Shown here piece by piece: positions 1-64,000 of a stretch of 64,000 bases of DNA; the first letter of the stretch is position 1, and each line of letters begins with the position of its first letter. This DNA is from Amphiscolops sp. MND2022. Taxonomy: Eukaryota. Under the pieces are notes generated by a model. The model had not been told where the DNA came from, made no database searches, and worked only from the letters and a program-made list of their open reading frames with translations. Where the stretch lies: positions 14,200,001-14,264,000 of the forward strand of contig OZ076409.1 in the NCBI GenBank assembly GCA_964187785.1, read 5' to 3'. Made by a program: the position numbers and the translations under genes.

Positions 1-972
1 TTTATTCCTTCGGTCTGAAGGTGTTTTGTGATATTCGAGGAATCGATAAAGTTATCTGTTTCTATCCAATAACGGTCTTTAATTATTGTCATTCTTCCAA
101 TGAATTCCTGTAGTCGAAGTATGAGGCAAAATTTTTCATCAAACCATGTTAATATGTATGGAGTTCTTGTGGTGGGTTTACAAAATCTTTCTGAATGATA
201 ACATGGTATGGTAATATATATCCACCATGAATCATTTGATTATTTCTATCGTCATAGGTTATTTCAGCATTAGTTATTCTGAGTTTCCAGCTTTCTCGGG
301 TTATTAAATGTTCTCTGTCGCTTCTACATCTTGAATTTTAATTTTGTGTAAAATTAACTATCCAGTCTTAGTAATGTTCATCATATACGAATGTTCCAAT
401 ATGCCAAGCGTTTAACTTGCTACTCTGAATGGTTTTTGAAATTGTTCAATTTTGTTTCGATAATCGCTGTCATCAAAAAATGAGAAAGAACTTTGTATGT
501 TGTAATTGTTTAATTCTTTACTATCAGTTGCGTTTAAATATCTTATCATGTTTTTACATTCAATAGGGTCAAGTCTTTTCGGAAGTTCTAGTGTATTTTT
601 CCCCATTTTAAACGATCATATCGTCTACTGGATGAAAAAGTTTGGGAACACCAAACTTTTTCTGTTTTTATATATGCTCCACATTTGAAGGCTTTGATTC
701 TTTTTGCTTTTGCTCTAACATATACTGTTGCTTGAGTTTTCGTATGATGTATGTCTGAGGATGCTTGTTTACATGGTTCAACATGTAGTAAGCTGAATTG
801 TCTTAAGTTGTTTTGTTTTGCACAGTCATAATGGGATACCATAAGGTTCTAAATGTTTGGGTCTTGTGGTGAAATATGGTTTTCTGGGTTCGTTGTATCA
901 GCTTTAGGAACTGATGTCGTATTAGCTAGGTGTATTAGGTAAACAATATGTAATGAAAAGTACGTCTATCAT
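1..972 (-). pseudogene. env: env-like glycoprotein, N-terminal part (class III fusogen-like), disrupted
   Basis: ATG at 972 gives a signal-like start (MIDVLFITYCL). Then SHYDCAKQNNLRQFSLLHVEPC, KAFKC, KVWC, DPIECKNMI and LPCYHSERFCKPT..TWFDEKFC across frameshifts. Lies downstream of pol. Confidence 0.7.
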
Positions 973-1372
973 AGTTAAAATATAGTTCTATAATTAAGTC
1001 CTGAATATGGGTTAAAGAAGTTTATATGACCAGTTCTAATTTCTGGTAATTCTGCGTCACAGAGACAAGAGATTGAAGTAACTATGAATGGTGAAGGAGT
1101 TGTTTTATGTGCTACTCTTGTTGAAAGAGGAAAAGGATGGGGGTTTAAAGAGTTGAATGTAACTTCGACTTCAAATTTTAATATTAATTGAGTTTCTTGT
1201 AATCTTTGTAGTTCTCTTTGTTTTCTTGAGTTTGAGAGAGAGAGAGCTATTATTTATAAATCTAATAGGGAGTACTGTGTATCGAGGATCTTCGTTAAGA
1301 CTACGAATAATCGTTGAATTAACACGGATAGGATATCGTGTGGGTTTGGTGTAGGAGGTCTCGAAATTTCTT

Positions 1373-2068
1373 CTAAAAAATATCAGGTAATTGTATTGAT
1401 GAATCAGATAGTATTGAACTAGGTGAATAAACTCGTGAAAAGTTTGCGGCGCTATCTGATATAGTGTGAGGGTCTTCTGAAATGAGAGATGCTGATTCAA
1501 ATCCTGTTGTGACTTGAAATGCCAATGATAAGGAAGATGGTATTGTGGGATGAGATGAGGAAAGAGAAGGAGTGTCTGATCTGGGTTGTGCTTGTTGTCT
1601 GACTAGTCTTGAGTTTGTACTAGAACTAGTTAAAGATGATAGTTCCTGAGAAAGTCTTCCTGGTTGAGATCTGAGGTTATAACTATGTCTTGGTACTCGG
1701 GTACTAGCTGTCGAATCAGAGTCTTTATCTTTATGGTATAGATCTGTTGAAGAAGAGGTAGTGGTTGATTTTAGACGTTCTAATTTTGGATATAATTGAG
1801 AGAATGTAAATGAACTTATATCATATGGTGAATTAGTTGTTTGTTCTGGTATAGTTTTGATTGGAGTTCGACTTGTTGATGGTATAGGAGTATTCTTTGG
1901 TAGTGTTGGTATAGGAGTTTTTCTAATTGTTTTTGTTGCGGTTGGTATTCTGTGTGAACAGGAGCTAATGTATTGAAGAACTGAATCAGTATCAGGGATA
2001 TGAAACGTACGGGTAGTAGGAATAGGTGGAAGAGGGGGTTTATTTATGATACTTGAAGTATCTTGCAT
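1373..2068 (-). CDS. Ser/Thr/Pro-rich low-complexity ORF between integrase and env (pol tail or accessory ORF)
   Basis: 231-aa ORF on the same strand as pol; contains HSYNLRSQP. Confidence 0.45.
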   Translation of the reverse strand: MQDTSSIINKPPLPPIPTTRTFHIPDTDSVLQYISSCSHRIPTATKTIRKTPIPTLPKNTPIPSTSRTPIKTIPEQTTNSPYDISSFTFSQLYPKLERLKSTTTSSSTDLYHKDKDSDSTASTRVPRHSYNLRSQPGRLSQELSSLTSSSTNSRLVRQQAQPRSDTPSLSSSHPTIPSSLSLAFQVTTGFESASLISEDPHTISDSAANFSRVYSPSSILSDSSIQLPDIF

Positions 2069-2498
2069 ATTAGAGGTAAGTGATTCATCACACGAGTCAC
2101 TTGCAGGTGAATTTTTTCCAAAAATGGCAAATTTTGTGATTGAGTTGTTGTTGTTGTTTGAGTTTGGAGTATTGGAGTATCATTAGGCGTTGCTGTTATT
2201 CTATCGGCAGAATATGGAGCGGATGGATTAGGGTTTGAGGGTGAGTAAATCAGTATGTCCGTACCTGAATTTAGATATGCGGTATATTCAGGTAGTGTTT
2301 GGAATGAATGGGTTGAACTAGATGATGAATTGTTTCTAACTGATGAAGGTGAAGGTCTATGGCTATCAATCTTGAAGTATTCTTTTGTAATTTGCAGTTC
2401 ATAAGTTTCACGAATATTGTCAAATTTTCTTTTTAGTGTTCCTTTTCCAGGTTACTATTTATCTTCATTTGTTTCTAGCTTTTTCATTCAACATTCAT

Positions 2499-5400
2499 TC
2501 AACAGGATTTTTGAGAAAATGAAATCATGTCCTTTTCACCAACGAAAAGTCGATTGTCTTTTCGTGGTTGTGGGCGGAAATCATATCTGTCATGGGTGTG
2601 TCTTCGCGGGTTAATATATTTGTCATAGTCGTGAATATTAGATTGGTTTTCTGAGTCGGTGTAACTGCTTTGTTGTTTATTTTGTTGATACGGAAATGAG
2701 GAGTATTGGCTAAATGGTTCTGGTTGGAAGTCAATTGTGGATGGTAATTCTGTTTCTTTATAGGAATTTGTAATTTCGTCTTCAACTAATTGTTCTTCAT
2801 CTGAAAAAGACACAAAGTAATTTTTTGAGTCGTTTATATTTGAGTTATTATTATCAGTATAATTATTAGTAGAATGTGTGGTATATTTTTGTATGAAAAG
2901 GAAAATTATTTGTTCTTTTGGGTAATAAGGAACTAAATGGTTTCTTTGTATATGCGAAGTATAAACATTTTGATTAACAATTTCATATGTAATGTCAGAA
3001 ATTTTGTTAATGATTTTAAATGGTCCAATTCTGAGTGACTTTAGTTTATCTGAAAAATGAACATGGAGAAAATTCCTTTTTAATACGAAAGTACCGATGT
3101 CTAAGAGTCTCGGATTATTATATGTTTTATTGAAATAGGCGAATGAATAAATTTTTCTTTTTGTATTTTCATATACTGTGTGGTAAATTTGTATCATAGC
3201 TGTTTCTGTAGCCAGAATCCATTGTGAAATTTGTTTTGAAAAAATTTTATGGAAGAAGGGGTTTAAAATTGATTTGTAAGTGTGTATGAAGTGGTAAATT
3301 CTGAAAAAAAATGAGATGTACAGTTTTGATACGTGTCTTGTTGGAGATTGAGTTCAAAGTTAATTGGGATTGTTGGTATAGTGTGAAATACTATTTCGTA
3401 TGGCGAAAGATTTAATTCAGAGAGTGGTTGTGAATTATGTGCATAAGAGTACATATGGACTTGGGTAGACTAGTTTTCTGGCGTATTATGTAAGAAAAGT
3501 CGAAGATGGGTTCCAAGATTTTTGTTTTGGTTTCCTACTAAACCATTTGTCCATGGTGCGAAAGGTGTTCTTGGTGAATGTCTAATTCCCATTGTAGTAC
3601 AAAGGTTTGCAAGTTCTGAATTAATATATTCTGAACCACGATCTGTAACTAAATACACGGGGGGTCCAAATTTAGTAATCCAATGATGTAGCAAAGAGTT
3701 GACAGCATTTTGGGCATTGTTTTGTTTAACGAGTACTGTTACTACAAAGTGGCTAAAAGCATCTACTATCACATGAATATTTGAGTTTTGATTAGATGGT
3801 GGATTTAAAGGGCCTTTTGTATCCATTGATTTTCGATTGTTGAAATATGAAGCATTTTCTGAAAATGTTTGTATTGTTGCAGTTTGAATTTTTTGGTTAA
3901 TGTGTCTGTTTTGTTGACATTCAATGCAATCATGAATGAATATCGACATCCAATTATTTACAAATGGTATGAAATAAAATTGATTAAAGGCATTTATGGA
4001 AATTTTAATTCCTGAATGTCCATGTGCATGGAGTTTATTAAAAGCTGCATGGAAGAATTTAAATGGTAAACATATTTTGTTGTTTTGATTTGGGTTTGAA
4101 TGATGTATATTAGAATAATATATATCGATGATTTTTGTTTCATGATTTATGTACAATTGGAGAAAGAGTTTGTAGTAAACTGATAGTAAAGAGTTACTTG
4201 TTATTATTGGATCTGTTTGTAAAAGTCTTTCGTTACTTTGTAACCAATGATAAACTTTTTGTAGAACGGGATCGTGTTTTTGATGTGATTTTATAGTTTC
4301 AATTGTTATTGGGGTATCTTCTGGGAGGAAGAAATAATGAAATTATTTTTTATACTTAAAGAAGGATGGATCAAAAAATGGAACCTGTTGATTGCAATAA
4401 TCAGATTTAGTGGGATATTGTAGTGCAAGAGTTTGTTCTTTTGATGTATTTGTGTTCTGATCTTTTATATCTTGTGGTTGATTTGGTTCATCTTCATCAC
4501 TGAAAACATCAGTATCATTAAGGATAGTTGATTGTTGTAGAAGTGATTTTGTTTTGTTTTTTGTGGGTCTTTTGTATTAAGATTCAAATGGAACAATGGA
4601 TTGGAAGGAAAATGAATCTAAAGGTTTTATTTGAATATCTTCTCCATTGTTGTTTATGCGAATGGAAAATTGATCTTCTCCATAGTCAGCCAGAATTGGG
4701 TGGCAATCAATTTTTTGATTGTATTTGATTTCTTCATGTTTTACCAAATAATGCAGAGGTTTGAGTTGGTTGACTTTCATAATAGAGAAATGGATTTTAG
4801 GTGGTAATTGTTTATGTCGTAATTGATGTATTTGGAGTTGTTCTTTGGTAAAGGTTCTTGAAAGCACATCTGCTACAGTTAGGTTTTTTCCAGGAGTGTG
4901 AATAATTTTGAGTTTCGAAAACTTTGTGAGTTGCATTTGTGCTCCGTAAAATCCTGGGCTAAGGTTTCCTATTTTGGCAAAACAGTGTAATAAAGGTTTG
5001 TGATCTGTAAAGATGCATATTGGATGAGGAGATCCAATAATGAGAACTTCATATATTTGTAATGCATAAACTACTGCAAGAAGTTCTCGGTCTAATGTTG
5101 AAACTTTTTGTTGTTGTGTGTTGAGGATTCGAGAGGTATAAGAAATAACTTCCATTTTTTTCTTCGTTCATTTGGAATAGGAATGCGCCTAAGCCAACTA
5201 AGGAAGCATCGACTGTTATGGAAAATGGATGTTTGGTATTGGGTATGGTTAATTCGGTGTCTGCTGTCATTGAATTTATATCATCTTGGAACATGTTTTC
5301 TAATTCAGGTGTCCATTGGAATTTTACGTCGTCGTGTAATAAGGTATACAGCAGTTTGAGATTTATACAGCGGTCCTAAAAACTGCCAAACATCTTTCTT

Positions 5401-7300
5401 ATCTTTTGGTGATAGAATTTTTCTGATGGCTTCAATTTTTGATGGGATTGGTTTAATTGTGTTATTTCCTATTTCATGTCCAAGGAACTTTACTTTAAGT
5501 AACATGTAAAATGATTTTTCAGGTGCAAGTTTAAGAATTTCTTTCGTTGCTATTTTATGGAGTTCTTTGATGAGTTCAAACATTTCTTATTTATCATCTG
5601 CTAGTAGTAATATATCATCAATATATACAAGTGCAGAACGTTTATCTATGAGTGATCGAAAGAAGGTTGACATCTGTTTTGTGAAAAAGTTTGGAGTCCT
5701 TTTAATCCTTAGAATCCACGGATAAAGGTATATAATGTGTCTCCGGATTAAAATCCTGTGATTTTAATTGTTTCTTCAACTAATGGAGTATGCGCATATG
5801 CGTACAGTAAATCAATAGTTGATTTGTATTTTTTGTTAGCTCTGGCTAATTTTGGGACTAAAGGTTCAATGGGCCAAGATTCAAGTTCTTGATTAGTGTT
5901 TGAATTTAAGTGTCTTGCATCTAGAACAACTTTTATTGAGTCTCCTTTAGGAATAATAGCTAAAGGGTTTAAAAATGTTGTTCTAATTGTGTGTTTTTCA
6001 TCTGACGAAGAGCCAATTTGTTTTATTATATTATATTTCTCAAGTTCTGTTAAGAGTTTGTTTAGTCTATCTCGATAGTGAATTGGGACCTTAGAGGGTC
6101 TTTGCGTTTGCAGGTCACAGTTTTCTTTAATTCTAATTCTGAATGGAGTAGAATTTTTTCCTACGTCATTTTTGGGTTTAGCGTAACAATGTTGATTGTT
6201 TATAGGAATATTGCATAGGTTTACATATTCAGTATCGGTCAAATCAGAGTATTCGAAGTTAAACTTTTTTATAAATGGTAGGGAAGGAAAATCTTTTCTG
6301 ATTTTAACTGAAGGTCGAATATTTCCTTTGGAAGAATGTATAGGTAATTCAAGTGTTTTGTCATTGATTTCAATTTTATTAATTTTTAATAAAGATTGTG
6401 GAATTACTCGAGTACATAAATTCATATCTGTATAATTATTTTGTTTATTTGGAAGAGTAGTAACAGGATGATAGGTATGTATTACTAAATGAATGAGTGA
6501 GTTTACGTCTTGAACTCTATAACGAGGAGGTGTTGTTTGAATGATAGGATTCTCTTTGTATCCAATAAATCCTCGTGATAATGTAGCTGGATGAGATGTG
6601 GAATTTTGAATTACTGTTGAGCATGAGTCTTTTATGATCATGTCTAAGAAATGAAAAACATCTTTAAATTTTTGTAAGAAGTATGTATATGGAATTGATG
6701 GGTAGAATTTAGTATTGTCTTCTAGTTCAAAGTGTAAGTTGAGATAATTTTTGATTGGGAAATGTATGGTTTTTCCTGACCTCGGTTTAAAGTGAATTGG
6801 TTCTTTACATTCGATGGTATAAATGTATGAAATATATGGGTAATCTTTTTCTGTGAATGTCGAAAAACGTGTTGTTGTTGGAAGTTTTGGATGTTGTTCT
6901 TTAAAAGTCATAATATTTTCTTGAAAATCTATATTTTGAATACTTTTCTTGAAGAAAGGTGCTCCAAGAATATAGTACTTAATGTTTGATACTGCAAATT
7001 CAATATTGAAAGATCGATTTTGATGATTTACTTCGGTAAAGCATGTCATCGAAACATAAGGTACTGTTGGTACTTCAGTTTGATTGGCAACTGTAAAAGT
7101 TTTTGCTCGTTTATTTTCAATGTCCCTTGGAACTTTAAGGTTTAACTGTTTTGCAATTACATGAAATATTGGTAGGTTTAGAACTGAAATAGAAGCTCCA
7201 GTATCTAAGAGAAATAGAATTTCTAATTTTGAAGGTAATATGTTGTCTTTTCTTTCAGAAGCTTGTATATATAGTGGATAAAACCAACTATAGGGAGTAA
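2499..7300 (-). pseudogene. pol: pol (protease, RT, RNase H, integrase), fragmented
   Basis: FLLDTGAS (~7200); VVLDARHLN, YKSTIDL and VYIDD in RT; TVDAS, ELLAV and TDHKPL in RNase H; HAHGH..CIEC, MDTKGP, VTDRG and GPF in integrase. Confidence 0.92.
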
Positions 7301-10300
7301 TTCTGTTTGCAATTTCAGTGACTTGACATGTATGATTTTCAAATTTAGTACTATCTTTGTCATAAATAGATTTAACATCTACTTGATTGATTCTGTTTTG
7401 TTGTCTGTTCTGAGAAGGTGTTCTAGATCGTGATCTGTAATCTCTTGGTTTGGATGGAGATCTCTATGGGTAATTATATCGTCTAATTTCCTTGTGATTG
7501 AGAGCGAGATCTATATCTTGACCGAGAAATATAGCTGTAATAAGAGTTGTTTCTGTATGGTGATCTATTTGGGGATCTGGATGGAGTTCTTCTTTGATAA
7601 TGGTTGTCATTTCTAGATCTAGATGAGTATGGAGTATGGGATCTATTGTAGTATCTTTGTCGAGAATTAGATCGATAGATTTTTTTGAATACTTTTTACT
7701 GTTGCTTCGGTATCTATCAATATTTCTATATTTATCGCTATGGTAGGAGTAGTTTTGACTATATATATTATCTCTAGAAGAACAATCAGTCTTATTATCA
7801 GTTCGGTTATCTTGAGAATTGCTGGGTTTACTACGGAAGTATTGTACAAAAGATTGTTGGGGAGTTCTTGGTCTCGGATTTCTATCATTTTGGTATTCTT
7901 CGTCACGTTGTTTTTGATAGCAATTTGAAACACCGTGATTGTTTTTATGACAATATGTGCAATATTTCTTGTAAGCTGGTTTACTCTTGTTATTTGGGTC
8001 TCCAGGCTGAGTAACCATTATATGGCCAGGTTCTAATTCCTTGTCATTATTGTCGTTTTCAATGGATATTTTGTTTATCTCTAAGGCTAGAACATTGGTT
8101 CTTATTTTTACGTTAGCAGTATCTTCAGAGTCAACATGTCGAACAAGTGTGTGAAATGGTATTGATGGTTCAAGTAACGTTGATATGTGTTTTACTCTTT
8201 TTTGTGTGCAAAATCCTTTACCTTTTTAACTAGTCCTTTTGTAAAAATTTCATTGTTTTTAAGGTTTATAGTGGCTGCATTTTAATTGCACCATCCTCTT
8301 TTAACTAATTGTTGTACTTTGAGAGCAAAATGGCGTACTGCTTCATTATGTTTTTCATGAGTGACATAGCTTCTACTTGTGCGTAATGGCTGTTTTTTGA
8401 GATGAAAATTGTTTTTTAAATACTTGTACAAATTAATTCCATTGTTGTTTATATTAGATATGGAGGTTAGTGTACCAATCGAGGGCTGTTCCTGCTAAAG
8501 AACATTGTATGTATGCCATGCGTCTAATATGCCATGATCTGTATTTTACAGGATTATTTTGAGGTTCTTCACCTATGGCAAAAGTTAATCTTGCTTCAAC
8601 TTGTTGTAAATGTTCTTCTGGGGTGTAGGAGTGATCTAAACCGTCGAAAGGTTTCATAAGTTCTGGTATTGAAGCTGAAGTATTTATGAATGTATCTTGT
8701 TGTATTGGTATATACTGAGGTGGAGGAACTACAGATTGTGCCATGTTTACAGTTGGTGAAATTTGAGTGGGGTTGTAAGTCGTGTGTTGATTCATTTGAT
8801 ATAAGAGATCGGTTGATAAATACGAAAGTGGAGGATTTTGGAATCGTCTTTTAGAAGATTGTACAATGTTAGGATATGGTATCCTTTGATTTTGTGAAGG
8901 AAAACTTGTTTGATTGGAATTTGTTGATAGCGGATGTGTGTATGAGTGATGTGCTAACAAATTGGGATTACTATTAGGTTGAGAAGTATTTTAATCATTA
9001 TTCGTTTGAATATTTGTATTAGATTGTGGATAAAAAGAGTAATTGAATGGATCATATTATCGACTGGAAGTTTGCTGATTATTATTGTCTTCAGATCGAA
9101 TTGTTTTGTTTGGATATTTAAATGTAGAAGGGAGTGATGGAGGATTGTACATAGATCGAGTTATATTTTTTGTAGTATTTATAATTTGTGTAGTATCGAG
9201 AATAGTTCTTGTAGGTGACGAAACATCAACAGAAGGATTACGGAGTGAAGCTATGTTTTGAGTTTCATCTTGTATTTCATCATCTGAATTAGAGGGAAAG
9301 TTGAAAGTAACGTTGCGTCGTGGAAATGTATCTGCGTATGATTGTGGATCATATGTATTTGGTCTTGGATTAACAACCCTAGTTGGAACTCTAACAAATT
9401 GGTTGTTTGTTGATGTCCCAGTTTGTGATGCATCTTGTGCTGAAGTTGTAGATTCTAAGGTGGTAAATTCACTTGTATTGTTTTCAATTATACGATTTTC
9501 TTTTTGATTTTCAAGAGTGTAATCTTCATTCTTGTTATCGTTTTCCTTATAGTTTTCATTGGTAATAAATAGACTTTGTTGTTCTTGAATATTTTGTTCA
9601 TAACGATAAGGTCTATTGTCATCAAGAAGATTGTTTTCTGTAATTGAACTAGGATCAAAAGATATAAAATCAATGGTTTGTTTTGTAATTTTATCTGGTT
9701 TGAAAAAAGAAGGATGTTCATTCTTTTTATTTATGATGAATGGTAGACATTCATCAGCTGCAAAATGAGTTGTGAATACTGTGGAAGCAGGTTGATCCTG
9801 TTCTGACCATAGTGGTTGATAATTGAATCTGAAAATTTTTCTAAGTAATAAAGATGTTAGTTTAATTTGAGGTTTTGATTGTTCATTCAATGTTATATCT
9901 TTAAAATAATGATATAAGAAACTTTGTATCCGTATTATATCTGTTTGTAACCAATGATGAGGATTATCTTGAGTGGTAACTATTCTTTCAAAACCTTCTA
10001 CTTCGAAATTGTGTATACATTGTTCAAGTTCTTGAAGTGCATTTGGGCTATATTTTGGATTTCCAAGTGCTAAATTGAATTCTTTCACTTGGTTTAAGAA
10101 AGCATAGAAAACGTCTTTAATATGGATTTGGAGATTAATTGGGTTAATTGTTCTTCTATTTGTTTGGGTTGAAGACGTTTCTTGTTGAGGGAAAGTAATT
10201 TGGAATGATGGATTTTCTGTAGAAACAGTTGTAGATCTATGTCTAATATAGAAGAGATATGTATCCAGATGTTCTCTAATAAGAGGAATTGTTTCAAGTT

Positions 10301-10460
10301 TGTAGGGTTCATTTCCAAATGAAAGTGGTTTTGTATAAATAGAAACAATGTTGTGTAGAAATGGTTTTATTTCTGTTTTTATTACTTTTGAATTTTTAAT
10401 GTTAGGTATTTCAAAAGGTGAAGGGGAAGATTTTGAAGATTTCATGTTAGAGATTTTCAT
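7301..10460 (-). pseudogene. gag: Long gag with premature stops
   Basis: ORFs 9057-10508 and 8454-8960 are in the same frame, separated only by stops. Capsid-like KPFDG..SLAGTALDWY, knuckle CTYCHKNNHGVSNC and an R/S-rich tail. Confidence 0.8.
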
Positions 10461-10659
10461 TGATGTAAGTAGTTTTTCCAACAGGATGCAAAATAGGAAA
10501 GAACGCAAAATGTATATGTGGTGATAAGGATTATTTGGTTTATATTTGGATTATTATTTGGATTATTTCCTAATGAGTTCTGGCTAAAGCTCAGGTTCGG
10601 AGATCATGGTTTATCATCCATGATTAAGGATTTCACCATACATAGATCATTACCGTCTG

Positions 10660-10900
10660 GTAAACCGTTCTGGAATGCGAGAAGTTTGGTTTTTAAGACC
10701 AGCGGGCAGATAGACTGGAAGAATAATGTTGGATCTCTGGAATGCAGCGCTGCGAACACTGCGACTTTCAAAGACGGGGACAAACTAGTGGCAGCTCTGA
10801 AAAACAGCAACATCCAGGGGCGATCGGGGGCTATTCAGTTCATTATTGATCGGTAAGATCCAGGGATGAACTCAACGTATCCTCGTTGCAAGCTCATTCA
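10660..10900 (+). pseudogene. Possible captured fragment of an ionotropic glutamate receptor / ANF-receptor-type amino-terminal domain
   Basis: GC-richer island in the AT-rich leader. IDWKNNVGSLECSAANTATFKDGDKLVAALKNSNIQGRSGAIQF resembles the C-x(n)-G-x2-L..ALK..GxSGxIxF end of iGluR ATDs. Confidence 0.35.
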
Positions 10901-12389
10901 ATTCATGTCATTTCTCAGCAATTCCGTATCTCTGATTTAACCCAAGTTCACCAGTCATGGTTTTTCATGCATGACTCATGGGTTTGCCATGCCGAAAACC
11001 ATAACTGATCATGGAAAGATTTGGATTATTTTGGTTTATATTTGTATTATTTGGTAACTTTCTCCCACATGGTATGTTGTCTAAATTTGATATTGAGAGT
11101 TCTTGTTACTTTTATTGAGAGTTGTGATTACGATAATCTAAAATAAGAATGTAAAAGTGTTTAGGAAGGGTTCAAATGCAAAAATGTTGTGATAAGGGAC
11201 GTTTTTATTTGAAGTTGTGTTTAAGTTCGTGATCTTGGGTAAGTTTTTGTTGGTTCAAAAGATAGAAAAAATATTGTTCGTATTGTGGAATTAATCTCTC
11301 AAAGTCTACAATTGTAGGGTTATAAATAGGGTTGGATATATGAGGAATTATATGTGTATAAAAAGATATTGGGGAAGTAAAAAAAGTTGAATTATTCAAG
11401 GATTGATTATGTGTGTTTGAGTTCATAGATTTTATCGTGTAGGGTTTTATTATTAAGGATAGAGAAGAAAGAAGCGGATGCAAAGGAATCTGTATTCAAC
11501 CTCAAGGATTGTTTACAGAATCACTTTATAATTTTAGTCTGAATTAAAGAGTCTGACATAAGGTCACTGACACGCCCAGTGAAAGTTGTATTTTAGAGCT
11601 GGACTGCAATTAAGGTGTCTAACATAAGGTTACTGACACGTCCAGAAAAGTTTAGGGGGTTTCAATTTTAAGTGGGTTGTGTGTTTTAAGACTAAGGGAG
11701 TGGAACTCTGAACAATCAACGTCCACTATCCAAAGTCGGATCAATACTGATCAAATCAAAAATTGATCTTTTGTGTCTTTTAGTTTTACTTTTACTTCCT
11801 GAGAATTTCGAAGATTCGAACCTAGATCGGTGTCCTCTAGATTCTCCTTAATGACGTTTAAACTTAGCTAAGGTGTTTAGTCAGTCCTAATCTCAGATAA
11901 TGAAGCTGAAAGCTAGAATCTGATTGTTTAGGTCTTACGGGAGGGAATAGGAATTGCGGGTGCCTGAAAGTATAAAACTACCTTTACAGTGTCTGTTTAA
12001 TTTGCATGTCCTATTTTAGATTTTAGGGCAAAAAAGTTGTGTTAAAACTATATGCGTAGGTTTGTTAAATAAATTGTTTTGCGAATTGTTAACAATATTA
12101 GAAAGATTGAAGATGTTGTTGACAGAAAAATGTTGCGACTGAAGTAGCGGAAGACTTGGTTTCTTTTTATGATTTTCAGAGTCTAATTCTGAATGTAAAT
12201 TTTTTGAAGATTTTTTTAGAAAATGGATCCGAAACGTAAGAGTAGAAAATCCAGGTATTCTGCCAACACGAAGATGATCTTGAAACGTATGTGCTTATAG
12301 GTGAGGTGAGTCTGGCATGCACTCAGTCAACTATTACACCAGGAGTCCACCTGACGTTCAAAATGGCAGGATTGAAGAATTTATTGCCG

Positions 12390-12660
12390 TGTCAAAGGTG
12401 TTAGAAAACCTTGATAAACCGACAGTAGACAAACTGTTTCAACAAGCTTCCGTATAGCTGTGATAAATCAGTATTCAGAAAGGAACTGTGTCATTGTGGA
12501 TAAATCAGTCTGAAAAGAAGAGCAGAACTGTGTCATTATGGATAAATCAGTCTAAAAATGAACGGTGTCAACGTGTTAGAAAACGTGATAAACCGGCAAT
12601 CAAGAGAACAGAAGAAGAACCGTGTCGACGTTTATAGAAAAACGTGATAAACCGGCAATG
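12390..12660. repeat. Short imperfect direct repeats in the retroelement 5' leader
   Basis: Three copies of gtgtc..tagaaaa..tgataaaccg and three of gataaatcagt. A ~29-bp pair also occurs near 11550 and 11617. Confidence 0.7.
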
Positions 12661-12861
12661 GAGAAGTTTTGTTATACTTCAGATGGACAAATTTTTTGTC
12701 TAACGATAATGTATATTTTGAAGAAATTCAGAAAGTTACAGACTATATTTTCCGGAAAATCTAGAAAAATATCAATGCAATCGAGAAGAATTTCAAAGAG
12801 GAGGAGTGGTAGTTTTTGTATTGATGAGAGAAGAGAAAGCATTAAGTGAAAAAGAGAATTT

Positions 12862-12876
12862 TTACAAGTCGCACCA
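12862..12876 (-). promoter_or_regulatory. Putative primer-binding site of element 1
   Basis: Minus strand reads ...GCACA att TGGTGCGACTTGT. Cognate tRNA not assigned. Confidence 0.6.
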
Positions 12877-12879
12877 AAT

Positions 12880-13175
12880 TGTGCTGCTTTAAAGAGTAGT
12901 AATTTTTAGTTAGTGGTCTTGTATCTAGATGGTACAGGTCTAAGTTTTAGGACAAGACTACTTAGATCGATGCTAGCTAGCTAACTCTAAAAAAGCTTGG
13001 AGGTCTGAAAGAAGAAAGGAAGGAAGTCGACTAAATACTGAATTTTAGTTTTCTCTCTCTGAAGGAGTAGTGTTTTACAGTCATTCAATAATAAATAAAT
13101 GTACATTCTAGAACATTCTATAAACATCTAAGTACTATTGGTTTTTAATGTCAGTACACCATCCTCACGGATACA
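12880..13175 (-). repeat. Putative 5' LTR of element 1
   Basis: TGTATCCG...GCACA bounds next to the PBS. No partner LTR in the window, so the outer edge is uncertain. Confidence 0.5.
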
Positions 13176-13651
13176 AAACTAAACCTTGCTGAAACCCTTC
13201 TTTATGGTTCACTTGTGTTATATGCCTCCTAATATACTCCGTAATATTCGCCGCTATTATCGATGTTATCAAATTATTCATTCTATTATTCGTGGAAATG
13301 AAATTGTATTTGGGTCTATTAATCGACTTATTGATTTGTTGTGTATTAAATAAAGTTCAACCTGCTTCTTTTCATCAGCGAAAAGATACCCTAAAACAGC
13401 CTAAGAGTAGCGAGACAAACCCCCTGAAAGACGGTAAAATAACAAAGTTGCGAAGATCGTGATTTCCTTGTCACACTTACCCCCACCGCCTTCGATTGAG
13501 TTGGTTCGTCTCTTCTTCGGAGTTAATAAAAATTTATGTAGATACTCAGCCAATCCCTGTCTCATGCATGGTACCTAAGGGTTTAATTCAGTTGTAGTGG
13601 AGCTATTCTCACAAATAGTTAAAGCTACTGGAATTTCCAAAATTTTTACAT

Positions 13652-13670
13652 TGGCGCTCCTGGGTGGGCT
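13652..13670 (+). promoter_or_regulatory. PBS complementary to a tRNA-Asn-like 3' end
   Basis: TGGCGCTCCTGGGTGGGCT one nucleotide after ...TTTACA; closely matches the complement of the metazoan tRNA-Asn 3' end (AGCCCACCCAGGGACGCCA). Confidence 0.75.
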
Positions 13671-13764
13671 TTCTTTATGTCTTTTGTTATTGCCTCTTTC
13701 TTTGCTTTACTTCTTTCCCTCTTTTTCCCTGCACCCCTTGTGAGTTGCTGAACCCTTTCCGACG

Positions 13765-15128
13765 ATGACTGGAGACGACGAAAACGAGCAGCAGAGTTCC
13801 CCCGTCACCGAAGAAGATCCCAGCGGCACCCACACTCCCGTCACAGGTGGTAGTACACCACTTCCTATTAAGTCCACTAAAATTTTCTTCGTAGGATTGG
13901 TCGACGCGGCGAAGGAGCGTAAACAAACTGCCTATAAACGAATCAAAGAAATGGAAAAAGAACTGAAAAGATATAAATTTGAAGAAGAAATAGATTCGGA
14001 CGACTCCATGGTTCTTGAAAATGTATCTAGAAAAATAAAAAAACCCTGTATGAAAATTTGCCAATAAAACCAGAAAAAATCCCCAGTAAAGATTACACCC
14101 GCAGTTGCTAAAGCCAATGGGTGGAATGTTACTAAAAAAATTGCTGCAATGCCTACTTGTTTAACATTTTGGTCCATTGAAGAATTTGAAACTGTCCCCA
14201 AAAGAAATATTGAAAAAGAACCCAGTTCTTATCCCCCACAGTTTGATGAATTCTTGGAAGTTTTGAAACGCAAAATGCAGCAATATCGCAGCCAGCGAGC
14301 TACTCGGTCGGAATTAAAAGCAGTTAAACATTGGGAAAATGAAGACCTAAGAGACTACTCAAGAAGAGTACGTCAGCTCGCTGATATAGCCTTTGCTAAA
14401 AAATCGCTCCGGGAAGAGAACGCGATATGAGAGATCAATTTGTCGAAGGACTTTTTAATTCGCGAATACAACTTAATTCGTATGAAGACGAGCGTGACCG
14501 TGATTTCTGGGAAACTTTGCAAAGAGCACAGGAACCCGAAACAATCCACAAGACTCATGAATCAAAAAGAGACCGAAAACTTAATGAATTGCGCTATTCG
14601 CACGACGAATACGAGGATCCCGATCTAATAAGAGCTGGCAATTCGAGTAACAATCAAATTGAAGAAAAATTTGTCGCCCTTCAAACATCTCTAACCAATG
14701 TGGCTAGTCGCTTTGATTGCTTCGAAAATTCCATCTGCCAGCAGATATGCAAGCAAACTGATCAAATGACGAAACACTTGGAACGAAGTTCCTCAAAACA
14801 AGCCGAGTTGATGACCAGACAAAACGAAATCCTGATACAGGGTATGAAAGACATGTCATCTGCGGTCGTAGGAGCGTTAGGAAGTTCGCAACGGCCGGTT
14901 GGTGGGCAGCCTCAGAGTTGGCAAGCTCCCTGTTGTCAAGCCCCTTTCACTCCTAACTTTCGTGCGCTTCTGAAAAGAACCGGATCGTCGGGTCAGTTAA
15001 ATATTTCCCACCCTGCCCCCAAAGAAGCGGAATGTTTTAATTGTAGGGCGATAGGCCACTACGCTAAACAATGCCCAAGTCTTCCGCAATCTAATTTTTT
15101 AAACTACCGGCAGCCGAGTATGCAGTAG
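13765..15128 (+). pseudogene. gag: gag of element 2, fragmented
   Basis: LRDYSRRVRQLA..RDQFVEGL capsid-like motifs, knuckle CFNCRAIGHYAKQC, and slippery T TTA AAC at 15098-15104. Confidence 0.85.
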
Positions 15129-17745
15129 CAGGATCTACTCGAGCTTGGGATTCTATCCCTTTCCCGGCTGCTACAAATTTTCCACAAACAAGTCAGCGTG
15201 TTTGTTCTAGATCTAGGAGTAATGATAGGCGTTTGCGACCGCGCAATCGCAGTAGGCGGATCCACCAAGAATTTTGGAAACAAATATGTGATGAGTTTGA
15301 TCCGAGAGGGTTTTTTTACAGAAGAGTCCCATTCCCCTATTGTAAATATTCCCCCAATACAAAATTCCTTTGAAGATAAGCAAGCAGAGCCTGGCTCTGT
15401 GAAAATGTTTTCAAAAAAGATCCAGAATTTCCGAATCAGGCTCGACCTGATGAGTTAAAATCGACAAAAGTTGCTCAAAGCAAATATATTCCTGGGGCCA
15501 CGCTTTTAATCCCCTATGAATTAGAGAACTTGCGCTGTTGGGCCAAAATAGATACCGGTGCGAGTAGAAGTTTGATGAGTTTAGGACTGGCTAAAACTAT
15601 TGGTAATCCAATAGCTCCCAATCCCAGTAGTTTAATCGGTCCAATATCCAATGAGATGCCTACCAAAGTAAGAGCAGAGGTTAAAATCGGAAGTTGCGTT
15701 GCTTCCGATGAATTTGTTGTTGTGGAAGATCTCTATACAGAAATCAAAATTGGCTTAAAGTTCATGATAGAAAACCAATGCACGACTGACTTAGTCGAAC
15801 AGAAACTAACAATTCCAAAAGATGATGGTTTCATCATCAAAGTAACCATGCAAGTCGCAAGTGGCCATGTTCCTCCGTCGGAAGATGACGCATTCGTTTG
15901 CGAAACGGTACCCGGTCCTGACACAGTGTCAGCGGCCTCCGAAATAAACAAAAAAAAATCGAACAGGAAGTAGACGAAAATTTAAACTTAGCTACCCCTG
16001 GACTCGAGAACACCGAAATACAGGAAAAATTGCGAAATTTGATTCGTGATTACAGAGATGTGTTCTCACTGCCTTCGGATCCGCTAAGAACCGCAGTAGG
16101 AGTAGAGCACCGCATAGACATAGGCGATGCGAAACCGTTCAAAATCCCGCCTTACAAAATTGCTCCGCACAAACTAGAAGCAGTTCGTGAAGAAATTCGC
16201 GAGATGCTTGAGAAAGGAGTGATAGTACCGATTAAAAGTCCTCTCAGCAGCCCCATAGTTATGGTGCCTAAGAAAGACGGCTCAGACCGAATGTGTATAG
16301 ATTATCGAAAGTTGAACGACCTTACAGTAAAGGACGCGTATCCGTTGCCACGGATTGGTCAAACGCTTGATGCACTGCAAGGGGCGGGTGTTTTCTCGTC
16401 TCTCGATTTAGCAAATGGCTATTGGCAGATTCCAATCGCGACCGAAGACCAACACAAAGCGGCGTTTTGTACTCCTGATGGAGGATTAAACGAGTGCTTG
16501 AAAATGCAGTTTGGTTTAACGAACGCCCCGCCAACTTTCCAAAGGAACATGAACGGAATTTTTAAAGAAGACCTGTATAAACATGTGCTCATATTTCTCA
16601 ATGATGTATTGACTTTTAGTAAAACTCTGGAAGAACATTTGGAGCATTTAGAAAAGGTGTTCAGAGTATTGCGTAAAGCCGGTTTACGTCTTAAAACCGC
16701 AGAAATGTAATTTGTTCCGCACCGAAGTCCACTATTTAGGTCATGTGATTAACAAGGAAGGAATCCAACCAGATCCGAAAAACTTAGCGGCAGTACGCGA
16801 ATGGGAACCTCCGAACGACGTCTTCGGAGTTCGCTCATTTGTTGCCTTCTGCAACGATTATCGGAAATTTGTCCAAAACTTTGCGGAAGTGTCTCGGCCA
16901 CTTCATTTGATCCCCCAGCAAAGGGTTGAAATTCACATGGACCGAAGAACACGATAAAGCGTTCCTAACGCTAAAGAAAAGATTGTTAGAGGCTCCGATT
17001 CGGGCTTTTCCCAATTTTGAATTTCTGTTCGTTATTGATACCGATGCTAGGGGTACAGCGCTCGGCGCAGTTTTGTCGCAAGTGATTGATGGGATAGAAT
17101 ATCCGATTGCCTTTGAGTCGCGAGTGCTAACAAAAACTGAAGAAAATTATGCAACGACTAAGAGAGAAGCCTTAGGAGTAGTTCAAGCCGTTCAGTGGTT
17201 CAGACCATACATTTACGGATCCAAATGCATTATCCGCACGGATCATGCAAGTCTCCAATGGTTGTTTAGGCAAAATGCGGATGGAATGACTTTTCGAATG
17301 GTCCAAAAACTTCAGGAGTACGACTATCAAATAGTACATCGTCCAGGTGATAAACATTGTAATGCAGATGGCCTTAGTCGAAGACCGAATGACGTGCCCC
17401 AATGGCTCCCCGGCGAAGAAGATGCGTTAAGAGGACCGATTCCGGAATATACTGAATTTGACAGCACGCTATTCGAAGCCGAACGCGACCTTCGGGCCGC
17501 CCAAACCGAAGCTCGTGAGAAATTGGAAAAGTCAGAGGATGTAGCTGGGCATTTAAAAATGCAGATTTCTCACCCACCAAGAGAAGTAGTCCGTTATCGA
17601 GAAGGAGATTTTTTTGAATCCTCCGAGTCTTTAGTATTGTGTATATCCGCAGATATGAGAGTAGTCACTGCTCCCATGAAATCGTTTGTGAAAGAGTACT
17701 CCCATTTGCCCTTTTGCAGAGTCGGTAAATCGTGTTGGAGGCTTT
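15129..17745 (+). pseudogene. pol: pol of element 2 (PR, RT, RNase H, partial macrodomain-like segment)
   Basis: IDTGAS; RMCIDYRKLN, SLDLANGYWQ, FGLTNAP and FLND (mutated YxDD); DTDA..EALGVV..TDH..NADGLSR. Confidence 0.93.
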
Positions 17746-18437
17746 CTAGTGAAAATTACTTTTGTTCATTAACCTGACAGTGGTGTAATATAAAACATCA
17801 GAAACCCCCAAGAATAAAAACTCACTATGGATCAATGCACTGAAAGCAGATAAAATTAAAGTGAGATGAAGAAATCATCAAACGCTAACTAAGATTGTGC
17901 TTCAATATTACCAGAATTTGTTGGAGATCTCATTTAATTGCTTGTACAAATGAACGGTAGAATTAGTTCGCCTAACTCGCCTAAATTTTTGTTTGATGCT
18001 CCGGGGCAAAAGGTATGGTGGGTCTCCTTTGGTTTTTATTGATTTTTAACTTGTAAACCGCAGCTTATGTTTCGAATACGAATCACCAATATGAAATAAT
18101 TGTTCTGTTTGATTAGATCATTTTATATTTTTGAAGTTACTTCGTCGTTTTTAATGGGTGGTCTGCGTTTGTTTGCATCAGCCTAATCAGGTTACCACAG
18201 TCGCCTTCACAAACCGTTGTGATTAGTTGATTGTTGAGTCCATTGACTACTTTGACTGTGTTCAAATCTGTGACACGACAGAACAATTATGAGCCGTAAA
18301 AAAGTACCAACTGTTCCTCACTCAATTTAGCTGTCAAATCTGAGCACTACACTGGTAACGCGTGTTGGGTCGCGTTTCTCTCGGTTCCAACGATACGACT
18401 ATCCTGTTCGTTGGTGACAACCAATTGTTTAGCGCTT

Positions 18438-18909
18438 GGTGAGTGGTCACTTGGCTTAAGGTCATTTGGTTTATTGCTTTGGTGACTTGGCTTAATTTCT
18501 AAAAGCCAAACGTCTTGGGTAAATGGTCACTTGGCCTAATTCCATTTGGCTGCAAATCACTAAGTTGAAAACGCGTGGCAGATTTTGTCGAAAATGATAC
18601 TTAGAGGTAGTCAGACGCCATTTTCACATACCCCTAGTGCCCTAAATGCAGGAGTGAAGCGGAGCGCTCTGCTATATGGCCATGCCTCAAGGTTGCTTCT
18701 TGGCGAAGGGAGCGAAGCAACCGAGCCATACAACCAATATGCTAATTATTTCGTTCAAAATTCGTTTCAGTTTTGGCATTCAAAAGGTTGTTTTAGCCAT
18801 TAATTGAGTTAGAAAATTCTTTTAGCCAAATGACTCGAGCCAAAAATTTAGCCAGATGACTCGAGAAAAAAATGAAGCCAAAAGACTTTGAGTCAAGTGA
18901 CTTGTAACC
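18438..18909. mobile_element. MITE E: non-autonomous TIR element, ttggctt-arm family, core type I
   Basis: Inverted arms ggtgagtggtcacttggctt ... agtcaagtgacttgtaacc with repeated subterminal motifs; no clear TSD. Confidence 0.7.
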
Positions 18910-19934
18910 AAGCCATTTTGTGAACGAAAAATGTTCGAGTGATTCGACAAAATAGTCGCTAGTGTGTCACTCGCACATAAAGGCGAAACCAAAAACGTGG
19001 TAGGAACTGCAAATTCGTGATACGGATGATGCGGCTCGACCACCCAATTCAGCCGGCAGAGCCAGCTGAATACTCGAAATATCGTCAACATTTACGTGCA
19101 TACTTTGGAAAGCCCTTTCCACGTTTTGTCATTGTTCTCAAAAGCGTTTTATGATTAGAACACATGCTGGTTTGTAGAAAGTTGTTAGTTCGATTAACTG
19201 TCGGGGTAACGCACTTTTTTGTCTGATGCTCTTGGTATGCTAAATGCAGAAGCGAGGTGCCTTTTCTAGTAGATCTTCGTGGTGCGATGAGAACAATTCC
19301 TTTTTTCACGCAATCAGTGGTTACTGGAGAGTCACTTTTCTCAATCTAACCTGTCGATGTCTGTTTTCTCAGGAGTCGAAAAACCGAGTCAAACAAAACT
19401 GCTTTTTGGTAGTTCAAAACATAAGGATACCTATGATGAGCAGCTATACAACGTACTTATGCTAGTCTGTGCAATATACCAAGACGCAAAGTAAATTGAA
19501 ATACGCAAGAAAAAAAGTAATGGAATTGTTGAACACGCCAACGTTTAAAATCGGCGCTATACCCAAGGCTCAAAAAGCGCAAAGTTTTTGAAATTGTAAG
19601 GCCCTTTCTGAAAATGCAGTTTGTCGCAAAATATCAAAACAATTGAAGGAGGGACATTGAAAACTTTCGAAAAAATGGCACAGAGGCGAACAAAATTATA
19701 AGGGGACCCTACAGTCTCATCCGGTTTTGTATCTTACGTTACCAATGGAATAAACGAAGGGGGACACTTTGAACTAACTTAGGTGCGTTTCCGGTTGCCG
19801 GTTCAGTAATTGAGTAGTACTGTGAAAAGTGTCGACTACGCAAGTGTCAGACAAAACAAACTAGTCACTGTAGCAGTCGAAATTTTTGCATCTAAAAGAA
19901 AAGGCGCCGACTAAAAACTGTATGCCCAATATTG
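18548..19934 (+). repeat. ~1.4-kb direct duplication, copy 1
   Basis: Near-identical to 33678-35087 (scattered substitutions and a few small indels). Confidence 0.95.
19532..19917 (-). mobile_element. Non-autonomous Helentron/DINE-like element (second copy at ~34677-35070)
   Basis: Subterminal inverted repeat tcggcgc / gcgccga, terminal hairpin and A/T-run ends. Termini related to 46307-46781. Confidence 0.55.
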
Positions 19935-19939
19935 GCACC

Positions 19940-20560
19940 GTCGATCCCAATACGATGAAGCTGCCTGATTTTCTCGAAGAATTAAACCAGGGAGCCGAGA
20001 AGGCGTTTGGTGATCATGCACAGAAAATGATTGACAACTTGCTTTACGCAAAGCTGCCACCTAAGTTGAAGCGGTCTGTCAACATGGTCAGATTAGAAAA
20101 TGGCTCATATGATGAAAGTGTTGCTCATTTGGAGCGAGAGTTGGAACTCAACGCCCTTGAGGAATCAGGTGTCCTACCAATAGCCACAATGACCTTCTCA
20201 ACTACAAAATCTAAAACTCCTCTGTCCACTGGGCAAATGTCAGACATTACTTGCAATTATTGCAAGGAAAAAAGCCATATGGTCAAGGACTGCGAAAAAC
20301 TCAAAAAGAAAAAAGAAAAAGAGGCCCAGCAAGGCAAACAAACACAGAAGAAAACGTATCCGGAGTGTGGCACTTGTGGTAAAAAGAACCACCCGGAAGA
20401 AAGATGCTGGCAAGGTGCTGGTGCGCATCTCAAACCCAAACGCACCAGACCAGATGACGCCAATGACGATAAGCCCACTTCAAAGGCCCAGAAACCGCAA
20501 AATAGACCAACATCTTCAAACTCACAATCCTCATCCTCTAATGACGAGTCAAAAAACTAA
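19940..20560 (+). pseudogene. gag: gag C-terminal half of element 3
   Basis: Two knuckles, CNYCKEKSHMVKDC and CGTCGKKNHPEERC. A AAA AAC slippery site at 20551-20557 leads into the -1 pol frame. Confidence 0.85.
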
Positions 20561-23500
20561 CTTCGCCACGACTCCAATACAACGAACTGATATCCGTCCG
20601 CCAATACATCAGGTCGGATCCTCCAACAAAAACTTTTCATCAGGATACACAACAATTGATGGGCTATCCCTCTGTTGTCTGGTAGCAACAGATGGACAAA
20701 GCTATCACCATCACCTATAACAACACCCATTTATTCCAAAAACCAATTCCTGTTTGGGACCCTGACTATACCACCGCCTTTACTACCCGGTTCAGGCCCA
20801 TTCCCTTAGTCGATAACTACAATCCAACGTATATCGATCAAGAATACGGCAGAGATCCCTATTGGGACACCGAGATCTATAATCAAGAGCTATTACAATT
20901 TCAATACGTTCTTGATGATATTGAACACTACAATCGGACAGTCCACGAGAACCCTCCAATCACCCACAAAAAGAAGACCCGAGCATTAATTGAAAACTGG
21001 CAAATGAATGATGGCACAAACCATCCAGTGTTCCCAAACCCATTGGGGACCGAGACCCATGACAGCAATGTTGAACCCATACCACAATCATTGCTAGACG
21101 AGAAACAGTTCCAAAATGTCTTAGTCACTAGAGACGGTGAACCAGACTGTATACCCCTGTCAACCAACATCAACCTCAAATGCAAAAAACGCATGTTGTA
21201 TTTCCCAATGGACTTTGGGGATTTGACCATTGACGGACTCATTGACACTGGAGCGCTGTCCAGTGCAATTCCTGAAATGGACCTCCGGAAAATTCGACTT
21301 TTATCTCCACAATCCGTTATCCGGGAAGGTCCGCCTCCGAATTTCCAAATAATGGTCGCTAATGGGCAATTGGAAACTCCTAAAAGTACAATAGAGCTCA
21401 AATTTGAAGTTGGTGACATCGAGTTTCACGAGATTTTCATAGTGATGGAACATCTGACAGGTCCGATCATTGGACTAATGTTCCTTCAAAGAAACCATAC
21501 AGTTCTGGACATGCGACAAGGGATACTGAATTTCCCGTTCTTTTCGATGCAGCTGAAAACGGCTGACCATAAGTATTCAAATGTGTTAGAACCAATTCTC
21601 AACCCTATTGAGATAACTATTCCACCAAATGATAAAGTCCTAATTAGGACCAATTCCCTACTCTACCCTGAGAATGCTGTCACTGGAATTTTGCAACCGA
21701 GCGACCTTCTACGTGAAGAAGGCGACATCACATTTTGACCAGCTTTGGTCACTCTGAATGACGGCAATATATTGATACCAGTAAACAATTTCACAGACCA
21801 CCCTTATAAACTCAAAAAGGGACTTCAAATTGCCAATTTTTCTGTCATGACGCCAGAACAGATGAAATATGTCAACCCGGTAGTTCCGGCATCAACCTGG
21901 CACCTTTTGCAGAATGACCAGGAGCAGGCAGCCCACTATGTCAGCAGTCTCATCAAGACCAATAGAAATCCACAAAATCCGAAAATTATTGGTTCCCGAC
22001 TCCAGAAAATCCTGGAAATCCTGAGGAACACACATCTATACAAAAACGAATCCTTCGAGAATTACAGGCCTTACAGGACCTGGAGACACTTGACCCCACC
22101 AAAGATGAGGAATCGCGTGCAAAACTCTAAGAAAACTTTGACTGGAACGATTCCACCCTTACTCCTGAAGAGAAGGAGAAAATTGAGGAATTGTTAGTAG
22201 AATTCTATGACATCTTTGCACGACACCGATTTGATATAGGCATGAACGAGGAATTCAAGGTGAAACTGACGCCTAAGGACGATTCCCCAGCCTATAGTCA
22301 AAGCCTTCCAGCTCCTATCAACTTGAAGGAGGACATCCTAGTTGAATTAGCCTTGTTACACAAATATGGCATAATAACTACACTGCCATTTTCAAAATAT
22401 GCGAGTCCAATATTTGCACAAAAGAAACCGAATGAGAAACTCCGACTCTTGGTTGACTTGCGAAAAATCAACAACCTCATCTGGGATGATTATATCAACA
22501 ATAATCACCCCGTCAGTACACTAGTTGATGCTGCCCAACACTTGGCAGGCAAAAAACTGTTCTGTAAATTAGACTGTTCGCAGGCATACCACTGCCTACC
22601 AATGGCCGACCAACGTTCAATCGAAATGTTGGCTTTCAATTTTGCCAGTTGCACGTTCGCCTAGAGACGTTTGGCACAAGGCCTTAGTCGGTCACTATCC
22701 GCATTCTCGAGTTTCATGAGGGAATACCTCGACAAGGTCATTAAAGCGGACCAGTGTGCCCAGTATGTGGACGATATCGGCATCGCAGCCAATGATGTTG
22801 ACCACCTCATGACGAACCTGAGAGCTACGTTCAAATGCATTCAGGAAGCAGGCTTTAAGTTAACAATGCATAAATGTCACTTCGGTGCAAAAGAAATTGA
22901 TTTTCTCGGACGGACTATTACCCCACAAGGCGTCAAACCCCAGAAACAGAACGTGCAAAACTTTCTGGAAAAGACCAAATTCCCGAAGTCGAAAATGGCT
23001 TTACAGCGCTATTTGGGATTCCTTAACTACCACAGGAATTATGTCCCAAGACTCTCCGAACGCCTTGCTCCATTCTACAAGATGCTCAAAAGTGACGAAA
23101 AGGTCCTAGTATTGAAAGAATTAGTCCAGCAATTCGAAGAAATCAATAGAGCACTAGACAAATGTTGCAACCTGGCCCTACAGCAACCCATTCCGAACAA
23201 GCAAATAGAACTAAAGACTGATGCAAGTTTTGGTGCAGCCGGGTACGCGGTCCTAATTGAAGACGACCCAAGCCAAAAATTTACATCACTCAGAAAATCG
23301 TATGCACCGGTCGCATATGGATCAAAAACTTTCACCCCAGCACAAATCAAGATGTCAATATATGCCAAGGAATTCCTTGCTTTTTATTTTGCATTCAAAG
23401 AATTCGGACATATCTTCTGGGGTGCGCCGAAACCGGTCACCATCCTTACGGACAACAAAGCTGTCACGAGATTTTTCCAAACGAAAAAAATACCCCCAGC

Positions 23501-25762
23501 CCTGTGGAACGCGTGTGATTATGTCATTCAGTTCAATTTTGTCATAGCACACATCCCAGGGGCACAAAATACAGCTGCCGACTATTTGTCCCGTTTGGAA
23601 GCAGATCCGAAGGACAAATTGGTGATGAAAATTCGTGAAGATGTACAAACACTACCAATCGAAATCAATGTCCAATCCGCAGGGGTGTCACAAGAAGAAC
23701 AAATCTTCTACACCAATGACGACGATGAGACAGAAGCACAGTATTGGGCAAGAAAAGAAGCAATCAGGAAAAATCCAGCAACTGATGAGCCCACTGTTAC
23801 TATACAAACTCTGTCAACAAATCTGGTCAAGCAAAACCCCGATATACAAGTCCGATTGAGGAAAACGAACCAGATCATTATCGAGCAATCCAAAGATGCA
23901 GTACTACAACAATTGAAAGCAAAACTGCTTCATGAAGAGTATTCAGAAAATCTACTGCACCAGGATGCCCGATATAGACATTACGCAAACAATCTGGAAC
24001 GAATTGTACCAAAGGACGAAATCCTGGCAAGGCAATATTTTGATGAAACAGGGAATGTTAAATACCATCAAATTTTGCTCCCGCAACATTTACTCCAGGA
24101 ATTGCTCCAATCTCTTCACGGGACAGCGCAAAAACATCCTGGGGTTTCAAAAATGCTGCAGGAAATTCGACAGAGGTATTACTACCCTAGCATGGCTAAG
24201 CACGTCAAAAAGTGGGTAGAAGGGTGCGAACAATGTGCCAGAGACAAAAGAGTCCCTAACGCAACAATTACACCTGAACTACTCAACTTGCCCGAATGGG
24301 ACCTTGGACCTGAAGACGCCATGCAAATTGACCTATTGCCAAATCTTCCCCCAAGTGGTGGGTATGAAAACATCTTAACAGCAATTGATGTATTTTTCCA
24401 GATATCTGTTCGCCTATCCCGTTACGGACGCATCAGCGATCAATGTAGCAAAAGCGCTCATTGACATCATGACTAAACACTCATATCTACCAACGACTCT
24501 TATCACTGATAAAGGTACTGCATTTACTTCTACAATTATTGCGGAGGTTACGCAGATTTTGGGCATCACACTCAAATGTGCAACGACAAAACACCCGCAG
24601 ACAATTGGGAAATTGGAGCGAACTCATGCCTCATTGAAAACAAATCTCAAAATGGCATGTCGGGAATATCGCCGACAATGGCACAATTACTTGCCATTAG
24701 CAGTACTGAATCATAATACTAGTTATCACGCCAGCATCGGTTGTGAGCCGACGAGAGTATTTCACGGAAGAATTCAATTTAATATCTTGGATCACAAGCT
24801 TGGCAATAATCCAAACGAGCAGATCAACCCCACAACCGAATTTGCTGAAGAAATCCAAAACCGGACAAAAATTCTGATTGACAAAACGAAGCAGAACTTT
24901 ATGCAGTCGTATATCAAGTACAAAGAAAATTATGACCGCAAAGCGAAAGCCGCTCCACTAAAGGAGAACGAATACTGTTTTGTCTTACAGCCGAAAGCGG
25001 ATAATCAAGGATCAAAACTTCCATTCCGCGATTACCGTTGGGTTGGACCATTTGTAGTCAAAACAAGTTTTGCCAAATGAAAACTACATAGTACGACGGA
25101 TCAATACGAACAAAACTCAAATTTTGCATCGGATTCGCTTTAAGAAGTTTATCCCCAATCAACCGCTTGAGGATAATTTCCGAGAACAACAGTTGCAGCC
25201 AGACGAAGAAATTGTCATTCCGCAAGATGATTTATACGTCATAACGTGGGAAACCGACTTTGGCGAGCAGCTAGTTACACAAGGCAACGAGACTATTCCG
25301 ACCAGCATGCCGAATAGCGAACGGCCGAATGCGGCAGAAACGAATACAAATGACGTAGCCGAGAATGAAGCGGATTACATAATCACGCGAGAAGTAACGA
25401 ACAACGACAATGCAGCGCACAGCCGGAATGACCACTTAAATGATGACGTCACTGAAAGAAATGAATCTACTGCAGTCACCGAAAATGAAGAATCTGATTG
25501 GCCGAATCCGGCCGTTTCCCCAAAAAACCAAAAAAAGTCATTGCCAAATACGGCAGATAGACCGGAAAACGATGAAAATTTTTCAGAAAGAAACTTGACG
25601 AGTGAAAACGATACACAAGATTCTCCAAACAGGGGGGATGATATTATCGTGCCCGAAATATCTGAAAACGATGCTAGAAATGAAGGTCTGAGCCCCAGAG
25701 GAGGGAAATATAATCTCAGACCTAACCCTAACCCAAACTACTCAGAAGACTTCAGATACTAA
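20551..25762 (+). pseudogene. pol: pol of element 3 (PR, dUTPase-like spacer, RT, RNase H, integrase, acidic tail)
   Basis: LIDTGA; RLLVDLRKIN, KLDCSQAYH, LAQG and QYVDD; TDAS..TDNKA..ADYLSR; H..HPG..CEQC, IDL, TDKG, KLER, GPF. A few stops and frameshifts. Confidence 0.95.
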
Positions 25763-26005
25763 GAAAGACTGAATTCAGTTCAGGTGATGAGCCCTGAATT
25801 GGATTTTCCTTTTCTTTTATCTTTTTTTAGTCCCATGAGAGTCAGTATTTTTTGAATAAACAATGGGACTTAAAGGTGATCCCTTACAAAGAAGACAAAT
25901 ATGGGATCAGGGAATCAACGATACAAACATTAAAAGAATAAATGAATAGAATAACAAAAGATCAACAAAGTTTACAGTCCAATGTACATGCATACATATG
26001 TACAG

Positions 26006-29000
26006 TTAGTCTTTAGACGAACCAGGCTCACTGGCTCCAGCAGTGGATGATGAGGAGGCGCGAGAAGCGCGACGTTCCATTTTCCTTCGCTTAGTGCTAG
26101 TAGGGGCTTTCACAGCAGACATATCAGCTACGGAACATTGATCTTCTGGCGCACTCCGGACCAGAGATTTTTGAGGGGTGGAAAGAGCTGTCCGGTAGGA
26201 AGCCAACAACGGCTTATAAATCTTCGAACGCCCGAAATTGTCCACGTACGTCCAGGGATCATAATCGGGAGCAAATGCAGAACGCCCGAAAGAAGAAGAG
26301 AAGTCGATGAATTTGGCCAGATTCCCGTCATCACTACAGAAAGCAACTGCGTCACGCACGTTAGCTACATAACTTTGGCTGGGAAAAATGACGTCTGTCA
26401 ATCTGCTATGACGTCCAGCAGTGGAAATTGCGAAAGTGATATCAGGATACGTGGGACTAACAGACGTAGCACACAAGCAACACAACTTGAATAAATAGAA
26501 TAAGCAGCTACGATTACGAAGAAATTCCAGCTCGGACAGGAATACAATTAGATCAGCAGAGACACTAGATATGTCGAAACTTGGGTCATAGGCTGTATGC
26601 AGGTGGTCAAGTAGCTGCATATACTGATCCCGACACAAGGACTCGTTGGCATTAGATACCCAAGAGCGAAGGGAGAAAGTACTGTACAGGATGTCGAAGT
26701 GCCGCAGAGCTACATCCATAGGCCGCTTAAACAAAATAAAAGGGTCGAAGGCGGCCATTCCCTTCACGATGTTGGTAGTTAGCCCAGTCTGCCGAAGAAC
26801 CTCAATGACCAGATACTGGATATATTGCTGACTATCCTTAACGAAATCGGACTTTACAGTCTCTGTAGTTGCCAGGATCGCTGGGCGCTCAGGTTTTTTG
26901 CCAAAATGCATCCCTTCTGCTTTTGCTTTGCTGGCTGCTGACACCTTGTGAAAGAGTCTCAGACGAACCAAATACTCTTCCCCATCCAGGAAGGTAGCCT
27001 CACTGGTCTGGAATCGTAACAACAGGAACCAGGCATTCGCAAGAGGGACCGTGTCGGGTGTGTAGGCAAGAGAACAAAGTAGGCTTAGGAATTGGCAGAC
27101 TTCCCCACATAAATAGAAAGAGGAATCACGTCTCTGCTGAAAGTTCACCGGGAAGCTAGCCACGTCTGGAAACACAAATCAAAGCCTAAAGTAGAGTAGA
27201 TCCCTAAACAATTACCCTAAAGGCAGACTACTTACAGTCGCTCACGAGCCTGTTGAAGAACTCCAACTTGACCACGAAAAATTCGTCACAGATCAGGGAC
27301 CACTCGAAGCTCTGTACCTAAAACAAGATACATACGTCAGCTTTCGCCAAACGCCCGGTAAACATGGGGAAGCCAAGAACCTCTCTGTGGGACTATTTGG
27401 TTATACCATTAAAGGAATGAAATCAAACCTAACCCTGCTGCGGACTCCTTGACCTCCTTGTATAGGGGCATGCTCAATCAAATAGCGGAGTATGGATTTC
27501 CACTCCTTGGCCAATTCCGTACAGAGGACCGGGGGCGTCTGGATGTCAAGCTTGCAATTGGTCACCGCCTGTTAAAACCAATCTTGCTGTTGGGAATTGT
27601 TCCCTACCGTACCTAAGTTAACCGACCCCCGACCTCCAAAGGAAAGACGAAGTGAAGTACTTACTTTAGTGAGCTCTGGACTCCGGATTGCCCATTCTTC
27701 AGTAAGAGAACCACCTAGGGACACCATCAGGGCCTGGAGCACGGAGAAGAAGTCTATTTGACCAAAGACAGAATATTTGGACTTGTGCATCAAGGTGGGT
27801 AATGATAACTGCTCAAAGCGGAAACAACTTTGAACCCCTTGCGGGAAGTAATCTGACTGATCGATCGTCTTGGCAAAGTCAACGTGACATCCGGAGCATG
27901 CCACTACGTCTGGTTGGGTTGAAACCGCCGACAAGAATTGAGCCAGGGAGCCTAGTTCACCTGTTATGTCAGTTGCGGGAAGAGAACTTCGGCAAATGAA
28001 GACCCGGCAAAGCTCCTGACCCTTCCAGAATTTGACTGTCATATAGCGGTAAACTCCAGCAGCCTCGAATTCAATGGCGAAGCATTGTTCGGCGGCGACG
28101 TGCTCAGCGACGTCGCTCAGGGCACTCATGAAGAACTGCTGGAAGATTGCCTGTAAGAGAAAGAAAACTCCTAGGAAGGAAATACACGGCTTGGTGGACA
28201 GGTCACCGATAATATACTTACACTTATACGTTCTTCGCCCCAGTCAAAATCACAAACAGTAGCTTGGTGGTTGGTGAAAGCTCCCATTCTAGCCCACAGG
28301 TTCCTCAGGACAGACAATTCACCCAGAGTCTTTATGAAATCCCCCACCAGGCAAAGTTGGGTCTTGACCCTTGCTTCCTGTGTGACCAAGGCTGTAGTAG
28401 TCCCTCGAATGAAATCCTCGTAAAAGGGGAATCTCTTCCCGATGTCCACTAATTCAGCATTGATGAATTTGGGTAGTTGATTGGCCAGTTCGATTTTCGT
28501 CAAGATTTTGCCGTTGGCACCTCTGACTCGATGTTGCACTTTGCCACTAACGGGGTCGACACTACGCAAGTGTTCGTAACGCCACCTTTGGTCACGTCTC
28601 AAATGGCGGTCTGTTCGATGATGTCTCAAGATTTCGTAGGGCCCCTTTGATTTTATAGAAAAGTTCTTCCTGCAAATATGGCACCAGACCATATGTGGAT
28701 TATGCAGAGGATCAGCCGGTCCGGAAATGAACGATCTCGTCCACCCTATTTTGGAGAAGAATTCTTCCCTCATGGGCACTCCTCTCCTGGAAAGTTTTTT
28801 GTTGCCCTTTTTTTTCTTCAACTTGGAATGTCCCTCTCCTAGGTCCCTCTGAGCCTGCTCACACATCTCATGTAAGGTAGTATCCTGACGGCTGGGTCCT
28901 TCTACTTCAAGTCCTGTTTGCTGCTGGTTACCTGGCGTGTCCGTTTGAACCTCTCTGACTAGAGGTTGCGCAGGGGTCTGCTTGAAGGACTTTGTTATCA

Positions 29001-30334
29001 AGGAAGCGTCACCAGTGCCGTCACTGCTCGACCCAAGCTGATCTGAGGCTGTTCCTTGTGGGTCACTCCCCGTTTCAGAATCACTTTGGCACCCAGGTCC
29101 GGGGGTGTGTGCTCTCCTCTTTAGTTGGAAGTGGGAGGTACGTGAAGGGAGAGCGGTCGGGGTACCTCGGACGGCATCAAGTACCATTCTTTCCATAATA
29201 CTGAAGGATTTGCGGAGGGTCTCATCCGTGAGGGTACGCAGGAGGTGATGAACCTGGGGCTCTGTGAAGGCTACGGTAGTATGCCCAACGGGAAGTCTAA
29301 TAGGGGAAGCCTCCTCGAAGTACTCTTTCAGGATGGCTCTACTGCGACCTGAGAGATCTGGGAGTTTGTCTTGGTTTGAACTCCCGCCAGCTGTCCTTGT
29401 TTTCCCTGTCTCCAAAGGCTGCCCTTCGGAACTGGTATCCCCCTCACATTCAGTTCCGGACTCAGGACCGAAAGGGGGACGTCCGTACAACTCTACCGGG
29501 ACCAGTCGACTTGACTCTCCAGTAGACTCTTCTTCTTCACCCAACCCCTCAGCGAACCGTACTTTGGGGTCTTCTCCCGGGGGAGCGGGTACATCACAAA
29601 TTGACGAGACATTATCTTCGTCAGTCCTGGATTGGACACCACTTGCGTCCACTTGGTCTGAATTAGTCTCGTTTCTCAATTCAGGCAATTGGGACTCAGA
29701 GGCCTCGATGACTCTCAGGGCAGACTCCAAAGCTGACAAGTGAGCTTCTTGGACCTCCTCCTCATCAGACTGGATGGGTGTACTCGACCTTCGGTTCTCG
29801 GCAGTCGTTAATACCAATCCTGGAGGGTCATTGACCTGTTCTTGGCTCTGCAGCGGGACAGACGTAGGATGGTTCTCTTCGTGTGTAGCGATAAGTTGTG
29901 TCTGCTGCATTCGTTGGAGCATGGACTCAGCATATGATGTTACATCGGGGTCACTGTCGGCGCTGTGAGTAGAGGTGATGTCATCTGCTCGGCTTCGAGA
30001 CAACTCTTGGGGCACACTTGGATTCTGGATTTGTGGTCCAGTTTCGGTTGGTGGACTAGCTGCTGAAGTAGTGGCAGCAGGTTTGGCTGGTGCATTGACA
30101 ACTTCAGTTGTTTGATTCTCTAAACAAAAAGAGATAAAGTTTCGCGGTATGCTTCCTCGAAAAGAATCCATTCTACCGCATAGAAACCTTCCGGAAGTAC
30201 TTGAGAATTTGAACAAAATGTGCTGTCACGCGCTTATTAGTGGAAACAGGAAGCTTTTTGTGAACAAATTTAGCCCTGATCAAGCTAAACTATTTCAATA
30301 TATGAAAACCAGAACAACCTGTGTTTGAAGACAT
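26006..30334 (-). CDS. Spliced antisense gene: disordered N-terminus, BED-like zinc finger, degenerate hAT-transposase-like body
   Basis: ORFs 28171-30216, 27572-28129 and 26006-27175. GT-AG intron 28151-28221 joins two of them in phase 0; further introns likely near 27187-27235 and 30120-30318. Finger WCHICRKNFSIKSKGPYEILRHHRTDRH. Confidence 0.65.
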
Positions 30335-31227
30335 GTCTCTCCAGTGTTGTTGCTCCAAAGAGAGTTGTTTTGAGCTGACTGATGGGAGATGTGGATGATG
30401 GCCGCTCACGGTCGAAAATGAAGGAGGATAAGGATACTCTGGAGGGAAACGGCAATGAGGGTATTATGAACGTGAATAAACAGATGTCAGCCGGGAGAGT
30501 GTGAATGAACAAGACAAAGGCGAGATAATCAGAATTGGAATTGGATTGGAATACAAATGTAATGAATTAGAAATTGGAGTTCGTGGCTGAAGAAATTACC
30601 AGACTAATATTATCTGAATATTTACATATTCAAAATTGTACATGGAGTCTACCAGCGAAGTGTACAAAGAACTTTGTTTTTTACAGCTTATTTAGATAGA
30701 GGCCGGTTATGGCCGTTTGCCCTGTTTTGTTTTGCCGTTTCGTTCAGTTGCCTTAGTTACCCTTTAGCTAGAATTTTCGCCATCTGGGAATATTTGGATT
30801 TAATATTTTCGCCATTTTTATTATTAAATTTTACAATTTATCAAAGCTTAATTCTGATTGGCTGAAGCCATTTTGGAAGTATTTCGAGTCGCGTGCCGTT
30901 AATTGTTCTCAGGCAAGCCGTTAATTACCTACTTGAGAAAGAAGTAATTGATATCAACAACTCGAGTGCGTCTCACACCCTCTTTGATGACAACTTAGTT
31001 GGGGGGTAAACATCAATTAACAGTGGCTGCCAACCAGTTTAAGAATTCCATTCAGAAAAGTTTACGACGGATCGGAACGATTAACCTAAGGTTCTCCCGC
31101 CGAACTGGAAAGTTCGGGAAAATGCCTGATTCGGCTAAATTCTTAAAACTGACAAATTCATTCTATTACAAACTTCTCTTCAATCCAGTTACTCCGAACA
31201 GTTTCAAAAATAGCAAAAAAGATTATC

Positions 31228-32012
31228 ATGAGCAGATACAACTTAGCTAGAAAATTGTTCGATCTGGAGGAATACGACTCAGATGATTCCGAAAGATCAG
31301 TAATATACATTTCCAGCAGTGAGGAAGAGTCATCAGATTGGGAAACCGACTGTTCTACAGATACAGAGCAGCTTGTTGCAAGAATCGAAAAGGAAGTCAC
31401 CTCCAGCCCCATGCTAATTGGGGGCCGCATAATGACTATGGAGGAATCTTCAGAAGACGAACCAGAAGCTGGCCCCAGTTCTTCCCAGATACAAACAGAC
31501 GTACTCCGAAAATTGACAACAGGTACTTTGACCAGGAGATGTGTTATGCTCCCCCAAAGAAGTTGGGAAAGTCAAGAATAGAGATTTGCAAGACTCTATT
31601 ACCAGTGCCAGAGTCACCTATGTCACCGCCTGACCATGAGAGAGGGACAAGTTTGGACACCCCCCTGATGCAGCCTACCGTGGGTGGTTTTCACGCGTCG
31701 TTCCATGTGCAGAACACAAGGCCGTACGAGAACGTGAGCAAAAAACTGTATTCTGGCTGTATGGTGTGTGGCAGATCCTCAGAAGCAATAAAGAAAGAGA
31801 AGGTAGAATGGTATGTTGCGAGGTCCAAGCTGTGAGGAGAGCCTGAGTATATCACGAAAATCAGAAGGGAAGCATATGAGAACGGTCTCAACGTCGGAGC
31901 TTTCCTCTTCATAACACCCGCAGTGTCGCAGGCTGCCGCCTGTGACGGCACATTAATAACGACGTCAGCGGAAAATCAAGAAATCGTCCCAGGTACCCTA
32001 CCCACGTTTTAA
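31228..32012 (+). pseudogene. Acidic accessory protein with a SIM-like motif and CxxC (one frameshift, one stop)
   Basis: ORF 31228-31581 shifts into 31338-31835, which reads on past a TGA to TAA at 32012. Motifs VIYISSSEEESSD and GCMVCG. Confidence 0.55.
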
Positions 32013-33109
32013 ACTTTCCCTTGCTGAAACTTATATATATTTGTTAATCACATTCGTTTTTGTTTAATCAAGTGCATTTTTATATAATTGTTCGTGATAT
32101 TAGTCTGTTAAAATTACGATTTGGAGCTATCCAAATCAGGTTGTAATTTGTGATTTGTAAAGGAAGTTTTGCTGTATTACAAATAGGGTATGAAATTTGA
32201 TCAAAGCGGTAACGTACAATAAGCAGGTTAATCGCGAGAAGGAAACGTGTTCAAGTGAGAAAACGTCCCTTCTCGGCGATGTAACTTTCAGTACGATTAA
32301 TAGCCAATAAGAGCTTTCCTTTTGCTAATTATGAGTGCTTTATTTATGATGGCCGGATAAGGCCTAATGACTAAGCGGTGCTAATTTATATCAGTCCCTC
32401 AGTCAAATGGACGGTTTCGGCCAATTCAAGCATAATAATACCTTTGTTGCCTAATTGAATCAATATTTACGCGGAGCTATTAGAATCATGATTTTAGTCT
32501 AAATAAATACGTTTGTGGTGTTTGATGTTTGTATATTTTCAACTTGAATAAAGGGACGGTTGAGGCCTTTTTACCATGTCCTTCATATGCGCAGTACATG
32601 TTATGGATTTGGGCCTATTCCGGCTCTGATATGTGAGTGTATTTTCGTGAATATCGATGCAGTATTAGAATTCCACACATAGTAGTACATTCCATTTTCA
32701 GCTGAATTTGCAGTAAACTTGTGCCGGCACGTGCCTTCATTTCACATCACTATAAAATATGCAAGTTGTGGTATTTGTTTACATCACACTTGAAGTAGGT
32801 CTAACCGATAGATTGTTTGAAGTTGCTACTTAAAATGATGATTCTGAATACCATTCCTTGAATGTCCCTCAGAAATATGTAATTGTCGGGGATTTCCCTA
32901 TGATGATTGTAATATCCTATGATTTGTCTTGGTCAAAGTATGTAAAAAATGTGTGTGTCATCCTTTCAGAGGTATAAATACCCATACCCCAGCAGGAAGG
33001 CTCATACTTTGTACTTCTCTCCATTTGACAAAGACGTTCATAATACAAACGGTTTCACTGTTAATTTTCCGGAATTGATAATTCAAGTATTCAACCTGGT
33101 TCAGTCTTA

Positions 33110-33677
33110 ATGCCTACTACAAGGAAACAAAAGAAAGCAAGGAAATCTAGAGGATTAGAAATTCTCTCTGACATTGAAAACCTTGACATAATGTTAGGTG
33201 AAAATCACTTTAATGATGCGAGAAGAGACGGAAGTCTCGATGGAACTTCCATTAGAAGGCAAGAAAGTATTACAAGTAAGAACTTGGAAAATGAAGAAAT
33301 GGATCTCCATTCCGATCATAGAAATCTTGGAGTTGGGATCAGTGCCGGTTACGACCAAAATTCAGCAAGTATAGATTCTCAAGCTGAGATCAATAAGTTA
33401 TCGAGTGAATTGAACTCTAGAATTTCTAGAGAGATGGATGAGATGAAGAACAGTGTTAGTTCACAGATCCAGAGAGCCATAAGTGACGCCATCAATAACC
33501 AGGTTTTGCCCCACATTCGAAACGTTATTATGGCCGGTTCAGGACAGGAGACTAGAAGGGGATGGGAGAGATCTGATGGGAGACCGGAAAGTTATTCCGA
33601 AGTTCAGTACAACGCGAAAGCTAAAACTACTCTTAATAGTGAACATGGTGACAAGACACACCGTAATGTTCATGACA
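33110..33677 (+). pseudogene. gag: Probable gag N-terminus of element 3, cut by duplication copy 2
   Basis: MPTTRKQKKARKSR start and coiled-coil-like segment; TATA-like tataaata at ~32973 upstream; ORF breaks at 33678. Confidence 0.55.
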
Positions 33678-35087
33678 GGCTGCAAATCACTAAGTTGAAA
33701 ACGCGTGGCAGATTTTGTCGAAAATGATACTTAGAGGTAATCAGACGCCATTTTCACATACCCCTAGTGCCCTAAAGGCAGGAGTGAAGCGGAGCGCTCT
33801 GCTATATGGCCATGCCTCAAGGTTGCTTCTTGGCGAAGGGAGCGAAGCAACCGAGCCATACAACCAATATGCTATTTATTTCGTTCAAAATTCGTTTCAG
33901 TTTTGGCATTCAAAAGGTTGTTTTAGCCATTAATTGAGTTAGAAAATTCTTTTAGCCAAATGACTCGAGCCAAAAATTTAGCCAGATGACTCGAGAAAAA
34001 AATGAAGCCAAAAGACTTTGAGTCAAGTGACTTATAACCAAGCCATTTTGTGAACGAAAAATGTTCGAGTGATTCGACAAAATAGTCGCTAGTGTGTCAC
34101 TCGCACATAAAGCCGAAACCAAAACGAGGTAGGAACTGCCAACAGGTAGGAACTGCAAATTCGTGATACGGACGATGCGGCTCGACCACCCAATCCAGCC
34201 GGCAGAGCCAGCTGAATACTCGAAATATCGTCAACATTTACGTGCTTACTTTGGAAAGCCCTTCCCACGTTTTGTCATTGTTCTCAAAAGCGTTTTATGA
34301 TTAGAACACATGCTGGTTTGTAGAAAGTTGTTAGTTCGATTAACTGTCGGGGTAACGCACTTTTTTGTCTGATGCTCTTAGTATGCTAAATGCAGAAGCG
34401 AGGTGCCTTTTCTAGTAGATCTTCGTGGTGCGATGAGAAGAATTCCTTTTTTCACGCAATCAGTGGTTACTGGAGAGTCACTTTTCTCAATCTAATCTGT
34501 CGATGTCTGTTTTCTCAGGAGTCGAAAAACCGAGTCAAACAAAACTGCTTTTTGGTAGTTCAAAATATAAGGATACCTATGATGAGCAGCTATACAACGT
34601 ACTTATGCTAGTCTGTGCAATATACCAATACGCAAGGTAAATTTAAATACGCAAGAAAAACGTAATGGAATTGTTGAACACGCCAACGTTTAAAATCGGC
34701 GCTATACCCAAGGCTCAAAAAGCGCAAAGTTTTTGATTTTGTAAGGCCCTTTCTGAAAATGCAGTTTGTCGCAAAATATCAAAACAATTGAAGGAGGGAC
34801 ATTGAAAACTTTCGAAAAAATGGCACAGAGGCGAACAAAATTATAAGGGGACCCTACAGTCTCATCCGGTTTTGTATCTTACGTTACCAATGGAATAAAC
34901 GAAGGGGGACACTTTGAACTAACTTAGGTGCGTTTCCGGTTGCCGGTTCAGTAATTGAGTAGTACTGTGAAAAGTGTCGACTACGCATACAATTTGTTGT
35001 CAGACAAAACAAACTAGTCACTGTAACAGTCGAAATTTTTGCATCTAAAAGAAAAGGCGCCGACTAAAAACTGTATGCCCAATATTG
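33678..35087 (+). repeat. ~1.4-kb direct duplication, copy 2
   Basis: Matches 18548-19934; starts inside MITE E and lacks most of its left arm. Confidence 0.95.
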
Positions 35088-35099
35088 TTTTTTAATGTT

Positions 35100-36250
35100 T
35101 GAAAACTGCTTCAGCATGCCAAAGTTTTGTACTTCTTGAGAACCAGTAAATGCTTTAATTATCCAGCACTCTTGGAAAAGTATGACAGAACTATACGCGA
35201 TGGGCTTTCCAAATTGTAACGTGATCTTTGACGATAATTAGAGTTCTCAATGGCTCTGAAAATGGTGGTTTTGGGGTTTCATCCGCATCATTATAAGCAG
35301 TTTCCGCGTTGTTGACCTCAGCTTTTGGTGCGAGTGACTTTCTCATTACGATTTTCGCGAAAACCTCCGAAGATCTTTCGTTCTGAAAAGCGCTTGAGAA
35401 ATAGCTGAGTTTGACGATTGAACAAGAAAGTCCTCCTGATGGAACCCAGAAAAATTGGACCCATCATATCTACGTTAAAATCAACCAAGATTCAATTTCT
35501 AGAATGGATGACAAACGTTCGAAAGTTTTGAACAATCATCAAAGCGAATTCGGGTCTCAGTGGCTAAACGTTGTTCCTTGCGAGAACCTAGGCCTGAAAC
35601 TTGATGATCAGCAGCTTTCAGATCTCGATTGGTTTACGTCTCGGAGCCAACATCTGTGTTGCACACACGTGCCACTTGCTAGTAGAGTTGAACGGGACAG
35701 TGTACAGGGCCTTTCTTGCATCAAAAAAGCTTGTCTCATCTCACGTCATGTTACTCTAATTCTTTCATAAAGCAGACGTTGGGATCACTTGACTTGACGT
35801 CAATGCTCAAGTCGCGAATATTCAATGCTCGACTGTTGGCAAACGCCCAGAAGGTGATACCATGATTCTTTCGAAAATGAGTAAAATACTGGAGTGGGAT
35901 GTCACAGTTGTGGACGCTCTTGCACTCACTCGCCTGAATCAAGGCTCTTAATGCAACCCGGGAACCACCACCACCGAGGCTGAAGCGCGTAAAACTGAGA
36001 AGTATTGCGAATTGATGGACAATGGATACCTTTTTCAACCAGTGGCCATGAACGTACAGGGTTCTGTAGGCGACAGCACTGACATTTTGATTACTCTTCC
36101 CTGTAAAATGCTCTGCCGCTCTCACGACGATCATCGAGCTGGCGGCTTTTTGAAGCAACGAATCTCAATGACTCTTCGGATTGGCAAGGCGGACTGCGTT
36201 CTAGGAACTGTGAGCGACAGAGATGCCTTTGAAGATTTTTATTACATGCA
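35100..36250 (+). mobile_element. 3' fragment of a CRE/HERO-like non-LTR retrotransposon (restriction-like endonuclease)
   Basis: GGFGVSSA, SQWLNVVP..LGLKLDD, GLSC..RH, GKRPEG, WDVT, YLFQPVAM..G and LKQRISMTLRIG..CVLGT. Heavily degenerate. Confidence 0.75.
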
Positions 36251-36869
36251 GTTATCATTTTTTTCAATCATGTTTATCATTGCAGCTTTTTTCGAACATG
36301 TTTCTACCTTAAAACTTTGTTTTTTTTTGGGAACGAGACGTTTCAGCGACAGACGTTTCGGCGACAGTCGTTCCGGCGCCAGACGTTTCGGAGACAGACG
36401 TTTCGGCGACAGACGTTTCGACGACAGATGTTTGCGCGACAAAGTGGCGGCGGACGTTCCGGCGACAACACTGTCGCCGAAACGTTTTTGTCGCCTAAAC
36501 GTCGTCTAAGAAGCTAAAATTATATACCTCTTCTTTGACCATTTTGCTAAATTAAAACGGGCCTCGGGCATGTCCCTATTTCTTCTGGTGTCCCGCTTAT
36601 GTTCCCCTATCGAGATTTATTCTCGTTGAGATTTGTTCATATGATATCTTTCATTTTTCATGTTATCATTTCTCAAATGTGTTCGTAAATTATTTTTCCG
36701 CTCTGAATATCGAATCATTGATTTTTGTGAAAACGTACATTAACGTCAACTTCTCTCAGTAGTTTTGCTATCTAGCTATATCACCCAGTTTAGAGCAACT
36801 GCACAAGCAGGAGAGATTTAACATTATTTGGTGACCCTCTCGACTTGATACCGGTTAAGTCGTTCCAAA

Positions 36870-37440
36870 TTGTTTCTATGGTACGAAAAATCTTTTATCT
36901 CAAAAAACAATTCGAAGAAATTGATCCTCTCCAACTCACCCCTGCAAAAGTTCAAGACTTTTTCTTTTGACGTTTTGTCTATGCCTGGAGCTCGTCCACA
37001 AGATCTTTGGGACTTTTTACCGCCTTTCAATAACTTTGAGAAGATTGTTTTGTTTGTTGGTGGTTATGCACTAAAAGATTTCCATTCGAAAAGTGGCACG
37101 TTTCAAGAATCAAAAGGACCGTTGAAAGTTGCAACGGAATACTTTGAGCTAGCTCGTAGCCTAATTGCGGGCACACCATCTGTTTTTAATGTTTGATTGC
37201 CACCTCGAGGTATCGAAGAACTATCAAAAAGCTCCTAGAACTGAACGCTGAATTGGACGCTTCTTGCTAATTACAGAAACAAGCTATCTTTTAGGTTGGA
37301 GTATCACAATATTTGTACGACTTGAAACATGTATCCGCAGACCTCTGTCATTTTGAAAACGAGGCCTTTGCAAAAGTGCATGAATTCTTGAACGAAAAAG
37401 CGTGGATACAGAAATTCAAGAAAGATATAATTCAGCAAAA
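36870..37440 (+). pseudogene. SGNH/GDSL hydrolase-like ORF between the BEL PBS and gag
   Basis: LILSNS (block I), SMPGAR (II), IVLFVGGYAL (III), LPPR, and ADLCHF (DxxH, block V) in order. Confidence 0.6.
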
Positions 37441-40400
37441 ATCGTTTCTCCTGTCAAGTCTACCAACTTATTCTTTCTGACCAGGTTCTTTTTCGTTGCA
37501 CAATCTTCAAGTGTCCTGCCTGAAAGGGGCTGCGCTCACTTGAAATCATTATGTATTTATATCAAATTTTTGTGACTTGCCTGAACAAGGCTGTGCTCAA
37601 TCAAAGAAAAACTTTGTTTCGTTCAAATTGAAGACTTGAAGAGACTCATAGCTTCTCGAAAAGCTCATACAGGTTATCGTTACTCGTAAAAGCAATGACT
37701 TTGAAAGTTTCAAAAACAAGTCTGCTGAGGAAATTACCGCAGATGACAAAATCTTTTGGCGCCAACAATAATAGACACCACGAATGATAAATTGGCAGAA
37801 ATCGGCGAAATTAAGTTTAAAATTTGAAGCTATTGAGAATACTGATGAAGCATTAGAAGCCGAATTGCTTAAACAAGATGAAATATGAACACAAGTGAAA
37901 TCTCTGTTGAAAAGCATCCAAAAATGGATAACAAATCACAACTCGGATGTTGATGAAACAACATCAATTGACTCGAATCACCGTGATAACAATATCAAGC
38001 GCCCTCGAATATAATTACCGAAATTCGATGGGCAATATAAAGAATGGAAAACGTTTTCTTATTTGTTTAGGGAACTGTACACGAACATCCATCGTAACCT
38101 AATGTTCAGAAACCTTACTATTTGAAAGATGCTTTGAAAGGTGATGCTAAACGCATTCTTTCCCATTTGTCAACCACGGAAGCCAAATATGACGCTGCTA
38201 TTCAACAGTTGAAAAATCGCTATAACAATGAGTTTTTGATTGCCAAAGCACATTCAATAACACTTTCAAAATAAACTCGATAAAACAAGACAGCGCTGAA
38301 TGTCTTCGAAACCTCATAAGAGATTTCAACGAAAATGAAATGGCTCTTAGTACCTTGCGGATTGTTACCAAGGGTTCTGATTTCGTTTGGGTAGACATAC
38401 TATTAGACAAACTTGATACCGAGACTGCTTGTGAGTGGCAGTTGAGTAATACCGATGGAAAACTACAATCGATGCATCAATTGAGAAAGTTTCTCGAGCG
38501 CCGTGCCCGTGCTTTGGAAACATTTGGTCGGTCAACGGACGAATCACGAGAGACAACAGAGATAGATAAACTCAAAGAAGGCGTGCCAAAGCAACCAGTC
38601 TAATTCCCTCAGCTGTCCGCCGTCCAACAAATCACATCGCATTTACACATGTCCAAGTTTCCTTGCCCTGTCAATCACCGATTAAAGAGCTAAACAGCTC
38701 AGTGTCTGCTTCAATTGTCTGAAGCAAGGTCATGGTATCAAAACATGTACCTCCAAGAAGCTCTGTCAAACATGTAATAGAAAACACAACACTCTACTGC
38801 ATCGTAAGCCCACTGAAGCTGGTTCGACCCACTTCATGAAAAACGATGATGCAGCAGAACAGCAACTTCAGTTTTCTGGACACAACGAGCGAAAACTAGC
38901 TATGCAACTCTAATTGCGACTACAATAGTATCCATTCTGACTTCCGAAAACAATTCTGTTCAATGACGAGCCCTTTTAGATAGTGGTTCTCGACTCAGTT
39001 TCATAACTGAAATTTAGCTTCTTATCTCAATTTGGATAGAGCGTCGCTTGGACAGTAATCCTGAATTTCAGCAACGATATGTAGTCTTCATTGTTGAGTT
39101 CACTTCACACGAGCATATGGAAGTCGTAACGGAAAGCGAAGTAAAGAAACCTGATAATGAAGTCTATTATCTACCCCATCACTATGTTTCTAAAGAAGAT
39201 TCGACCACCACCAATCTAAGAGTAGTATTTGATAGTTCCGCTAAAACATCAAAAGGAGTTTACTTGAATGAGAGCTTTGTGGTCGGTTCCGTTTCAAGCC
39301 CATAGCGCCTTCGACGGACATTATGGAAAAAGATCGTCGCTGCACTTGATGCCCCAGACAAAGACTTCCATCGTCTTCTATGGAGGAACAGGAAGCATGA
39401 CTGAATCAAACACATGAGAATGAAACGCGTGACTTACGGAATTGCTTCTTTCATTCCACTCGCTGCCTTAAAGAAGTTGCTCTCCGGACCAAAAAATTTG
39501 CAGTTGCAGATGCGCTCAACAATTCGTTTTACGTCGATGACTTCCTGGGTGGTTCTGAGATTTAGGAAGCACGGAAATTAACGAAGGATTCATGCAATGA
39601 ATTTTCTTCTTTCGGTTTTGAGCTTGAAAAGTGGACTTCTTGCAACCACTTCTCGAAGAAACTAATCAGAGTTTTCGTACTGGTTTTGAAAGATCAAAAG
39701 CAACTTCCGAGGTCTTCGAATCCTCTTTGACCATGTACCTTTGATCTTTGGCCGTTTCCATGAAGATACTCTTCATGGTGGGGGCCACTTAACACATGCT
39801 GCTATCAGAGAGCATTACTGGATACTTAGTGTAAAACCACTTATCAACAAATACATTCGAAATTGTATCAAATATGCAAGTTATTCCTTGAAGCCACCGT
39901 TTCAGCTAATGACTGAATTCCCTGGTGAGCGAGTTACCCCAGACATTTTTCCCAATGGGGCCTTAACTTTGCTGCCGCTATCATTACTAAATTAACAGGA
40001 ATGAATGGTTAGAAAAGATACGTCGCTCAATTTATCAGCTTTGGAACCAGGGCAGAACATCTCGAATTGGCATCGAACTTGACAAAAGAAGCCTGCATTA
40101 TGGCACTAAAAACACTGTCATCGAGGCACGGTATTCCAGCAATGTTTTATAGTGACAATTGTTTGAATTTTATCGGAGCCAGAAATTACCTCACGAATAT
40201 AAAAAAATCCTCACAGGAAGAGACGATAATCGGCTATTCTCCTTTTTAAACCAATAAGGCTGTGAATGGGTGACAATTCTTATCAGAGCTCCACACTTTG
40301 GTGGTTTATGGTTACCAGCTGTGAAGTCCATGAAAAGACATTTACGGCTAGCAGCGAGACAGCAAGAACTCAGCAATGAGGGACTACAAACAGTTCTTCA

Positions 40401-40451
40401 TTTGATTGAAGCCATTTTGAACTCAAGACCATTACCACCATTGTCAAACGA

Positions 40452-40956
40452 GGGTTAGGGACAATTTCCCGAAAGACAGTTTGCCGAAACCCAATTTGCC
40501 GAACGTGAAGGACTATTTTTCGAATATTTTTCCAGCAAATTGTCTTTTTGAATTTGCCGATTTTTGCAGGGACAATTTGACGAACTTGTGTGGCTGTCGG
40601 ATATGCCCTAATTTCCTCTAGTGCCCCGCGGCCCCTTGGGGCCGTTTATGTTCGAACAGGAGCAAAGACCTAGCGGGAACGGAGATCCCGATGCGATCGT
40701 AGTGGGAGCTTGTCCTTGCGACGGTGAAGGCGAGCGTGCATACAACGTATATGATCCCAAATTAGGTGGGGAGAAGTACCTAATCTATTTTAAACGCTTC
40801 GCAGGGGCAAAAACCGGATACGGGACATTTTGCCGAAAAACAATTTGCCGAAACCCAATTTGCCGAAGTTGAAGGACAATTTGCCGAAAATTATTCGGGA
40901 AATTGTCCCTGAGTCAATTTTCGGCAAATTGTTTTTCGGCAAAGTGTCCCGTATCC
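40452..40956. mobile_element. MITE B (tttgccgaa-arm family, core type II), Mutator-like
   Basis: Perfect 9-bp TSD GTCAAACGA (40443-40451 and 40957-40965). Termini gggttagggaca / tgtcccgtatcc; 40816-40956 is a foldback. Confidence 0.85.
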
Positions 40957-41170
40957 GTCAAACGACCTCAATGACTTGATTCCTCTATCCCCGGCACACT
41001 TCTTATTCGGTGGCTGCTTTCATCCGATGGTATGAGATGATGCTCAAATACCGCTGATACTAAATTCCATCTTCTACAGCAAATCCAGAAAGACTTCTGT
41101 CTCCTGGAAACGCGACTACCTAGTGACCTTTCAAGTGAGAAAGGAATGGCTCATCAATGGTCCAGAAATT

Positions 41171-41519
41171 GGGTGGCTGTAAATAGGTCGAATTTTTCTG
41201 GTCGAAAGGACAGAGGTCGAACCTTTTGATCGAATTGCAGGGATCGAATGGGATGCGGTCGAATTTTATCGTATTTGTTGTATGGCTCGATCGCTTCGCT
41301 CCCTTCGCCAAGTAGCAACATTGAGGCATAGCCCTATGGCACGTCGCTCCGCTTCGCTTCGCTCCTGCATTCAGAGCACTAGGGGTATGTGAACATATCT
41401 GACTACGTTATAAAAATTTCGATCCGAGTTGTTTCGATCCCATTCAAAAATTTGGTATGTCGACCTGAGGACTAACTCTGATTTTGGATCCCGTTCCTTT
41501 GACCTATTTCCGCCCACCC
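41171..41519. mobile_element. MITE C (ggtcga-arm family, core type I inverted), Mutator-like
   Basis: TIR gggtggctgtaaataggtc / gacctatttccgcccaccc; 9-bp TSD ccagaaatt / ccagaaatc. Confidence 0.85.
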
Positions 41520-41531
41520 CCAGAAATCAAT

Positions 41532-44309
41532 GGTAAATGGTCACTTGGCTTAATGCCATTTGGCTTAAAGTCATTTGGATAAATACAATTGGCCACTTAG
41601 CCTAATTTTTTTTAGGCTAAGTGTCTCGGGTATTGGTCACTTGACTTAAAGTCATTTGACTTAAAACCACTCAGTTGAAAACACGTGGCAGATTTTGTCG
41701 AATTTACTTTATAACGTAGTCAGCGTATTATTATAACATGTCATATCAAGTACCCCTCGGATATGTCCCCATTTCCTCTAGTGCCCTGCGGCCCCTTGGG
41801 GCCGCTTATATTCCCATCTTGCTAAGCGAGGTCGAACAGGAGCAAAGACTTAGCGGGAACGAAGATCACGAAGCGATCATAGTGGGAGCTGGTCTTTGCG
41901 TGCATACACCGCATGTGCCCCACATTATGATATTTCCGGGAGTTGACATATTTATTCTTTGAGTTGGAATGGAGTTGGCTTAATTTTGTGGTCACTTGGC
42001 TTAATAATTTTAAGCCAAATGACTCGACGAAAAAATTAAGCCAAATGGTAATAAGCCAAGTGACTGGTAAGCCTTAGAAAGGACCTTCCGGTTTGAAAGC
42101 TTGAGCTAGCGACGCTTGGACTTGAATTCAAGCCCTAAATATGGGCTTGAGCTTGAGCTTGAAATATATCTCAGGGATTGATATCTGAGCTTGAAAACAA
42201 AACGTGTCTAAATAGATCAAATGTTGCGCTTTTCAACTGGTAACAACTCTTACACAGAAAACAAACCTAGAACAAATGAATTCAAAATTTCAAGTTAAAT
42301 CAAAAAACTAATTATTCTTGGCAAGGAACACGTTTCTGGCGTAATGTTCATTACTCATTCTGCATTGTAGGAAGTTCTTGGAGATTCTGCACAGTGAAAA
42401 CAACCTTTCCGTGTCACATGATGTCGGTATAAAGTTTTTCATATACAATCTGACGTCAAAGGTTATTGGCTTGTTGAGTTAATAGAAACTCGTTTAAAGG
42501 TAAAACATGGCTTGGAACGTACGAATGGTCATCTGAAGAGAAAGGAACTGTTGAGTTGAGGCTTGAAGCAAATTCATAATCCTGTTTTGTGAACTCGTTT
42601 GGTAAATTATCGGGACTGAAAATTGCGTTAACGACAGGGTTGTTGTCAACCCATTTAGATAAGGTGTCGTGCACGGGTGAATTCAGCACTGGTTCAGCAG
42701 ATTTGATATGGCGAAGGTATTTGATCACTGATTTAGCCGTCTGGACATCTGCATTACCTTATTGCAACAATAATGCACTTTCTTTCGAAGGACGGAGGAT
42801 TTTAATGCAACGTTCCAGCGAATGCCAGTCATAATCCTCTAAATCAGAAGGAAACATAATTTCAAGAAATGGGCGTAGTAGTTGGAAACGAACCAGCATG
42901 TCCAACAGTGAATTCCAACGGGTCGTATTGTCAAGAATAACACCCAGAACAGGTTTTTCCATGGCACGTTGGAACGAGCTCAATTTGTCTCGTTGCTTAG
43001 GTGAATTATGAACAGTGTGAACAGTTTTACGAGCGATACGAATTGCGTCCATATAATCATTACTCAAACTCAAAAACTCCGACTGAGAGGATTCGGATTC
43101 ACTCTCCGAATTGTAATCCCAATCGTTCTCATTAGGAGCAGCTTCTTCGTCAGTAGGAAGACTAATAACTTTTTTGGCAATGAGGTTAATAACATGTGTC
43201 AAACAAGGAAAGTTGAACCAACCGCATAACGTGGATGCGGCATTTACGTCTGCACCAGAGTCTGTTACAGCAATTCTGATATCTGAGGGTATGAGATTGA
43301 ATGCCTTCAGCAAATTTTTAATGTTCACAGCAATTTCCTCACTTCCGCAGAAACCTTCATAGGGTACTATTCCTAAGGCTATCGCCTTAGATTGAACATA
43401 CAAATATACACCGATAAACTTCTTTTGGTCGACAGATGTCCACTTGTCAAATGAATTTACTGGAGGCTGCTTTGCATCACGACTCGAAATAAATGCCTGA
43501 ACTTTATGGTGCAAAAATTGATACTCTTCGTCTAATGATTTATTTAGGCTGTAAGTTGAAACGTGATCAAAAATCATCCGCTTGAACCATTTCTGCAGTA
43601 TTGGAGACTTAGTAACCCTGTTTCACTGAAATTCTGTCTTCGTAAACCAGTGTAGCAACTTCCGAATGGCCTTTTGCTGCGCATCTGTTTGTTTGAATTT
43701 TAGGAAACGAAATTTCATGTTGGTCGTAAGTTCGTTTCCTGGTTCGATTTACGTTGGTTTGGCATTTTTGCCAAGGTCTCTTCGTAGAACTTGTACCAGA
43801 ATTCACACTTGAAACCTTCTCACCACATGTAATACACTTTCGTTTTGCAGTTTTCATTCCTTTGACGTAGGCAACAAGAGAATATTTAATTATTTCCGTC
43901 TTAGTGCTGGGATTTTTCCTCCACTCCATAATGTCCTTAACTGAGTTCACTGGGGATGTACCTTCAACTTCCACGCAATCAAGACGATTTTCGTCCATTA
44001 TTTACCTAAAACAATACATTTGTCCAAAGTAACGTATAATTTCAAAGTTTTAGAGTAACTTATAAAAACTAAGAGCTACATAAGTCGAATGAATTTACAA
44101 ATGAATATGCATTGTCAGCAGAAGGACGAATAACTTTTTTGGCAATGAGAATTTCTAGGCTTGATTTTGAGCTTGAATTGGGTTAAAAATTTCTATGCTT
44201 GCCTTTGAGCTTGACTTGAAACAAAAAAGCGTGAGCTCAAGCTTGAACGGCAGAAGCTTTGGCTTGAGCTTGGAAGCTTGAGCTTGGCTTGAAAACCCTG
44301 CTGGTAACC
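41532..44309. mobile_element. MITE D (ttggctt-arm family, core type II) with a hAT inserted in its right TIR
   Basis: Perfect 9-bp TSD GAAATCAAT (41523-41531 and 44310-44318); arms like those of 18438-18909. Confidence 0.85.
42072..44300 (-). mobile_element. hAT DNA transposon with disrupted transposase (~42308-43998)
   Basis: BED finger CITC..GTSS, FDKWTS, VTDSGADV, CLTHVINL, TRWNSLLDML and PTSCDTERLFS. End CAGGGTTTTCAAG, gcttga subterminal repeats, TSD ctggtaag / ctggtaac; the other TIR is eroded. Confidence 0.9.
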
Positions 44310-46306
44310 GAAATCAATCACATTGACCTGGTGCGTTTAGCCGAAGATAATCTCCAACCACTCCAGTGGAAAACTGGCTGAATAGTCGCGTTATACCTGG
44401 AAATGAAAATGTTACACGGGTTGTTAAACTGAAAACATCAGGAAAATTGATGAAACCAGTTATAAAACTTAGAAGGTTGCCCTTGATCCTTAGATATTTA
44501 ATTCCAAATTTGATGTTAATCAAAGGGTAGCGTATGTTGATAAGAATTGTTGAGATTTGTTCAAATGATATCTTTCACTTTTCATGTTTCCATTTGTAAA
44601 ATGTGTTCATGAATTGTTTCACCGCTCTGACTTTTGTAGCATTGGTTTTTGTGAAAACATACAATGAAGTCAACCTCTCAAAAGTTTTGCTATCTAGCTA
44701 TAGCACCCAGTTTGAGCAACTGCCCAAGCAGCAGAATTTGAACACCCATCTTGCTAAGCGAGGTCGAACAGGAGCGAAGACCTAGCGGGAACGGAGATCG
44801 CGAAGCGATCGTAGTGAGAGCTGGTCTTTACGACGATGAAGGTGATCGTGCAAACACCGTATATGACCCCATATTAGGTGGAGGAAAGTACTGAAAATAT
44901 TTTAAACGCGTTTAGACGTTATTCCTCCGTAGACGTTATTCCTGTTCTCCGTATTTCGTTTTGGATTTTTAGCCTTTAGAGGACGGTTCCGGTGACAGTG
45001 TTGTCGCCAAACGTCCGCAGCCATATTCTCGCCGAAACGTCCAAAATCTGTTTTTTTTTCGTTGCTACTGGGATAGTGGCTGGTATGGTGTTTCCTTTCG
45101 TTGCAGAGCACGGGTGTGTGTCTTCTCCCCCGACATGATGACACTTGATTGATGAAGATCCATGATATCTGATAGTGAAAAAAAACTAAAGAAAAGAGTA
45201 AAAAAGAATACGGAAGGACCCAAAATGAAGGAGCGAGACGTGCCATTACTTGATTATCCGCTGGTTTTAACGGCTAGTCATCCCATGTAGACTTCAACCT
45301 AAGAGATGTCTTCTGACAGCAATTTCCGAGATATTTCATAGCTTGTAATTTTCCTGCTTTCAATCTTGCGTTATAATCTTCACTTATAATGGCAATAATT
45401 AATGGCTCGGCCCTGCTGCTGAATCGACTGTTGCTTCACGTTCTTAGAAGTGACTTCATGGGTTCTTGAGTTTCTGAGATCATGTTTGATTACATTTTGC
45501 CACAGAATTCACAGCGCTTTTTTAGTTGAACGATGGCTCTTTTTAGAAAATTGTAATAGCTCTTTGTAAATATATGATAGAACGTCGTTTGTTTATTGTC
45601 TCTTAGTCATCAAACTTTGGAATTCTTCAGATATTCCCTATGTATGGCATCGAAATTGGTGAATCATGACTACAAATTATAAATAGCGTGCTCAGTCTGT
45701 TGATGTTTGATGATTTGTCACTACTGATTCAAACTTGAATTTCGTCACATTCGAAAATTCACAAAACCTTTCACTCATCCAACGAAGATATTCATTTTGA
45801 AGTTTACTTGGGTATGAGTTCAGTCGAAAGTTATTATCATGGCGCCCATTCCAGTGGCTATGAAGGTTAGTAGATGATTTCATCTAATTCTTAATTTATA
45901 GCTACTATATTTTAGTTAATCAGTCACAAATATTTTTCATCAATGCTAAAACCATTTTTTTAACTCAATCTAAACATGACAAAGTTCCGCAGTGGCTCGA
46001 CGGTACTTTTCTTATCCACGGAAAAGCGATGACAGAACTATCAGGACGTTCTCAGGCAAAGTAACGTGCCTGGCCAAAATCAATTCATCAAAATATTGTA
46101 CGTGTATTTATCCTCGAACATGAAATAGTTGCTGAAACGTTGAATAGGAAAAAATGAAAAGTATGGCGTTGATAAACGTAATGCATGGCAGTGCATGAAA
46201 CCAAACAACTAGTTTACTTGTTCGCCAGTCTTCGCATCTTCACTGGATCTTCAATTTGACTTGAAGAAAAATTGTCCTGTCAAATCTTAGTTTTCTGGAG
46301 AAAACT

Positions 46307-46781
46307 AACAAGACGGGAACGTCCCAAGTCGGCGCCATATCTAAGGCTCGAAAATATTCAAGGAACAACTATTGGAAACATTTGGATTTTTTTCAAAAAA
46401 TGTATTTGGTTAAAAAAGTCGCACAATGCCGAAAAACCCAAAAAGAGGTCATTTAGGCTCAATAAACGTTTTTTACAAACCTGAAACTTCAAAAAAATGC
46501 AAGGGGTACCCTTTGATAAAATTCGAAAATTTTCTTAAAAAAGTCGCATAGCGCCGAAAAAACCCAAAGGGGGACCCTTTGGTCTCACTTGTACATTTAG
46601 CAGCATAAAAAATTATGGTTTAGTGCGAGAATCGAACCCACGCTCTCCGGGTTCAGAAAATTGGTCGAAGTTGAACAAATTGTAAAAAGTGGACCACTCA
46701 GAGTGAGATTGTCAACTTTACAAAGCTACTTACTGTAGTAGTCGGGCTTCTTTCCTTAAGGGAAAAGGCGCCGACTAAAAA
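46307..46781 (-). mobile_element. Non-autonomous Helentron/DINE-like element
   Basis: agtcggcgcc / ggcgccgact subterminal inverted repeat, hairpin at 46740-46776, small stem gggaacgtccc at the other end, A/T-run termini. Confidence 0.6.
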
Positions 46782-47958
46782 CAAATGAATTGGGTCCAAA
46801 GTGGAACAAATCCTAGCCTCTCACAAATTTAACAAGCTCGTTTGGGTCACCTTGGACACAGATTTTGAGCAAGATGCTCTCTCGAACTAGTTGTTTACCA
46901 CTAATCGATGAATCGCTAAGATAGCATAAATTCCCGCGGCAAAAACATTTTCTCCAAAAAACGTCTTACAATTTTTTTACCAAAGTCGCTACAACTAATT
47001 GGTAACCACAAAACGCAACGTTTCAAATATTTGTCAACAAAAGTGTCACAACATCCCTGTAACGGCTGCTTGCCCTTATCCTGCGCTGAGGCTTGACAAG
47101 CTTTACGCCGCCCTGATCCGTTGCTTAGTGCTGTGGACCGTCACTAAGCAATTCCTGGTTTCTTGCTTTAAAGGACTGTATCTTTTGACTGGTGGGTCCG
47201 ATGTGACCCGTGGAATCTCCTGCGATCCCTCTTTGCACTGAATTGGATCCGATATGATCCTGCACACACTTCCCTCACTGTATCTTCACGCGCTCCGGCT
47301 CTCCAACTATGAGAGTAGCTACTTAGTCGCTCTGACTCCAGCGAAAAGTTGTGAAGATTGAGAAGTAGATTAATTAGTCTCGCGGTCCTGAGACCCAACT
47401 TGACTATAGCTATACAGTGGAGAAAATCTCTCTCTACTAAAGGTATACATATGGTTTACAATTCTACAGTAAATATAAGCAAATATCAGTTGAAATATGT
47501 TGTATAAATAAATGACATTTAAAGCATAAAATGAAGTTATTGGCTAAGTAAACAAAGAATGTGGTGGTTTTGGCATGTTGGTTAGGTGGGTTAGAAAGTA
47601 TGTTTACACAATGTAAACATCATTAATTGCAACAGAGTTACGTTTCCTTCAAGGTCATATGAGAAAATCACATAATAATTAATACATCAAATTTGGGTAA
47701 TTCATGGGGTCCGACCTAGGTCACTTTGGGTGTTAATTGCTCTGAACCCAGGGGCGATACGGGGTAGGTTGGTTCGAGTGAAAAGTTAGGGGAACACCAC
47801 CACTATATGTGTGCCAAGTTTCAAGGTTGTTGAAAGAGTGGTTCGTCGGGACGGGGGGGGGGTGGTGTTTTTTTGGGATGCACCATTTCTGATGAGACTT
47901 GTAATTTTCCAACTAAAATCTTGACAAAATTTCTAAGAGATTTGAGTTATAAGTTTCA

Positions 47959-50714
47959 TCAGTCACGTTCGAATTTGAGTTTCTGATCTCGCAATTGACT
48001 GGCGCCAACATTGCCGGCCCTGTTTTTCTCCTGAAAAACACTTTCGTAGAACATGGGTGCCAGTTTCACTACTTGTCTTTTGAGTTTTCCATCTTCCGTT
48101 TTCACCAGTGCTGATCTCACTCGCCCATCGCTTCCATGAAAGACTTCTAACACTCGCCCCATCTTGTAGTGTGCTCTTTTCACATTTTCATCCACAATCC
48201 AAACCAAATCATTGACTCCCAGTTGTCGAACGTCTTCTTTGTTCCATTTTCCGAAAGATTCAAGTTGCATCATCATTTCTTCCCATGATACAGCCGGCCC
48301 TATGAAAGGCCCATTTTCCGAACTTGTTGTAGTTTGTGCTTTTGAAGAATCCAATTGCGTTTCCATTAGCGATATTTCGTCTGCAAATTTATCTATCACA
48401 ATCTTAGCATATAGGATGCCAGTTGTCAATTGAACACTTTCAACCATTCCATGTAATAGGTTTGAGGTGTGTTCAAACTTCCAAGCTCGTTTCTTCGGTC
48501 GCTTGCGTTGGCTTTTGCTCAATTGAGTTTTATCCATGCCGTTAGCCTGTGCCACCGCGTCCATCCCAGAGTTTCCATTACCAATCCGAGGGTTCCACTC
48601 ATTGTTATTACTCGGGATAGTTTCTTCTACAAGGCTTACTTTGAAGTCAACATCAAATTTCTCTCCAAAGGTTGCAATCACGGTACGTGTTTCACATTTA
48701 GCATTGCATTCAACGGGTTTGTCATGTTTTGCTGCAACATGGCATAGTTTTCGATACATTGCTTCTTCATTACAATCATCAAGCAGTGCAAATTGTTGCT
48801 CATGCACAAATCCATAACTTTTGTCGAATTCAAAACATTTGTTTCCTTCTTCAAGAAGTAGAGTACTGTCATGAAGCATCGTCACTTCAAATATTTTCCC
48901 TTGCTGTACATCCTGTTGAACGGTGAAAACTTCTGCACTCTCTTGCAGCAGTTCACGTTGGACTCTCGATTCTCCCAAAGTTTGCTTGCTAGATGCGAAT
49001 GATAAGAATCTATGCTCCTTCCTTGTTTCCGCCATTGTGTGATTCAAGTTCTTTGTTTGACTTATCGAATGCTCACTCATGCCCAAGTGAATATCTTCTT
49101 CCAAAACCTGTTTGGTATCCACGAGGAGGGTTTCTGAACGGACGTCTTGCCGACCGTTGTCTACAATGAATGTTTCTGACAATTTCTGTATACATTCCGT
49201 TGTGATGAGCTGCGAGGTTCCTTGGTTTGCAAGTTTCACGTCTGGTTGTGATATTGCTTCTTTTCTGCACGTTCCGTCATCAGCTTGCTCATCGGCTTCT
49301 GTTGGAGATTTTGAGTCTCTCCTAAGCGCGGAGAACTTTCCTTCGTGAACTAATTTCACTGCATTCTCTGTTTTCGAATGAACTGATAGTGCAATATCGG
49401 CTGTTTTTGTCCTGTCCATGCATCTTGAGACTTCCGTGAAACTTTCGACTGATGAGACACTTCGGACACTAGACCCTTGTCTGCTCGATGCTTCCTCTAT
49501 TTCTCTTTCTTTTTCAGCTATTCTGGCTTTGCGGGCAAGCTGTTCATGCAAGTCAGCTATTTCCATTTGTATTGCTTCACGCTTCAGTTTCTCGAGTCGG
49601 GTTTGCAGTTCTTCTTGCTCTTTCTGAGCTTTTACTTTCAAATAAAGAACTCGTCTAGCAATTGAACTTTTCGAAACCACTGAGCTTCTGTTGCTTCTGG
49701 TTTCAACCAGTTTTGGATGTTTGCCCAGTTCCTCTATTTCCAATTGTCCAGTCTCGCTTCTTTGGCCTTGGACTTCATCCGATTTCTGATCTTCCGCTTT
49801 CTCTAATGCTAGAGGAAACAGTCGATCTCCATTAGACCACTTCGTGCTAACTGTTGGCCTGTTGTCCATCAGGATTGTTACGTCAGACACCTTACTGTTT
49901 TCTTCGAGTAGTGATGTCACATCGTTGATTGAGTTTTCCACTTCAGATATGCTGTCTCTCATACCACAGCAACTTTCTTGTTCCTTGGTCTTTCTTGACC
50001 GTGTCAGTGATTCCTTTTCACTAGCTGTTTCTTTTACACAATTGGGTTTTGCCTGATGGACACGTCTTTGCCTCAACTTTCTTGTGCGAGGGCATCTCAT
50101 AGCTGCGTCTGCAGATGTTCCATTTGTCATCTGACTCAGTTTCAACTCTTTTGTCCCATCAATTGGACACTTCAACATTTGCTGCACATCGGGGAACCAA
50201 TATCCCCAACTCGATTCCAGTTTCGCAAAGCATTGGTCCCATTCAGTCACACTTCGACTGAGCTGTCTTTGCGTTTCTTCATTCGTAAGACTCAACATAA
50301 AGTCTACACAGAACAGCAATGCCTGTCTTCTCTCGCGGTATTCAATTACCCGATCAATCAATTTGCTTTTGGATACAACAGCTCCTTCCTCATCGAGCTT
50401 GTCATCCAAGTCTTTACCAATGTATGGAGCTTTTTCACATGTAGGGGTACAATATCCCAATAGAGGCACCACGCGTACCAATCTGACGCATTTTCCAAAT
50501 CTTTCGGTCTGAGCTCCATCAGTTGTTGGCTCTGCTTTGTGTTTCTTCCTTCAAACACAATTGCCATTCGAGGGTGCTGCATCAGTTGCTTTTCTTTCTT
50601 TTTGGCTTTCATTTGTTCATATGACTCTTTTGTTTCACTGAGGGCTTTCGAACTTCGCAATTGTTTCTTGTAGGCTTTTTCACTTATCCCAACTTTGCAA
50701 TTTCTCAGATACAA
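47959..50714 (-). CDS. Coiled-coil gag-like protein fused to the BEL integrase C-terminal (DUF5641-like) tail
   Basis: 840-aa ORF plus a frameshifted upstream piece; ends DLVWIVDE..YKMGRVLEVFHGSDGRVRSALVKT..RQVVKLAP. No PR, RT, RNase H or DDE core. Confidence 0.75.
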
Positions 50715-50979
50715 AGTGTCAACTGCTCAATCCGGTAATCAATCGCCAATTCTTGAAGAATCAACCCAATACTGTCGATTATACTTGCCTTCGTTGACGA
50801 ACTTGATTGTTTCAGTGGATCATGTCCCTCTGACTTGATCCCTTTGCTTTACTTGGTGGATTTACTTGCAATGACGTCTTACACCAGATCTTTGCTTCAA
50901 TCAGGAATACGATCCCAAAGAATACAATTCGTCTCAAAAATAGAATTGATGCACAAACACCTCCAGAGTGCCGCTAAAG

Positions 50980-51300
50980 CCCAACTCCCAGAGTACACAG
51001 TAGTCCCAACTCCAGGGTCACTATAGTCCAAACACCCAGAGTCACAATAGCCCAAGCTCACAGAGTCACAGTAGCCCAATCTCCCAGAGACACAGTAACC
51101 CAATCTCCCAGAGACACAGTAGCCCAATCTCTCAGAGACACAGTAGCCCAATCTCCCAGAGACACAAAATCCCAATCTCCCAGAGACACAGTAGCCCAAT
51201 CTCCAAGAGACACAGTAGCCCAATCTTCCAGAGACTTAGTAGCCCAATCTCCCAGAGACACAGTAGCCCAAAATCCCAGAGACACAAACTTAGAGACTCC
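50980..51300. repeat. 24-bp minisatellite in the BEL leader
   Basis: About 12-13 imperfect copies of cccaatctcccagagacacagtag. Confidence 0.9.
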
Positions 51301-51370
51301 AAGATCCAGTTCTTGGGCGATCTTCTCAGTTGTCCACCAACGAGTCGTCTTCGTCCTCGTCTTCTTCTTC

Positions 51371-51633
51371 TTGTCCGGGTCGTCCACCAACGAGTTGTCC
51401 GGGTCGGCGGACCAACGAGTTGTCCGGGTCGTCCACCAACGAGCTGTCCGGGTCGTCCACCAACGAGTTGTCCGGGTCGTCCACCAATGAGTTGTCCGGG
51501 TCGTCCACCAACGAGTTGTCCGGGTCGTCCACCAATGAGTTGTCCGGGTCGGCCACCAACGAGTTGTCCGGGTCGGCGGACCAACGAGTTGTCCGGGTCG
51601 TCCACCAACGAGTTGTCCGGGTCGGCGGACCAA
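51371..51633 (-). repeat. Tandem array of 11 PBS-containing 24-25-bp units
   Basis: TGGTCCGCCGACCCGGACAACTCGT x3, interleaved with TGGTGG(A/C)CGACCCGGACA variants x8. Confidence 0.9.
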
Positions 51634-52989
51634 ATGTAACGGCTGCTTGCCCTTATCCTGCGCTGAGGCTTGACAAGCTTTACGCCGCCCTGATCCGTTG
51701 CTTAGAGCTGTGGACCGTCACTAAGCAATTCCTGGTTTCTTGCTTTAAAGGACTGTATCTTTTGACTGGTGGGTCCGATGTGACCCGTGGAATCTCCTGC
51801 GATCCCTCTTTGCACTGAATTGGATCCGATGTGATCCTGCACACACTTCCCTCACTGTATCTTCACGCGCTCCGGCTCTCCAACTATGAGAGTAGCTACT
51901 TAGTCGCTCTGACTCTAGCGAAAAGTTGTGAAGATTGAGAAGTAGATTAATTAGTCTCGCGGTCCTGAGACCCAACTTGACTATAGCTATACAGTGGAGA
52001 AAATCTCTCTCTACTAAAGGTATACATATGGTTTACAATTCTACAGTAAATATAAGCAAATATCAGTTGAAATATGTTGTATAAATAAATGACATTTAAA
52101 GCATAAAATGAAGTTATTGGCTAAGTAAACAAAGAATGTGGTGGTTTTGGCATGTTGGTTAGGTGGGTTAGAAAGTATGTTTACACAATGTAAACATCAT
52201 TAATTGCAACAGAGTTACGTTTCCTTCAAGGTCATATGAGAAAATCACATAATAATTAATACATCAAATTTGGGTAATTCATGGGGTCCGACCTAGGTCA
52301 CTTTGGGTGTTAATTGCTCTGAACCCAGGGGCGATACGGGGTAGGTTGGTTCGAGTGAAAAGTTAGGGGAACACCACCACTATATGTGTGCCAAGTTTCA
52401 AGGTTGTTGAAAGAGTGGTTCGTCGGGACGGGGGGGGGTGGTGTTTTTTTGGGATGCACCATTTCTGATGAGACTTGTAATTTTCCAACTAAAATCTTGA
52501 CAAAATTTCTAAGAGATTTGAGTTATAAGTTTCATCAGTCACGTTCGAATTTGAGTTTCTGATCTCGCAATTGACTGGCGCCAACAATCCCTGAACGCTG
52601 CTGTCAATCATTCAAGTTGGCAACTTTTCGAAGGGAAGAACTTTCACACTTGAAAAGTTACAACGTGATGACGGGTAAAGACGTCTAGACTATTTCTGAT
52701 AGTTCGAACCATTCTTAGTGGAAGATGTGATTACGTAACAAGACCTCCATTCTAAATGACTGATAGAAAAATTTAAAACTTTGCAATACCTTATTTACAA
52801 ATAGTACGATTTCAAAGAGGCAAATTTTTGTTCGTTCCGTTTTTCATTCACCTATTAGGTGAACAAAAAACGAAACGCAAAAAATACTCTTTGAAATCGA
52901 TCGTAATAGTTGTAAACAAGATACTGATAATCTTTCTCTGTCAATTATCCTCTGGCAAACCTTACGAAATCTGAGTTCAGAGATGGTAT

Positions 52990-53370
52990 CGCTCGTAGAT
53001 ATGGATTTCATCCCTAAAAGATGCCACCTAAATGGGCATGCAACGAAGATTTCACTAACGCACACTAGACATAATGGAATCAGAGACATATTTGCTAAGC
53101 TTCTGATTGAAGTCAGCTACGATGTCGAAAGAGCCAAATCTTCAGACCTTACAAGACGAGTCTTTTAATGAAAACTCAACGACTACTGCAGATTAAGTGA
53201 GGTTAGATATCAGTGCGAATGGTCTTTGGGGAACGCGCTTCAGTAAGACCTATTTCGATGTCGAAGTTTTTAGTCCGCTGGCAAAAAGTTGCCTGAAAGG
53301 TCTGAAAGACTCGTTCAGCTATCACGAGCAATTAAAGAAGCTGAAGTACGAGGCGCGTATACTCGAAGAT
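52990..53370 (+). mobile_element. Fragment of a CRE/HERO-like non-LTR element (restriction-like endonuclease domain)
   Basis: TRHNGIRDIFAKLL..YDVE, RLDISANGLWG..TYFDV and HEQLKKLKYEARI. Confidence 0.7.
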
Positions 53371-53574
53371 TTCTAATTTCTTACAGTCCAGACTGTATAT
53401 GAAATATACAGATATCCCCATGATGTCCGGGCCTGTGTTGTTTGTCAAGGATTATAATGAAGCATTTTTTCGTATATCCATTTCTTTATACTAGCAAACC
53501 CGTCTGCCTACGGCAGAAATTAAAACCGTTGATCATAAAAACTTTCATTAGGTTTTTTTGTTTCATCTTTTTTG

Positions 53575-56500
53575 TCAGAAACTTTTACGAACTTTTTTAT
53601 TTTTTTCTCCGTTTGAAAACAGATTAGTTTTTCGAACCTTTTTAATTATCTCAGAATAAACAACATTGTCGACAAATTTCCGTCCACATTGGTCAAAAGA
53701 GTTGTTCGAATCACTCAACAAAATTTTCACTTCCTCGGCTTTTCCAACTCTCGACATCGCTACATACAACTGTCCATGACTGAACATTTGCGTGGGGAGA
53801 AAAATACCAACTCGTTTGAGAGTCTGGCCTTGCGATTTGTTAGCAGTAAACGCAAAAGCTGGTCGAATTGGAAATTGTTTGCGTTTGATAGTGAAAGGGA
53901 AAACGTTGTCAGACGGCGACATCACAATGCGAGGTATGAAAAGAGTCTTTCCTTTATGTGAGCCACAGTCAACAACTGCTTCAACAACATTCGCACTGGC
54001 TGACTTCACGACGTACCTTGTTCCATTACAGTGTCCTTGCGCTGAATCAAAATTACGTAGAAGCATAATTGGGGAGCCCGTTTTAATCTTCAATTCGTGT
54101 GGTGGAAACCCTGGTGGTTTTAGTCTGTTGAGAAACTCAGTCGGGTACCTTAAAAAGAAAAAAAAGTGAGGTTCAAAAATTGGCGAATGGTAGAAATAGT
54201 ATTAGGAGGTACTACCGATGAGCGCTTTCCTCGACACTATCGCAGCTTTTATACACCTTCGCATCACCTGGAAACCTTCGGCTCATGAATTCATTTACTT
54301 CGTCCACGGCGTCATTCGTTGGTGCAATTATTGCTCGGTTGGCTAGCCAATCATGTTCTGAAAAATTCTGATCTAAATTCTCGAAGACAAAATTGCAGAG
54401 GCCGTCTAGACTCTGGTCGGAGACGAAAAAAGTCTGTGGCAGTTCAACTTTGAAACATCCTTTATTTTTGTGTACAACCAAATCACCACTTCCAACACTT
54501 TCCAGAAACTTTGCAAAATCTTCTGAATCAGGTCCCAAAATTGCAACCCTCATGTTCTCAGTCAAACTCAACGACTTGATGTTTCTCCATAGAAACGAAT
54601 GTTTCAACGTTGCATCAACGATTTGTTCCCGGCTGCCATGCCGAACAACTGGCAGAATTTGTCGCCAATCTCCAACAAAGAGAACTGTGACACCGCCAAA
54701 AGGATTCTTATTTTTTCGTACGTCTTGCAGAGATCGATCAAGACATTCAAAAACATGTTTATGGCCCATTGACATTTCGTCTATCACTAAAAGACTCGCT
54801 TGAATCAGAAGTTGTCCAGTAGCATCTCGTCTTGTGAAAAAACAAACCGAATCTTCCTTGATAGTTAATGGCACTTTAAAACGGGAGTGAAGTGTTCGCC
54901 CCCCTTGGAGAAGTGTTGATGCAATTCCTGACAACGCAGTTGCTATCGCAATTCGTTTCGCAATCCTCACCTTGCAGAGTAGTAGATTTATCAAAAATGT
55001 TTTTCCTGTTCCGCCGCAAGCGTTCAAGCAAAACGTTTGGCCACTTTCATTCTCAACTGATTCAAGAACTGCTCGATAAACTTCTTGTTCTGAGTTCAAT
55101 TGCAATTCTTTCTCCTGAACTTCTTTTGCAAGCAGCTGAACGTTGTAATTTAGTTCCTCGAGCACCAAACGTGGCTTCGCATCCACACTAAATCCTTCTT
55201 CAGGTTCGGGTAGATTTAAATGAGTCTTCATACATATGTCTTCTCTCTCCAACCGTTCTTTGATGTAATGAAGTATTTCGTTTCTAATAAAAGGAGTGAC
55301 TGCGGTAGTTTTGTATCGATGCATAAAATCAATGGCCATAGTTTTTTCCCATCTCATCCAAAAATTTAGTGGATCTGCAGGCGTTGCATAAAGAAGAATT
55401 GTGCAAAACACCGCTCGCAACTCATTGCCGAATCTGATACTCGCAGACTCTTCCATAGCTTTGTCCGCTTCGGTATCGTCTTCTAACAGGCCTAGTTCTC
55501 TGCAAGCGTGCTGAAAGTTTTCACAAACTTTATTTCCAACGACCTTCAGCTTACTGAAATTTCTAGCTCCACGTATGTGATGCAACAACATGCGTAGATA
55601 ATACAATTCACACTGTCGACTGCTTAACGTTATTGTTGGAATTCGACCGAGCGTGTCAGATTTCAGCCTCCCATTCGCATATGACTTGCCTTGCTTCCTT
55701 TGGCGCCATATACGGTTTTTGTTATCCCACGTATAAAAGCATGGTATCTCGTTGTATAGCAGAGTTCGCGCGAAAGGGTCGTTGCAATTCAGTTCGAAAA
55801 AAGCCTCCAGTTTGGTTTTTTTTACGCCATTCGCAACTGCTTGTCTTGCTTCCCCTTCTCGGAAGAGAACAACATTTTCACCGGGCAAATGACAAGGCAA
55901 CTTTTCAATGGCTGGTTTTCGAGAATGGATTGGAAACTCATAAATTCTCCAGAAAGCTTCACTTGCTGATATATACCTGGCGTTCAGATACCGTTCTATT
56001 TCGTCTTTGTCGTTTTCTCCAGGCAGCGACTCGTTCCTCATATTAACCAAGATTCTGTCACTTCCCTTCAAAATGTATTTGTATAGATATTTCACTGCAG
56101 CAACTGAATTAACATTTTCACAATTGATATGCGCTTGGAATTTCTTCGTTAAATAGGGATTATATGGAACCACCCAAGAATTGTCAATTGTGATTGCATG
56201 ACTCCTCACGAATTCCAAAGCTTGACGGCCACCTTTTTGAGGACTTCGTCGTCGATATTCAGGAATGCCGTCCTCGCGAAAAAGTGTTTCATCCCTGAAG
56301 GCTTTCGGATAGCCTTTTGTGCACGTACGACCAGTTACAGATTCATTCATACAGGGTGAAAGAGGGTTGAGGCTTCCACACGGTCCGTGGACCATCGACT
56401 CAACAACAACTTCAAAGAGTTTGGGATTGACATTATGATCTGGCAGTTCAGCAGAAATCACTTTGTTGATGTCCAAATGTGAACGTGGTTTGGATTCGTG

Positions 56501-58523
56501 TTCCATTATCAGCAGGATGTGAACATGAGTTAGTCCGCGCTTTTGCCACTCGATTGTTGCTGAATGAGCAAGCACACTGCCAAGGACATCTTTTTTGAGA
56601 ATATCATCCATCAAGGCATCGAACTTTGCTTTGAAAACCCGAGCACACAAGTCTGGTCGGTCTCGGGGTTCTTCACCAGGGTTGAGAAGACTTCGTATTT
56701 CGGACCAGTTGGGGTTAGTGGTGAAAGTAATGAAATAGTCCGGTTTTCCGTAGTGCCGCACAATGCACATACTATTTTGAAACTGCTCATTGTAAAAACG
56801 CGGTGAGCCATAAATTGATGGAGGTAAGATAATTTTCCGACCAGCGTTGTTCTCATCTCCAGCTTCTATAGCGTCGAGTAAGCCCTGATATTTTTCAGCT
56901 CTAATTGTGCTTTGATGTTGCTTTGCCCACGTTAAACGGCTACCTTCAATTTTAGCCCAGCTATCCACTGCATACTGTTGCATAAGCCGACGACTACTCA
57001 TGATAAGTGTGCTCTCTGGACTTCTGACTTGCAATCTAAAAGAATAATAGTCACTGGGGCTTAAGGTGCGGTTATTTTGTTGTTTCAGACCCACCTCGTA
57101 GCCGTCATCCCCATAGGGAAATAGGATAACATAAAACAAAGGATCGTAGGACCTATGAACAGGGTTGATTCGTTTTAAGCCCCCACCGCGGCAGTGAATA
57201 ATCACATCAAGGTTGTTTCTAATTCGAAGCCCGGAACTATCGCTGCTACTTCGGAGTCTGTAGGTAGATTGTATTGCCTGCAATGGGCGTCTTTGGGTTT
57301 TCGATTTCGATTTGCAGTTAACAAAAGGTCAAACGTTGCATCCGAATTCAATTCAACTGCCGCTTTGAAACTGCGAACATAACTATTGCATTCATGGAGA
57401 CACTTAAGCAATTGCGATATAATCACTTCATCTAAGTTCTGCATTCTTTTTACGCGGTTTTCTAACTCATAGTCGGTGTCGTAGAAATAGAGTTGTCCAA
57501 ACTTCGGATCGTTGCCATTGTCTGGTAGAAGGGACCCAATACGATGATATAGTTTTCCTTGAATTTTGAAGGTCGATCGGTAGCCAGATATTCCGTCTTG
57601 CGGTTCTTGGCATCCGAGAGATGCCAATGCCATGAGGTTATTATAACCAACAATGTTCTTCAGGAAAGAAGTGTTAGAATAAAGGTTTGATATGACTGCT
57701 GGAGGTTTTTTCGTTTCTGCTAATTGAACATTTCCTCGGCGACAACAAAAACTTTCCTGTTCAGTCGAGTATCTCAAAGCACTACAAAACTTGCAGCAAT
57801 TAGAAGCAGTACCCAAGTCATGCAAAGGAATTGAGAGCTCCTCAAAAGATTCTACGTCTACACTGCATGCTATTTTGGCAGTTTTGGATCGTATATATGC
57901 CGCCTTGGAAGAACGTGATTGACGTCGTTTCGTGGAATGATCCTGTATTTGCTCGAAAGTAAGCGAGGAATATCGTACTTTCTTTTGCTCACGGTTTCGG
58001 CGTTGTCTGGTGTTTCTCTGTTCCGAATTGTCTGCCTCTCGTTTGAGTCGTTTTTCCAGTCGCTCTTTGTTTTTTCTGATTTCTTCATTCACACGTGCAT
58101 TGGCAAGAATTGCTGCAACAGAACTTGGCGACATCGGGTTTGTGCCTAAGAAAAGAGCTGAAACGTTGAAGGATTGTTTGTTAATGGTGAATTAAAAAAT
58201 ACGACGGATAGATTACCTTCGTTCAAAATAGTCTTTCTATTGATATGGCTGGGGTCGTCTTGATTGTCATAGGGCAAAGTTGAAACAGTCCAATCATTGT
58301 CGTCGTTCCTCTGCTCGTCAATCAAAACACACGGCGTTTGGTCATATGGTAAAGTGGACAGTTCATCATCGGGTGTTTCGCACACAGTTGAATCCAAAGC
58401 AGCTATTAACAATCCATTTGTTGAGCGACTTCTGTCGTCTAACCTTCCTGTTTGTAAAACACTTCTATCGGGACTGTCGTAAGGAACCGTGGACAAATTA
58501 TTGTCACTTGCTGAATCGTTCAT
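53575..58523 (-). CDS. Helitron Rep/Pif1 helicase, 3 exons, one frameshift near 57225
   Basis: FITFTTNP, EWQKRGLTHVHIL and KYLYKY (HUH Rep); GGTGKT, IDE, GDWRQILPV, KSQGQT and GQLYVAMSRV. In-phase GT-AG introns 58146-58216 and 54149-54215. Confidence 0.93.
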
Positions 58524-58699
58524 CGGGAACTACATACTCTGAAACAAACCATTTTCTTTTCAACTTAGAAACGTTATTTTAAATTTATCCTGGTTTTGTG
58601 TGAACGACTTTGCAATATTCTTTCAACATATTAGTTGCCACAAAACTGGTTAACACATATTGGTCCTCTTGATCTGACCATTTCTTTGATGTCAAAGAT

Positions 58700-61600
58700 G
58701 TTCGAAGTATTCAGGAAAATGTCTTTGAATGATCTCTGATTTCGAAGATGTCCCTAGAGTCCTTGAAATATTGTTGATCTCGGAGATCTCCCGGATGTCC
58801 AAGAATGATCTTTCATCTCGACTGTGCAAGAAAGATGTTTGGTCTCATCTTTAGAAGATTGTTGAATGGCTGTTGAACCGGAAGATTTTCTGAAGATCCT
58901 TGAATAACACTTTATCTCGAAGATCTATCGAAGATCTTTGAATGATCTTTGATCTCGCAGATCTATCGAAGATCCTTGATTGACCTTTGATCTCGAAGAT
59001 CAATCGAAGATCCTTGAAAGATCTTTGATCTCGAAGATCCTTGATTGATCTGTGATCTCGAAGATCTATCGATTATCTTTGAATGATCCGTGATCTCGAA
59101 GATCTATCGAAGATCCTCGAATGATCTTTGATCTCGAAGATCTTTCGAAGATCCTTGTTTGATCTTTGATCTCGAAAATCAATCGAAGGTCCTTAAATGA
59201 TCTTTAATCTCGAAGATCTTCTGAAGATCCTTGAATGATCTCTGATCTCGAAGATATGTCGAAGATCCTTGAATGATCCGTGATCTCGAAGATCTATCGA
59301 AGATCCTCGAATGATATTTGATCTCGAAGATCTTTCGAAGATCCTTGATTGATCTTTGATCTCGAAGATCAATCGAATATCCTTGAATGATCTTGGATCT
59401 CGAAGATCTTTCGAAGATCCTTCATTGACCTTTGATCTCGAAGATCAATCGAAGATCCTTGAAAGATCTTTGATCTCGAAGATCCTTGATTGATCTGTGA
59501 TCTCGAAGATCTATCGATTATCTTTGAATGATCCGTGATCTCGAAGATCTATCGAAGATCCTTGAATGATCTTTAATCTCGAAGATCCTTGAATGATCTC
59601 TGATCTCGAAGATATGTCGAAGATCCTTGAATGATCCGTGATCTCGAAGATCTATCGAAGATCCTTGAATGATCTCTGATCTCGAAGATATGTCGAAGAT
59701 CCTTGAATGATCTGTGATCTCGAAGATCTATCGATTATCTTTGAATGATCCGTGATCTCGAAGATCTATCGAAGATCCTTGAATGATCTTTAATCTCGAA
59801 GATCTTTCGAAGATCCTTGATTGATCTTTGATCTCGAAGATCAATCGAATATCCTTGAATGATCTTGGATCTCGAAGATCTTTCGAAGATCCTTGATTGA
59901 CCTTTGATCTCGAAGATCAATCGAAGATGCTTGAAAGATCTTTGATCTCGAAGATCCTTGATTGATCTTTGATCTCGAAGATCAATCGAAGATCCTTGTA
60001 TGAACTCTGATCTCGAAGATCTTTCGGAGATCCTTGATTGATCTTTGATCTCGAAGATCAATCGAAGATCCTTGAATGATCTTTAATCTCAAAGACCTTC
60101 TGAAGATCCTTGAATGATCTTTGATCTCGAATATCTTTCGAGGATCCTTGATTGATATTTGATCTCGAAGATCAATCGAAGATCCTTGTATGAACTCTGA
60201 TCTCGAAGATCTTTCGGAGATCCTTGATTGATCTTTGATCTCGAAGATCAATCGAAGGTCCTTGAATGATCTTTAATCTCAAAGACCTTCTGAAGATCCT
60301 TGAATGATCTGTGATCTCGAAGATCTATCGAAGATCCTTGAATGATCTCTGATCTCGAAGATATGTCGAAGATCCTTGAATGATCCGTGATCTCGAAGAT
60401 CTATCGAAGATCCTCGAATGATCTTTGATCTCGAAGATCTTTCGAAGATCCTTGATTGATCTTTGATCTCGAAGATCAATCGAATATCCTTGAATGATCT
60501 TTGATCTCGAAGATCCTTGAATGATCTGTGATCTCGAAGATCTATCGATTATCTTTGAATGATCCGTGATCTCGAAGATCTATCGAAGATCCTTGAATGA
60601 TCTTTGATCTCGAAGATCTTTCGAAGATCCTTGTTTGATCTTTGATCTCGAAAATCAATCGAAGGTCCTTGAATGATCTTTAATCTCGAAGATCTTCTGA
60701 AGATCCTTGAATGATCTGTGATCTCGAAGATCTATCGAAGATCCTTGAATGATCTTTAATCTCGAAGATCTATCGAAGATCCTTGAATGATCTCTGATCT
60801 CGAAGATATGTCGAAGATCCTTGAGTGATCCGTGATCTCGAAGATCTATCGAAGATCCTCGAATGATCTTTGATCTCGAAGATCTTTCGAAGATCCTTGA
60901 TTGATCTTTGATCTCGAAGATCAATCGAATTTCCTTGAATGATCTTGGATCTCGAAGATCTTTCGAAGATCCTTGATTGACCTTTGATCTCGAAGATCCT
61001 TGAAAGATCTTTGATCTCGAAGATCCTTGATTGATCTGTGATCTCGAAGATCTATCGATTATCTTTGAATGATCCGTGATCTCGAAGATCTATCGAAGAT
61101 CCTTGAATGATCTTTAATCTCGAAGATCCTTGAATGATCTCTGATCTCGAAGATATGTCGAAGATCCTTGAATGATCCGTGATCTCGAAGATCTATCGAA
61201 GATCCTTGAATGATCTCTGATCTCGAAGATATGTCGAAGATCCTTGAATGATCTGTGATCTCGAAGATCTATCGATTATCTTTGAATGATCCGTGATCTC
61301 GAAGATCTATCGAAGATCCTTGAATGATCTTTAATCTCGAAGATCTTTCGAAGATCCTTGATTGATCTTTGATCTCGAAGATCAATCGAATATCCTTGAA
61401 TGATCTTGGATCTCGAAGATCTTTCGAAGATCCTTGATTGACCTTTGATCTCGAAGATCAATCGAAGATGCTTGAAAGATCTTTGATCTCGAAGATCCTT
61501 GATTGATCTTTGATCTCGAAGATCAATCGAAGATCCTTGTATGAACTCTGATCTCGAAGATCTTTCGGAGATCCTTGATTGATCTTTGATCTCGAAGATC

Positions 61601-64000
61601 AACCGAATATCCTTGAATGATCTTTGATCTCGAAGATCTTTCGAAGATCCTTGATTGATCTTTGATCTCGAATATCTTTCGAGGATCCTTGATTGATATT
61701 TGATCTCGAAGATCAATCGAAGATCCTTGTATGAACTCTGATCTCGAAGATCTTTCGGAGATCCTTGATTGATCTTTGATCTCGAAGATCAATCGAAGGT
61801 CCTTGAATGATCTTTAATCTCAAAGACCTTCTGAAGATCCTTGAATGATCTGTGATCTCGAAGATCTATCGAAGATCCTTGAATGATCTCTGATCTCGAA
61901 GATATGTCGAAGATCCTTGAATGATCCGTGATCTCGAAGATCTATCGAAGATCCTCGAATGATCTTTGATCTCGAAGATCTTTCGAAGATCCTTGATTGA
62001 TCTTTGATCTCGAAGATCAATCGAATATCCTTGAATGATCTTTGATCTCGAAGATCCTTGAATGATCTGTGATCTCGAAGATCTATCGATTATCTTTGAA
62101 TGATCCGTGATCTCGAAGATCTATCGAAGATCCTTGAATGATCTTTGATCTCGAAGATCTTTCGAAGATCCTTGTTTGATCTTTGATCTCGAAAATCAAT
62201 CGAAGGTCCTTGAATGATCTTTAATCTCGAAGATCTTCTGAAGATCCTTGAATGATCTGTGATCTCGAAGATCTATCGAAGATCCTTGAATGATCTTTAA
62301 TCTCGAAGATCTATCGAAGATCCTTGAATGATCTCTGATCTCGAAGATATGTCGAAGATCCTTGAGTGATCCGTGATCTCGAAGATCTATCGAAGATCCT
62401 CGAATGATCTTTGATCTCGAAGATCTTTCGAAGATCCTTGATTGATCTTTGATCTCGAAGATCAATCGAATTTCCTTGAATGATCTTGGATCTCGAAGAT
62501 CTTTCGAAGATCCTTGATTGACCTTTGATCTCGAAGATCCTTGAAAGATCTTTGATCTCGAAGATCCTTGATTGATCTGTGATCTCGAAGATCTATCGAT
62601 TATCTTTGAATGATCCGTGATCTCGAAGATCTATCGAAGATCCTTGAATGATCTTTAATCTCGAAGATCCTTGAATGATCTCTGATCTCGAAGATATGTC
62701 GAAGATCCTTGAATGATCCGTGATCTCGAAGATCTATCGAAGATCCTTGAATGATCTCTGATCTCGAAGATATGTCGAAGATCCTTGAATGATCTGTGAT
62801 CTCGAAGATCTATCGATTATCTTTGAATGATCCGTGATCTCGAAGATCTATCGAAGATCCTTGAATGATCTTTAATCTCGAAGATCTTTCGAAGATCCTT
62901 GATTGATCTTTGATCTCGAAGATCAATCGAATATCCTTGAATGATCTTGGATCTCGAAGATCTTTCGAAGATCCTTGATTGACCTTTGATCTCGAAGATC
63001 AATCGAAGATGCTTGAAAGATCTTTGATCTCGAAGATCCTTGATTGATCTTTGATCTCGAAGATCAATCGAAGATCCTTGTATGAACTCTGATCTCGAAG
63101 ATCTTTCGGAGATCCTTGATTGATCTTTGATCTCGAAGATCAATCGAAGATCCTTGAATGATCTTTAATCTCAAAGACCTTCTGAAGATCCTTGAATGAT
63201 CTTTGATCTCGAATATCTTTCGAGGATCCTTGATTGATATTTGATCTCGAAGATCAATCGAAGATCCTTGTATGAACTCTGATCTCGAAGATCTTTCGGA
63301 GATCCTTGATTGATCTTTGATCTCGAAGATCAATCGAAGGTCCTTGAATGATCTTTAATCTCAAAGACCTTCTGAAGATCCTTGAATGATCTGTGATCTC
63401 GAAGATCTATCGAAGATCCTTGAATGATCTCTGATCTCGAAGATATGTCGAAGATCCTTCAATGATCCGTGATCTCGAAGATCTATCGAAGATCCTCGAA
63501 TGATCTTTGATCTCGAAGATCTTTCGAAGATCCTTGATTGATCTTTGATCTCGAAGATCAATCGAATATCCTTGAATGATCTTTGATCTCGAAGATCCTT
63601 GAATGATCTGTGATCTCGAAGATCTATCGATTATCTTTGAATGATCCGTGATCTCGAAGATCTATCGAAGATCCTTGAATGATCTTTGATCTCGAAGATC
63701 TTTCGAAGATCCTTGTTTGATCTTTGATCTCGAAAATCAATCGAAGGTCCTTGAATGATCTTTAATCTCGAAGATCTTCTGAAGATCCTTGAATGATCTG
63801 TGATCTCGAAGATCTATCGAAGATCCTTGAATGATCTTTAATCTCGAAGATCTATCGAAGATCCTTGAATGATCTCTGATCTCGAAGATATGTCGAAGAT
63901 CCTTGAGTGATCCGTGATCTCGAAGATCTATCGAAGATCCTCGAATGATCTTTGATCTCGAAGATCTTTCGAAGATCCTTGATTGATCTTTGATCTCGAA
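58700..64000. repeat. GATC-rich satellite, 38-bp monomer (27-bp variants), 1541-bp higher-order repeat
   Basis: Consensus gatctcgaagatctatcgaagatccttgaatgatcttt. Spurious ORFs recur at 59735/61276/62817 and 60279/61820/63361. Confidence 0.95.

Follow-up and report, generated by a model that had tools for sequence, protein, structure and literature searches.

Env remnant at the edge of the window

Does an acoel genome carry a Gypsy-type retroelement armed with a class III membrane fusogen and, if so, was this env captured independently of those already described? We addressed this question in one stretch of 64,000 nucleotides from Amphiscolops sp. MND2022, hereafter the window, whose features are collected in Table 1. 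The original prediction had placed a signal-like start and a cysteine-rich pattern downstream of pol. Both were present on the minus strand, env lying downstream of integrase on the strand shared with pol: a hydrophobic N-terminus begins with the ATG at 972, and a single open frame holds YDC, FSLL, VEPC and the next two cysteines. The pattern does not form one ORF as had been supposed. The EC, an LPC-like word, the FC, the TW and the last C were found, but across three further frames, and LPC itself is interrupted by a frame change near 210. In all, the frame shifts four times, near 945, 600, 420 and 210, and the reading is interrupted by three in-frame stops, one near 850 and two within 212-418. 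This env copy is a pseudogene; it is dead and makes no protein. It is also truncated by the window edge at position 1, with about residues 1-320 of a protein of ~858 aa inside, and both the anchor in the membrane and the element's 3′ LTR fall beyond the window.

When compared with Pfam, the 86-aa open piece matched PF24664 (Monjiviricetes_fusion) with 23.2 bits, short of the 27-bit cut-off, and the short pieces from 1-600 gave no Pfam match individually. The four frame pieces aligned consecutively to residues 6-323 of the natural protein P0037, with 84-90% identity, and to residues 21-336 of another, P0320, with 75-83% identity. Because of the PF24664 match and of these consecutive alignments to natural proteins, the pattern is not due to chance. 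No second env match was found elsewhere in the 64-kb window.

Table 1. Features of the env-bearing element, numbered from the first letter of the window.
Feature	Positions	Strand	Content and evidence
Env remnant, class III (gB / chuvirus-G-like) glycoprotein, N-terminal ~320 codons	1..972	-	Signal-like start, first crown strand, fusion domain; fold predicted from natural relative P0320
Longest open env piece, 86 aa	588..848	-	YDC...FSLL.VEPC...C...C pattern; PF24664, E 2.1e-5
Integrase-env spacer	973..2498	-	S/T/P-rich open frames (1373-2179, 2044-2451); no Pfam match better than E 0.06
Integrase, broken	2499..4342	-	H2C2 zinc finger, rve core, GPF motif with SH3_Tf2-1 / Integrase_p58_C
Ty3-type RNase H, two frames	4577..5375	-	PF17917, E 4.5e-13; PF17919, E 1.5e-10
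Reverse transcriptase, broken	5376..6200	-	YIDD motif near 5625; collinear with L001 pol
Aspartic protease	7068..7220	-	LLDTGAS; PF13975 weak, E 0.075
Gag, broken	7464..8990	-	Capsid-like region and CX2CX4HX4C zinc knuckle (7920-7961)
497-aa open frame upstream of gag	9057..10550	-	
Leader / candidate 5′ LTR zone	11050..13100	-	Element-like strand skew; 46-bp repeat at 11542/11608

Gag, pol and leader upstream of env

Read along the minus strand, the gene order is gag, protease, reverse transcriptase (RT), RNase H, integrase and env. The pol domain order PR-RT-RH-IN, the GPF integrase tail and the best Pfam matches are those of Ty3 / Gypsy-type elements. With X in place of its stops, the RT region had a sole match in the PDB, 4ol8 (E 1.7e-4), which is named as the Ty3 RT in PMC9040795. 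Further comparison was made with L001, an intact locus described below: the integrase is 37% and 28% identical to its counterpart, an insert of ~350 aa between protease and RT is common to both elements, and gag gave a weak match (E 2e-4) to the L001 gag, a Retrotrans_gag. The spacer between integrase and env probably combines a leader with a low-complexity tail of pol. The 497-aa frame upstream of gag, without any match in Pfam, in the Atlas, or among the stored proteins and loci, may be a long gag N-terminus or an accessory ORF.

A strong strand skew is continuous from position 1 to about 12-13 kb. Neither an LTR pair, nor a PBS, nor a target-site duplication was found for this copy within the window; no LTR pair is expected there, since the 3′ end of the element lies beyond it. 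The leader is interrupted at 10530-11060 by ~460 bp of unskewed DNA of higher GC content, with a near-duplicated stretch of ~30 bp on both sides, probably a small insertion.

Intact relatives of the env and their abundance

A search with the 86-aa piece retained 278 of 316 candidates at E<=1e-3, the best being 93% identical, and one with the protein P0167 found 181 of 3103 candidates. All matches listed were ENA proteins, mostly from long contigs; they were read as proteins, and env behind pol is visible only in L001. With a profile, 2469 representatives were reached at E<=1e-3 and 335 at <=1e-30, including full-length proteins at 21-30% identity. The Atlas search returned only class III glycoprotein clusters, at values up to 0.86.

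Intact relatives are 857-918 aa long, one of 858 aa being 75-83% identical to the window pieces. Their N-terminus is hydrophobic, their ectodomain has 14 conserved cysteines, and a membrane helix lies towards the C-terminus. They also carry the PF24664 domain, which passed the cut-off in all seven long relatives scanned (60-130 bits). Cluster sizes were 1758, 1585, 995, 603 and 424 members, figures that count protein fragments, perhaps from more than one assembly, and not copies per genome. Of seven clusters, each with 15 members listed, four had full-length ORFs among those members (2, 3, 9 and 7) and three had none; the 2 belong to the window's own subfamily (857-858 aa), which is 52-60% identical to the other subfamilies, where full-length ORFs were retained. 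In the 911-aa subfamily, the 9 full-length proteins (of 15 listed) are 97.7-99.7% identical, a sign of recent amplification. In a tree of 29 env rows (quick method, midpoint root, no viral or published references), the family forms one clade, a result that bears on neither donor nor direction. A literature search for an envelope or glycoprotein in acoels or Xenacoelomorpha, the scope of which left out most subscription journals and Repbase, brought up no description of such an element. This env family is seemingly undescribed and very abundant, while its kind is already known.

One member of the window's env subfamily, P0316 (1323 aa), has env duplicated head-to-tail in one open frame, either a tandem duplication or an assembly artefact.

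Predicted fold, cysteines and membrane helix

AlphaFold2 was run on the unaltered natural relative P0320 with a 45-row alignment, and gave a model with a pLDDT of 70.2 and a pTM of 0.49. In it the strands of the fusion domain are long, the central helix covers 45 residues (437-481), another helix spans 696-733, and the tail is disordered. The comparison with chuvirus G and herpes gB by Foldseek, proposed at the outset as a check, came out in favour of the class III assignment. In the PDB, HSV-1 gB was matched at E 1.2e-12 and all rows listed were herpes gB; among viral models, the best matches were the glycoproteins of Tacheng tick virus 4 and of chu-like, xinmo- and qin-related viruses, with E values from 4e-30 (Tacheng tick virus 4 / chu-like G) to 1e-24 and 12-16% identity. 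Global TM-scores were low, 0.14-0.21 for gB and up to 0.34 for viral G. With VIA-align the top 8 rows were gB or rhabdovirus G (Z 8.3, middling for a model of this size), and compact domain matches were obtained for PRV gB domain IV (Z 6.2, rmsd 3.8, 156 residues) and for rabies G (Z 5.2, rmsd 2.7, 69 residues). A PDB sequence search with the env profile gave nothing meaningful (1 match, E 0.37). We conclude that the env fold, as modelled on its natural relative P0320, is class III.

Of the 45 alignment rows, 37 exceed 550 aa, and in these the 14 ectodomain cysteines are retained at frequencies between 29 of 30 and 37 of 37. The C-terminal membrane helix that had been anticipated is present in the intact relatives: in P0320 a hydrophobic helix spans ~704-722 (KD 1.59), and across the relatives the hydrophobic stretches at the N-terminus and near 704-722 have KD values of 1.3-1.8, the membrane helix being moderately hydrophobic (1.4-1.8). 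By hydropathy and model helices, the ectodomain lies between the signal-like N-terminus and this C-terminal TM segment, and a low-complexity cytoplasmic tail of ~100-200 aa ends these proteins of ~860-920 aa. A furin site of the R-x-K/R-R type was absent from the seven relatives scanned.

L001, an intact element with the same gene order

In a scan of other loci by distant alignment, 12 of the 57 metagenome stretches and none of the 32 viral stretches were confirmed. Close alignment confirmed none of 29 viral, 295 metagenome and 20 genome stretches. Among the 12 loci, gag-pol was seen upstream of env in L001 only; L006 has non-pol ORFs upstream of env; in L012, which is AT-rich, an env (21% identical to P0320 over 214 aa) lies upstream of a Ty3 gag (886-6053); and the remaining loci are too short to tell.

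L001 (13,166 bp) is intact and encodes gag, PR-RT-RH, IN, env and two paralogous extra ORFs, in the same gag-pol-env order as the window element. Ty3 is the nearest match to its RT (E 6.5e-35). Its pol aligns collinearly with the window pol, at 27-37% identity, and between its env and the window env family the identity is 31-33%. At ~12,150-12,168 a polypurine tract is followed by TG, which suggests that env lies within the LTRs in L001; the two ends of the contig have a short repeat in common. The two ORFs after env (368 and 312 aa, at 9651-12092) share 35% identity along 188 aa and gave no convincing Pfam match. They are possible accessory genes inside the element.

Origin and possible function of the env

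We consider it highly probable that the window element is a decayed copy of an abundant invertebrate Ty3/gypsy LTR retroelement of gag-pol-env order, which by the operational definition of Chary and Hayashi would be called an HSV/gB-type errantivirus. The proposal that a Gypsy-type element carries a class III (gB / chuvirus-G-like) env was borne out by the Ty3 pol, by PF24664 and by the Foldseek and VIA-align matches. The broken ORFs count against this copy being active, not against its membership of the family.

The env would have accompanied this pol lineage over a very long period. In L001, pol and env are about equally diverged from those of the window (~30% identity for both), which fits long co-inheritance rather than a fresh capture. 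By analogy with class III fusogens and with Drosophila gypsy, intact copies would make a trimeric type I membrane fusogen coating gag particles, which might then be fused with neighbouring cells, probably germ-line or stem cells, and the element would in this way spread between cells as well as within them.

The alternative that best withstands the data, rather unlikely in our judgement, is that env is a passenger: intact but unused for entry and amplified only by virtue of being enclosed by the LTRs, or else retained for a role other than fusion, such as receptor interference. The preponderance of fragments among the listed cluster members, with full length at 2 of 15 in the window's subfamily and 3 of 15 in another, agrees with this, as does PMC13524379, which states that the entry mechanism of gB-type elements, without herpes gD/gH/gL, is open. 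Yet frames of ~900 codons with all core cysteines have been kept across subfamilies that are 52-60% identical and as far as L001, at 31-33%, and this retention indicates long purifying selection.

Less probable still is an independent, lineage-specific capture of a jingchuviral or xinmoviral glycoprotein by a Gypsy element, in the manner of Anakin. The better Foldseek matches of chu-, xinmo- and qinvirus glycoproteins compared with herpes gB, and the name of the Pfam family itself, Monjiviricetes_fusion, speak for it; there is also a BEL/Pao precedent in mosquitoes (PMC7642597), and PMC13524379, while arguing for ancient co-inheritance, allows multiple ancient acquisitions. But identity to the viral proteins is no higher than 12-16%, against 31-33% to the L001 env, with an L001 pol that is equally diverged; by eye, the cysteine pattern is in common with flatworm errantiviruses; and relatives number 2469 representatives at E<=1e-3. 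Nor is the combination an unusual one, as had been predicted together with the capture: gB-type env is widespread on Ty3/gypsy elements, ancient, and co-diverging with pol (PMC13524379), and F-type and gB-type env are equally abundant on these elements in most metazoan phyla according to the same source.

That env is a non-retroviral fossil of a chuvirus G merely lying beside a Gypsy remnant is scarcely credible. In its favour, jingchuviral G fossils are often near Gypsy fragments with no clear capture in the accounts given by PMC10084718, and 1.5 kb separate the integrase ORF from env. Against it, the two share strand and an unbroken skew, the clusters hold hundreds to >1500 members, the intact L001 has the same gene order, and no nucleoprotein or polymerase was found among the 13 element ORFs scanned with Pfam.

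Comparison with known elements and viruses

Like the HSV/gB-type errantiviruses to which we assign it, the window family combines a Ty3/gypsy pol, a class III env with signal and TM ends, and multiple copies, Schmidtea errantivirus families having 1-215 intact ones (PMC13524379). The closest known elements, judged by eye, are Schmidtea mediterranea errantivirus 1-6 (Platyhelminthes C1a, PMC13524379). In their env, eight domain I-II cysteines appear, by eye, to agree with those of the window family in order and in the 11- and 7-residue spacings. Gene order sets them apart: gag-pol-env in the window element, as opposed to gag-env-pol in the flatworm, nematode and bryozoan elements of PMC13524379. 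Compared with the errantiviruses of Chary and Hayashi, the window element also has a long ORF upstream of gag and very large clusters. Only copies with three intact ORFs are listed in that survey, whereas the window copy is broken, its sister env ORFs and L001 being intact.

The glycoproteins of Jingchuvirales, Xinmoviridae and Qinviridae (PF24664) are the best structural matches and have the N-terminal YDC...C and class III fold predicted for the window env. The env family differs from them in being retroelement-encoded, longer (~860-920 aa) and provided with a low-complexity cytoplasmic tail, and it is far from extant chuvirus G (12-16% in structural alignments). Anakin, a mosquito BEL/Pao element with a chuvirus glycoprotein (PMC7642597), is likewise an LTR retroelement with a chuvirus-G-like class III glycoprotein; identity with Anakin was rejected, the window pol being of Ty3/gypsy and not BEL/Pao type.

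Drosophila gypsy and ZAM errantiviruses have the same gag-pol-env Ty3/gypsy layout and a presumed cell-to-cell spread. Their env is an F-type protein in which furin site and fusion peptide are conserved (PMC13524379), unlike the gB-type fold modelled for the window env. An F-type errantivirus was rejected since the predicted fold matches class III, as had been correctly foreseen. Troyka, described in PMC12440569 as having no env, a CX2CX8-10HX4C knuckle and no GPF/Y motif, was rejected because the window element has env, CX2CX4HX4C and GPF. Odin, presented without env in PMC9040795, was rejected as well.

Xenacoelomorpha do not figure in the genome list of PMC13524379, and acoel terms occur in none of its 7 supplement files. 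We put forward tentatively, as a possibility that we would not yet call probable, that this phylum, absent from that survey, hosts thousands of gag-pol-env copies in several subfamilies, some recently active, with a class III env structurally nearest to jingchu-, xinmo- and qinvirus glycoproteins and with marine-metagenome relatives carrying extra ORFs. If so, a gap at the base of bilaterians would be filled, and a tractable animal would be at hand for studying the spread of gB-type retroelements and for testing whether such retroelements were the source of these RNA-virus glycoproteins and not their recipients. Here the gag-pol-env order goes with a cysteine pattern known otherwise from flatworm elements of gag-env-pol order, which bears on how frequently the ORFs have been rearranged. 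A high-copy family with recently amplified intact env is also a good place to seek transcripts, piRNAs and particles.

Other contents of the window

Acoel genomes are AT-rich with LTR elements dominant (PMC9911081). The window too is AT-rich and nearly all transposon, with mostly other transposons and tandem repeats outside the element, and it contains no tRNA or Rfam gene. Some elements neighbouring the env element may resemble acoel repeats. A second, env-less Gypsy family occupies 18548-25762 and 33065-34955; its gag-pol (19874-25762) matches two clusters, one of 850 and one of 1547 members, at 93-94% identity, and its 5′ part is repeated 15 kb away with 98-99% identity. A third Gypsy-type gag-pol remnant is found on the plus strand at 14400-17777. 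The element at 47058-51934 is a young insertion, in which direct repeats at a distance of 4.6 kb are 99% identical. It contains a 24-bp tandem array, and we take its integrase tail to be BEL/Pao-like. Rep/helicase-type ORFs at 53575-58191 (1038 aa open) are, we assume, Helitron-like. At 26006-30225 and 42759-43622 there are long minus-strand ORFs (390, 223 and 684 aa), presumably a DNA-transposon remnant, and a transposase piece that looks hAT-like to us. Finally, more than 5 kb of a 38-bp satellite with a 27+11 substructure cover 58700-64000.
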